From: Marsupella aquatica
Lineage: Eukaryota > Plantae > Marchantiophyta
DNA: 64,000 nucleotides
Assembly: GCA_973895155.1 (NCBI GenBank)
Contig: OZ316892.1
Coordinates: 21,453,619 to 21,517,618, forward strand
Direction: 5' to 3'
Of the stretch, positions 1 through 64,000 are shown in pieces (position 1 is the stretch's first letter; every line of letters starts with the position of its first letter). The notes below the pieces were generated by a model that made no database searches, was not told the origin of the DNA, and worked only from the letters and a program-made list of their open reading frames with translations. Made by a program: the position numbers and the translations under genes.

Positions 1-394
1 GGCAAGTGGGGGTGGGAGCACTGCTCGTGGTCATTCAGGGGCCAACAGGGTGAGTGGGACTGCAGTTGGTGGCATTGGTGATGGGACTCCATCTCATCAG
101 TCAGGGGCTAGTGGAGGTGCAGGGTCTCACCACTCTGCAGCCCAAGGGGGTAGTGGAAGTGCATCATTTCATACTTGCTCCGATGCTGGGGGTGTTGCAG
201 TGCCTTCTCATGACTTAGAAGGTGATGTTGGTGACGTTGGTACCGCGATAGCTCCAAGCACCACAGCTGCAACTGGATCTCATGCTGTCATTGATAGGGT
301 CCTAGGGTTAGTGCCAGATGCCACTACCCGACCAGAGAGTTATCGCCCTCGTGCCAAGAAGAGGAAGGGAGGACATGCACCAACATATGGATAG
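1..394 (+). CDS. 3' end of a low-complexity Gly/Ser-rich ORF, probably the last exon of a CACTA accessory gene (starts outside the window)
   Basis: ORF ends at TAG 392-394 and contains a basic KKRK patch. It lies just upstream of CACTA subterminal repeats and a terminus at 1176. No recognisable domain. Confidence 0.3.
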   Translation, partial: ASGGGSTARGHSGANRVSGTAVGGIGDGTPSHQSGASGGAGSHHSAAQGGSGSASFHTCSDAGGVAVPSHDLEGDVGDVGTAIAPSTTAATGSHAVIDRVLGLVPDATTRPESYRPRAKKRKGGHAPTYG

Positions 395-639
395 GCCAGG
401 TAGCTTAGCATAGGACCATTTGTAGGTAGGCCGTGATGCCATGCAGGTTGAGATGGATTATACACTTGTACATGTAAAGGTTGTACTTTCCATGCTAGAG
501 GAAGCCATCCTCTTTTGTATATATAATGGCAGGGGTTTTCCCCCTTTTGAGTCTCACTACCATTCTTGCTACCCATGCTCACTTCCATGCATCCCAACAT
601 TGTAACCCCCACACCCCCAAAATTAATAATCAGAAATTT

Positions 640-1176
640 ACCCCATCAATTATCCGATACTCCTCCGATCTTAAAACTATCAAAATGTCCAATTCTCTAA
701 AACTCAGAATTTGCCATCCCCAGAGAATTGATCTTTCCGATACCCTCAGTTACGGTCTTTCCAATACTTCTACTAACGGTATTTCCGATATTTCTAACGA
801 CAGTATTTTCGATCCTCTTATTTACGGTCTTTGCGTAACCTTTTGCTACGCAATATGCAATATTCATAGTTACCCAAATTCCGATTCTCTACATATCGGA
901 AGTGTATCGAAAACACTCGGCTTGTGGGCCGCCTCCCCTCTTCCATTTCCGATTTTATGAACATCGGATGGCTGTTTTTCCGTTATTGTCAAGTACGCAA
1001 AGTGCGTTAATTTTAGTATCGCAAAGTCCGATTATCTTCCGATTGTCATTATCCGATGGGTTGAGTATCGGAATTTGCGATACATTTAGAGTCGGATGAG
1101 ATGTTTTTCTTGGAAAATTTTTACAAAGGGATCCGAAGGTGTTCGTATCGAAAATTGGCCTCATAATGTACTAGTG
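640..1176. mobile_element. CACTA (En/Spm) right end with subterminal repeats
   Basis: Dense TCCGAT/ATCGGA/CGATA motifs in both orientations end in ...GGCCTCATAATGTACTAGTG (1176), whose reverse complement begins CACTAGTAC. Confidence 0.7.
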
Positions 1177-1294
1177 AATTTAACCAAATTTGGCCCATTT
1201 CACCATGAAATAACCGTAAATCCTCAAATACCAACCCCATGAGGCCCACTCTTCTATCAAGAAAGAATCACCCTTGTCCGTTACTAGTCCAATG

Positions 1295-1868
1295 CAATAT
1301 ACATCGGAAAAACACCTAATTATCCCATGCTTTCAGTATCGGGACATCCGATACTATGCTCTTCAAAAAGTCCTATACTAAACGCATTGGACCCCTCGTC
1401 CAGCAAGCATGACAAAAATCCAATGTCCGATACCGACCACTTCGGACCATCCAATATAAAAACAATCGGATTGTCCGATACATGCAACATTGGACTTTCC
1501 AATCTGTATTCCAACGGATGTTGCGATACTAAACGCATCGGAAACTCTGATGCTATAAATTATGCACATTGCAAAGCTCTAGGTAACGGAAATTTCAATA
1601 TGATATGTATCAGACGCCAAGTTTTGCGATTAAGGTCACCCAAGTAGATATCCGACTCTCTTTGCATTGGATACAAAATAGTCCAAAATGGTTTGCTTCG
1701 GAAATACCGATGCAGAGAGAAACGGAAAGTCCGAAGGTTGGTGTCCGATATGTGGAGAATGGGAACATACAAAGCGGGTTACATCGGAAGTACCAAATTT
1801 AGTGTGCAACTTTCGTGAAGGGATCCAATGGAGATGGCATCGGATAAAGGCCCAAAAATGTACTAGTG
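1295..1868. mobile_element. Second CACTA right end of the same family
   Basis: The same CCGAT/ATCGG subterminal motifs end in ...GGCCCAAAAATGTACTAGTG (1868). Confidence 0.65.
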
Positions 1869-2301
1869 ATGACTCATGCACTGGCAGAAGAGGCAGCATG
1901 GCTAGAAGCGCAAAAGATAGACAGCTTTGAGATGCAAAAAACTAACCCAGGATGTGATTATTAGTAGGAAATTGTGACCACCTCCAACTGGCTGTAGCTC
2001 CAACCTCAAGGTCTCGCTCATGTGAACACCTAAAATCATGCAGCAAATGGCTTCGGAAATGATAAGCAACAATAGAGGCAGTGGCAGGCAGAGAAAATAG
2101 AGAAGGCCAAGCATAGGCGGCTTCAACTCCAACCTCCTTGCTTGACCCAGGCCTGAATGTCAGTCCACAGTGACCTCCACTCTCAACTTTGGTATTGCAG
2201 AACTTCCCCACTAAAAGCTTCAGGGAATGAGCTGTTGCAAAATGCCGGTTCAAGGCCACAGCAGGGCAAATTTCTCAAAAGCAATTTAATTGCCTAGACG
2301 A

Positions 2302-4836
2302 CACTAGAAAAGTTGGAGGCAATATTACAACGGAGCATTCTACATCTAAGGGCTAGCGACGTCGTTGCAAAGATGGTTTAACCTCGTTCTGAGTCGAGAC
2401 TAAAAGCTTTAGATCCAGTCATTCCGCAATTCCTTAAAGAAAAACCCGTGATGGACATGCAATGTTGTGCTACTGCAATGAACAGAGTAAGGCAATGCAC
2501 TGGTCATCGTAGCTATGAAGAAGAAATGGTAGTTGAAAGTCTAGCTCAAACAATGGAGTGTATGAATTAGCGCTCAAGAAGGTCACCTGAAAGTTGCGCG
2601 TACAGCTTGAAGATGGAGCAGCCCAATCAGCTTCCAATCAATGCGTAGCAAGCACAACTCCACTGTGAGCAGACTGTCTTTGCAATGCCAGGGGCCGTTT
2701 TAGAGCACAGCTTGCAAGTGAAGGCTCAATGAAGCATGTCGTCTCTGGCAAGTATCAATCTTCCCAAGGTAGCAAACAAGTTAGGGTCCGTCGCCTATTC
2801 CTTCACTGCCGCATCCTTCCCAATGCCTGCTCTATAGTCGCGTCTTGTCTGCAACTCTACAGCTCCCCGTGTTGAGCTCCGCCGCACTTAGCTGTATTCC
2901 AATGCCGGGTCCTTCGATGCTCTCCTCTCGGACAACGCTAGGCACTCGTAACTTTGTCAATGTGGCCGACAAATCCCAGAGCGCTGCCAAGCTTGGTCGT
3001 TGCTCAAGTTGTAACAGTGTGCGGCTCAGTGACAGTGACCTTCAGAACTCACTAACACCAAATCCTGTCTCTAAGTCCGCACGTCTCTAAGTCCGCAGCG
3101 CCAACCACAAGAAAGGTGGAACACAAAAACCTCACTATACAGTTAGCAAAACAACAATGCTTGATCTTTGCCCTTCGCCCTTTGCCCGAACCCCAAAATA
3201 TCACAAGCGTAGCTCCAACGTCCAACCGGCAACCCTCCCCCAAGCTTTGTTAGACAAAAATCAGCACATCACAGCTGAGCTCGACGGAAATCAGCTCAAC
3301 ACCCACCGTAGCTGAACAAAGCTCACACAAGAGCTCATACGGGAGCTCACTGTGGGAGTAAAAGAAAAATAGGAGGCCGATGGCAGCCCGCAACTCCCAC
3401 ACCCTGCTCCTTCACAACTCTGGCGAGCTCCTTTGCAACTCCAATGCAAACTACTATCCACAAATGTAAATGCACATCGATCAGCTAAACCTAAACCCTC
3501 CCACTGAGCTCAGACTCCCGCGCAACACTCCCGTAGTAGCACTCCCGCAACAGCACTTTGCACAGCACTCCCGCAGCACATTGCACAGCCTCCCGCAGCA
3601 CTTTGCACATTGCTCCCGCAGCTCCTGGAGCCCTGATTGCATCCTTGATTGCACACTCTTGAGGCAAAACAGCAGCGCAACCTTGCTAATTAAACCCCTC
3701 GACCCTCTCGCCCTAAACGCTGAGTGGCAGACACTAACCGCAACATTCAACGTTGAGCCTCGATACTTTGTGAGAAAAGTAAAACATGACTCAAAGGCAC
3801 GAGGGTGAAAAGGGTGCAAAGAGCCGTTTGGCGCAAACCTTACTACGACATGGCAGCCCCTAGAGTGATCTCAACCATCCGGATGAAAGAGATAATTGCC
3901 TTCAGTGATCTCGACCATCAATATGGAGGTTCATGTTAACCCAAGGCCCCATTCCCTCTACTTCAAGTGTCTAAATTAATTACACTCCAAGCCTTGTCTA
4001 GCCCCTAAAAAACTAGTGCTAAGTCATGACTACTTGGCCCTCTCAAACTATAGCCCAGCTGAGTAAACTTCCAATATGCGACTTTTTGATGGTGGGGATC
4101 GATGGACTCCATCCAATGGTCCCTAAACCCCCCACCCTTGACATGTAAACCCCCCTAAACCCCCTTTAGTGAAACCCAGCCACCCCCACGCCTTGACATA
4201 TAAACCCCTCAAACGTCTTGACAACTCGACTGTGGCCAGACTGTCTTTGCAATGCCAAACGCCATTTTAGAGCGCTGCTTGCAAGCTCAGGATCAATGAA
4301 GCATGTTGCCTCCAGCTCTCCAGATCCTCCCAAGGCAGCAAACAAGTTAGGGTCCCTGTTTGTTTACCCTAAATCGCTGCGTCACTATTTCAATTGAGTG
4401 TTCTCTAGCTGGACAACCCCCTTCACTGACCCCACCCCCTTGAGACCTAACCGGCCCACCCTTGGCATATAAACCCCCCTAAACCCCTTTAGTGGTGACC
4501 CCCCACACCCTTCACATGTAACCGGCCCACCCTTGAGCCCTAAACCCCCCCAAACCCACTATGGAGTATATAATGAATTGTGCAACCCCCCATATGCCCA
4601 TTATCAAATTAAAGCCCACAACTAAACCCTACAATCCATCATGTGCTAGAGTGTTCATACATTCACAAAGTAGGGTACTTTTCATAGTCTTATTCAAAAC
4701 CAAAAAGCACTTACAGTCTTTTGTAGTGTTCATGTGAACCGTGGCAATGGTTTCGAGTCATTTAAGGTTGCCAAAGAGGACTTAGTGGCCTTAGTCCTAT
4801 AAGGTTTGGTTTAAATTGCCCCGGTTTCTACTAGTG
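2302..4836. mobile_element. Putative decayed or non-autonomous CACTA element
   Basis: Left end CACTAGAAAAGTTGGAGGCAAT (2302) versus the reverse complement of the right end, CACTAGTAGAAACCGGGGCAAT (4836). Flanks are CGA and CAA (3-bp TSD with one mismatch). It contains an internal ~120-bp direct repeat (about 2670-2790 and 4237-4355) and AAACCCC-rich repeats at 4120-4560. Confidence 0.45.
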
Positions 4837-4962
4837 CAAATTATGTGAGTGTGCTAACCCTTATGACATGATCATCTTTCAGTTTGTGCCATACATTCTC
4901 TAAGTGTGCTGATAAATATTTGATTGCATTATTGTGCTGATAGTTGTTCCTGCCTTTTTCAG

Positions 4963-6768
4963 AAGAGGCAGAGAGGTCATAGCCCAGGTCTATTAGACCT
5001 TCGACCTAATCCTTTTGATGACAAAGCAAATGTTTTGGGTTGGAGGTCAGATGTAAGCCCGTCCTTGGCAAGTAGTAAGTCCATCCTTGGTACACCTGCT
5101 CACCAGCTAGGGAGGAACTCAATCATGAGTTTCTTTCTCTTCCTTTCCATATTGTAAGTACACCTGTCTCGGGTAATATTTTAAGAGGACACAAAGTGGC
5201 TGTATATGGCTAATTTTTTGACTCACTGTGGTTTTCCAGACACCCGTATCCAACCTTGTAGTTGAGCGAAATGATGAAGTGATTTGTGAGAAAATAACCA
5301 GTTCTATCAATACTACTTTAGCTGCTGGGTTGGCACTGGTGGCTAAGACAATTGCAGAGAGCTTGGGAAATTACCAGCAACATATGAGTGTTCTGCATCA
5401 GAAGGAGACATCTCATGTAGGAGGGGTAGGTATCAATATTGAAGCTTCCCACTTAGAGGGGAGTGGTGGACCTGGAGCACTTGGTACGTCAAGCCTACCC
5501 ACTTCCACAATTAAGGCTGCATCGGGCACTTCAGCACCAAAGAGTTCTGCAATGAAGTTGAATTTTGTGGATCTGTCCAAAGAGGGTATGTCTGTCTAAT
5601 TTGTACTCTAAGCTAGGTCATGACCATTTGGTCTGGGTGATCAAAAATTAAGTGCTTAATTTTGTAAAATCATTGTAATGCAAATGATTTGTAAAAGCAT
5701 TTCGATCATCTGCAAAATTGAATAATATATGTCCATGTCGGTGAGGAAGGTGCGGAGCAGAAAGACCTGATGGACGATGCGGAGTATAGTCACTCTGTGA
5801 CTGTAAAGCAGGAGGTCTTAGATGATCCCACAAAGGTCCTTATCTCCAGTTCACCTCAACTAACTCCTAAGACAGGCAAGGGCCGAAAACCTAAAGGAAA
5901 GGTAAGGTTTTTGTGCTGCACTCAACTATCTCATAGTATAGATGCAAACTTTGTGACAAGGTGCTTAGCGCAGGGGCTCAAGAATTGTGTACATTCAAAG
6001 TTTTCTCAGGCCTGTGTTCTTACAAATTAGCTCTATGTCTTGTACGTGGATGGTGGATGTTCAAGTAGAATATGCACAGTATGTAGAATTTTTTTCAGTC
6101 CAATATATATGCACACCTGATTCTATGCTCTCGGTCTAAGTTTGTCTCACTTTTCCTTTGATCAGATGCCAAAGGTGGGAATCATGCAGGCTCTTGAAGA
6201 CGGCAATGAAACAATCTCAGAACACCCAACCCCTTCAAGACCTCTAACTACGGATGTTCTGAAGTCAGCGTCTTCACCAACTGTGTTGAAGGTGACAATC
6301 CTCATAGATTTCTCCTTTTCTAAATTAGTTACTATCATTTTGCATCTGTTCACTATTCTGCATTATGCATGATTGATTCACTTAGCAGTGATTACATCCC
6401 TTGAAATGGCGCGCATCAGTATTGTTGCAAGGGGTTCATTGGCACCACAGATTGAAAATATGGTCTCTAATTAAATTAGCCGTAATATATTGATTTACTT
6501 GTGGCAGTTCAAGATTGGGGACGTGGTGAAATTGAAGTCCCCAATGGACTCTCGGGTTGTTGCTCTTGCAACAGTGCAGGGAGTCTGGGGGCAAGATTTT
6601 TACAATGGCAATGAAATTCCACCAGGACATTTGATCGTGATTGCAAATGAGGTGTTTGAACATGATGCACCTCTACTTGAGAAAGAGCATCCAAACTCTC
6701 AGGTCAAATTTCTGAAGGATGTGGGTGACAAACATTTCTTGTGGTACCAAAAGTTGATGAGGAAGTAG
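4963..6768 (+). CDS. Spliced CACTA TnpA/ORF2-like gene, 5'-incomplete; last exon encodes a Tnp1/En/Spm-like C-terminal domain
   Basis: Phase-compatible GT-AG exons at 4963-5052, 5240-5585, 5750-5901, 6166-6291 and 6508-6768. The last exon (FKIGDVVKLKS..VVALATVQG...GNEIPPGHLIV...DAPL...LKDV...FLW) resembles Tnp1/En/Spm C-terminal domains. Confidence 0.65.
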
Positions 6769-7959
6769 CAAGGAGTTGTTTTTTGATAGAATGTAGTGAC
6801 TTCAGCTCTTTGGTTCAAGCTCGAGTAGTTTTGATGCACAAGCTGAGTTGGCCAATAGACTTGTTTTGTGATTAGTTTATCCAGGAAATACTTTACTGTG
6901 ATTCTGAACAGTCGATCACCTGTACATTGGGGGTGAAATGAAGTCTGCAGTCTCTATGCAGAATTTTATATTCATTCAATGGCTTTTTGTGTATATTTGC
7001 AATGTATATATCCTCTTGCAGTTGATTTCTAAGACATGTCTTTCTAGCTAGGCAATTTTTCAGGATGATTGGAAATAGGACCAGGAATAGGACCAATTGG
7101 CAAAATTGGTCCAATTATGAAATGACACAAAGGACTGCCTAAATAACTTCCATGAAGTCATAAATGACTGAGCGGAAAAGACTCAAATATTGGTAATATA
7201 AGACATCAACAAAATCACTTCAATAGTAGTCATTATAAACATGTCCTAAACAACTACAATTATCTCCACGTGTAGCCTACTGGGAAGCTATCAAAGTGTC
7301 ACCTGTTGGCTGCTGGAATGATGTAAAGGAGACACGTGTCCACTTGTAATTTGGTTTGTGTGGCTCAGACCTTCCACGTGTCTAAATGCTATTTGATGGC
7401 TTTAGACACATGTCGTTTCCTTATTTGATGAGTCGTAACACAATTCAACTCCGATTTAGAGTTATTTAAGACCATCAGTTCCTTTTAACAAAACACAATT
7501 CAACTAAGATTTTGAGTTATTTAAGACCGTCACTCTCCCAATGGACGGTGTCATAAACAACCTGCAATTTGCAGTTGTTGATAAAAGCAACACTATGTCC
7601 AAAAGGACTACTATACCAAAGCGACTTGCCTTTGTGAACTCAAATGAATGAGTTGTAAATTGTCCCAAACCACTCTGTCATAAGCTAGTCATTTTTTCAG
7701 TAATAAAAACATCATTTCCTTCTAGTGCTTGAAGCCAGTGGTGTGGGAAACAGGGCGCTGTAACAGATGGTCGTACCAAGATCCAATCAAAGAGTAAGAG
7801 AACTAGAAACAGAAAGATGTGACTCGGGAACAGGTGTCCATCCCGCCAAACCAAACTGAACAAACTGAGATGGCCATAAAAGGGCTAGTCCCTATCTAAA
7901 CCAAAACCAAGAGTCAGTCAATGGAAAGGAACAGGGTACAGGTACGTCAAGTGACTCCT

Positions 7960-9060
7960 GACAAGTTTTCAGTCTTCTCGCTTTTAGTGAAGGGCTATGG
8001 TAACCTTGTTGACAACGATAGCTTGGCATCTGATTAAACCACGCATAGGGGTATATAAAGGAGCCTGGTACTGTACGGCCATAAATGCTGGGCAGGGCTT
8101 AGGGAAGTTCAGGATCGGGCCGGAGGGATGGCTCAAACTTCCAAATTCACTAAATTTCTTTGTAGAAAATATTTACTCATTTTCAAAACTGAAAACACCC
8201 AACTGTAGATCTCTTTGAGATCTTTCTTTTGCACCCTAGATCGCCTTCTAACGTGGACGGACAAGATTTTAAGATGCAATAAACAATGAATGGAAGAGAT
8301 TGCAAAATCAACAAATCGACGGCCAGGAGGGCTTAGATTTGTTTTATTTTTCATTTGAGAAATATGAACCCATTTACAAAACGGAAAAAACCCATTCATA
8401 GATCTCCTTGTCTTTTGAGCCATAGACGGGGCCATAGATTGACCAATATGATGAACGGATGAGATTTGTGGAGGCTAAAAAATCAGACGGCTTATATTGA
8501 TCTTCCCCCCAAAATTCAAATTTGAATCCAGCCAATCAGAGCGCACCATTTGTTTTTTCATCATTTCTCTTGAATAATAAACCATTTTGCGTGAGATTTT
8601 TTGGAGCGTAGATCTCAATCATGAGACCTACGATTTGAGCCATAGATCGCATCCTATGGCTGAGGGTAGGCGCAGCTATGAGTGTCGATCGGATGGTGGA
8701 TTCCGGCACTGCTGCATAGCCCATCTTTTTGTTGGATGGATACAAATTTGTATGGGGACTCCGCGTTGCGCGGAGCCCCTTATACCCACATGCGTGGTCT
8801 AATCACATTTCTACAAAGTAACACTTATAGGAATGTATATATGGGCAGAGCAATTTTTGCCACCAAAGGTGTCCTGTCACTCTACTTGCATGGCTCAAAT
8901 ATCAATATTTTTTCTGTGAGCCTGGCTTGAATCTTACCCTATCACAATGCAATAACCAGTGGATTACTTTGGTGGTTTAGGGATTACCATGTTCTTGTAT
9001 TAAAATGTGCAGATCCGAAATGCAATTGTGGCATATTCTCCCAGTGCTTAATCTTGATTA
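7960..9060 (+). repeat. Orphan, diverged copy of the SKP1-like 3' flank, split by a MITE
   Basis: CTATGGTAACCTTGTTGACAACGATAGCTTGGCATCTGAT (~7995-8034) and 8800-9060 align by eye with 50955-51270 and 46750-46915. No SKP1 coding sequence is visible upstream. Confidence 0.75.
8037..8799. mobile_element. MITE (~763 bp) with TA target-site duplication (Tc1/mariner-type TSD)
   Basis: Left TIR AACCACGCATAGGGGTATA versus the reverse complement of the right TIR, GACCACGCATGTGGGTATA. TA lies at 8035-8036 and 8800-8801. Removing the element restores TGATTAATCACATTTCTACAAA, which matches the paralogous site TGATTAACTATATTTCTACAAA near 50997. Confidence 0.8.
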
Positions 9061-9239
9061 GCCATATCAAAATTCACAATACAAGGTTGCACAAAAAAAC
9101 ACAATTGTTGTCATTCAAATTTGACATGTTGGTTCGAGTGAAAAAAATTAAAACCTAAAAAATTGGAAGGAATAAGCCAAAAGTGAATAATGTTGAAAAC
9201 ATATGAACCAATTAGACCCTTCATCAAATTATATTATTT

Positions 9240-9357
9240 TACACCATCAAATCTATCCATACACTCCATCTGAAATACATGTGCACCTAAACTTCCCTTT
9301 AGCTTGCTTGTCACCTGCTCGAGATAAAGAATTATTTACATGTAAATTCTTAAATTT
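9240..9357. repeat. Dispersed repeat with an inverted copy at about 32525-32645
   Basis: ACACCATCAAATCTATCCATACACTC...CTTGCTTGTCACCTGCTCGAGA occurs here and as a reverse complement at 32525-32645. Confidence 0.75.
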
Positions 9358-9649
9358 AAAAATTGGAAAAAACTTAGAATTTTTGTTAAACCATTGCATA
9401 TAGAAACTATTTATCTATCTAAAAATATTTGGCTAAAAATTATTTATTTATTCCTATCACTCGGTTTTGTTTGGACTCTATGATGAGGTGGTGGGTGGGG
9501 TGGCGACTATCTCGCATCGGGTCTAGCGTCCCCAATTTCTATATGCAACGCACGGGTTATTGAACATGACCACAATAACTACATGCATAGAATCACACAT
9601 ACTTGCATCACTCACTAATTATATTGCAAAGTTTAATATATGTTTTTGT

Positions 9650-10730
9650 CATGCCTTGACATATTTTCCCATCTAGACATCTTTTTATAATCTTTGCATA
9701 TTTATTTCCTTAACATAATTACCTTGCCTTCACATCTTTTTATCACATTGACTCTTTTGGACATATTTTTCTCTCCCTGGAATCCTTTTTCACTTGACTT
9801 GACATCTCTTCCTCATCTCAACATCTTTGATCACCTTCACATTTTATCTTTTTTGCATATTGCTATATTTTTCTCACTTTGACATTTTTATCTCACCTTG
9901 ACATCTTGGGGGCCTCAATCCAAGGGGTATCACGCGTAATTGTTTTCGGGAATAAACAACCTAAAACTTAAGTCAATAATTTTTAAATTTTTTTTAAAAT
10001 TTACCCATAACTTAATGAAATATTATAATAATATTCTCAAGTTTTATTTTAAAAATAATATGATTCTTATAATTCTCAAAATTGGATTAAAATAACCCTA
10101 ATGTTCTTCAACAAAAAATTAAAAGTATTTCACTAAATTTAATAAAAAACCCTATACTTATTGTGCATGATAGGTCGGAAGAAAAGAGGTGAGGACCCCA
10201 GGCTTGACATCTTTTCCTCACCCTCGACATGTTTTCTCTACTCATCTTCTCGGGGGTCTCACTATATGGATGCCTCCCCATCCCCTGCAACGTTTTTAGG
10301 TCTTGAACCCCCTAAAATGTAAGAAAAAAAAATATTTTTCAACCCCTATAAAGTTGGAATATTCTTGGAATATTCTAAAAAATTGGTTAGAAAGACCCTA
10401 ATGTTCTTATAAGTCTCAAAATTGAATTTAAAAGACCCTATTGTTCTTCTATAAAAATTCTTAAGTCTTCTCTTCAAACCAATAAAATGACCTTATCCTT
10501 CGTCGCACGTGATGTGCCATTTTTGTGGAAGTGAAACCCCCGAGCTCATCTTTTTGTCATTGTTATCTTTTTTTTTTCACCTCAACATATTTTTTCTCAT
10601 CGACATCTTTTTCTCACCTAAACTTCTTTCTCACCTGGCTTGACATCTTGTTCTCTCATCAACATCTTCTTTCATCTCAACATCCTTTCTTCCCTCAATA
10701 TCCTTTCTTACCTCAACATCTTTTGTGCAA
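9650..10730. repeat. Degenerate CCTTGACATCTT/CCTCAACATCTT minisatellite arrays mixed with AT-rich duplicated blocks (TE-derived)
   Basis: Repeated ~20-bp units at 9650-9910 and 10550-10725; the same family occurs at 26745-27180. Confidence 0.6.
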
Positions 10731-12196
10731 CCTGTAGGCAGCGAACTGATAAGGATAAGGGACATAATGGACACCAAAAAGTTGTTGCAGGATAAGGTTT
10801 TCAAATCTTCCGGAATTTTTTTTGAAAGACCAAGCTAGTAGGCCACATCTGAATAAAGACAATGAGCTCTAGCTACCATCAATTTTGATTGTACTAAAAT
10901 ATTGCCCAAGCCTCTTCATATCAACAACAACTTAGTCTACAATACAGTTCTGGCTTATTTTAACAACCCATAATGAGATCAATGTTCATTCAATTCATAC
11001 CTACTAATTGAGCTTCAAAATCTAGCTTGAATCTTTCTTGCTTTCTAATATATATATTACCATGAGCCAAGACAAAATAAAAAAGTATGTTACATGATTG
11101 ATGGAGCAAAAGTAATGATTATTGAGTTTTGGGGGAATCTACATTTCTCATATTGCCAAAGGCGCACAACTTTATTACAGAACAACAGTACCCTCAATGT
11201 TCACCCGTCAAACTTGGTGAGTATAAGGTCCGGGTGTGATAGGCCAAAGACTAGCCCCAACTCCTGAGCCCAATGCTCTAGGCTTGTTTGCAAGCCATCC
11301 ATATTTAAGCAATGCGTTCCACCTGGCCAAATGGTGCCATGACCATCACATTAGTAGTGAAGACAACCTCAAAATCTACATAATTAGAATCTAAACAAAC
11401 AACGGAAAAATACTCTCGACAACGTTAATGTGGAAGGAACAAAAAGTCCCGCAAAAACAGCCTGATGATTTGACCATTCCTGCTCTTTACAATGTGCTGA
11501 ATCTCCTTAAACCAACCACCAGTGCACCTATAGCTCAGAGCTAAGGGTTACCCATGGTTCTCAGTATCAAGTTCAAAGGTTGAGTAGTGTGCTTGAAAGG
11601 TGATGAGTGTATAAACTTTGATTGGCAAGTGCTCCACCTTTATGGTGACTGAGACAATTTTTGTTCACCAGAGTACAAGAAGGATGAGTAAGGATGAGTG
11701 ATGAGTGACACCACAGGACAAGAAGGATAAGTAATGAGGGAGGGATTGAGGGTTTTATAAGGGTAGGTGTGGATTAAATAATGAAGTATCTCTCACTAGA
11801 TATGTACTTATCGGCCCTGAAGTGAGCGTATCATCGAACCGGTAGATATTTTTTTGACAGATGAAAGCGTCTGGGCGGATATAAGTATCCTGTCGCCAAT
11901 GTGGGAGATCGTTCTGTAATGGATACAAAGGTCGAAGCCAGCTTGTCGATCAGCTACTGCAACTAGCTGCCAAACGCATGGGACAAATCCCATCTAACAT
12001 CTAGCCAAAAGCTGCGGACTTAACTACCAGAGTTGCGCGAGCTGACTTCGGGCTGAATTAACCTTCAATCGCCTGAAGAAATGTTGATTGTGATTGACCT
12101 CGGGACTGAGCTCGCTGGGTGGATTAACACTCGTCAATAAGCATTCAACGAAAAATCCAGCGCTAGCTCGCTTGCACGAACTCTTACTCGGCGAGC

Positions 12197-12337
12197 TCAC
12201 ATACCTTGATGTAGAAAGGAAGATTTAGATATATATCGAAGTGCATGGATTTTGGGGACTTCAGCAATTCACATACCTTGATGTAGAAAGGAAGATATAG
12301 ATATATATCGAAGTGCATGAATTTTGGGGGCTTCAGC
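12197..12337. repeat. Tandem duplication of ~70 bp upstream of the SDR gene
   Basis: TCACATACCTTGATGTAGAAAGGAAGAT.TAGATATATATCGAAGTGCATG occurs twice. Confidence 0.85.
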
Positions 12338-12483
12338 TCGAAGCTCCTTCTCGCTGATGTGAGGTCTATCGATTGAAGCATGCCTTTTGGAAAGGTGATG
12401 ATTGGTTGTAAGGACGGGTTAAGGTGTGACTCGGGTTGGATCATTTAAAAGATCTGACTTTCGAGTTGAGCGAACACAACGAA

Positions 12484-15400
12484 ATGAGAACTAAAGCAGA
12501 CAACAGCGTGGCAACAGGTTGCTTCCACATGAAAAATCCGTTCGGCTCCAAAAAGGATCCAGGACCATTTGATGAGAAGCCGCGTAACTTGAGGTAATCA
12601 ATCTCTGCCTGCTCAGCCAATTGTATCTACGATTCGTTCTGTGTAGTTTAATTGATTTAGTGTGAGGAGACCTGAATTCCATCTGAAGGTTTTTTTGTGT
12701 GAACGTTTTCTGCGGTGCTTTAATGTCAGCAAGAATTAAAAAATCATCGACCCTTCGTACTGCTTATTTTGAAGTCAATCTTAGCGATATCAATCCATGT
12801 ACTGACTTTCTTTGAGGATCAGATTGGACGACAAAGTGGCGGTCATTACTGGCGCCGCTAGCGGCATTGGAGCTGCCACTGCCAGGCTTTTCGTGTCTCA
12901 AGGTGCGAGAGTGATCATCGCGGACGTCCAAGCCGAGGCTGGGAGGAAGCTAAGTTCGGAGCTGGGATCCTCCGCGCATTTCTTCCTTTGCGACGTGACC
13001 AAAGAGGCTGATGTCGCTGCGGCAGTCGACTATGCCGTCGAGTGCTGGGGCCACCTCGACATCATGTTCAACAACGCCGGCGTTCCGGGCCCTCTTGCTG
13101 GCCTAGCTGAAATCAACATGGAAGATTTTGACCAAGTTATGGCTGTCCACATTAAGGTCAGTGTACTGGAATCCGTGTGGTTCCACCATTACGCCAAATA
13201 AATACCCCTCTAATTAGCATTTCTATGCAGTTCAATCAGTACAATGTGCGGGCTCGGTTACATCTAAAATAAAATTCACGTTAGGTCATCTACACTCTTG
13301 ACCTGAGACAACGAATTGGGTTGATTTGCAATCTCCTCGAATAAACTTGCAGTCACCTCTTCAGTGATCACGCCATGAAATTAAAAGTAAATAAGCTCGA
13401 GCTTCGGGATGCCTGTGTACCCCGTTGTACTTCAGAAACTGTAACCTCGGACCGGGCCTCGGACGCGGATCCCGCCAATGAATTGAAAATGCTCACATTG
13501 TAAAGCAGGGCCTTTTCCACAGCTGACCGAGTCGAAATCGTGCTCTTATCTGAGCCACTCTCTTGAACATATGAACTAACGGAAATAGGAAAATATTTTC
13601 ACTAGTCGAAATCCAGAACTCCCGCATGTCGAAGCTTCTACAGGGGAATATACAGAAGAGCTTCGCGGCATACTTTCGTAGTGGAGGAAAAATGTGAGTT
13701 CAGAGCAAAGAACGCTACTTCTGTATGGTAATCAGGTAATGAGGGTATGGATGAACCTCATGTTAATCAGGTAATGAGGGTTTTTAGGCAACTATCACAG
13801 AGACTGATCTGACAAAACCTTTCTAACGAATCTGGCGATTGCAGCCAAAAAGTTGGGTGTCTGTTGCATTCTGCGGTGAATACAAGCAAAGACTCAGAAC
13901 TACGTATCGAAGTATCGAAGTATCGAAGTGACTGAATCTTACGTGGGATTTGCTGTTTTGATTTAGGGTGCGGTGTTGGGAGTAAAGCATGCGGCGAGAG
14001 TAATGATTCCTGCCCGCAAAGGAGTAATTCTGTTTTCAGGAAGCACATCGGCCAACATGGGAGGAGCTGGCCCACCTCTGCACTCGGCAGCCAATGCAGC
14101 TGTGCTTTGCATCGCCCGCTCGGCAGCAGCAGAACTTGTTCGGCATTGCATTCGCGTCAATGCAGTTTCGTCCCATTGCGTGGCCACACCCATGAGCCTT
14201 GCCACTATTAATGCATCCCTGAGCCCCAAAAAGGACATCACGATCGAGCAACTTGACAAAGTCCTGTCTGCTTCCAGCGAATTGGATACCTTGACAACGG
14301 AGAAAGTCGCGAGTGCGGTTATGTTCCTTGCCAGCGACGATGCGGGATTCATCAGTGGTCACAACCTGGTGCTGGATGGAGGATTCTCTGTAACGAAGCC
14401 ATTCGCTTCGTCCGAGTTGAAAGCGACGCTGAAGAAATCTCTAGCCGCCCAGCGCAACGCCGAGGCACGATCCCCGCTAAGATCTCCGACAAGATCTATA
14501 GAAGGGAGTGGTATGTCAAAGCCGTCTATAGTGAAAGAGCGAGAAGTAGCGGACAAACCGAGCATGGAGGAGGAGGTGAAGGGTTCGTACGAAAGGGAGA
14601 GAGATACACGGAAGGAGGAGAGAGAGGATAAGGAGAGGAACAAGCGGGAGAAGGAGACAAATGTCGAGGATCAAAAAGTTCGAGCCAGAGAAGAAAAAAC
14701 TCGAGCTAAGGAAACCAAGGCTTTAGCTCTGAATGGACAAGGTCCAGCCCAGGATCCGAAGAGTCGAGCTACGAAGGGAGATATCCATTCCTTGGACACA
14801 GAGGCTTCAGCCAAGGAAGCCAGGATTCAGAACGAGAACATCGAATTGCCGAACGCTGGGCCCGAGCCGGACATTCCCTTGGAATATCAATCGAGGACTC
14901 CGGTGAAGAACATCAGCAGCTTGTTCACCAGGGGCCGAAAGAACTCCAAGAAAGAGGGTCAAACGGAAGGCAAGTCTAACGATCCGGCTATAGTCGAGAA
15001 GGCTCATCCCAAGCGCAACTCTGACTTACCAAAGACTGCAGCCTCTCCAGATATTACCCCGGAATCCCGGTCGAAGCAGTCGCCGGTGAAGAGAATCAGC
15101 AGCTTGTTGGGCTTGGGGAAGGATTCCACGGACGAGGGTATAAAGGAGAAGAAGTCTGATGATCCGGGACAGGTTTCGACTAAGGAGAAGCAGGAAGCAA
15201 AGTCCGCCGATCCGAGACAGGCCTCCAAAAAGGAAGCACATTCTCCAGGCAAGGAAGACAAGGTTCAGCCCAAGAGCAACGACTCGCCGAAGACTGCAGC
15301 CTCTTCAGAAATGACCCCGGCATCTCAATCGAAGCAGTCGCCCGTGATGAGATCCGGCAGCTTGTTGGGAAAGGATTCCAAGAACGAGGATAAAAAGGAG

Positions 15401-16261
15401 AGCACGTCTGATGATCTGGGAAAGGTTTCGAAAAAGGAGAAGCACGAACGAAAGTCCGCCGATCCAAGAAACGTTTCCCAAAAGGAAGCAAATGCTCCGG
15501 CCATAGTAGAGGAGACTCAGCTCAAGCGCAAATCTGATTCACGAAAGATTGCAGCCTCTCCAGAAATTACCCCGGAATCCCAATCGAAGCAGTCACCGGT
15601 GACGAGAATCGGTAACTTGTTGGGCTTGGGAAAGGATTCCACGGAAGGGGATAAAAAGGAGATAAAGTTCGATGATTATCTGCGAAAGGTTTCGACGAAG
15701 GAAAAGCAGGAAGGAAAGTCCGCCGATACGAGAAAGATCTATAAAGAGGAAGCAGATCCTCCAGCCAAGGAACAAACGCCTCGGTCCAAGCGCAAAGACT
15801 CACCGAAGACTCAAGCCTCTCCAGCAATTAACCCGGGACCGAGCCCGGGACCTCAACCGACGCAGTCTCTGCTCCAGAGGATCGGCAGCTTGTTGGGCTT
15901 GGGAAAGGATTCCAAGAAAGAGACCAAAACGGTGAGCTGGGGAAAGGATACCGAGAAAGAGGACAACACGGAAGAGAACTTGAAGTCTCTCGATGCGGGA
16001 AAGGTTTCCAAACAGGAGAAGAAAGAGGACAAGTCTGCTGATACGGTAAAGGTCGCGACGAAGGAAACGAAGTCTCCAAGCAAGGAAGAAAAGGCTCGGG
16101 CAGTGAGCAAAGAGTCAACGAAGACTCCAGCCACTCCAGAAATTAGCCCGGAGCCCCAAACAAAGCAGTCTCCGGTAATGACGATCGGAAACTTGTTGAG
16201 CTGGGGAGCGGATAAAAAGAAAGGCAAGTCTGCCAATCCGGAGAAAGTTTTCAAGAAATAG
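12484..16261 (+). CDS. Short-chain dehydrogenase/reductase (plant ABA2/Tasselseed2-like SDR110C type), catalytically degenerate, with a long repetitive C-terminal extension; ~912 aa
   Basis: Exons 12484-12593 (alternative in-frame ATG at 12529), 12823-13156 and 13967-16261 join in frame. The R|LDDKVA intron position is typical of the family. Motifs TGAASGIG, CDV, NNAG, IRVNAVS and GHNLVLDGG are present, but YxxxK reads HSAAN. Confidence 0.9.
14860..16258 (+). repeat. Six in-frame protein repeats (~60-100 aa) in the SDR tail
   Basis: Core (A/S)SP.ITP.S.SKQSPV.RI..LLGLGKDS recurs at about 14896, 15078, 15335, 15590, 15863 and 16165, followed by K/E/D/S-rich segments containing KSAD. Confidence 0.9.
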
Positions 16262-19144
16262 GCCAAGTCCAATCACAATGACGAAGAGAACGAGTCGAAG
16301 TGATATAATAAATTGAGCCGGCGCCACCGAACTCATCTTCAGGTGAGGCTGATTATTCCAGTCACTCAGCGTTATTTCATGAATGACCTGACAAACTTGA
16401 CGCTTCAAATTAGATTCATTGAGGTCGATGGCCAGTTTGTATGTTGTGTACTCCAGAGAGGTCTGTAACGCTTATATTTGCCTCCATAGCTTAGGAAACA
16501 TCTTACTTAATCGAGCAAATATGTAACAACTGTTGCTGAGTCCTCGGAGAGAGAAGCGTGAACTATAACGTTTAGAAGCTGCAGCCAGACAGAAGAGTGA
16601 GCCTTGATTTTTTGAATGAGCATTACTGGTCTGCCAAAAACGTGAACTTTAAAGCTCACACTCCACATGTCAAAAATGACCTCCTAGAATTGAAGTGTGA
16701 AAACGCCAGCGGAAGACAGTTGAGGAAACTTCAAAGTTTCCACTCTAGAGTTTGATGTTGGAATCTCAGAATGCAGAAGTGACTCTGGCAACGGAGAAAT
16801 TGAGGCCTTGCAAATGGGCTTGCAAAGTTGGCACTCTAGGAGTTAACGTTGTTCCACAAAAGTCCATTGGTGCATCACAGAAACCTGATAGAATTTGAAA
16901 GTAGCCATGTTGCGCACATTCTCTACACTAATGCTGGTACACAAAATTTCAGAAGCATTGTGGGATACCTTCTCACAACGACTAAACTGACCTTGTCACA
17001 CAGTTCGCACTTCGAGAAAGTAACGCAAAGGTTTATAGCAGAAACTGTAGCGGAGTGACTTCCAAAGTTTGCACCCAAGAGTTCAGATGTATACGACACT
17101 TGCCCACAGCCAGGATGAACTTGCCAACAGCAAGGACGAAAAATTAACATCTACTTTGCTCGTAGTGGACGAAAGCGGACTTTTAATGAGAAATGTTGCC
17201 AACACTCTGTAAAAGGACTTAGCATGGGCCGTCGATGATGTACTGTGGTGCCTCAGATGACTCTCGAGGGACTCAACATCTAAACCCTGGGGTATACGAG
17301 ATGAAGTTCAGACAATTGCATAATTAAAATGCACATTCCGCATTGGAAAATGCCTAAGTCAGTTTTCCTTATTGTTCCTATCATACAAGTTATGAAGACA
17401 TGTCTGCTTGGTGGGCTCTTTCGAAACCTCGTTGACAAGAGTCAGTTGGACCAACGGATTATTGAAAACTGGAAATGCTCACTTCTGATTCATGAAGACG
17501 ATGAACAATCCCCTTTGAGCTGATGATTCAATTTGCCAATGATTAGCAGTGGAGAGCTAAGCACGTGCTCAATGGATTAATTAGATCACCTGAGGCTGCT
17601 TTTCCTCTGGGTCTGGATTTCCCAAGCATTGGAAGAATGGCAGCAAGAATTTAAATTGGATTCGACCAGTTCAATGTATTGTCTTTCAGCGAAGGCGAGC
17701 AAAGCCCTGTTTCTCCATAGGTGATTTTCCTTGACCACAACAGCTGTCTCCTGGACGCAAGAGTGAAAGGTAGTGAATGTCGATTAGCCAGATTGCCCCT
17801 TGATAAATCCATCTTCGATTCTTCTCTAAAGCATGAAGCGCATTGCAGAGCAGGTTCGAGAGTCGCAGGGTGCAACAAATGCCACAAATTCAAGATGATG
17901 TAACTTACGGAAGGAGAAGACGTAAGCGGGAAGGCTCCAACACGATAGCCATGTCATTACGCTGTCCGAAGAGCCACTACATTTGAAATCGTCAAATCTC
18001 TAGACCTTTCGGTTCAGCATTCTCATGTCAAATGGTAGTTGTTCTTGTTTGAGATTTTTGTTGTTTTCAATAAGCACGCTTGTAGGATTATGTCACCTGT
18101 AGGAATATCTGACGTTCAGGAAATTCTTGATGAGAAGGTTCTACTCTGTAGCAACTGTTGTAGTCCACTTTGGGTCGAAATCTATCGAGCAAAATGATCA
18201 CATTGAACCTACTATAGATTTGACGGATCGATAACCATGAACGAATTGGTGAAACCCCTGAAATTCACCAGAACAAGCGTCGTTCAATCGATCTTAATGG
18301 CAGCGAATTGAGCTCACAAATCAGAAATGTTCATTTGTTTGTCCAAACTTCCCTGTCATAGCAAACAGAACTTGAAAGCCGTGGCTGACCTGCATCCAGT
18401 TGAGTGACTAAGAAGCATTTTCGCAGTGAATCTGCGGTACTCCATTTGGTTAAATAACATTTACTGCAACAACCGTCCTTCACACAATCTCTCAGTTGAC
18501 GAACGCATACCAAAAGGTTGTGGCCTTCTGGCAGGTAACAATATTAGCGGAACCCCAATCCAAAACTTCGCAGTTTCGACGAACGCAGATCCAAGCGGAA
18601 CTTTAATCCCGACACGCACTTTACACAATCTGTGAGTTGACGAATGGATACCCCACTCTTTCTGCCCAAATCAAAACGTTCTGCAAGGAACAAAGACTAG
18701 CGCTCACCACTCCAAGAATTTCACATATTGACGACGGACACAGATCCAAATGTTTCTGCAAGGAAATAACCAGATTACGTAAACCAACCCAAAACATCCA
18801 CGAATGCAGAGAGATCCAAAACGCAAAACTTCATGGAGATGAGCAGATGCAGGACGGTGATCGGCGAGGGAGGATTCACGCACATAATCCTTCCACTACG
18901 TGAAGCAGGAAGTAATCGCTGCTCAGTTGCCCAGAACAACGACCAACTGACACCACTCCAAAACTTTACATACTGACAACAAACGCAGATTCAATTGTTT
19001 CTGCAAGGAACAACAAGATTCCGGAAATCGACCATAGAAGCAGAGATCCGACAAGTTATGGAGAACGAAAAATGGTTGTGGAGATGATGTGGAGAAGCAG
19101 AGAGATCCACCAACAAAGTTATGGAGAACGAATGAAGAAAGGTT

Positions 19145-19421
19145 GTGGAGGTGGTGTGGCAGGAGCGGATCCAGGAAGGTGATCGGCCAGGGAGCATTCA
19201 AGCACGTCATCCCTCGACTGCGAGGAGCGGGAAGTAGTCGCTGCTCGGTTGCCCGCCTCACGCATTGCCCTCCACTCTGCAGTTAGAGTGGAGGTGGTGT
19301 GGCAGGAGCGGATCCAGGAAGGTGATCGGCCAGGGAGCATTCAAGCACGTCATCCCTCGACTGCGAGGAGCGGGAAGTAGTCGCTGCTCGGTTGCCCGCC
19401 TCACGCATTGCCCTCCACTCT
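19145..19421. repeat. Near-perfect 134-bp tandem duplication (period 143) with an older diverged copy at about 18850-18930
   Basis: 19145-19278 matches 19288-19421. GGTGATCGGC...GGAAGTAATCGCTGCTCAGTTGCCC also occurs near 18856-18931. Confidence 0.9.
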
Positions 19422-20025
19422 AACTGCAGAGAAGCTTCTCCCTCCGGAGGGACACCTGCACCAGACTCCACGCTTCGAACGGGCGCGCCATCGACATGCG
19501 CTCGCCGGCCTTCAAGGGAGCTCATGCGCCATCATCTCCTACTCCCACACGGGTTACAAGCAGCCGTGACCCTGCTCAGATGGAAGGTAAGCTCGTCACT
19601 CGCGTATATATTGTCACTAAATCCGGCTCTGCAATGCTTATGGTTTTAATGATATTGAGTCCAGGAAGCCCGTAGCGAGACGCGTATGCTCTCTTTGTGG
19701 GACTGGTGCTAGAAAAGGGAGAAATTGGGACATGGAGGAAGAATAAGTCCCTGTAAGAGTTACCTTTGCATGTGGGTGGCCCTTGAGTTGCGGGTACTCA
19801 ATTGAACAGGTGCCATTCCAACATTGGAAGACATTTGTATGCCTCTTTCTATGGCAGGTGGACCGCATATGTGGTGAATAACCAAGGGCAAGGTCCTGAA
19901 CATTGGAAATGAATAAAACAAAAGAGAAATTTTGCACTCGGGAGATTCTGTGAAAATCCAAATTCACTCTTTCCCAACAATTTACTAGTGCTAGGGACCT
20001 TTATAAAAAATTGCTCTTGCATGGT

Positions 20026-20970
20026 GTATTACTTGGCTTCCAATGCAAGGGGCCTACAGAATGATCACGAAGCACAGAAACCTAATTGGAAATCGAATTT
20101 GCACTAATAAACAACAGCTGTGTTTGAGATGACGTACGCTGGTTTTGGGGGGTGGTGCGAGGAAGGGGGGAAGGAATAGGAATAAATATGTCCTTAAAGA
20201 ATAGTATATTACTTGGCTTCCAAGCGTACAGAAGGATCACGAAGCAGTGTAGAGATCAACACGTAGCTGAAAATCGAAATTGCAGTACTGAATGAAAGCT
20301 GTGTTGGAGACAGCCTGTGGATAACGCGTAGGCTGTTTTTTGAGGGGGGTTGCGAGGAAATTGGGGAGGAGGTGCTCATGGAATAATTAGTCTCAAATGA
20401 ATGGTCTGTTGGAGCCTATTTGGTCCAAGTCTTCTATGGAAAATTTTGTGGAGAACCCAATAAACAGAAAACATACGGGGCTTTCTCCAGTTCACCAAAA
20501 CCATAAAAATAAAATAAAAATGTTTTAAAATAAAATGGAGGGAAAGCAAAAAAGGTCCAAATAGAACAACCACCAAACAAGAAAAAAGGCAAAATCAAAC
20601 CCTGAAAACCAAGAAGAGGAAAAGAGAGGGGAATCTTTGCTATCACTTCGCTGATGGATGGACTAAGGTCCGATAAGGAAAATGCTAATGCGCACCAAAA
20701 GCAATTCACCAAATCCGTATCTAGTTAGTTAAGAGATTAACAACTATTTCAAAATCTTAGAAAATCCAACAATTTGGATTCATGAGGAAAAATATGAATG
20801 ACACCAATTAATTTCCAATGAAACAGAGAACTTGCCAATCACACTCTTTTCCCAGAATGAAGAAAAGTGGCTGGTCTATTAGTCATTTACTTGGCTTCCA
20901 ATACAAGAAAGAAAGAGGATCGTTCACGAAGCAAAGGAGAGACGAACACGTAGCTGAATATCGAAATTGT
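20026..20970. repeat. Three diverged copies of a ~150-180-bp unit upstream of the zinc-ribbon gene
   Basis: TTACTTGGCTTCCAA...CACGAAGCA...AAATCGAA occurs at about 20030, 20209 and 20887. Confidence 0.7.
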
Positions 20971-21652
20971 TGTAATAATGTTTGGTGCACAGGTGTGAAA
21001 TTAAGCAAACCCTCAACGCAATGTGGCGGTGCAGGGTCGACGCGTGGCATGGGACACAATTCAGAAATGTGTAGGCTGCTTTCAGTGCCGGCACGTGTAA
21101 TGTACGACAGGACGAATGAGCTGGATTGTCACCAGCTTCATGACCCAACTTCTCGGAGTATCATAAAAGTCCATTCATTGTTGGAAGAGAATAATGTGAT
21201 CGGGTGTGTTCGGGCTCCATCGATTTTGCAGGTATCGAGAGTGAATTTATCGGCGCTACACCTCCAGTGCACACTCCTGTCGAAGATTTCGTCAAGAGAT
21301 CGACTTAGCAAAGGTGCTGTGAGTGTACAATCATGCTTTCCACTTTCTCAGCTATCTTTGATGCTTTTGACAGGAACCCGTCGCTTCGTGAGAATCGAGA
21401 TTACTTGTGGTCGTCCTTGAATTCATGGTGCTGTCGATTTCTTACTTGCAAGGGAATGGAAGTTTGATAGCGTTTTGATAGAGTGTTGAATTTGGTCGCT
21501 GAACTGACTTTCCCTTTGTCTTTATATTACAGCTCGCACTTTTGAAATTGAAAGGAGTTCACTACTCTGTGCAAGGACTGAATTGCCAGAAGACTAGTTC
21601 GTTAAATTGAAGAAGAGGAGTACAACAGCCGGTCCGACCAAATTCGGGAATC

Positions 21653-21850
21653 ATGTTTTGCTGTTTCGTATGCGATCAGGAGCGCCATGTTGTGAGTACG
21701 AAAGCTGCGAAAGGAGTTTGCCCGAACTGCGGGTCGATCCCAGCAGATATGAAAGTGAGAGACTCTTGTCGATTCTGCTTCATTCCAATCTGCTGGCGGA
21801 CGCATCATGTCGTTACCTGCACCACCTGTGGGGCGCCCCTCAAGAGGTAG
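21653..21850 (+). CDS. Small Cys-rich zinc-ribbon protein (plant family often mis-annotated as methionyl-tRNA synthetase; zinc_ribbon_15-like)
   Basis: 65 aa, MFCCFVCDQERHVV...GVCPNCG...RFCFIPICW...CTTCG, matching the family pattern FVCDE..V....A.G.CP.CG...RFCF(L/I)P...C..C. A probable 5'-UTR intron ends at AG 21531-21532. Confidence 0.85.
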   Translation: MFCCFVCDQERHVVSTKAAKGVCPNCGSIPADMKVRDSCRFCFIPICWRTHHVVTCTTCGAPLKR

Positions 21851-22052
21851 ATAAGTGGCATAGATCGGTGGAGAAATTGGGGAAGTATTTTTTGTGAAGA
21901 TGGGCTCGTTAAACCCATTTCCCCCACTTAATTTATGACCGAGCTAATGGACCGTGTGATGCATTTAAGGAAGTATCCTGCCCATGGCCGCCATGATGGA
22001 GGACAAGCATCCGCGGCTGGATTGATGACTGTATAGACTTAGGTGAAGTCGA

Positions 22053-22240
22053 TGTGTTTCCAATTGTCTTGGATCAGGCTGGAGAAGCGATCATAGTTTA
22101 TTCCCCATGAAGGCTTGTGTTTCCATTTGTCTTGGATCAGGCTGGAGAACTGATCATAGTTTATTTTTCATAAAGGCTTGTGTTTCCAATTGTCTTGGAT
22201 CACGCTGGAGAATCGATCATAGGTTATTTTCCATAAGGCT
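22053..22240. repeat. 3 x 63-bp tandem repeat
   Basis: TGTGTTTCCA.TTGTCTTGGATCA.GCTGGAGAA..GATCATAG starts at 22053, 22116 and 22179. Confidence 0.9.
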
Positions 22241-22799
22241 GGGGAACTCAAATTCTGTGAACATCTTCCCACTCCAGTCTAGGGACGTGGGATTGAGGGG
22301 CACCTTGTGAAATCATACTAAAGTTTCGATACGTGATAATTTTCTCAATGGAGATCTTCTTAGCGTAGAGACTCGCAACGGATCTGCGAAAATTGAGGCT
22401 GAACTTCTGCCAGTAGTAGACATTAGCACACTGTTATTTTGTCCTCAGAATTCATTCTGTACTTGGTGGAATGGAATTTTAAGCTGTCTGTGAATATAAT
22501 TTTTCTAGAGACGTTTAAGTCGCAGCCATGCATTCAACATCGGAAATTCAGGACAACCTTCTCCGGAAGTCTTCTCGAATGCATGCAAAGTCATTTACGA
22601 CTCTTAAGTTTAGTTGAATATATCTTCTAGTTACTGCATTGCTCAAAGTTGCTAAACAAAAAGCAAAGTATACATATCCACTAGACAAATGTATGTTGCT
22701 CTTCAAGAAAAAATTCGTGCAAGTTGGATATCCTTGGAACATCAGCTGAGATAGAATTATTCTGTAATCCTCAAAAAGTATGCTTCTTCTCAATAGCTG

Positions 22800-22999
22800 A
22801 AACTCTTTAATTTGAAATGACGAAATTCCGAAAACATATACTCGGTACTAAACTATCTAAACGGAAGCGCACTCTGAATTCTGGCTCAAAATTTCATACA
22901 AACTCATTAATTTGAAATGACGAAATCCCGAAAACATATACCTTGTACTAAACTATCTAAACGGAAGCGCACTCTGAGTTCTGGCTCAAAATTTCATAC
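22800..22999. repeat. 2 x 100-bp tandem duplication
   Basis: AAACTC.TTAATTTGAAATGACGAAA...CTGGCTCAAAATTTCATAC occurs twice. Confidence 0.9.
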
Positions 23000-25097
23000 C
23001 CTTAATGGTTTAAGAATCTTCTTCTTAAGCAAACGTGCATTCGAAATGTTCGGTTAGACTTATGTCTAATCAATCCCAAGAAGCTATCGCACACCGATGC
23101 TACTCAGCTCAATTAGAGAGACCCATAACTTGTCCCTTGTTGGAAGAAGATTTACTGCAATTAGTCTGGTTATACAACAGTACTCTGGAGAAGGTGAATC
23201 GAAAGCAGGATGCTGAGCTTGTGTATGCTGTGCATTTAAAGATTTTCAAGGAATTCGATATGCTAGTACAAACGGGCCATTTATTGAGAGAATTAAGCGT
23301 GAAGGGTATTATATAGTTGATATGCGAGATCCTTCATGCCTACACACTCCGTGCTGAAGAGCAGTATGTATAATTATACATTCTCCACCTGCGTTTTTTA
23401 TCGGATTCTTGATAGAAATCGAAATCTCAACGTGTCAGTTGAATCATCGACAGCAATCTTACTTTTTGAGCTAGATCTCATTTGACCTGGCTCTACCAAT
23501 AATTACAACCCTTTGTGAATCTTGAAGCGCGAACCTTCGGCCATCAGGTCATATGAAGTCTTGTGTGATATAATTAGTGGCTTCAAATTCTAAATGTTGC
23601 CATGACCACTTGCAACACAGCCGCTTGAACAGAAGCAATGATACCGAATGCGAATATGATACCCAACATTATCAATCAGCTGAAGGAAATTCCACGGGAA
23701 CTCCATAACCCATTTATACCTTCATCGCTAGTAAGGATCATTACTCTCTAATTTATGTAAGGATTTTTCTCACTTAGTAAAACCGTCGGGAAATTCCTCT
23801 CGTAATTGGGACTTGCCTTGCAGTACACATTGGCAAAAAACTTGGAAGGGGAATTTCTGGTATATATCCTGGGAATTGGTAGCGAAACTTCGGAACGCCG
23901 GATCCAGACATTATGAAACAGAAAATCGTTACAGAGCCCGTTACAGAGTTGGTCCAAGCGACGCCTTAAATCTGGCAAAACCCTCATCCAGTATAAGGTT
24001 ATATGGTTGTCGAGTGACTTGGATATTAGAACCGACTTCATAGCCAAATGTGGGTAGATCCTACCAAACACACCCTGCAGATTCTGAGGCTTTCTATTTG
24101 TAAATGAACTCAAGGTACAGTATCTCATCTCAAATTGAGTGACCTCTGAGGAAGCGAAAAGTGTCTCAGTTTTGTGCTCTCTTAAGCATCCAGTGGAAAC
24201 GGTCTGCCCATCCTTGCAAATCTAGCACACGAGAATAATGAGTAATTAACGAAATCTTTAGCCAAGCCATGGTCTTAGACACTTAAAATGATAGCACGTA
24301 CGATATTCAGATTGAGTCTAAGTAGATCAACGTCCTGACTATCGTAGATTGAGGTACGTTTTGAATGAGCTGGATCATATACGTACAAACTAACTGCTGC
24401 TACCTAGGGTCTCCTTCTATGTCTAGCTTCAAAATCTAGCTTCAAACTTGCTTTCCCGCTTGCTTTGTAGTATAGGATAGATTGACCTGTGAGTCTAGAT
24501 GCTTAAATCAAAACAGTCCATGGAGACAAGCATTTTCCTTTCTTGACTGTGCTCTTTTGCAACTTGTATTTTTAATTTTGCGAATGGAGTGTCAGTAAGA
24601 ATTTTGTCCATGGTCACTCAATTCTAGAGTGACCAAAAGTGCACAGCTGAAAAAAATAAAATTGCATCGTGATCGATAGGGTTCGATTCAAGCCAGGCTC
24701 AGCCCAAAAAACATGATTGAGCCATGCAAGCAGAGTGGCAGTACACCTTTGTTTGCAGTAAGAACTGCTGCCGACATATATTACCATAAGTTTTTGTAGA
24801 AATATAGTTAATCAGATCAGACGTCAAGTTATCATTGTCAACAAGGTCACCATAGGCCTTCAACAAGGTCACCATCGCCCTTGTGCACGTACAAAAAGAG
24901 AGAAGATTGAAAAGTCTAAGCTGCTCGAATCTCTCAAACCTGTCTCGTTTGAACTCGACGGCACCCAATGACTAGAAAGTGGAAACCAGTATCGGCAGAT
25001 TGGCTTCTTAGTAACACATTCCTTTCAACATGCACTAGTTTCAATCCTGGTTTACAATCTGAAGCTAGCTAGTGGAAGATCTACTCGATTCCCCTCC

Positions 25098-25698
25098 TCA
25101 TTTCTGCTCTTCTTCGGGATAGTATTTGTTCACCATCCCGAAAGTTGTTTTGATCTCCGCCGGAGTCTTGCCTGTGATAATGTCAGCAGCTCTTTGACAC
25201 GTCAATTCTAACAAATTTTGAATGTTGAGGTATCGGGCTGCCTGCAAGAAGCGAGAAGATAAGATTAGAGATCATAAAGTCACAGTAGAGGAACCTCAGC
25301 ACTTCCCACTAACCTGGAGGTCAAAGAAAATACTGCAAAGTAATTTACAGAGATACCCGGCCTACTCAGTACGTAAAACTTACGTTGATGAGACCCACAA
25401 GAGTGGCGTGATCGACCTGGAGAAACTCAGCATCACGCTGTTTGATTTCATCCTCTGTAGGTGCTGGCTTCTCCTCTGTACTCTGTTGAAACTGCCAATG
25501 ATATGTGCAATACTCTATGACCTTGCCCAGGATATTTCTGGAAACATTGGGCAAAGGAATTGTACTTTCGTTTCCAGTGACCTCGACGATATCTGTCAAC
25601 GTCTCTGAGTATTGCACAACGGAAATGTCCACTTCAAATATAACACCATCCGACGACTGGAGCTGCACCTTCCTGCTGACTCGCCTGTTGATTGACAT
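25098..25698 (-). CDS. SKP1: SKP1/ASK-like protein, copy 1 (152 aa, divergent, C-terminally truncated)
   Basis: Exon 1 is 25698-25384 ([14 protein letters not shown]...[21 protein letters not shown]...DAEFLQVD). Exon 2 is 25241-25098 ([30 protein letters not shown]...EEEQK*). A 1-nt deletion relative to copy 4 removes the terminal RRE.EWIF segment. Confidence 0.85.
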
Positions 25699-26744
25699 GT
25701 TGGTTGATCTGGTCCTTGCTTGATTGACTACCGGTCAGCATTATATCCTACTTAGTTGCTCTCCTCCAGGCGTTTTCTGCGCTTAGCCCAGAAGACCTAC
25801 CAACGAGTTTATCCTGTTGATCATGTGCATATTACAATTGTTGGCAACCAGGACGAAGCGATTCTTAGCTATATACTTCTTACGTTTACAGCCTCGATCA
25901 GATATGTGCGCAGCTTTATCTTTTACATGGTAAGATAGCCGAACGAACTCTATCGATCCACAAGTAGGAACGCTGGGAAAGTAACCTGTAACACAAAATA
26001 TACCAAGGATCGCGAGTAAAAGGTGCAAAGAAATGCATGTTATACTTGACGGTTAAGCTCAAAACTCGATCTAAAGATGTTGAATATGCACTCTGATGAT
26101 GTAAGCCGCTCCTGCCTCAACATAAAACTGAAGAAATCATCCTTGCTGATCGAAGAGCTACATATACTTGCTTGGAGAACAAAAGTATCGAAGCTTTTGT
26201 AGTCTTTGGTCAGTTTCGTATGACGCTAGCTGCTGAATGACTTCAAGGGAGCAAGTGTTTGGGTTCTGAGTCTTCTACGAAATCAAGCATTTGTAGTCTT
26301 TGGTCAGTTTGGTATGAATGCATTCAAGGGAACTCATCTGACAGGAACGAGAGCATTGGTGGGAGCCAGGGTTTAAATTTTTGACTGGCCGGCGGGGATT
26401 TGAAACAAGGGCTTTAATAACATTTTCAAATTAAAACACTTCACCGCATCACCACTGTTGCTCAAAAATGATTTCACCTCAACTTCATTCTGCAGTCTAT
26501 AATTGTTTGTTTAATGTTATTTAAATCTACTATGAATCCAACAGCAACCTAGCTTCTTGCAACACAACACCTTCTATTGAAAACACTTTTGCTTTGAAAA
26601 AAAATTCACTAGCTCATCAACACTTTCTCTCAAAGCATTGACCCAAAGGCAACAACAACGTACTTAATTTTTGAGCTGCAACACACAAGTATGATTGAGC
26701 CTCATCTTTAATGGTTGTTGGTAGTATTGAGCCTTACATTGGCA

Positions 26745-27180
26745 ATCTTGTCTCACCCCCACATCAAGATTTGCCTCACCTCTTCATCTAAACTTGCCTT
26801 CTGCATTTTGGCCTTGCCTTGACATCTTGCCATCATCTTGCCATCTACATTTTCCTCAACATCTTTGCTTTCCCCAACATCTTTGCCTTACCTCGACATT
26901 TGGCGCTCACCTCAACATCTTTCCGTACCTTGTTATCTTGCCCTCGTCTCATCATCTTTCCCTCATCACCTTATCTTTGGCTCTCCTTGACATCTTTGCT
27001 TCACCTTGACATCTTTGTCTCTCCTCGGCATCTTTCCCTCACCTTGATATTTTTGCCTCTCTTTGATATCTTGTCCTTAATTGTCTCAACATCTTGTCTT
27101 CACATTGACATCTTGCCCTCAGCTCAAAGTCTTTCCCTTACCTTGACATCTTTTCCTCTCCTCAACATCTTGCCCTCCCC
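26745..27180. repeat. CCTTGACATCTT/CCTCAACATCTT minisatellite array
   Basis: Same ~20-bp degenerate unit as at 9650-10730. Confidence 0.7.
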
Positions 27181-29117
27181 TTGGGATTTTTCATGCAATG
27201 CATTGCCATTGGGCTAGTAATATTTAGAACATTACTTAGGCTAGACCTATTGGCAGTAGACAAAACATATCACAACAAGGATACTTAGAAATATCTTTCA
27301 TTTTATGTTTTTTCAAATTCTCAATATATCTTAAGTTCATCTTTCCTCATCATCTGGTCTCTGATTTTCTTGCTAGGTTTTGTCACCTCTACCCTATCCT
27401 GAAATGTGTCTCGAGGGGTCACTCCATTGTTTGTTGTTTCCATGGCATGGACAAAATCCAAAACAACATTGTCCCTATCTTCCTCTGTCATGACAATTTT
27501 CACTATTTGGGTCTTTTTCTTGAACTCTTTTTCCAAGAATCTTAAAGGTTTTGGTCATGTGGATATATTACAATTGTTGTCAACCATGATGAAGCTGTTT
27601 CTTAGCTATATCCTTGTTACGATAGAGTCTCAGACATGTGTGTCTTAGCGTTTGTAGGTAAGTGTACAAATTCTCGTCTGAACACAAGAGAATAGGCAAA
27701 AACCCACTTATTACCAAAGGAAAATACAAATATATAAGTAGGATTTAAGAACACCAATATCAAACTAGGTAAAAGTCACACATAAGGTACTATAAATTTG
27801 ATTTCCAACCGGGGCATGTGACAGTTTTTGCGTGTGAATGTCAACAGCTATTATCTGACCAACAAGTCTGTACTATCATTGGCTCCTAGTTACATGTGTA
27901 CATACCCTAAACCCTTCCGATCTGTTCCCTGCCAATGTTTACTACAAGGCAGTCCCAAAAGTGAGAGTAGTTCTCCTAGGAATCCACTTAGTAAGAAAAA
28001 TCTTAATTTACATGTATGGAGTGTAATGACGCTTACTAGCTAGCGATGAAGATTTCAATAACTTATGGAGATCCCTTGCAGTTTTCTTCGCTGTTTGTTA
28101 ATGTAGGATACAATATTTGCATGCGGTTTATATTAGAGTCAATTAAAAAAGGTGTCGTGGATTTTCAAGCGTAATGGATAAATTAATTGGTTACTCGTGT
28201 TATGCCTTGGACATCACCTTAGCCTTTTGGTAGCATGGGCAATTTTAATAGCACAGTCTGCATGTCATCAGTCAATGAGCCCGAGGTTATTGCGCGTGAT
28301 ATCTATTGGTGGAACTTAATTATTAGGGTTTGTTTCCTTAAATATATAGCCTCACAGTAACCTCAGGGAACTCTTCCCGCCTGTGCGCGCGCAGCCTTAA
28401 TTAACGGCAGACCTCTGTTGTTAGTCACTGGCATGGGATTATTACTTAGTGCTGTGCGCGCATCCAGGCCTGATGGTTGCGTCTAGAACTCCTACAGCTG
28501 GTACAGCATGAAGTTCTTAGCCAATGTATAAGTAGGGTTATTACTGTGACTGGGGTTATCTAACCACTACTAGAATTGTAACGGCAGGCTCTTTCTTAGT
28601 CACTGATTGGGATTGCTGCTGGGACTTCTGATCTAGGTTGCAGGTCTGTCTCATTTAAGCCGGATGCCCCCACTCAATTCGCAGCATCTCAAGCATTTTG
28701 CCTTTTGCATTCTGTCATCTTAATTTTGGTGAGGAGCTTTGCACTGTAGGACTGGTGTTGCATTTCGGGAGCGCATTCAACGAGGTGGGCATTGTAAGTT
28801 TAGATACTCTGTTTGCGAGAGCAATGTCAGTTTCGTATTTGGCCAGTAGTCAAATTGCTGATTCTGAGTCCTGAGTGAGTCGTCAATTAACAGTGTTTTT
28901 TCTCGACTTAAACAATGGTGGGGAGGCGATGTGTGTTTTCTTTTGGTCTCTCACCTAAGCTATACCAACAAGTGCCAGAGCGTAGCTTGCTTTTAGTGAA
29001 ATATGTGTACGCGGCACAAATTGATTTACTCTTGGAAGCTGATGTTTTCAAGTTTAGATTCTAGTCAATATGAAGGGGTGTACTGAACATTTCAATGAAA
29101 TCTGAATTGCAGTCAAT

Positions 29118-31045
29118 ATGGACAGCAACCCTGCTGGTAATCTGACCTACGTGGGTCCTTCTTCGAGTTCTGTACATCTGCACACGGCAAGCTCAACATA
29201 TGAAGACCCAAGTGGATGGGACGGTGAAAACAATTGCAAGATGCCAAGTTCTGTGCTAACCACGATGGACCAAGACAAGGACATGCTCAATTTATGGGAC
29301 AATGTAAGCAACATATCGACTGCAGGAGTTTCACCGTCGCTGACCACCGGGGAGGTAGTCATGCAAGCTGGCATGCAAGCTGTCCTGAATACTGTACTTT
29401 TCGAGGACTACCTCACGGCGGAGGAAATTGAATTCCTGGATATGAGTGACAGGACTCACGAGTTGAAGGTGGAAATGCAGACCAAACAAAACCTACCATC
29501 AGCGACCCGAAGCAGTTGTGGAGTTGAAGATGGAATAGATATGAGTGGAAGTCTGGACGAATGTGAGAAGACACGGGCCAAGGATCAAGATATTGCACTC
29601 CCGGACATCATCGGAATAAAGTCCGCGAGGAAGGGGATCTCCCTGGGAGCCGACGATTGCCAACAGACAAGGATTCATCGCCACTCTAAAGCAGCTGTGT
29701 TGAGCATGAGGTAACATTTAAGGATTATATTCCATAAGTAGGTTTACACCTCTAGGTGATCGTAATGTGTTTGATTGAACAAATGAACTAACTTGGCGAG
29801 CTCTCATCATTCATGCAAGTATCAAAATTTCCACTTTTTGGGGGTTTGGAAGTGAATGTTATCTGGCTGGCATGCATTTCCGATGAATATGAATAGACAA
29901 TATTTTTAATTTCTCTACTTCCGTTGCAGGAACTTTTATGATAACGAAACTCCTTATCCCAACGATAGGCAGCTTTACAAGCTTTCGAAGCTCTCTGGGC
30001 TCACAATAAAGCAGGTAGCAGTTAATTTACTTTTGGTGCACCTCAGAAACTAGAAGGGGGCCAGAATTTTTGAATTGCATGTTAGCTACCTGAAAATCAC
30101 ACGAGTTTTTTAGCTATCAGAGAATATTTCAGCCGCAATTATTAATTTCAGCTTTCGAAAATACTTGTAGGTCAACACCTGGTTCGGCAACGAAACGGAG
30201 AAGAAACGGGAGATGGGCACAAACAGTGCTGGTGTCAGCTCTAAGAGACAGAACCACCACCCTGACGATGCAATCAGTGTGTTGAAGTATAAATTCGCTA
30301 CCAAGACCAGAACAGCTTCACTACTGTAGCTAATTGACTTCATTGCTAGTAGACAGTACTTGTAACAAGTAATTAATTGGCAGAGACTGGTTCTGCTTCT
30401 AGTTGTTGAAACTTTAATAGCTTGCAATGTTTTGAATACACAATGATTATCCAGGTATAGTATCTACCTACGTAGCGCGCTAGTCCAGCCAGTGAAATGC
30501 AACTTAAACTTGTGTTGTAAATCTCTCTGTATCTGTAGCATTCTGTGAACAACTGCTTGACAATCTTCGTGGTGTTTATTCAGAGCATGGGTCGAAACCC
30601 ACCCTGAAAATGCAAGGCCAACTAAGGAGGAGAAAATTCAGCTGGCTAACGAAGCCAAACTCACCTTGAAAAAAGTAAGTAAAGGCGCGCACTTTCCCAG
30701 CACAACTCCTGGCACAATTTTCCTTCAACTCTGTCGAAAAAACCCCAACAGTGTCATCTGGAGTAGCTTATATTCTGGAATTTTAAATGCAGAGTGTCAT
30801 CTGGAGTAGCTTATATTCTGGAATCTTAAATGCAGGTATCATACTGGTTCGAGAATTATTGTAGGAAGCAACGGAAACTTGCCTATAAATTGGAGAAAAA
30901 TCAACTGGCGAAGATTGAGGGATGGCTATTCGACGACTCAGAACCTGAAGAACAAGGATTAGAAGCTTTGCGACTAGATGTGTGGGAATCCTGCATCAAG
31001 ACCGGCCCTCTAAAGCTAGGAAATCTTGGGGCCGGACCCCAGTAA
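29118..31045 (+). CDS. Double-homeodomain protein, TALE (BELL/KNOX-related) type, divergent; 364 aa
   Basis: Exons 29118-29710, 29930-30014, 30171-30286, 30584-30674 and 30836-31045 total 1095 nt and stay open. HD1: HSKAAVLSMRNFYDNETPYPNDRQLYKLSKLSGLTIKQVNTWFGNETEKKR. HD2: HPDDAISVLKAWVETHPENARPTKEEKIQLANEAKLTLKKVSYWFENYCRKQRK. Confidence 0.85.
30750..30835 (+). repeat. 43-bp tandem duplication that duplicates the intron-4 splice acceptor of the homeobox gene
   Basis: AGTGTCATCTGGAGTAGCTTATATTCTGGAAT(T/C)TTAAATGCAG at 30750-30792 and 30793-30835. Confidence 0.9.
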
Positions 31046-31265
31046 TTCAATATATATTTAGGCATATCCAATAGAACTTGGATAGCTTGGGTTTATATCC
31101 CCCAAGTCGAAGATTGTTCTGGTGATTTTCCAATGAGTAAAGCAGTCCATACTAACCCAACACTGTCCAGGCCAGTTACTGGTAATTAATTTAATGGAGA
31201 GATAGTATTCTAGATTCCAGGGTTGGAGATGGAGGGTGTTACTTTCGAGTAGAGGACAGGACCAT

Positions 31266-31560
31266 CCGGTCAGCGTTATTTATACCCTAGTTGCTCTTTC
31301 CACCAGGCGATTTCTGACGGTGAAGCTTAACTAAAAGCCTGAAGCCCGATCTGAAGATGTGATTACGTACGTACTCTGAAGATGCTTGGGTCCAAACAAA
31401 CATCTGCCTCAACCAAAACCTAAACCAATGATCCTTGCTCTAGAGATGTTGTAGTCTTTGGTCAGTTTGATATATATGATGCTGCTGAATGAACTCAAGG
31501 GGATATCCAAGTCTTTGGTCTCTAGCTTAGTCACATGGCAGGAGAGCATGCAATGGTTGA
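31266..31560 (-). promoter_or_regulatory. Orphan copy of the SKP1-like upstream/promoter region, with TATAAATA on the minus strand
   Basis: 31266-31313 aligns with 25731-25777, immediately upstream of the SKP1 copy 1 ATG. 31313-31560 aligns with 26045-26370, including TTGTAGTCTTTGGTCAGTTT. TATTTATA on + at 31277-31284 reads TATAAATA on the minus strand. Confidence 0.65.
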
Positions 31561-32789
31561 ATTGCAAAGTAGGCCGAGTTACTACAGTGGAAACTAAGGG
31601 AGTGGCCGTGACAGGTCGGGAAAGGCGTCTGAACAGGCTGTTGAGTATGTACTGGTGCCAAGGGCGCTTATATTCAGTAGTCCCGTGGGCCCTCACTCTC
31701 GGTGTAGATGTGTATATTAACATGTGTATGTTAGCGAAACCCACTTTTGAACGGACTCCCCTCCAAAACCTTTTATATTAAGGTGTATGTTAAGCAAAAA
31801 CCCACCTGTGAAAGGCCTCCCCTCCAACTCCAACACCTTTCAGCTAGTGCTCTTCACCTGTTATAGAAAAATAAAATTGTCAAAGAGATAGGTGTTGTAT
31901 TCAGCGCATTTCACTCGGGTGTTGCATTCAGCGCGCAACTTGAACATATGAAGAAGAAGCGGACGAACTTGAGCACATGAGGAGAAGCGGAAGGAAACAC
32001 AAAAAAAAATGAAAACCTCTTACCTAAAATCTGCAAGAGGAGCAACAACTTGGGACTCGGGCGCGTCACAGGAATTGAAGAGCAGTAGCGCCTTGATTGC
32101 TGCAGACGTTTGGAACCTACCTTCCTAAGCAATGCTGTTCCTTCCAAGCAATGCTGTTCCTTCCAGGCAACACTCTTCTTCCTTCCTTCGGAGTGGCGCC
32201 AGCATCATCGAGCTCAGAGCTACATGGTGGCGATGACAAGCTGGGAAAGCAAACAAAAGAACCTCCCACCCCCAAACCCGCCGCCAAGGTTGACCCCGCG
32301 CGTATCCTCAATACCTGCCTTGACATTTTCTCGTGTAAACCCTAAGCATCCCTCACAAAAACCTAAAAAACTCACCCAAACAAGCAAAAAACGAGTACTC
32401 AATCAGGGACACTCACTTAATGCCAGGGGGTAGCCGAGTGAGCTGGGATGACTTTTAGGGGGGAGTGCAGCATAGCCATAAAAGAGATCTCAATCGTCAA
32501 ATAAATCCTCCAAAAATATGCTTTGAATTTAAAGAATTTAAATGTAAGTAAATATTTTTCTCGAGCAGGTGACAAGCAAGCTATAGGGAAGTTTAAGTGG
32601 ACATTTATTGTAGATAGAGTGTATGGATAGATTTGATGGTGTACATCCCACTTGGGAGGGGGTCTTGCTGGAGTATTCTAATGGTATTTGCCGAATTTGA
32701 CAATGTTTGATTATCTAGGAGTTGCACGAGTCACATAACAAGACATATATAAACCCCAAGCCCCACCAGACGAGCTTCTAGGTATCTGA

Positions 32790-34440
32790 CTACCTCAGTC
32801 TTCACCAACATTTTGTACAGCATTCTTGGGGAAGATCCTTTGCTTTCCTTCCGCATTGAGAACCGGTAGATCTCTAATGATTACTCTGTTCAGCTCTAGA
32901 GCCCACCCGGCAACATAACTCAGATGCAATCTTCTGAGCGTGTTTAGTGAATGGTTTGGGGGAAGTCTTTGATTGCTTGTTTGTATCTGCAACTAATATG
33001 CACAGCTTGGCATCCATTTCACATGTCTTCATCAATCCCATGGCTCTCATGAAGACCACTAATTTGGCGTCTTTAGTGAGTGTGTCAAAGTCCTGCAAAA
33101 GTTTCAGAAAGATACCTAGCTAGGGTCCATGTTTAAAAGCAGAATGTCCCTCACATCCAAGGAACTCACATAGCACATGATGTTGAATAGGATTTTTATA
33201 TATGTTTAGTAATGCAGTTGAACTATGTACTTACTATGTTTGAGTCTTCAACAACGTGTGATTTGCTACTTAATCTGCTCCTGCTTCCTTGCACGCACGG
33301 AACCTCTGCCTTGTTTTCCTGAACATATATAATGGGCAGATCATGAAACCCCAAGACCATTATGTTCTAGCTCCATGTCATTATACACAAGTGAATTGCC
33401 ATCCCTAGTAATTGTGAAATTTTTGATCTTGGCAGAGTACATTTTGTGCCTAGACATAATGCAATTTGCTCACACAACTCAGAAGTAGTCAACTTGTCCA
33501 AGTTGGCCATTACAATATAAGGTGAACAAAAATTGGGTACTCCCTATGACACTGCACCTCTTGAGTGCGACTGATTCACGAGTCTTTGGAAGTGTGCACA
33601 ACATTGTTGGAAGTGCCCCCAACCTTGTGGAAGTGTGTCCAACCTTTTCAGGAGAGTATTCCGGGAGGTATTCAACCACATTTTAATGACATTTTTAGTC
33701 CTTTCCCTCAGTCCTTTAAAAGTGGTTGTCCTTGGTTCTGATTGCCTCCTTTGGTACCCCTCAATCTTGCCATTCACCCTCAAGGATGCAAACAGTGCGC
33801 TTGCTACCTCAATTTTTTTGTCAAATTTCAACAGCCCGCCCAAGTTTGATCAATAAGTGTCCCCTTTGAAATGGTGTTATATCCATAGTCTCGAGCGCCC
33901 ACCTCATCTCTGTTTGTTTGAACGGTCCATAGAATACCCTCATGATAACGAGGAGGATTACACAGCTAATTTAATTTCCCCCATTCAATAAGTCCACGTA
34001 CTTTGGATTAATGTAAACTATTTTGGAGAAGACAACCGCATGCTGCACCTCCGGAATCCAAAGCCAAAACTTGCGGAAACTTTGTAATGGCCTGCCGGAT
34101 TCTGAGGAAGGCATCCTATGTGGCAAAATACCCTTTAAGGATTTTGTCCAGGAGATAAGGCACGCATCAATCATCCCACCAACCCGCCCACCAATTTCAG
34201 ATGGATTGTTTTTCTCCCGCGGAAATGATCGATCATTCCTCATTCAATTACAAAATGTGGGCCCAAACACTGTAGGCTCTCACATTTCCAATGTTCAGTT
34301 CTCCACCTCTGCAAGACACACAACTTATGATGGACTTTGGTACCAAAGACCACGAAGGGCCTTTACAACAACGGCTGAGGAGGTTGACAGTTGTTCATTG
34401 ATAGTTTGCGCAATTGCTTTGTTGAGTATAGGAAGTTAAT
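32790..34440 (-). pseudogene. Degenerate ORF fragments of unknown, probably TE-derived, origin
   Basis: Several consecutive minus-strand ORF pieces with protein-like composition are broken by stops and frameshifts. No domain recognised. Confidence 0.25.
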
Positions 34441-37400
34441 ATGTACCTATTTCTTTGTACAATTCTCAGATGTATAGATCGGATGCATACTATTTTTTGT
34501 TAAATTATTTAGTATGCAGGTATGATTGATTTTTTCCAATGTAAATCTGTTCACAGGTGTTGTACTCGATACAATGGATAAGATGTTTCCCCTGGAACCC
34601 CGACCCAACCCCTCCATGTATTCCTTTCCTAGCCCGGTTGAGCTACTTTGGGGGTTACTTCTATCCCACCATATGATGCAACCCAGGCGAGAATGTTGAA
34701 ACCAATCATCATCTGAACCCAAGGCTGGCCAGCCACCCCTATTTACCTCCGACCCCTAAACAAAGCATGCTTCAATGCAAGATCAACGTCTGATTGGTGA
34801 TCTGTGATTGAATTATAGCATTGCAATAGGTAATCTCCATACTCTATTTATTTCATGCATCTTTGATGCATATTACAGTGATTGAAATGTTTGTACTATC
34901 CATGCAGGTTTTTCAAGACCGTGCAGATTCACACCCAAAAACAATGGAGGACCTCAATGACGATAGTGGTGGAAATTAGTCAATTCATGGGCCGCTAGGG
35001 GTTACGTGCGGGGTGCAATCTGGGTATGGTGTACGTATTTCTAAGAGATTTGTTCCATGATTAGACCATTCCTAGTTAGTGTAGTAATTTTAATTAGTAG
35101 ACCATATTTGCTTTCAGAGTAATCCTTTTGTTTGAGTTATTCTAATTATTGCTCAAACATATAATAACACAGTCAATGCCCTGCTGTCGTGTTGATATAT
35201 TGACAATTCTAACATGCATGTGAGGCCAAAGCTAGGTCTCTTGTGTTGGCGTACCTGACCTCAACTGAGCCTCTTTGTGTGGTCAGTTCTAGCTTGTTTA
35301 TTACAATGTAGACAAATTCCCTAGTTTTTCTTGAAGCAATACATGTTGTAAATACTATTTTCCATGTGTACTAATTACTGGAAAGTGTCATTGTGCTCTC
35401 AATTGCGTTCGCCTTGTGTGCCTCTTTTTGTTTGGATTGTTGATTATGGGAGATTGGGGAGGGGCCCTACCCAATGCTCTTGGAACTATGATGACCACTA
35501 CATGATTGTTGATGCAATCCACTACAACGCTAATAGTGGTTGAGTTTTTCTAGATAAGTGGCTGAGATTTGTTGGATGAGTCCTACATTCTGAAACAAAT
35601 ATCCCCCAATTTAAGAAACACCCCAAGAAAAAAATACCCACTAAACTTCTCTGCAAATTCACAGTGGTCAAACCAGCTTAGCAACCAAAGAAAACAACCC
35701 CTAAAACAAGTAACCCTTGTAACAAATACCCCACAAAACATATATACCCCTTGTAACAAATACCCCCTGTTCAAACAAATACCCCATAAAACAATACTCC
35801 CTGGAACCGATACCCCTTGAAACACAAATACCCCCTCCATGCAGTCCCAAAAGTACCAAGGCCGGATCCGGCTTGGAGACCTTTGTTAGATTACCATGGC
35901 TGAAGCCAAAATTGCTGGATTCAGACCTGCTGGAGTTTGTGGGGTCCTTGGATCACAAATAAGATGCGACCAAGGTATATGGGAGGGTAATCTACCTTAC
36001 TCCAAAGGTGATTGCCGAGGTATTTGGCTTGCCAATAGGTAATAAGACCAAAGTAGACACCTGGAAGAACTTGACGGTGTTGTGAAGTTGGTGGGCAATG
36101 TCGAGAAAGCCCATGCTTTTGTCTATCAGAAGAACAATACGCTACAATGTGCTAATAAAACACTACAATCATTACCCAAAAATGCTTAATTGTCATGGGA
36201 ACAACAAATGGAATCGAGGATGAAATGATCATGGTATATGCCGACTCCCTAAAGTTTTTGATGATGAAGGCTCGAAACTCAATTTTTTGGCAACATATCA
36301 CCCGAACATTACAATCTATACTAAAATTAGGCCTAGGAACTCTATTAAGGTCCATCTTCTAGTTCATAATCACTGTACAGGCATTGAACATAGAAAATTC
36401 ACCTACGGTTGTCGACATATGGTGTTGGTGCTGCAAGTCTAGGCCTATTGGATACCTATATATTCATCAATCTATTCATTAAAAGTGAATTATTATTCAA
36501 TTTATGAACATTTGGGCAATAGAAAGTGTACATTTGGCTTTCAAAAAGTGTACATTTGGGCAAAAAATAAAGGTGATGGCCATCAGACATACCACCATGT
36601 TCATCCTTTATAAATGAACTAGGATGAGACTCCTTCTAGTAAAGATTATTTTTTCTCCCTCAAGTTTACAATTGACCATTTAGGTGTAGAGTATTGTACT
36701 ATAGTATACCTTTTGGGTTTAAAAAGTATACATTTAGAGACCAAAAAGCGTACATTTCGAGGCCTAAAAGTGAACAAAATAAAATACACTTTTAAAGAAT
36801 AGGGTGATATTCCAACAAAACCAAATAACTTAACAAAAAATAAATGTACACTTTCTACCTTAAAAACGTAAAAGATGCTTCCCTTAATGAAGAAGCTAGC
36901 CATACAGTTTTGGAAACTCACCATATGGGAGGAAGAAGCTCCAGAATGACCTGGTACATGGCGCCCATATCTCTATATATGTTCAGCACATACATAAGAT
37001 TTCTGGGAGACCTGACCCATGCATTGGGTACATACACAAAGTTGGCGGGGTGGACCACGAGGAGGTCGTACAGTTGTTGGAGGTTGTGGGGGAGGTGGAT
37101 CCTCTTCATCAGAGGATGAGTCCTGGATGACAACTCAAAACTTGATGACATGGCCACTGCATGGGTTAACTGCAAAATGGTAATTAGGAAGAGGGGCAAG
37201 AAATTAACAACTCTAAACTGGTTTCTAAAACCAAACCCAAATTGGCAAAAGATGAATCTGAGTACTTTTATGAGATCTAGGCTCAACAATGCATATAGGT
37301 CTTGTGGCTCAAAGTAAATGAGCCCAATCCAAAAGTAAGAGGGAAAAACTGCAAACCAACAAGTGAACGTGAACTTGTTATACCCTATGCAACCTTAAAA

Positions 37401-37689
37401 AGGATTGAACAATATAGGTCCCCTAAAAATATAGTGACAACAAAGAGTATTATGTAAGAAAGAAATTGCATAATTATTGCCCTTGTACCTTTCAGATGCC
37501 CAGACTCTCGCAATGCATATAAGCATTATTTATTGGACGATGTTGAAAACCTAAATGACCCTGAATTGGGTAGCATGTAGAAAACTATCCTTAATTTGTT
37601 AGCATAAAATTGTATAGCCTAATCCAAAAGTCATACCAACTTTGAAATGAACCTGCCTTATAAACCAAACCCCCTCTAATTTAGTAAAG

Positions 37690-38200
37690 TTGTGTTCAAC
37701 CCCTAAACCCTTAGTAACAACCCCCTAGTAACAACTCCTAATTACTCAACTCACCCTTAAACCTGGCCAAGACCCCTCCTAATTACTTACCTTATTTGTG
37801 CACCCCAAACCCCTCCTAATTACTTAGGTCATGTGTAAAATCCAAAGCACCTCCTAATTACTTGGCAAGTCCCTAAACCCAAGACCCCTTCTAATTAATT
37901 GCCTCAATTGTAAACCCCAAACCCCTCCTAATTACTTATCTTGTTTGAAATCCCCAAACCCCCTCCTAGCTAATTACTTATCTCATCCCTAAACCCCAAC
38001 ACCACAAACCCCTCCTAATAAATTTGTCTTTCCCCTCCCTTCTCTATCATATGTCCAAACAACCTACCTAAACCCCTTCTAATTACCCAACCCATCTTAA
38101 AACCTCATTCCCCTCCAAAACTAATTACTGTAATATGTTAAACCCTTCCAAACTTGCAAACAATAACCCAAACCCCTCTTAATCATTTAAACTATCTAAC
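37690..38200. repeat. AAACCCCTCCTAATTACT-type degenerate tandem array (TE subterminal-like)
   Basis: The motif recurs about every 35-40 bp. Confidence 0.7.
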
Positions 38201-38429
38201 AACCTAGACTACTTTAGAATAAAAATGGTAACCAGCACTCATCTTAGTTAACTACTCGTACCCAAAACCCCCAAAAGCTGCATATAAGCATACAAATCAT
38301 CTCATCCAAAAAGTCCCTAAACATTCAACAAACCATAACAAGTGAGGGATTGGGTGTGGCAATAAACCTTACCAAAAATGCAAATGGGCACTTGTGTAAA
38401 TGTGGCACTCAGTTTGCCAAGTTATACCA

Positions 38430-41400
38430 AACCCTGATGCTTCGCAAACATCATCGCAATTAAAACATTAGAGTGTGATTCTATCCGCTTTGCAAATGCT
38501 TTGCAAATTCAATTTAAAGTAAGTTGCGATGTTGTTGCAATACCAATTAATATATAGCTTCGCAACGTCTTTGAAAATTTGAGAATTATTTTGCGAAGGT
38601 CGTGGGTTCTCAGATTGTGATGCAAGAAGCTTCACAATGCCTGTTTTTTTGTGGTTTGAAATCTGAAAGGGGCGGGCCGGGGCTCATTAGCGCTCTAGAG
38701 CGGCGCAATCAAAGCACAAGGGAGGGAGCAAGGTGAAGGGCATTGGAAAAAGGGAGAGAGGATTCAAGGTGTCTTGGGTGAGGAGCTATAGCATCAGGTA
38801 GTGGCAATGGCAGCGGGGACAATGGAGAGGAGGAGAGGAATAGATTGATTGCCATGGTATCTCAGCATGTGACAAATTCACAGTTGAGTACCTTGGATTT
38901 GAGTACACCTGCAGGGATATATGGCCTACTTGACTGCAATCTTGGGGCAAGCTTTGCAAACTGGACTTGTAGCAGGGCAGGCTGCAAGAGATGAGAAGCA
39001 AGGAAGGCAGTTGGCGAGAAGGGCAAAGCAAAGAAGGGGAAGAAGGCCGGAGGAGAGGGCCAAGGCAGGAGTCCTCTCTCTAGGCCCTAGTGAAGAAGAG
39101 AAGAAAGGAGGAGAGGAATGAGATTTGAAAGTGCAAGGAGGAGCAGCGGAAGAAGGAGGAGGAGCGAAAGAAGCTCCCTATTCTCATTCTAGAGGCCCAT
39201 GGCATTCCTTATGATCTTGCTTACATAGGGGCTAAGATCACCATAAAGCACATTGTGGCCACTAACATCCCTAGAGGTGTTGAATGGGGAAAGCTTTCTA
39301 GGGAGGATCATAAGAGAGTGATCACACAAGTCAAGGATGCATTTCAAAATGGACCAGACCTGAATGAAACATGGATTGCAGACAGAATTTCAAATTCAAT
39401 GTCCCAGGCTCGATATCATGACATGAAGAAGATTAGGGCCTACCTGAAGGAGCTCAAGGACTACAGGAGGTTGAAGAGGCCTCTGCAATTCTCAAAAGAC
39501 ATGTGGAAGGCTTTCTACCAGGTTGAGGTGCAAATTAGGGCCAGCAGGAACCTGCAAGCAGCAATGGAGAAGTGAGACAAGCTCACCCAAGCCCCGGGTA
39601 CGCAACTCTTATATAATAGACAGGGGTCTACATTTTTATATGGACTAAAAAGTTGGCTATATAAAATAATTAAAATTTGAAAAAACCTGGGGTTTTCCAC
39701 GTTTAAAAATTTTCAAGTCATATAAAAGGTTTGGTTTTCTTCTTTTTCCATATGAAATTAAAAAATATTCCTATACATGTTGTAATTTTTATTAAAATAT
39801 GTTTAAAATTTTAATAAAAATCCTAAAAAGCTGGCTAGTTTGGCTGTAGACCCTTGTACTAAAAAAAACCCATATAATTTGGTTTTGATCAACTTTTTTA
39901 CATCAAATCATGTTTGTTTGTTTTTTTAAGTTACATTTTTGGATTCGTTGAGTTGAGAGGTACAAGACTTTAGTAGACTAAAATGAAATCTAAGATGGTC
40001 AATTGGATATAAGGCCATTATAAGGAATTAAAAACTTGCCTTATAAAAAGGGGAGTTGCATACCCGGGACCCAAGCAAAGGAGGCCGGGAAGACAACCCG
40101 CAATCTGAAGTCCCTAGAGAAGCAAGTAGACTCATGCAGCAAATTGTGGATGAAGAGGGTCAGCCACCCAAGAAGTTCTCCCAAGCTGCTGCACGAGTGA
40201 CCAGCCGTTCCAAGGTCATTCACAAAATGTGGCAAGGTGGACTCCCCGACCTGAACGCAGCTTTTGTGAGTGCCCTCCTCTTTCCCTACTACTTGGCCTC
40301 TTTCCCCAATGTATTGTGATGTGCAATGCCCCAACCTCTTTCCTACCCTCTTGCTTTTGCCTTGCCCTAATATGCTTTGGCACGCACAAGGTACACTTTT
40401 TTTAATCTGTCGCATAACAGGCTTTGCAAAAGCTTCACAAACCAATCATGAACATTTTTTCCAAAGGCTTTGCGATGAAGTCCGCTTTGCAAACAACCTT
40501 GCAACAGCTTCAAAATTGATGGAGCTTTGCATTTTGCGAAGTACATTGATTTGCAAATTCAAATTTTTTTGGAATTTTTGTAAGTGTTCAAGTCTTGTGT
40601 GAATTTTGAATGATGTGCATTAATTTGGGTCACTTTAGGCTGAATTAAGTGGGTTGGTTAAATTGTGGCCTTTGACAGTATAAGAAGTACCGCTGCAAAA
40701 TCAACCCTGAAGAGATGAAGGTAGGGGATTAGCTTGGGGAAAAACATAGACTCTTTGAGATCATGGATGCAGCATTGGCTAGTGTAAGTCTCAACACTTT
40801 AATTTCCTAAATTGTGTGCATGTCTTCATTATGCAAGGTTTTATCAAGTTTTCCTTCTTTTACTCGTGACCTCTCCTAATTGCGTGCTTCAAGCAGGATG
40901 ACGATCAAATGGATGCGGAGGGGCTAAGGAACCAGGCTCTGATGTTAGCAGCAACAATGTGGATGAGCGTAGTAGTTGTAGTCATTGCCCTAGCAGGCTG
41001 GTTGCATCCTCTGGAGGTGGTCCCGGACGTGGTAGTACTTCAGAGACTAGAGGTGGACCAGCACCTGAGCCGGGGGATGAGGATGAGGATGACAAGGAGG
41101 GGCAGGAGGATGGTGGGGCAGAAGAGGATGGTGGCCAAGAGGAGGGTCCAGAGGAGGTAGAGCTAGAGCCGGAGCCAGAGCCTGTGCCCATTCAGGTGGC
41201 TGTGACCCACCAAGGAGCTAGGGGAGAGGGCCCGGACCAAAACGAGGAGTAGGAAGGCCTCATTCTAGATGTTGTTGGTAGAGGTATCCTTCTAGAGCTA
41301 CATATGGGTATGCTATGCTTGTTAGGTGTAGTTAGGCATATGTGCCTATCTATATATAGGTGGGGTTCTTTCAAGGCCAATTTTGTACCTCAAGGCATTT

Positions 41401-41974
41401 TGCCTCTTCATTATACATATTTTTGGGTATACCCAGGTACCTCCAATGTGTCCTAATAACCCTTAATTAAACCCTAAATCTCAAGCATGAAGCATTTGCG
41501 AAACACTTAAGAAATTAGAGTCATAAAAAATGACCAATCCTCACAAAATTGCAATATTGCCATTCAAAATGCTTCTCAACATTGCCATTCTTTACAAATG
41601 GTAAACTTGCCGTGACCCATGTATCTCAAATATGCAAAGCATATACCATCTAATTTTTGTCAATATCCAACCTTTGCAAACTATTTGTGAAACAATATGA
41701 ATTGCAACAGAAAAAATACCACCCACTTCGCAATAAGGTTGCAATCTTTGCGAGGTTGCAATCTTGTGAAACCTTTGCGATTTGTTTTATTTTGCAAAAT
41801 TGCCAAGAATGTGCGATCAAACCGGATTGCAAATCTGCGATGAACTAATCTTTGCACATTGTCAAATCATAGCAAAAGTCCAGAAGCAAAGTCTTTAGCT
41901 TCGCATTTTGCAAAGACATTGCGATGCGGATTGAAGGCGGTAGCTTTGCGAAAGACCCCATTTGTGTTGTAGTG
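38430..41974 (+). mobile_element. Decayed CACTA element with a TnpA/Ptta-like spliced gene and an intact right terminus
   Basis: TTGCGA/TCGCAA subterminal motifs at 38430-38640, 40420-40560 and 41490-41960. Terminus ...CCCCATTTGTGTTGTAGTG at 41974. Coding remnants at 39190-39575 and 40077-40266 (VIHKMWQGG, resembling the HxxGxxG motif of Transposase_24), plus an acidic last exon at about 40897-41252. Left terminus not found. Confidence 0.65.
39593..40068. mobile_element. MITE (476 bp) with an 8-bp TSD (hAT- or P-type), inserted in the CACTA gene
   Basis: TIRs CCCGGGTA(C/T)GCAACTC; perfect TSD ACCCAAGC at 39585-39592 and 40069-40076; AT-rich interior. Confidence 0.9.
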
Positions 41975-42039
41975 AGAGTTTAATTTGATCCCTTGAAGAT
42001 GTTTGTTTGGAGGCAATTAATGTGCCCGTAATGTTGTAG

Positions 42040-43347
42040 GAAGTCTGTGACACCAAAGGAGGTGTCTTATCAAATGTGTTTCAGAGCGTTATGCTCTGGT
42101 TGCGACAATTTGCAATTCACTCAAAACTTCCTTCCTTATGTTTGATTTGCAAAGAGGAGATCGGGAACAAAGTGCAAAGAACGCCTCTCAATGAGCCTCA
42201 GTGAGCCCGACTCCTGTCAGAGTTTCAGCAATTGAAGATTGGAAGTGCTTACATGGACTACAAGGTGAGTGTAGTCACTCAGGGTATGGGGTATTATTGG
42301 GGTATGATTGAGATATTTCAGTTCACATTGCTTTGCCTAACAATTCCCGCATGCACTCACATTAAAGGTTGGATTGTGCAGGGGGGCTTGATTGGAAGTC
42401 CATTTCAGATTTCTGGCTGTGGCCATGTATACTGTGGCATTTGTGCAATAGGCGGTCGGGAAGCTGGAACTTGCAAATCAGCAAGATGTTCAAAAAAATG
42501 TGATGCCCCACGTCCTATATAGACTAGCTGATTTGAGGCTAGTGAATGGTGGTGCGGAGTCAAAGGGAAGGCCCAAAGAGAATATGATGTCCGACACCCA
42601 ACTTCTCCAAAATTTGATGCAGTCTTGGAATACCTTAAGTTGATGAATCCACTGGACTCTATAGGACAGGGCAGCAGCGTGAGCTTTGTGCCCAGATAGA
42701 AGACTCTTGTTTTCTCACAATGGACTTTGTGTCTCAACATGCTTGAGCCACACATCTTGAAGGCTGGTCTAAAGTTTACAAGAATTGATGGATAAATGAA
42801 GTCCAATGTGAGAGAAACAGTCCTGAATGATTTCAAGACAACCCCAAAGGTACATATAGTCATTATTAATGCAGATTGATGTCTTTTTTATTGCAATTTA
42901 ACTCTTTCCAATCATTTCATGTAGATCAACAATATCCTCTTCTCCTTGATGGCAACAAACACAAGACTCAACATTACCGAGACTACCCATATTCTTATGG
43001 TAGATGGGTGGTGGAATCTCATAAGAGAGGACCAGGCCGTTGATTGATCACATCGTATCGGGCAAACAAGGCCGGCAGAGTTGTTTGATTTATTGCTGAA
43101 GATTTGATTGAGCTGAAGATTTTGGAGCTGCAGGTAAGATCGACTTTGCTCATTTTGAGCTTGCAATTAGGTAATGATAAATTATGAATTCCATGTGATC
43201 TCTGATTGTACACATGTTGTATGTTTTGTGCAAAACAAGAAATGAGTGATGATCAAGGACATCATGTATGGCTGTGCAACCGGCAATAAGGATAATCTGG
43301 AACAAAATCTGGAGTTCATACTGGGAGAGAATCAACGGCAGAGGTGA
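42040..43347 (+). pseudogene. RAD5/HLTF/RAD16-like SNF2 helicase pseudogene (RING plus C-terminal helicase lobe)
   Basis: Exons at about 42040-42264, 42409-42849, 42925-43133 and 43240-43347. Motifs LRQ..H..L, CGHVYCGIC, SPKFDAVL, KTLVFSQWT, RIDG*M, LNIT...H, DGWWN..REDQAVD*SHRIGQTRP and IE.KILELQ are present, with several in-frame stops and frameshifts. Confidence 0.85.
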
Positions 43348-44860
43348 AATGGATTGAACTCTGACTTGCAAAATTAGTTTGAACTAAGGATGGTTGCTCC
43401 AACACTACTATTAGTGGGTTACTAGTAAGTACTGAATGGGGTATGGGTGAGTATTAAGTGGGGTAGTGGGGTACAAGCTAGTGGGTTGTTAGTGGGTGTA
43501 TTAGGACCATTCAACACATTTTGAAAGTAGTCAGGTTTCACAACTGCACTTGATGTGGTACATTGTGTGCACTACATCCAGTTGAGTTGGAGTTACATTG
43601 AATGTACACTTATTGTCATTTTATATATGAGGGACCGCGTGCACAGTCCATTTGAAGCCAACTACCTAAGCCTACTTACATTTTGGACATTGATTTCACC
43701 ACGCGGCCACTTGTTGGTATAAACTAGTCAGGGGAAACTAACATGGGCAATTCCACCCAAGAGGTGAGCTTCTTGACTCATTAGCCTAAAGCACATAGGT
43801 AAATTACTAACATATGAACCCATCCACACCAAGGCGGTTTGGTTCACTATGTAATAGGGGAAAAATACCCAAAATAATTCAGTAACCTAACGCATGTACC
43901 CTCTGAGGATAATTAGCCTACATAACCCATGTAATCAATCTCCTAACACTGCATATCCTCCTTGCACTCTCTAACAATGCCTGAAATAATCTGATTGCGT
44001 GCTTTTCAACTTGTGCACCCCAGACTCATGCTCAGAATCACTTTTGGTCAAATTAAATCAATTGGGGTTTGCAGGTTTTGGGTTTGCAATCATGTACCCA
44101 AGGTCTCACTCCAACTCCCAATCCACCAGTTCTTCTCTGCCTTTGGGTCCCTTGTCTATTTTGAGAGCCCATCCTTTTCATCAAATAATCTTTGCATAAT
44201 CTTAAAGTCTTGCTCACTTTATAAAGCCCTTTGGGTAATTTGTTTCATGAGGAAATCACTTAGGCTAAAAAGCCTAATCCCCTTGTGAACACGTACTTAC
44301 ATGTTACATACCCCTTATTAGTTCTCATATGATTGAAAAGTTTAAAAGACACTTGAATTTAAGTATAATAAATAATTACAGACCCCATGAGAGGTCCCTT
44401 GCAAAATTCAAGACTCCACATGTAGAGCACCACATCATCATGGAGTAATGCAAACAAGAACAAATTTGTTTCCAAATTCAAATAGCTCAACCTTTCGTGT
44501 TTGTGGCAAGTTCTGGGTAAAATTCAAGGTGCCATGCTCTAAAATATAATATAATTTCATTTGAATGTAAGTACTTTTGAACTTATTATAAAACAAAAGC
44601 ACATTTTTTGGCAAGATTGGACTTTCAGAAGAAAGCACAGACGATTCAGCAACATTCCCAAGGTCGTGAATGTTTGAGAATTGAAGCACACTCAGATGAT
44701 TGAATGTTTAATTGAGAAGTACACTCAGATGATTGAACAGGTCGTCACCCACATGACGGACCTCACCTCCTCCTCCCTCCTAAGCTCACTCCTCTCCTTG
44801 CTCTTTGGTCACAGCTCCTCCCTCAGGCATCAGTTTCCTAGCCAGCAGCGCATCGCCTTG

Positions 44861-44924
44861 CTATGACCTTGGCCAGGATATTTTCTTGAAACCTGGGCAA
44901 GGGAATGGTACTTTCGTTTCCAGT
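44861..44924 (-). pseudogene. Inverted fragment of SKP1-like exon 1
   Basis: The reverse complement reads ACTGGAAACGAAAGTACCATTCCCTTGCCCAGGTTTCAAGAAAATATCCTGGCCAAGGTCATAG. It is followed by the same spacer (44925-45130) that follows copy 3 (49101-49300). Confidence 0.8.
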
Positions 44925-45844
44925 AATTCAAACGGTGAGTGAGCTGAAAATTTCCAAAGTCTCATTTGAGCGGATTTTCTTATTAGTTGTACTGACCACC
45001 AAGGACATTCAGGTGCATGTAACCAGGAACCAATGATACTACTTGTTGGACAATAGCTCTAGGAATTTGATTATGTTCTCTTTGAATTGTTGCAGCGTCC
45101 TAACCTGTTGCAAGGAATGCCCGGCTAGTGTACGTTCCCCGCCGACCAGTCTAAAATTTGGACTCTGGCTCCCACCAATGCTTTCGTTCCTGCCAGATGA
45201 GTCAGAGACCAAAGACTTGTCCCCTTGAATGCATTCATATCAAACTGACCAAAGACTACAAACCCTTGCTTGCCGTAGGTGACTCGATCAGACACCAAAC
45301 ACTTGTTGCCTTGCAGTCATTCAGCAGCGTCATACAAAACTGACGAAAGACTACAAAAGCTTCCTTTTGTTCTCCGAGCAAGTATATATAGCTCTTCAGC
45401 AAGGACGATTTCTTCAGTTTTATGTTGAGGCAGGAGCGGCTTGCATCATCAGAGTGCATATTCAACATCTTCAGAGTTTTGAGCTTAACCGTCAGGTATT
45501 AGCATGCATCTCTTTGCACCGTTTACTCGCGATCCTTGGTATGTTTTGCGTTATAGCTTACTTTCCCAGCTTTCCTACTTGTGGATCGATAGAGTTCGTT
45601 CGGTTATCTTGCCATGTAAAAGATAGAGCTGCGCAATATCTGACCAAGACTGTAAAATTAAAAAGTACATAGCTAAGAAATAGCTTCATCCTGGTTGCCA
45701 ACAGTTGTAATATGCACATGATCAACAGGATAAATTCGTTGGCAGGTCTTCTGGGCTAAGTGCATAAAACGCCTGGAGGAAGAGCAACTAACTAGGATAT
45801 AAGGCTGACCGCTAGCCAATCAAGCAACGACCAGATCAACCAAC

Positions 45845-46529
45845 ATGTCAATCAACACGCGAGTCAACAGGAAGGTGCAACTCAAGTCGTCGGATGGTGT
45901 TATATTTGAAGTGGACATTTCCGTTGTGCAATACTCAGAGACATTGACAGATATCGTCTAGGTCACTGGAAATGAAAGTACAATTCCTTTGCCCAATGTT
46001 TCCAGAAATATCCTGGCCAAGGTCATAGAGTATTGCGCATATCATCGGCACTTTGAACAGATTACAGATGAGAAACCAGCAGCTACGAACGATGAAATCA
46101 AACGGCGTGATGCTGAGTTTCTCCAGGTTGATCATGGCACTCTTGTCGGTCTCATCAACGTAAGTTTTACACACTGAAGCAAGCTCATTTATTTCGTGAC
46201 TAGGGTGTTTCTAAACTTCGTGACTAGGGTATTTCTCTTGATTACATTGCAGAATTTACTTTCACCTCCAAGTTAGTGGGTAGTGCTGAGGTTCCTCTAA
46301 CGTGACTTTATGAACTCCAATCTTATCTTCTTGCGGGTGTTCTTGCTTCTTGCAGGCAGCTCACTACCTCAATATGAAAAATTTGTTAGATTTGGCGTGT
46401 CAAAGAGCTACTGACATGATCACAGGTAAGACTCCTGCTGAGATAAGATGAAATTTCGGGATGGTCAACCACTACGATCCCGAAAAAGAAGGGGAATGGA
46501 GGAGGGAAACCAAGTGGATCTTTCACTAG
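45845..46529 (+). pseudogene. SKP1: SKP1-like copy 2 (two premature stops)
   Basis: Exons 45845-46159 and 46356-46529; in-frame TAG at 45959-45961 and TGA at about 46449-46451. The unit 45150-47225 is an inverted paralog of 24276-26400. Confidence 0.85.
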
Positions 46530-48552
46530 CTAGCTTCAGATTGTAAACCAGGATTGAAAGTAGTCCATATTGAAAGGAATGGCTTCGAGATATGTTTGTT
46601 GATAGGAGGCCAATCTGCCAATACTGGTTTCCACTTTCTAGTCAATGGGTGCGGTTCGTTGGGTGCGGTCCAGTTCAAACGAGACAAGATGTTTGAGAAA
46701 TTAGAGCAGCTTAGCTAGACGTTTCCAGTCTCTTTTATTAAACAAGGCCTATAGTGACCTTTTGACAATGATGGCCTGATGTCTGATCTGATTAACTATA
46801 TTTCTACAAACACTTATTGTGATGTATTTCGGCAACGCTTCTTACTGCCAACAAAGATGTACTGTCACTCTGCTTGCATGGCTTGATTATGTTTTTTCGC
46901 TGCGCCTGGCTTGAATCGGACCCCTTTTTTTCCTCAGCTGTGCACTTTTGGTTACTCTAGACTCCATGGAGTATTTTGTTTTAAATCTAATACATTTCAG
47001 AAAAATTTCTAGACTCACAGGTCAAACTATCCTATACTATAACGCAAGCTGGAAAGCAAGTTGGAAGCTAGATTTTGAACTAGACATAGAAAGAGACCCT
47101 AGAAGGCAGCAGTTAGCTTGTATATAATACAGCTCATTCAAAACCTCAAGCTACGATATAGTCAGGAAGGTGATCTTTCTAGGCTTAATCTGAATATCGT
47201 ACGTGCTATCATTTTAACTGTCTAACCATGCACCAAAGTGCAGAATTGTGATTGATGGGGAAGAAAAATAACCCATGTGGGCAAAAGAAGGGAGACATAA
47301 AATTAATATGTCTTAAAAATGGGAGTACCAATAGAATGGTGGGCGTACCCAATGCAAAGTGAGAGGAGCACGCGATGATCCATGAAATTCAATCCCCCGC
47401 CTCCAACATATATACAATGTGGGAGGGGCTAGTAAGGGTGAATAGATAATAACCAACCCTAAAAACCTATGATTATACTCTAAAAACAATTTAAGACCAT
47501 TAGAAAGAAAAAAACCCACCTTCCCAAGAAAACAGAAACCCCTCACCTTACCCCTGTAGAAAAAGTTTGAAAATGGGGTTGAATCTTTTGTTGGAGCTAG
47601 GGACTTTGCCACATGTCCTTAAATAAAAACCCAAGTTGTCAAGAATGCTAGAACAAAACGGTTCTAGAAAAAAAATATTAGTTGTCTTAAGTTTTCTTTA
47701 AAAGATTAAAATCAATCCTGAAAGTACTTGTTAAGATTAGTTCTGGGTAGTTTATATTTATTTCACATTATCTTGAAAATTGTTTCATCAAGTTTCACGA
47801 CTTCCCACTATATCAAAGTAGTCAAAATCATTGCATTCATTCAACCACAAATTAAGATAGAAATGTTTTAAAATGTTCTTTCTAAAATTTGGAATGAATC
47901 CAAAAGGTGATTCATACCAGAATTGCTGGCTACATTCAAAATCAGATATTGATTTGCCCATTACTCATTCAGTTTTGGGTTCTTGATGTTGGGGGTGAAA
48001 TCCACTAGCTACCATTTTCAGTAACATATCTTATCTACAAAATAGCGCGCATTTTATCCAAGAATACCACTGAGAAGTTAACATAAGCAGTCTATGGGGC
48101 TCATGGTCAGCTTCAAAATAATTCAAAACATGCATAGTTTTGGAGTTTTATTCACACAACGTAACCATTCAAGCAGAGTGACAGGACATCTTTGTTGGCA
48201 GTAAGAAGCGCTGCCCAAATACAGTACCGCAAGTTTTTTTAGTTTTTTTTCATTACCATAAGTGTTTGCAGAAATATAGTTACTCAGATCAGACGTCAAG
48301 CTATCATTGTCAACAAGGTCACCATAGCCCAATAAAAGAGAGAAGATCGACTGGTAACGTCTAAGCTGCTCTAACTTCTCAAACAACTTGACGTCTCGAT
48401 TGAACTGGACCGCACCCCAGGACTAGACCGCACCCAATGATCGACTAAGTGGAAACCAGTATTGGCAGATTGGCCCCCTATCAACACACATATCTCGAAG
48501 CCATTCCTTTCAATATGGTCGACTACTTTCAATCCTGGTTCACAATCTGAAG

Positions 48553-49100
48553 CTAGCTAGTGAAAGATCCACTTGATTCCCTCCTCATTTCCGCTTCTTG
48601 GTCGGGATCATAGTGGTTCACCATCCCGAAAATTCGTCTGATCTCCGCAGGAGTCTTGCCCGTGATCATGTCAGCAGCTCTTTGACACGTCAAAACTAAC
48701 AATTTTTTCATATTGAGATAGTGGGCTGCCTGCAAGATGCAAGAAGAACCACAAGAAGATAAGATTGGAGCTCATAAAGTCACCGTAGAGGACCTCAGCA
48801 CTACCCACTAACCTGGAGGTGAAAGAAATACTGTAATGTAGTCAAGAGAAATACCTTAGTCACGAAGTTTAGAATTAAATGAGCTTCCTTCAGTGTGTAA
48901 AACTTACGTTAATGAAACCGACAAGAGTGCCATGATCGACCTAGAGAAACTCAGTATCACGCCGTTTGATCTCATCATCAGTAGCTGCTGGCTTCTCATC
49001 TGTAATTTGTTCAAACTGCCAATGATATGCGCAATACTCTGACCTTGGCTAGGATATTTCTGGAAACCTGGGGCAAGGGAATGGTACTTTCGTTTCCAGT
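48553..49100 (-). pseudogene. SKP1: SKP1-like copy 3 (5'-truncated, frameshifted)
   Basis: Exon 1 remnant at 49100-48908 has a 2-bp deletion (GTCAGAGTAT). Exon 2 at 48729-48553 has a 1-nt deletion near the end. The first ~40 codons and the promoter are missing. Confidence 0.85.
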
Positions 49101-50067
49101 AACCCAAACGCTGAGTGAGGTGAAAATTTCCAAAGTCTCATTTGAGCAGATTTTCTTATTAGTTGTACTGACCACCAAGGATATTCAAGTGCATGTAACC
49201 AGGAACCAATGATACTACTTGTTGGACAATAGCTCTAGGAATTTGATTATGTTCTCTTTGAATTGTTGCCTAACCTGTTGCAAGGAATGTCCGGCTAGTG
49301 GACGTTTAATTGGGTACAGGTGCTCTCTGAAGCGCCTTTTTTAACCCCACTGGCCAGTGAAAAAGTAAAACCCTGGCTCCAACGAATGCTCTCCTGCCAG
49401 ATGACTCAGAGACCAAAGAGTTGTCCCCCTCAATGCATTCATACCAAACTGACCAAAGACTACAAACGCTTGATTTCGTAGGTGAGTCAAAGACCAAACA
49501 CTCGTTGCCTTGCAGTCATTCAGCAGCGTCATCCGAAACTGACGAAAGACACTAAAAGCTTCATATTGTTCCACAAGCAAGTATATATAGCTCATCAGCA
49601 AGGATGATTTCTTCTTGTTTAATGTTGAGGCAGGAGCGGCTTGCATCTTCAGAGTGCATATTCAACATCTTCAGAGTTTTGAGCTTAAAGTACCGTCAGG
49701 TATAGCATGCATCTCTTTGCAGCTTTTACTCGCGATCCTTGGTATATTTTGTGTTACAGCTTACTTTCCTAGCTTTCGTACTTTGGATAGAGGCTATCTT
49801 GCCATGTAAAAGATGGAGCTGCGACATCTTTGATCGAGACTCTTAACACTCTAAAGGTAAAAAGTATATATATATAGGCAACATATCGCTTCATCCCCAT
49901 TGCCAACAATTGTAATATGAACATGATCTAAACCTTTCAACAGGAGAAATTCGCGCGTTGGCAACTCTTCTGGGCTATGAGAAGAAAACTCCTGGAGCTA
50001 GGGAAGGGCAACTAGGTATGGTCTATCGCTGACCGTAGTCAAGCAAGCAACGACCAGATCAACCAAC

Positions 50068-50738
50068 ATGTCAATCAACAGGCGAGTCAACAGGACGGTG
50101 CAGCTCAAGTCGTCGGATGGTTTTTTATTTGAAGTGAACATTTCCGTTGTGCAATACTCAGTGACGTTGACAGATATAATCGAGGTCACTGGAAACGAAA
50201 GTACCATTCCCTTGCCCCAGGTTTCCAGAAATATCCTGGCCAAGGTCAGAGTATTGCGCATATCATTGGCAGTTTGAACAAATTACAGATGAGAAGCCAA
50301 CAGCTACTGATGATGAGATCAAACGGCGTGATGCTGCGTTTCTCGAGGTCGATCATGGCACTCTTGTCGGTCTCATCAACGTAAGTTTTACACACTAAAG
50401 CAAGCTCATTTATTTAATTCTAAACTTTGTGACTAGGGTATTTCTCTTGATTACATTGCAGTATTTTCTTTCACCTCCAGGTTAGTGGGTAGTGCTAAGG
50501 TTCCTCTAACGTGACTTTATGAACTCCAATCTTATCTCCTTGCGGGTGTTCTTGCTTCTTGCAGGCAGCCAACTTCCTCAATATGAAAAATTTATTAGAT
50601 TTGACGTGTCAAAGAGCTGCTGACATGATCACGGGAAAGACTCCTGCGGAGATCAGACGAATTTTCGGGATGCTGAACCACTATGATCCCGAAGAAGAAG
50701 CGGAAATGAGGAGGGAAACCGAGTGGATCTTTCACTAG
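50068..50738 (+). pseudogene. SKP1: SKP1-like copy 4 (2-bp frameshift in exon 1, canonical exon 2)
   Basis: Exon 1 is 50068-50380 (313 nt versus 315 in copies 1 and 2; deletion near 50248). Exon 2 is 50565-50738 and ends [15 protein letters not shown]. Confidence 0.85.
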
Positions 50739-53128
50739 CTAGCTTCAGATTGTAAACTGTAAACCAGGATTGAAAGTAGTCCATATATATTGAAAGGAAT
50801 GGCTTCGAGATATTTGTGTTGATAAGAGGCCAATCTGGCAATACTGGTATTCCACTTTCTAGTCATTGGGTGCGGTCCAGTTCAAACGAGACAAGATGTT
50901 TGAGAAATTAGAGCAGCTTAGCTAGACGTTTCCAGTCTCTTTTATTGAACAAGGCCTATTGTGACCTTGTTGACAATGATGGCCTGAAGTCTGATCTGAT
51001 TAACTATATTTCTACAAACACTTATATTTCGGCAGCGCTTCTTACTGCCAACAAAGATGTACTGTCACTCTGCTTGCATGCATGGCTCGACTATGTTCTT
51101 CCGACTGAGACTAGCTTGAATCTTCTTACCCGATCACGATGCAATAACCCGCATTGGATAACATTGCTCATTTAGGGGATTACCATGTTCTTGTGACGAA
51201 TTTGGAGTGCCTAAATTATGTGGCCTGTGTTCGATCAATTCCCAGTCAGAGCTTAATCTTGATTGGTAGGATCTGAGATCAGGACAGGGTTAGGGTCTGT
51301 GACTGAACATTAACAGGACACACTAGAACTACATGTCGTGGTCTTATTTTGAATTGTGAGCACGGTTCACAAGCCTCCAACAAATTAATAAAATAATTAA
51401 GAAGAAAAATTTATTTAACACGATGTCTACTACAAGCCGCGGAAAACTGAAATATGGGCGAAAAGTACTTGAAATAATCCAAATTCCGAAAAGTACTAGA
51501 AGCAATCCAAATTCCGACAAAAGGATCACTCTCTACATGGGGCTCAGTCAATAAAATTACATTCTTGACTGGCAAAAAGGAGATAAACTGTGTACATAGT
51601 TAACTTCTAACCACAATTCATCACCATGTTTAGTTGCCTTAAACCCAGGTTAGGTTAGAATTAAGCATGGTTAGTTAAGAGAGTACATATATGAGGGCCA
51701 CACAGAATGTTAAAACTACAATGCCTTAATGCTCCCCCATTTTCCTGGAGCTCCGTACTGCCCGTCCCAGTCCCCAATGTTGTTGCCTGCTCCGACCCAA
51801 GTTTGCCAAAATATAAACCAAGACTCTACCATTTTGTCACTCCCTCCAGGCTGATCAACTTTGTGTCATTGGTTTCAGGTTTATTTTCTAGCAGCCTTCA
51901 CTGGTTGTGGCTTGCACCCAAGTCCCCAATGGTGTTGCCCGCTCCCGCCCAAGATTGTAAACCAAGACTCTATCATTAGTCATGACGTCTCTCATTCAAA
52001 GTACTAGGCTTTTGCCTGAACACTTAGACTCTATTATTAAATAGGCATGACTCTATGGAAATAGTGTTGCCAATTATACATAAGTCACAACTCTATAGAG
52101 AAGAAACATGTGGCAGCCAAAGTGTAAAATTGTGATTTATGAATGTAAAATTGGGCCAAAGTGGGCAGTAGCATCGGGGACTCAAGCGGGCAATTTATGG
52201 AGCCTCAGGACAATGGGGGAGCATTACCAGGTTCTAGATTTAATGTGCGATGGGCCCAGGGCCACAAAAGTGGTTTCATTTTCACACCCCATGACGTACC
52301 AAGAAATTTCTTGCCCTTTGTGGATAATTATCCCTGCCTGCAGCTATCCATGACTCCCGCCTTGACTCCAATCAATTAAGTTACACAAATAATGTGAATT
52401 GTGAGCAAACATGATTGTGTGATGGCATGAAAGAGTCTGACGTGTTATGTCAGTACCACGACCCAAGACATGCAATCTTTGGTATATAGTCAGCTTTGAA
52501 TTGACAACTCTTTACTGTGGTATATTACATCATAAAATTGATACGTCATGCTTTGGGCAGCCGTGGTCCGTACAAAGTGCACTACCCATGGCAAATATCT
52601 GGGAGTTAAATTGTGACAATGAAGTTCTGACAAATTTGACCCAGCTGTCCTCCATTTATGTTCAATTCAAAACAATGTGCACTACATCTTTTGTTGAGCT
52701 CCAAAAAGCTCAAGGGACAACAAATAACACATGTATGTACAAAGTTACTTGTAACTGCCATAAGAATTGGACACTGGAAAATACTCTTCTTGTGATCTGC
52801 AGCATCAACTAGAATGGGAGATGTAACAACTTTAACAATGAGGGGTTACTCTTTATAACTTGGCACAATAGTTGGGTGAGAACTTCTGCTTGCATGGGTT
52901 GCATAATTAGCTCAGAAATTGGGAAGATTTTGCCTTTAGCTTGGTAGGAGTTGGGCCATCTCATTTTGCCTCCACATTTTCAAGATATCCTTGGTCTCAG
53001 TGTCAAGATTGATGTTGAATACGCAATGTAAGCATATTCATGAACATTTGAGTCTTAGAGCTCTCAAGCGTTGCAGTCCTGTTTGAGCCAATACCTAGCC
53101 TATTGTGCTTGAGCTAAAACCTTGAATG

Positions 53129-54890
53129 TGTTGTAAGGGATAAACCCTAACCCTGATTACCTAGACTCACCCTAGTATATAGGGAATTGAGGCGGTTACA
53201 TAATCACCATACCATGTACTATATAGGGAGTTATTTACACTCCCACAATCAGTGAGAAGGAAGTGAGTTTGCCGGTGCATTGGTGTCTATGGTGTGCATA
53301 ATACGTTATCAGCACGACTCTCTAATCTGAGCAGAATTTTATTTTTTTCAATTACTCATCCTTCCACGGAATGAGGCTTATGGCCAGTGACTCGTAGCAT
53401 GTAACATTTTTTTTATCTAGCCATATTCATCGAATTAAGGTGCCCACTTTGAATTATTGAGTGATCAAAATCCGTCATACATGCGCAAAATCAAAAATTG
53501 AAGAAACAGGAGCGCAAGCATCTGGACACCAATATACACGAGAGATCTTGCACCTTCGATCAACACAAGGAAGTTTCTCAAAATTCCTTTGCATTTGAAT
53601 TATCATCTCAAGGCCAGTTTAACAGCGCTGAATTTTACAATATCCAGGCAGATCATAACACTTTGATTCCTGAATATAACTCAATTTATATTCTGATCAT
53701 CATAAACATAGTAGACGCATGAACATGAATTCGATCAAGAAGCTTCAATTTAAGGCCCTAACCATTGATGGCACAAATTATTTATCATGGTCACTGGACG
53801 TTGAAGCATATCTTGCATCAAAAGACCTGGCTTCAGGACTCAATTTTAACTGATGCAGGCCTAACTTTACAGCAAAAGGCAAGAGCATTAATCTTTATTC
53901 GTCACCACCTTGCAGAGCCACTCAAGATCCAATTCCTAAATCAATTTAACCCCCGAATCCTCTGGGAGGATCTGAAATTAAGGTTCGATCACATGCGACT
54001 GGTTTCCCTGCCAGCCGCCCGCCATGATTGGATAAATTTGTGGGTACAGGACCATACTTCCATATCCAATTACAATGGCAAACTCTTCCGAATTATTTCA
54101 CAGCTGGCAGTCTGTGGCCACCCAATTGGCGGCGACGAGCAAATCGAACGCACCCTATCAACGTTCAGCGCAGGAAATCTCCTCCTTGCATCACAATACA
54201 GAAATATGGGATTTACAAAATATTCAGAACTCATTGCTCATATGCTTCTTGCAGAGAAGCATCAATTACTCCTCCTGGAAAATGCAAAATCTCGCCCACC
54301 AGGGTCTGCCGCACCCCCACCTAAACCTGAAATCAACTTCAATTGACAGAACGATAGAGCAAGAGGCAGAGGGCGTGGAAATTTCAAGGGGAGGAGGGGA
54401 CAAACCTATGGCCGAGGCAGAAATCAACAACGTGGCAGGGGCAATGACCAACCTGAAAGGGGAGGCCAAACCTTCGGAAATTTTAATCGAAGAGGCGGAC
54501 AACGAGGACAAGGTGGTGGATACAGAGACAGAGGCCGAGGGGAGGCCGCGGAAGGGGATACAATAATTGGATAAGAGAGAATGATAACTCTGCAAAATGC
54601 TTCAGGTGCGACACAAAAGGACACTTATAGAGAGATTGTCGAGTACCTCAGGCCCATTTAGTCAAAATTTACAAGCAAAGCATTGAAACACCCAGTAATG
54701 AAGCCTATGGTAACTACATGGAAACTACAGATAACATTGAGGATTATGCACCAGGCCAAGTAGCACCTGACGTCCATACTTCTCGATTAGGATCTAATCC
54801 CTCTCTTCTGGACAATCATCACAATTGTATTGTTGATAGTGGCACATCTCATTCAATCCTACGCCACAAAGACTTCTGTGGAATGACACA
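53129..54890 (+). mobile_element. Truncated Ty1/Copia LTR retrotransposon (Bianca-like): 5' LTR, PBS, gag and start of protease
   Basis: Short LTR at about 53129-53302 is followed by CGTTATCAGCACGA (Bianca-type PBS). Gag starts at ATG 53725 (MNSIKKLQFKALTIDGTNYLSWSLDVEAYL, then a frameshift to ALIFIRHHL...LWEDLK.RFDH). A CFRCDTKGH..RDC knuckle lies near 54595 and protease CIVDSGTSHSIL near 54826. No INT or RT. Confidence 0.85.
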
Positions 54891-54901
54891 ATATAGGTTT
54901 A

Positions 54902-56482
54902 TGTAAGAAACTTGTCATTTTTTTGCTCTTTGGACAAGGAATAGTAAGAACGACATTTTAAGTGCTATCGGAGCGGGTATCGGAGTAACTAGGTTTTAGG
55001 AACTTAAGTAGGTAGAATAGGAAAGATAGTGGAATGGAAGGTTAATGAGTTGTAAGCAAGTGACAAGGGATAAGAAAGGTCTTTATGATGGGGCATACAA
55101 CGTTCCGTCCTTAATAGGCGACTATTCCGAGCCGGAGAAACAACCCGACACTTGAAGTCTTAGTTTTGGTTCAAATTTTTCCCATAGATGCTAGGAGGTC
55201 CCTAGAGCACGTCTAAAAAGTTAGATGTCAAGTGAGGTCTCAACCTAGGGTTTCATTGTGTTTCGGTGCGACTTAAATTAACAAAATAGCGGGTCCCGGG
55301 AAATATAGCTGATGAGTAAATTTTGGAGTTCCAAGTTTAGAAGTGGGTTAAATATGGTCCACTCTATCCCTGGGAACTTGTGGTAGAACTTGGGTATCTT
55401 TGGTTACTCTTTGGGAGCATCTCAAAGTTGAGAAGAATTTTGGAAAACATAATAATTAACCCACTTTACCTAATTTTGGAAAATCGGTGATAAGGTTTTG
55501 TCTAGATATTAGTAAACCAGGACATAGGCCTATGTCCACATAATATGTGTATCTACTCAGAAGTCATTTTGGACTCATGGGTGATATTTGGGGGCAATCC
55601 AAAATGGCCTGGAAATACAGTTTTTCCAGAAAAAACCGACATTTTTTCCAAGTGTTGGGGAACGACGACGCACAAGCTACGACTCAAGCATGAGGCCGAT
55701 GAGGAATTCAAGCACGAGGAGGCTGTCCAAAGGTGCTGCATATTGGTTGAGGTGCCAATTGAGCACAAGGGCGACTGAATTGAAGGAAGGGCGGTTGAAT
55801 TGAAGGGAGGGATGCTTGAATTGAAATGGTTGCTGCCTTGATAGAAGGAATCAAGCTATGGCTACTACTGCTATGCTTCAAATCTGTTGTTGTGCTGCTA
55901 GCTAAAAAATTGAAGAGGTGGGCTAGTTGCGAAATTGACTAGGTGGGCTGACCTTTCTTGCACCCATACCACCTTAGTTAGGCTCTAGGGAAGGGTACTT
56001 ACATTTGGTCAAGGCTGTCATGTCATAAAGTTAAGAGAAGTAAAGTATAGGGGGTAGCTTACTTAGGGTAGTAAACGGGTTACAAGGAAAATAAAGTCAA
56101 CTTTGACTAAGCATAACTTGAGATTCACTCACTCTTTTTGCAAGCTTTCAAGTGGGTTGGAAAGCTGGTGAGGAGGACCATAAGTGGGAGCGGGTTCGGA
56201 GGTCAACGCATGCAACTCATGTATGGCATATTCCAAGGCTTGGAAGGAGGCCAAACAATAGGTTGTAGGGTGGGCTACGAACTATAGAGTTGGACTTTGT
56301 GTGTTAGGAGGACTTGGGGGAGGAGTAGTTGGACCCCAGGTCAAGCTTGGTGTGGTGTGGAAGAAGAATAGTATATAAGGAGGAATTTTTCCTTTGTTAG
56401 GGACCCGGAGTCTCATCTCTTAAGTGAAATCTCTACCTTACCAAGGTAGGGCTAAGCTTGAGAAGGGAGAGGTGGTCCATCA
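54902..56482. mobile_element. Probable solo LTR (~1.58 kb)
   Basis: Begins TGTAAG and ends CCATCA. Flanks are GTTTA and GTCTA (5-bp TSD with one mismatch). No long ORF. Confidence 0.45.
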
Positions 56483-57141
56483 GTCTATTCATTAAAACTG
56501 GAAAATTCTTTGATCTTTGGACATTTAGGCACTAAAAATATATATATTTGGGCACAAGAATTGTACATTTGGGCAGTGGGAGTTGTACATTTGGGCACCA
56601 GATGTTGTACATTTGGGGGATCAAGATTGTACATAGGAGAAAATGAAATATTAATTTGGATTCTAAAGAAAAACATTTGGGTGATAATAATGTAAAATAT
56701 GTTGGATAAGAAGTAGAACTTACTTACATTGATTCAATTTGACTAATAGTAAGAATATAACTGTCTAGTAAAGCTTCAATATGATCTCTACTCTTAGCTA
56801 GCTAAATAAACCTTCTACTTAGTTACTAATAAAGAGCAGCTCGAGGGTCATTAAATTTGAATGATACCTGGCTTACTATCCATTGAGACAAGTAATTTGT
56901 TACATTCTAAGCAACTCGAGTTGAAACTAAGGTTTACTAGTAAGAGGCACTCACATCCTATCATGGATATTAAGACTTCATGTAATATATAGTCTGTATT
57001 GATATAATAATTAATTAAAGCAATTATAAAGGTATCCAAGTCAATTACCTCCACCTATTCAAACTAGTATCCCAAAATATTATAATAATTAGTTACTTAA
57101 ATGGATATATTACTTAGTACTAACCAACAGTAAGTACTAAA

Positions 57142-57276
57142 GACATGTCTGATTCCAAACTAATTGACATAGGCTCCCTCACTCTGACATGTCTAATTCC
57201 AAACTAATTGACATAGACTCCCTCACTCTAACATGTCTAATTCCAAACTAAATGACATAGACTCCCTTACTCTGAC
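57142..57276. repeat. 3 x 44-bp tandem repeat
   Basis: ACATGTCT.ATTCCAAACTAA.TGACATAG.CTCCCT.ACTCT occurs three times. Confidence 0.9.
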
Positions 57277-57302
57277 AGAGTGACTACTAAAAAACATTTG
57301 AC

Positions 57303-58530
57303 TTACTCAACAATCCCTTCCATGTAGGTTTTGAGTGTTTTCAAAACATTCTTGGGAATGGTCAAACCTCTATCAATTATATTTTCTTCTCTAGAGCGTG
57401 ACTTGAATCCATACATAGCAGAATTAGCAAATTGCCAACGTTCAGTGGCACTGTCAAACCCAGGATCCACCTCCCAAGTCTTAGTGGTCTGAAAGCAACG
57501 TGAATATTGCACATGATCCGGTGCATCATGCTTACCATGTTTAGGCCTCCACCATTGCACTTGGAACATAGGAGCATACCGTGTACTAGTAGGAGAATTC
57601 TCATTGCATTGCAAGTCTCCTGAAGGAACTTCATGGTTTGGGTCCACAACACCCAAAGCTCTCATCAACCAGAAACGTTCTTTCCCATTCTTCTTTTCCC
57701 ATTCATCCTCTGGACGGAGAAATACAAAGTGACCCTCTTGAATGTCCTGCAGAGGAATCCAACACGTGCAAGTTCTCGCTCGTGTCGAGCGCCAACAAAT
57801 GTTGCAGCTTGATCCTCCATCTCTTCCAGGTGCTCATTCTGAAGCTCCACCATTTGTGGATTCTGTGTACTACTACTAGGCTCCCCCAATGGTTCAGAGG
57901 TTCCTGTACTATTAACCTTGTAACCAGTTTCCTGGTTGGTTTTGGCCAAAATTCATATGTCAATGCTAACTGTATTTCTGCCTCCCCTTCAATTGTAAGC
58001 TCCCCAGATAATACTTGCACCACCATCTCCCAATATTTCACCAAAGGAAACCGCTCATGATATGCTGTAGAGGTCTCATCCTTACAACTCTTCTTCAAAA
58101 ACTCAATGTAATGATTAAGGAATGGGATGATTTCTTCAACCTTGCCTCGTACATCCCCGGAGATGGGTTTTGCAAATGGTTGACCTTCTGGTAAAATGAG
58201 AGCATTGGTGTTGGAATCAGTTCTCCAAATGGACCTTCCGGTTGGAGGGTACCAAGGTTGTTTCACATGTGCTTTGTATTGATATATATATATATATTGG
58301 AACATTATCTCTCATAGAGAAAAGAAATGCCACTGGTTTTGAGTGACCCTCTATGTCTTTTACCTTGAAAGTTTTCAAAAACTCTTTGTAAGCTGCAACC
58401 TCTTGGATCAACCGTGGGACAGGATGAATGCTTTCACACTCCCAAACCTCAGCCATCAACCCCAAGAGGGTAGAAACCTCCTTGTACTTCACTTGGTTGG
58501 ATACTTTCAAAAACAATGCATTGACATCCC
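57303..58530 (-). pseudogene. C-terminal part of a Sola/DUF7869-like transposase, frameshifted and 5'-truncated
   Basis: Starts DVNALFLKVS, resembling the D(I/V)D..FS..S segment that follows GHTH in this family, then continues GHSKPVAFLFSMRDNVPIYQYK...W.P. Frameshifts include a (TA)n expansion at 58282-58297. Assigned from remembered motifs only. Confidence 0.5.
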
Positions 58531-59450
58531 CCTAGGCCCCCAGCCTTTGTATTGGTAAGGGGTATACGTGCGTATAGCCCCTTATCACATACCCCTTATT
58601 ATTTTTGGTCACCGATAGATTTATCTCTTGTTATTCTTAAAAACTTAATTTTAGAGAATTTATTTACCCCTTGCAAAAATTATAAATCTACCATTAATCA
58701 AATTTAAAAAGGTCTTAAAATATTATAAATTTTTGAAAAATATTTAAAAATATACAAAACTCATTAAAGGTATACCATAGAAAAATAGGTATCTATATAA
58801 AAAATAGTATTGGAATGGAGAAGAAGACTCAACTTTAGCACATATAACAATGAATCACTCTGCTCTAGCACATGTAATAGTGCTTTAACTTTAACAGTGT
58901 TTCTAGCACATATAAGAGTGCTTCATTATGATTTAGCACATGAAGCAGTGCTTACAAATCTACCTATTGTCTATAAAGGGCATATATGTAAAAGTATTTA
59001 TACAACTATTTTCTAATAATCTTATAAAAGCATTATTTCTAGAAAACATTTTGCTATAAACATGTAAAAGTGTTTGCAAAAGTTCTGAACTAAGAGGCCG
59101 GGCACACATTTAGGGTTTAGTGCATACAAAACTTCTATCTGAACTAAGAGAACACTCTTGCAAAATTCTCAACTTATATGTCCTCCTCTTGTCTTCCATC
59201 TTCAAAAGATCCTGAGTGAACACAATAAAAAAAAATTACATCAAAAGCATTAATGATTTGTCCAAATTAAACTATTATGTGGAGTAATATGTGAGCCTAA
59301 TGAGCATATGTTTTACTATGTCATATCAAATGGGATATCAAATTGTTCACAAAAGCAAACAGGATCTTAAGAACTTGCCTTAGAAAAAATCTTGTCTCCT
59401 TGCATGGCTGAAGTCTCAGAATATAACCATTTACCCTTCTATGGTATCAA

Positions 59451-62400
59451 TCACTTATGGGCTTTAGCAAAATCATCCAGCAAGTTTGCATCAGCGGGAT
59501 GCAAATGAAAAACATTTGGAGTTGTGGGATTCACTGATAGTGTCACGTTTGATATCACACAATCCAAATCGATCCATTGAGGATCACAAACATTGTAAGC
59601 AAATCTGTGCTTACTATTTCCAATCCTTGAAAACCATTCAAAACGAACTCTTACAGCTTCTTCACCGCCAGGCCTATCAAGTAAATCCATTGATTGTCTT
59701 GTTCTACCCATCACCCGACCCTGATATTTTCGTTGGATGCATTGTACCCTCCCTATCCACCAAGTGTACTTAAGGGTATCAGGTACTGTGGTAACGTTCA
59801 CAGGTTCTCCCCTTGGCTTTTTTGGATTGGGAGCAGAAGATCCATTTGTTGTCCCACATTCTTTCCTTGCTCTTTTCCCTTTCATGGCTTTTTGTATAGC
59901 CTCAGTGGCTCTTGTGGCCCGAGTCTGTACTGTTGTATCAGCAAAGAGAACTCCACAATCACTACCCACAGTCATGAACATGGTGACTGCTCCTACTCGA
60001 TCTTTGGGTGCATCAACTAAATTGTTGAAGTACAAGCTCTGTTTCACTCTAGTCAAACGATCTTTACTTACATTGGGGTTACCAACTAGTTGGCTTACCA
60101 ATGTGCTCTTGTATATAGTCCGACCATCAAAACTCACAGTTGGTCTGATGTCAAGAACAGGTTGTCCATACACCAAGTCTGAATGCATTTCAGACATAAC
60201 AGCTGAACAATGATCCCCTACTATTGCAATGCTTGGCCTTTCACTATCTTCAATGATCTCACTACTTTCTGCCATTGCCATATCAGTTGGAAGTGTTGGG
60301 ATAGTTACATTAGCTGCAATTTGCCTGATCTCCCCGCCTGATTCTTCATCATCACTATCAACAGGTGCAAGATCCTCCACCTTAACATCACACCATCCTC
60401 CAAACTTGGACCCTTTTTTTTCAGTAATCCAAGGTGATTCCCACCATACTTTATCCCTACAAGATGTAGATGGATTCATCTGCAACTCGATTCCTACAGT
60501 CTGGGCTAAAAGTAACCCTTCTTTCAGAGCTACCACAACTTCCTCATTGGTTTCAATACCTGTGTAGTCGATTAACAGAAGTACCAACTTGTACCGGTAT
60601 TGGATGCAATTTCATCCAAATATTGCAATGCTTCTTGTGACTTTTTCCAGCCCCTCTGATCCCTTTGCTGAGATCCATTGCAGCCAACCTATTCAACGAT
60701 GTTGCACAGTCAATCAACTCAGAGAAATCATAACTACGCTCATTCCCTTTCATTCCTCCTACTTTGGAGAAAAACTGTTCACATGCATCAGATCCTGTCA
60801 AATGCAATGGCACATTTGGCAAATGTCTGAAATTATCCCTGAATTGGATAATTAGAAGTACCACAAAGTGCACAGACATCTGAATATCAAGAAATGTCTG
60901 CATAGGGACACAACTCACAGTAAAATTGATTGCTGTCGTGTTACCTCCAACACTATGATTTCCATGAAAACACCATAATCGCCAAAGGCGAAAAAAGAAA
61001 CTAACTTTGGCACAGAGAACAACCCGCTCTCTCAAGGTGAGACAAGGATTCATAAATATATCCAAGTAATCACCACATATTGTGAGATACATCTCAGTCC
61101 CCAGAGTTCGCTCAACTCTTGCATCTTTCCTTTCACGAAGCATTCTTAGTGCCTTCACAACTTTTCTACTACATAATCGTTGTGCACTGGCCCAATTCTG
61201 TCTATCATTCCGTGTAACATCACCTTTGTTCAACCCATTATCCAAGTTGCTATATAAACGTTGGAGAGTGTCCAAGTTACTGATTCCAGCCACCTCTGTT
61301 CCCAGCTTCAAAGTTCTGGCAGCAGAATCAAGTGGGTTTATTAACTTCTTTCCATTATGAATGTAATCCTGATCATGTAAACCAACAGCATGTGTATGAC
61401 GTCCATTGGTAGTGAATGAGTGGCTCAATAGCCAACCTTCCCATCTCAAATTCTGTCTTTGCCCTTGATATGAGCTTTGACCAGTGTAGTCTTCTAGCAT
61501 CAGCTTTCTCCTTCGTGCATCTCCATCACTAGCATGACCCAAGAGAGGACCAACTGAGTCTAGACAATATTTAGCCCACAAAGTGTCTGTGGACTTCCAT
61601 TGTTGATTGACAAAATCTGCAGTAAACTTACCGCATGTACTCATGGCTACCATGCAAAATTTAGGAAATCTTTCTGCAAGAGGATTTACTACTATACATC
61701 GGGCCTGGTTTCCAATTTTGTAATTCTCAAAGGTATCAGTGATTTTGCTGAAACCCTCCTCTCCTGCTCCAACCTTTATTGTCAAGCCAACCACACACTG
61801 GTGATCCTCTTTCAACCCACAAAACCCCAATAAGGTGTCATGTTTTGGTTGCCATCTGCAACACAGCCATCCACAATAGTGGTCAGCCACAGACCTATTG
61901 AGGAGAGGGATAACAGCCAAAAATTTACTACAGACTGTAGGATGTTGTCCAGGGGAATGAAATCACCTGACTGTCCGCTTAAGACAGGTCTCATCTTCTG
62001 CCAAATAGCATGGCACGGGACCTGTGATCCCCATCCTTTGCTTTAGTTGAGAGTATACAGCAGCAACAAACTTGAACTGGTCAGCATGCAAACCAGGCCT
62101 AAATACAGCCATGGCTCTCCTGTCCCATTGAAGGGTGTTCAGACTAGGGCCTAATGCATTACTTTGCAAGCAGTCCACCACACGCCTGCCACCGTGTTGG
62201 AACAATATCTGGGAAAGAAGTTTAGTGCCAGGCCGAAAGGTGTTTCCTTCTTTCTTCCTATTAAGATTTGCAGCTACATCTCGCAACAAGTCCCATAGGG
62301 CCTCTCTCCCACCAAATGCACCACGCTGGTGAGCCAAGACTATGTCATTGCAAAACTTGTACATGTCTTTCCTACTTCCAGACTCTTTGCAAAGATCTCT

Positions 62401-64000
62401 CAAAGTGGGGACTCGGGCCCCCAGCATGCATAGGCGGTGTTGCTGAGCTCTGAGACATTTTCTGAGAGACGAAATGTTTCTCTTGTAAGTTTTGGCTTGT
62501 TCTTGAATCTCAGGAATTGTGAGATATGCCAACCGTCTACCCTTACCGGTTCCTCGAGTACCTCTTTTCTCTACTGCAATGTCCTCTCTAAAGGCTCTTA
62601 ATCGGAAGTCACCCATCCTTGCAATACTGTAACATTCTTCACAAGTCAGATCTTGAAAACCACCAAGAAGCCGTGATGCTCTACTACAGTTCACGTGCCT
62701 GAACAGTCCTTCTATCAAACAAGATTCTTGGCCTAGAAGACACCACACCTCTACCTTTACCCCTGACTCTGCGTACCATGCTCCATCAACCTTTGGCTGA
62801 TCTAATAGGATATCCTTGATAGGCCTGATTACTGCACCATATTGAACTGAGTTCCGCCACAATCCCCAACACAACAATGACCAAGGGTGGGGTTTACTTG
62901 GATCTCCTGTCACATCCCCTGAATGGCCTGAACCTCCACTGTAACCACTCCCTCCTGAACCACTCCCTCCAGCTGTCCCTCTTGACCGGCTGCTGGAAGC
63001 AATATCTCTGGCCTGCCGGGTTAAGAACCCATTAATGGTTCTTTGGCGAACATCCCTCTTATCATCCTTGGGAGGTCTGCCTGACCTTCCTGACAGTATT
63101 GGTGCACCAGGTGGTGGCTTCAAACTCCTAGCCACTACTGATAGATGATTTGCAGAGATGCAATGGGAATTCAGATTAACCTCCAGATTACGTTGCTTGG
63201 GTACCAAAGTGAACACGTCAGAGCAAAAATGGCACCCCACTCTGAACCGCTCTAACTTCTCCACAGGCTCCTTCTGAACATCACCTACAATGTAGAAGGT
63301 AGGTTTGGACACAGGCTCAGATTCATTGAGCCTTTCAACTATCTGAACATGCATGTCAAGAGTTGCACGATCGTTCAAGGAGGAAGCTGCAGCCCTTCGA
63401 CTGATCTCAACAGAGTCTACTCTCTGCCCCCTATTATGTGCCACATTTTTGGCATGCTTTGGGGTGATCAAATGCTTTTGTTTGAAATTTGTGAAACAAT
63501 TAGTGACAGACACCCTATCCATAACATACTTAGATGATCCAGATATATTAGTGTTGCACTCGCAACACTCTATCTTACCACATGGAACACCACCATTGTC
63601 CCAAGTTTTGACGCTCCACTTGTGGTCCTCACACTTTATGAAGACCATATGCTCCTTCAACTTGTCAACACTGGACACCCAGAGCTTGGCCAGATCATTT
63701 GACATAGTTGTTGACTGGAAACTCACATGTGGATCATCATCCACAGGTACATTAGGGAGAGGTGAAGTTGGGGGTGAAACAGGTAGAGGCAAGTCCTGTT
63801 GTCCCCACTGTATCTCAGGTTCTACCCTAACTTCAGTGTGCCACTCTCCGTCACTAACGCTCTTACTCAGAGCCTCAGCATTGGAGGCATTGCTGCTTCC
63901 AACATCTACCCCCACTTTCTGGATGGGCAGAGACTGTATTTTTGGGATGATGACAATCTTTCCATCACAATCATCAATGAGGTTGCCTTTTTCCCAAGCA
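59451..64000 (-). mobile_element. Large DDE transposase gene, P-element/THAP9-like, with N-terminal zinc fingers, one intron and one frameshift; starts beyond the window
   Basis: The frame is open from the window edge to 61967. A GT-AG intron (61966-61856) joins AEDETCLKRTVR|WQPKHDTLLGFCG. Further motifs are GHASDGD, QDYIHNGKK, DRQNWASAQRL and GSDACEQFFS. A frameshift near 60575 leads to a C-terminal ORF ending at 59451. Two CxxC...H...H motifs lie in the N-terminal part. Confidence 0.7.

What the first reader, a model, noticed from the sequence alone, without database searches (positions are those of the whole stretch)
29118..31045. Hidden double-TALE homeodomain gene built by internal duplication of a three-exon module
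Seen: splicing five exons gives an uninterrupted 364-aa protein with two homeodomains separated by a short linker. Both are interrupted at the same two points, a phase-2 intron in helix 1 and a phase-0 intron between residues 44 and 45. HD2 has the TALE three-residue loop and BELL-like AISVLKAW..H. HD1 keeps PYP and has WFGN. Established: plant TALE proteins (KNOX, BELL) normally have one homeodomain with I50 and R53 plus MEINOX or POX domains, and act as heterodimers that include the zygotic switch. Here residue 50 is G or E, residue 53 is T or C, and I recognise no MEINOX or POX domain. Inference: a lineage-specific tandem-TALE protein with altered or lost canonical DNA binding, perhaps an intramolecular dimer or a decoy for KNOX/BELL partners.
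Basis: partly seen in the sequence, partly recalled or inferred. Interest (0 to 1): 0.82.

Follow-up and report, generated by a model that had tools for sequence, protein, structure and literature searches.

The report
Twin-homeodomain BELL-type plant gene
A plant gene is predicted to splice five exons into a small protein with two homeodomains in tandem, a layout already published for the sperm-delivered BELL proteins of the liverwort Marchantia, so it is likely a fast-evolving new member of that group rather than a new kind of regulator.

Summary
Observation largely confirmed by computation: five GT..AG exons (29118-31045) give an open 364-aa frame with two homeodomains, each cut at 17(2/3) and 44/45. 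No RNA run was available to confirm splicing. Corrections: HD1 has a one-residue loop insertion, not the TALE three. Its T53 is private to this assembly: all three other DNA runs that cover the site read canonical R53. G50 is the PBX hallmark, not a sign of lost binding. This gene shows the same pattern (HD2 43 bits, HD1 27 bits). Membership by phylogeny could not be tested: every homolog search was empty, and 'liverwort' rests on unchecked notes. Best reading: a compact BELL-gamete-type paralog of a multicopy family, likely acting with KNOX1 at fertilisation. The scan already noted a three-homeodomain gene elsewhere in this genome and read it the same way. Low to moderate interest.

The parts
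29085..29112 (+). Acceptor-like site (..TTGCAG) 5 nt before the ATG; likely end of a 5' UTR intron, an upstream coding exon not excluded
   Evidence: Sequence; no convincing upstream coding exon among 9 listed ATG-to-donor candidates; no further homeodomain piece in the window
29118..29710 (+). Exon 1: acidic, Ser/Thr-rich N-terminal region (about 181 aa) and the N-terminal arm and start of helix 1 of HD1
   Evidence: no Pfam domain; single-sequence fold uninformative, pLDDT 38
29711..29929 (+). Intron 1, phase 2, in codon 17 of HD1
   Evidence: a diverged paralog stops matching at 29925 in all four runs
29930..30014 (+). Exon 2: HD1 end of helix 1, +1 loop, PYP, helix 2, turn
   Evidence: Pfam Homeobox_KN E 4.3e-4; best PDB match PBX1 E 0.68, weak; 0 substitution rows among those shown
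30015..30170 (+). Intron 2, phase 0, HD1 position 44/45 (donor GTAGCA, weak)
   Evidence: loose end at 30017 in X4
30171..30286 (+). Exon 3: HD1 helix 3 (WFGN), 6-residue linker, HD2 arm and start of helix 1; the fused junction exon of the duplication
   Evidence: 30196 C>G gives R53 in X1, X3, X4
30287..30583 (+). Intron 3, phase 2, in codon 17 of HD2 (donor GTATAA, weak)
30584..30674 (+). Exon 4: HD2 end of helix 1, TALE +3 loop, ARP for PYP, helix 2
   Evidence: Pfam Homeobox_KN E 9.6e-5; all 11 PDB matches at E up to 10 shown are TALE proteins (Meis, PKNOX1, TGIF; best E 0.052)
30675..30835 (+). Intron 4, phase 0, HD2 position 44/45; holds a 43-nt tandem duplication (30751-30793 / 30794-30836) that gives a second acceptor at 30792
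   Evidence: paralog match ends at 30684 in all four runs; the upstream acceptor would shift the frame and remove HD2 helix 3 (318 aa)
30836..31045 (+). Exon 5: HD2 helix 3 (WFEN) and a 53-aa acidic, aromatic-rich tail; stop TAA
29661..30218 (+). HD1 (residues 182-242, 61 aa), the more degenerate domain
   Evidence: 26.7 bits, matched only from PYP to helix 3
30237..30883 (+). HD2 (residues 249-311, 63 aa), full-length TALE-type domain
   Evidence: 43.1 bits over profile positions 3-59 of 63

Best explanation
The gene has five exons predicted to encode two tandem homeodomains, and it is likely a compact, fast-evolving member of the BELL-gamete type of TALE proteins (like MpBELL2/3/4 of Marchantia) that would be loaded into sperm and would act with egg KNOX1 or with other BELL-gamete proteins to switch on the zygote programme. 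Shown: open five-exon frame; two domains with the same intron positions; non-KNOX intron pattern (44/45, not 27/28); the C-terminal domain is the better conserved; no Pfam MEINOX/POX/PBC; close and distant copies in related DNA runs, with conservation that stops at the exon borders. Inferred: splicing; liverwort origin; clade membership; sperm expression; partner binding. Mechanism committed to: an old tandem duplication with breakpoints in the exons flanking the homeodomain turned three exons into five. HD2 kept the TALE loop and helix 1 and is likely the main partner-contacting and nuclear unit (basic tail after WFEN). HD1 lost two loop residues but keeps a PBX-like G50/N51/R53 recognition helix in the population and likely adds DNA contact. 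The acidic N- and C-terminal regions would act as activation surfaces. As one of several paralogs it would be partly redundant, as MpBELL2 is.
For: Architecture match to MpBELL2/3/4: two or three homeodomains by intragenic duplication, C-terminal one most conserved, no discernible PBC domain, found throughout liverworts (PMC8476127). The homeodomains of MpBELL3, 4 and 5 each span three exons (bioRxiv 10.1101/2020.04.06.027821, figure legend). Same gradient here: HD2 43.1 against HD1 26.7 bits, and HD2 closer to all 4 reference TALE domains, 17-19 against 13-16 identities of 63. The 44/45 intron is listed for GLX, Class-B, PpBELL1 and PBX1; the land-plant KNOX rows seen have 27/28 (PMC6219170 supplement). 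Plant genome: Plant_SRP RNA at 19290-19580, E 7.9e-41. Constraint: 19 coding substitution rows, 8 synonymous and 11 not, pN/pS 0.37, p 0.034; the three exonic indel rows shown keep the frame or the stop. Function of the Marchantia genes: antheridial expression, KNOX1 binding by BiFC for MpBELL4, karyogamy arrest in mutants.
Against: No MpBELL2/3/4 sequence was retrieved, so no phylogeny and no comparison of the 17(2/3) intron. All homolog searches were empty (the one locus is an opposite-strand chance match to a bacterial dehydrogenase-like frame). 'Liverwort' comes from unchecked notes, not from my tests. HD2 lacks PYP and R53 and has E50, which is hard to square with ordinary TALE DNA binding (recalled knowledge). 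MpBELL2 is described as only two homeodomains and MpBELL3/4 as large; this protein has a 181-aa N-terminus and matches neither exactly. Donors of introns 2 and 3 are weak and intron 4 has a competing acceptor. The substitution rows are a best-supported subset (40 of 224 and 40 of 50 rows) that mixes alleles and paralogs; exon 3 is not depleted of variants (8 in 116 nt).
Confidence: 0.62

Rival explanations
1. An independent, lineage-specific duplication of the homeodomain in another algal-type BELL gene (for example GLX-basal, MpBELL5-like); same kind of job as a KNOX partner, but convergent on the BELL-gamete layout.
For: MpBELL5's single homeodomain also spans three exons; GLX-type genes carry 44/45; no detectable homolog in any library.
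Against: A multi-homeodomain clade with the same conservation gradient is already spread through liverworts; the HD1-HD2 split is old, with no DNA similarity left, which fits an ancient shared event better than a private one.
Confidence: 0.13
2. A non-DNA-binding decoy that sequesters KNOX or BELL partners, as proposed for the homeodomain-less MpKNOX1A/B.
For: HD2 has E50, C53 and no PYP; HD1 helix 3 carries E52 and E54; decoy TALE proteins are proposed in Marchantia sperm.
Against: Both domains keep W48, F49, N51; HD1 has R53 in 3 of 3 covering runs; G50 is normal in PBX; no known dimerisation domain is present for sequestering.
Confidence: 0.12
3. A self-sufficient double-homeodomain activator whose two domains bind a bipartite site together without KNOX, working like animal DUX4.
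For: 6-residue linker; acidic, aromatic-rich termini; no MEINOX/POX/PBC; ectopic MpBELL3 alone activates sporophyte genes (PMC8793881 passage).
Against: MpBELL4, with the same layout, binds MpKNOX1, and KNOX1 is absolutely required; HD2's recognition residues are degenerate.
Confidence: 0.08
4. A recently silenced or decaying copy (pseudogene) of a multicopy family.
For: Private R53T change; duplicated acceptor in intron 4; some copy in all four runs has a 50-nt step back in exon 1 of unknown frame.
Against: Intact frame, start, stop and all splice dinucleotides; pN/pS 0.37; exonic indel rows in frame.
Confidence: 0.05

Closest known systems
BELL-gamete clade: MpBELL2 (Mp4g09650), MpBELL3 (Mp8g02970), MpBELL4 (Mp8g07680), Marchantia polymorpha (PMC8476127)
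   Same: Several TALE-derived homeodomains in one chain from intragenic duplication; C-terminal domain most conserved; no PBC or POX domain; each domain over three exons (stated for MpBELL3 and 4); paralog family
   Different: 364 aa with an acidic 181-aa N-terminus (MpBELL2 is only two domains, MpBELL3/4 are large); HD2 has ARP, E50, C53; sequence and intron positions of the Marchantia domains could not be compared
Canonical land-plant BELL (PpBELL1, MpBELL1)
   Same: 44/45 intron; helix 1 of HD2 resembles BELL/KNOX type
   Different: No POX; first intron at 17(2/3), not 24(2/3); two homeodomains; no PYP in HD2
GLX / GLX-basal / Class-B algal TALEs (MpBELL5, HDG1)
   Same: 44/45 intron; non-KNOX; HDG1 also has a helix-1 intron (14/15)
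   Different: Single homeodomain; other intron position and phase; no PBL motif recognised here (not tested with a profile)
PBX (PBC class)
   Same: G50 and PYP in HD1, 44/45 intron
   Different: No PBC domain; HD1 lacks the three-residue loop; likely convergence
DUX4 double-homeodomain proteins (search listing only)
   Same: Two homeodomains with a short linker; link to zygote activation if the BELL-gamete reading holds
   Different: PRD-class animal proteins (recalled), unrelated origin; analogy only

Membership tests
BELL-gamete (MpBELL2/3/4) | Two or three homeodomains in one protein | tested here: met
   Two domains in the computed splice; splicing itself not shown by RNA
BELL-gamete (MpBELL2/3/4) | C-terminal homeodomain most conserved, upstream ones more degenerate | tested here: met
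   HD2 43.1 bits full length, HD1 26.7 bits partial, on a 4-sequence profile
BELL-gamete (MpBELL2/3/4) | Each homeodomain spans three exons | tested here: met
   feature from legend (also true of MpBELL5 and PpBELL1, so not specific)
BELL-gamete (MpBELL2/3/4) | No discernible PBC, POX or MEINOX domain | tested here: met
   No such Pfam hit in five exon frames at E up to 5
BELL-gamete (MpBELL2/3/4) | Homeodomains group with MpBELL2/3/4 in a phylogeny; shared intron positions | not testable with these tools
   No homolog retrieved; the paper's alignment is a figure, and supplement 1 held no text
BELL-gamete (MpBELL2/3/4) | Host is a liverwort or early-diverging moss | tested here: inconclusive
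   Plant shown by SRP RNA; liverwort only from unchecked notes
BELL-gamete (MpBELL2/3/4) | Antheridial or sperm expression; KNOX1 interaction | not testable with these tools
   No RNA holder listed; no KNOX sequence of this organism in hand
TALE superclass | Three extra residues between helices 1 and 2 (HD2) | tested here: met
   63-aa domain; Homeobox_KN best Pfam hit
TALE superclass | Three extra residues between helices 1 and 2 (HD1) | tested here: not met
   +1 only; exon 2 is 85 nt against 91 nt. TALE-derived by PYP and Homeobox_KN as best Pfam hit
Canonical BELL | POX domain and 24(2/3) intron | tested here: not met
   feature
KNOX | MEINOX/ELK domains and 27/28 intron | tested here: not met
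   feature

The most novel reading that the evidence does not exclude
A compact plant double-homeodomain factor that no longer needs a KNOX partner: a PBX-like HD1 (G50, N51, R53) and a TALE HD2 with a new specificity (E50, C53), six residues apart, read one bipartite DNA site, and acidic tails activate it. A sperm-delivered, expanding and fast-evolving family of such genes would be a plant parallel of DUX4-type zygote activators and a candidate for species-specific fertilisation barriers.
Probability: 0.1. Interest if true: 0.7.

Novelty: new member of a known kind. Interest (0 to 1): 0.3.

Why it matters
The multi-homeodomain BELL-gamete proteins start the diploid programme in Marchantia, yet my searches found the clade name in one paper only, and I found no account of what the extra homeodomains do or which DNA they bind. 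A 364-aa two-domain version is much easier to express than the very long MpBELL3, so it is a handy test object for that question. It does not open a new class of regulator.

Tried and rejected
No whole genome is held, so paralogs could not be read in full. No RNA holder listed: no evidence either way. Homolog searches with single exons or an exon alignment found nothing: exon 1 against longer proteins, 0 of 590 candidates; exon 5, 0 of 23; exon 2+4 alignment, 0 of 54 at E up to 10; exon 5 against 1.84 billion representatives, 0 at E 0.001; metagenome contigs, 0 of 194 and 1 of 154 stretches, the one rejected as chance; exact look-up, 0 of 6. These used fragments only, so they are weak evidence of absence. 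ESM Atlas: exon 4 frame, best hit Homeobox_KN at 0.79, a lead only; the neighbouring dehydrogenase gave no lineage. Exon 5 against PDB gave chance matches only. Single-sequence fold of exon 1: mean pLDDT 38, uninformative. A pattern scan of viral contigs gave 13 loci, none a homeodomain; of 10 loci from genome contigs 4 were real TALE domains and were used for the profile, 6 dropped. Alternative splice choices (donors 30020 and 30280, acceptor 30792) were rejected because they break homeodomain register or frame, but RNA has not excluded them. Intron and exon pairs show no DNA similarity (113-531 of 1000 shuffles reach the score), so a recent duplication is rejected. Canonical BELL and KNOX membership rejected on domains and intron positions. 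No complex prediction was run: no partner sequence from this organism was in hand.

Full report
Observation. Splicing 29118-29710, 29930-30014, 30171-30286, 30584-30674 and 30836-31045 gives 1095 nt, 364 aa and one stop; all four introns are GT..AG, with phases 2, 0, 2, 0. Sixteen boundary combinations were tried and four stayed open beyond 330 aa; the other three add two residues in HD1 helix 3, remove two from HD2 helix 1, or both. Chance is excluded: 2 of 3461 YAG sites in the window are followed in frame by xxxWFxN, and both are in this gene. Pfam finds Homeobox_KN in exon 2 (E 4.3e-4) and exon 4 (E 9.6e-5), each under the curated cut-off as a fragment. A profile of four TALE domains, taken from eukaryote-like contigs inside genome bins and checked against Pfam, scores the spliced protein at E 6e-21 among 2627 targets, with HD1 at 26.7 and HD2 at 43.1 bits; the best shuffle reached 5.9 bits, and no other homeodomain piece appeared in the window. 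No RNA run was listed, so the junctions are predicted, not shown.

Independent support from DNA. Four DNA runs of two coded organisms hold the stretch. They show a close second copy or allele along the gene, and a more distant copy that matches only at exons: its similarity ends at 29925 (at the end of intron 1), at 30017 (3 nt into intron 2; X4 only) and at 30684 (10 nt into intron 4). These borders agree with the computed splice. Among the rows shown (40 of 224, 40 of 50), 19 substitutions are coding: 8 synonymous, 11 not, pN/pS 0.37, binomial p 0.034. Exon 2 has 0 and exon 4 has 2 rows, against 29 in introns 2 and 3; exon 3 has 8 and intron 4 only 1, which does not fit as well. Of 22 distinct indel rows shown (12 of 57 and 12 of 18), three lie in exons: -6, +9, and +1 inside the stop codon, which stays TAA. 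Against this, one contig in each run steps back 50 nt in exon 1, frame unknown. These counts mix alleles and paralogs and are a subset, so they are a hint of constraint, not a dN/dS.

Anatomy and corrections. HD1 (residues 182-242) and HD2 (249-311) are six residues apart and share 14 of 60 positions (0 of 5000 shuffles reach the score). Each is cut at 17(2/3) and 44/45, and no DNA similarity is left between the paired exons or introns. The simplest origin is an old tandem duplication with breakpoints in the exons on either side of the homeodomain, which makes exon 3 a fused junction exon (inference). Only HD2 has the TALE three-residue loop, and it has ARP for PYP; HD1 keeps PYP but has a one-residue loop. 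G50 is the mark of PBX proteins (PMC2959044 passage; PBX1 row), which bind DNA (recalled). So HD1 has a plausible recognition helix, though flanked by E52 and E54, while HD2 (E50, C53, then a basic run) is the odd one. The N-terminal 185 aa are acidic and Ser/Thr-rich with no Pfam domain. Intron 4 holds a 43-nt tandem duplication with a second acceptor that would remove HD2 helix 3.

What it is. The window is plant DNA (Plant_SRP RNA; weak copia gag match). Other notes on this genome call it a liverwort; I could not test that. The 44/45 intron puts the gene on the non-KNOX side: in the rows I saw of the Joo 2018 supplement, land-plant KNOX genes have 27/28, PpBELL1 has 24(2/3) and 44/45, HDG1 has 14/15 and 44/45, and Klebsormidium GLX genes have 44/45; none of the rows I saw lists 17(2/3), but I did not read the whole table. 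Dierschke 2021 (sections 5 and 11 and passages) describes MpBELL2/3/4: two or three homeodomains from successive intragenic duplications, the C-terminal one most conserved, no discernible PBC domain, relatives throughout liverworts and some mosses, rapid evolution. The preprint's legend says the homeodomains of MpBELL3, 4 and 5 each span three exons. This gene meets the four structural features I could test. The defining one, phylogenetic placement, I could not test: no relative was retrieved by any search, the published alignment is a figure, and the preprint's supplements are closed.

How it likely works. By analogy with Marchantia, where MpBELL2/3/4 are expressed in antheridia, MpBELL4 brings MpKNOX1 into the nucleus and bell3/4 mutants arrest at karyogamy, the protein would be sperm-loaded and act with egg KNOX1 or other BELL-gamete proteins in the zygote. 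HD2 would be the main partner-contacting unit, HD1 an added DNA contact, and the acidic ends activation surfaces. All of this is inference (0.62). Rivals: convergent duplication in another algal-type BELL (0.13), a decoy (0.12), a KNOX-independent double-domain activator (0.08), a decaying copy (0.05).

Novelty. The layout is published, and the scan noted a three-homeodomain gene elsewhere in this genome with the same reading (unchecked; a sequence look-up found no look-alike note). What the extra domains do was not found in print in my searches. Papers seen: PMC8476127 (sections 5 and 11, passages, supplement list, one supplement without text); its preprint, PMC8478417, PMC8793881, PMC2775110 and PMC2959044 (passages); PMC6219170 (passages and rows of supplementary file 1); DUX4 papers (listing and start of abstract only). 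Verdict: likely new member of a known kind; interest 0.3.

Noticed in passing
window 12806-16261 (+): A two-exon-or-more short-chain dehydrogenase gene (adh_short) whose last exon runs on in frame for about 620 residues of K/E/S/P-rich imperfect repeats (internal DNA repeats 14983-16258): an unusual enzyme-repeat fusion.
   Followed up: partly
window 19290-19580 (-): Plant SRP RNA gene; 134 nt at 19145-19278 and 19288-19421 are an exact duplicate, so a partial second copy lies beside it.
   Followed up: no
window 30751-30836 (+): 43-nt tandem duplication of the 3' end of intron 4 creates two acceptors; contigs of X1, X3 and X4 break at about 30780, which suggests that the repeat is shared. It could give a short isoform without HD2 helix 3.
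   Followed up: partly
window 29522-29571: One contig in each of four runs steps back 50 nt within exon 1: some family copy has an internal repeat there, frame unknown.
   Followed up: no
window 24268-26414, 44861-46961, 48165-51145: A repeat family of about 2 kb in several copies and both orientations, 74-85% alike, with short pieces near 31449-31557 just downstream of the gene.
   Followed up: no
window 53762-54566; 57303-61962: Copia-like gag remnant (PF14223, E 0.0012) and several long open frames of likely transposon origin; the two scanned from 57306-60611 had no Pfam match.
   Followed up: no
L016, L018, L020, L021: Genuine TALE homeodomains in contigs of genomes filed as bacterial: likely eukaryotic contamination of those bins; L018 and L020 are from the same bin.
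   Followed up: partly
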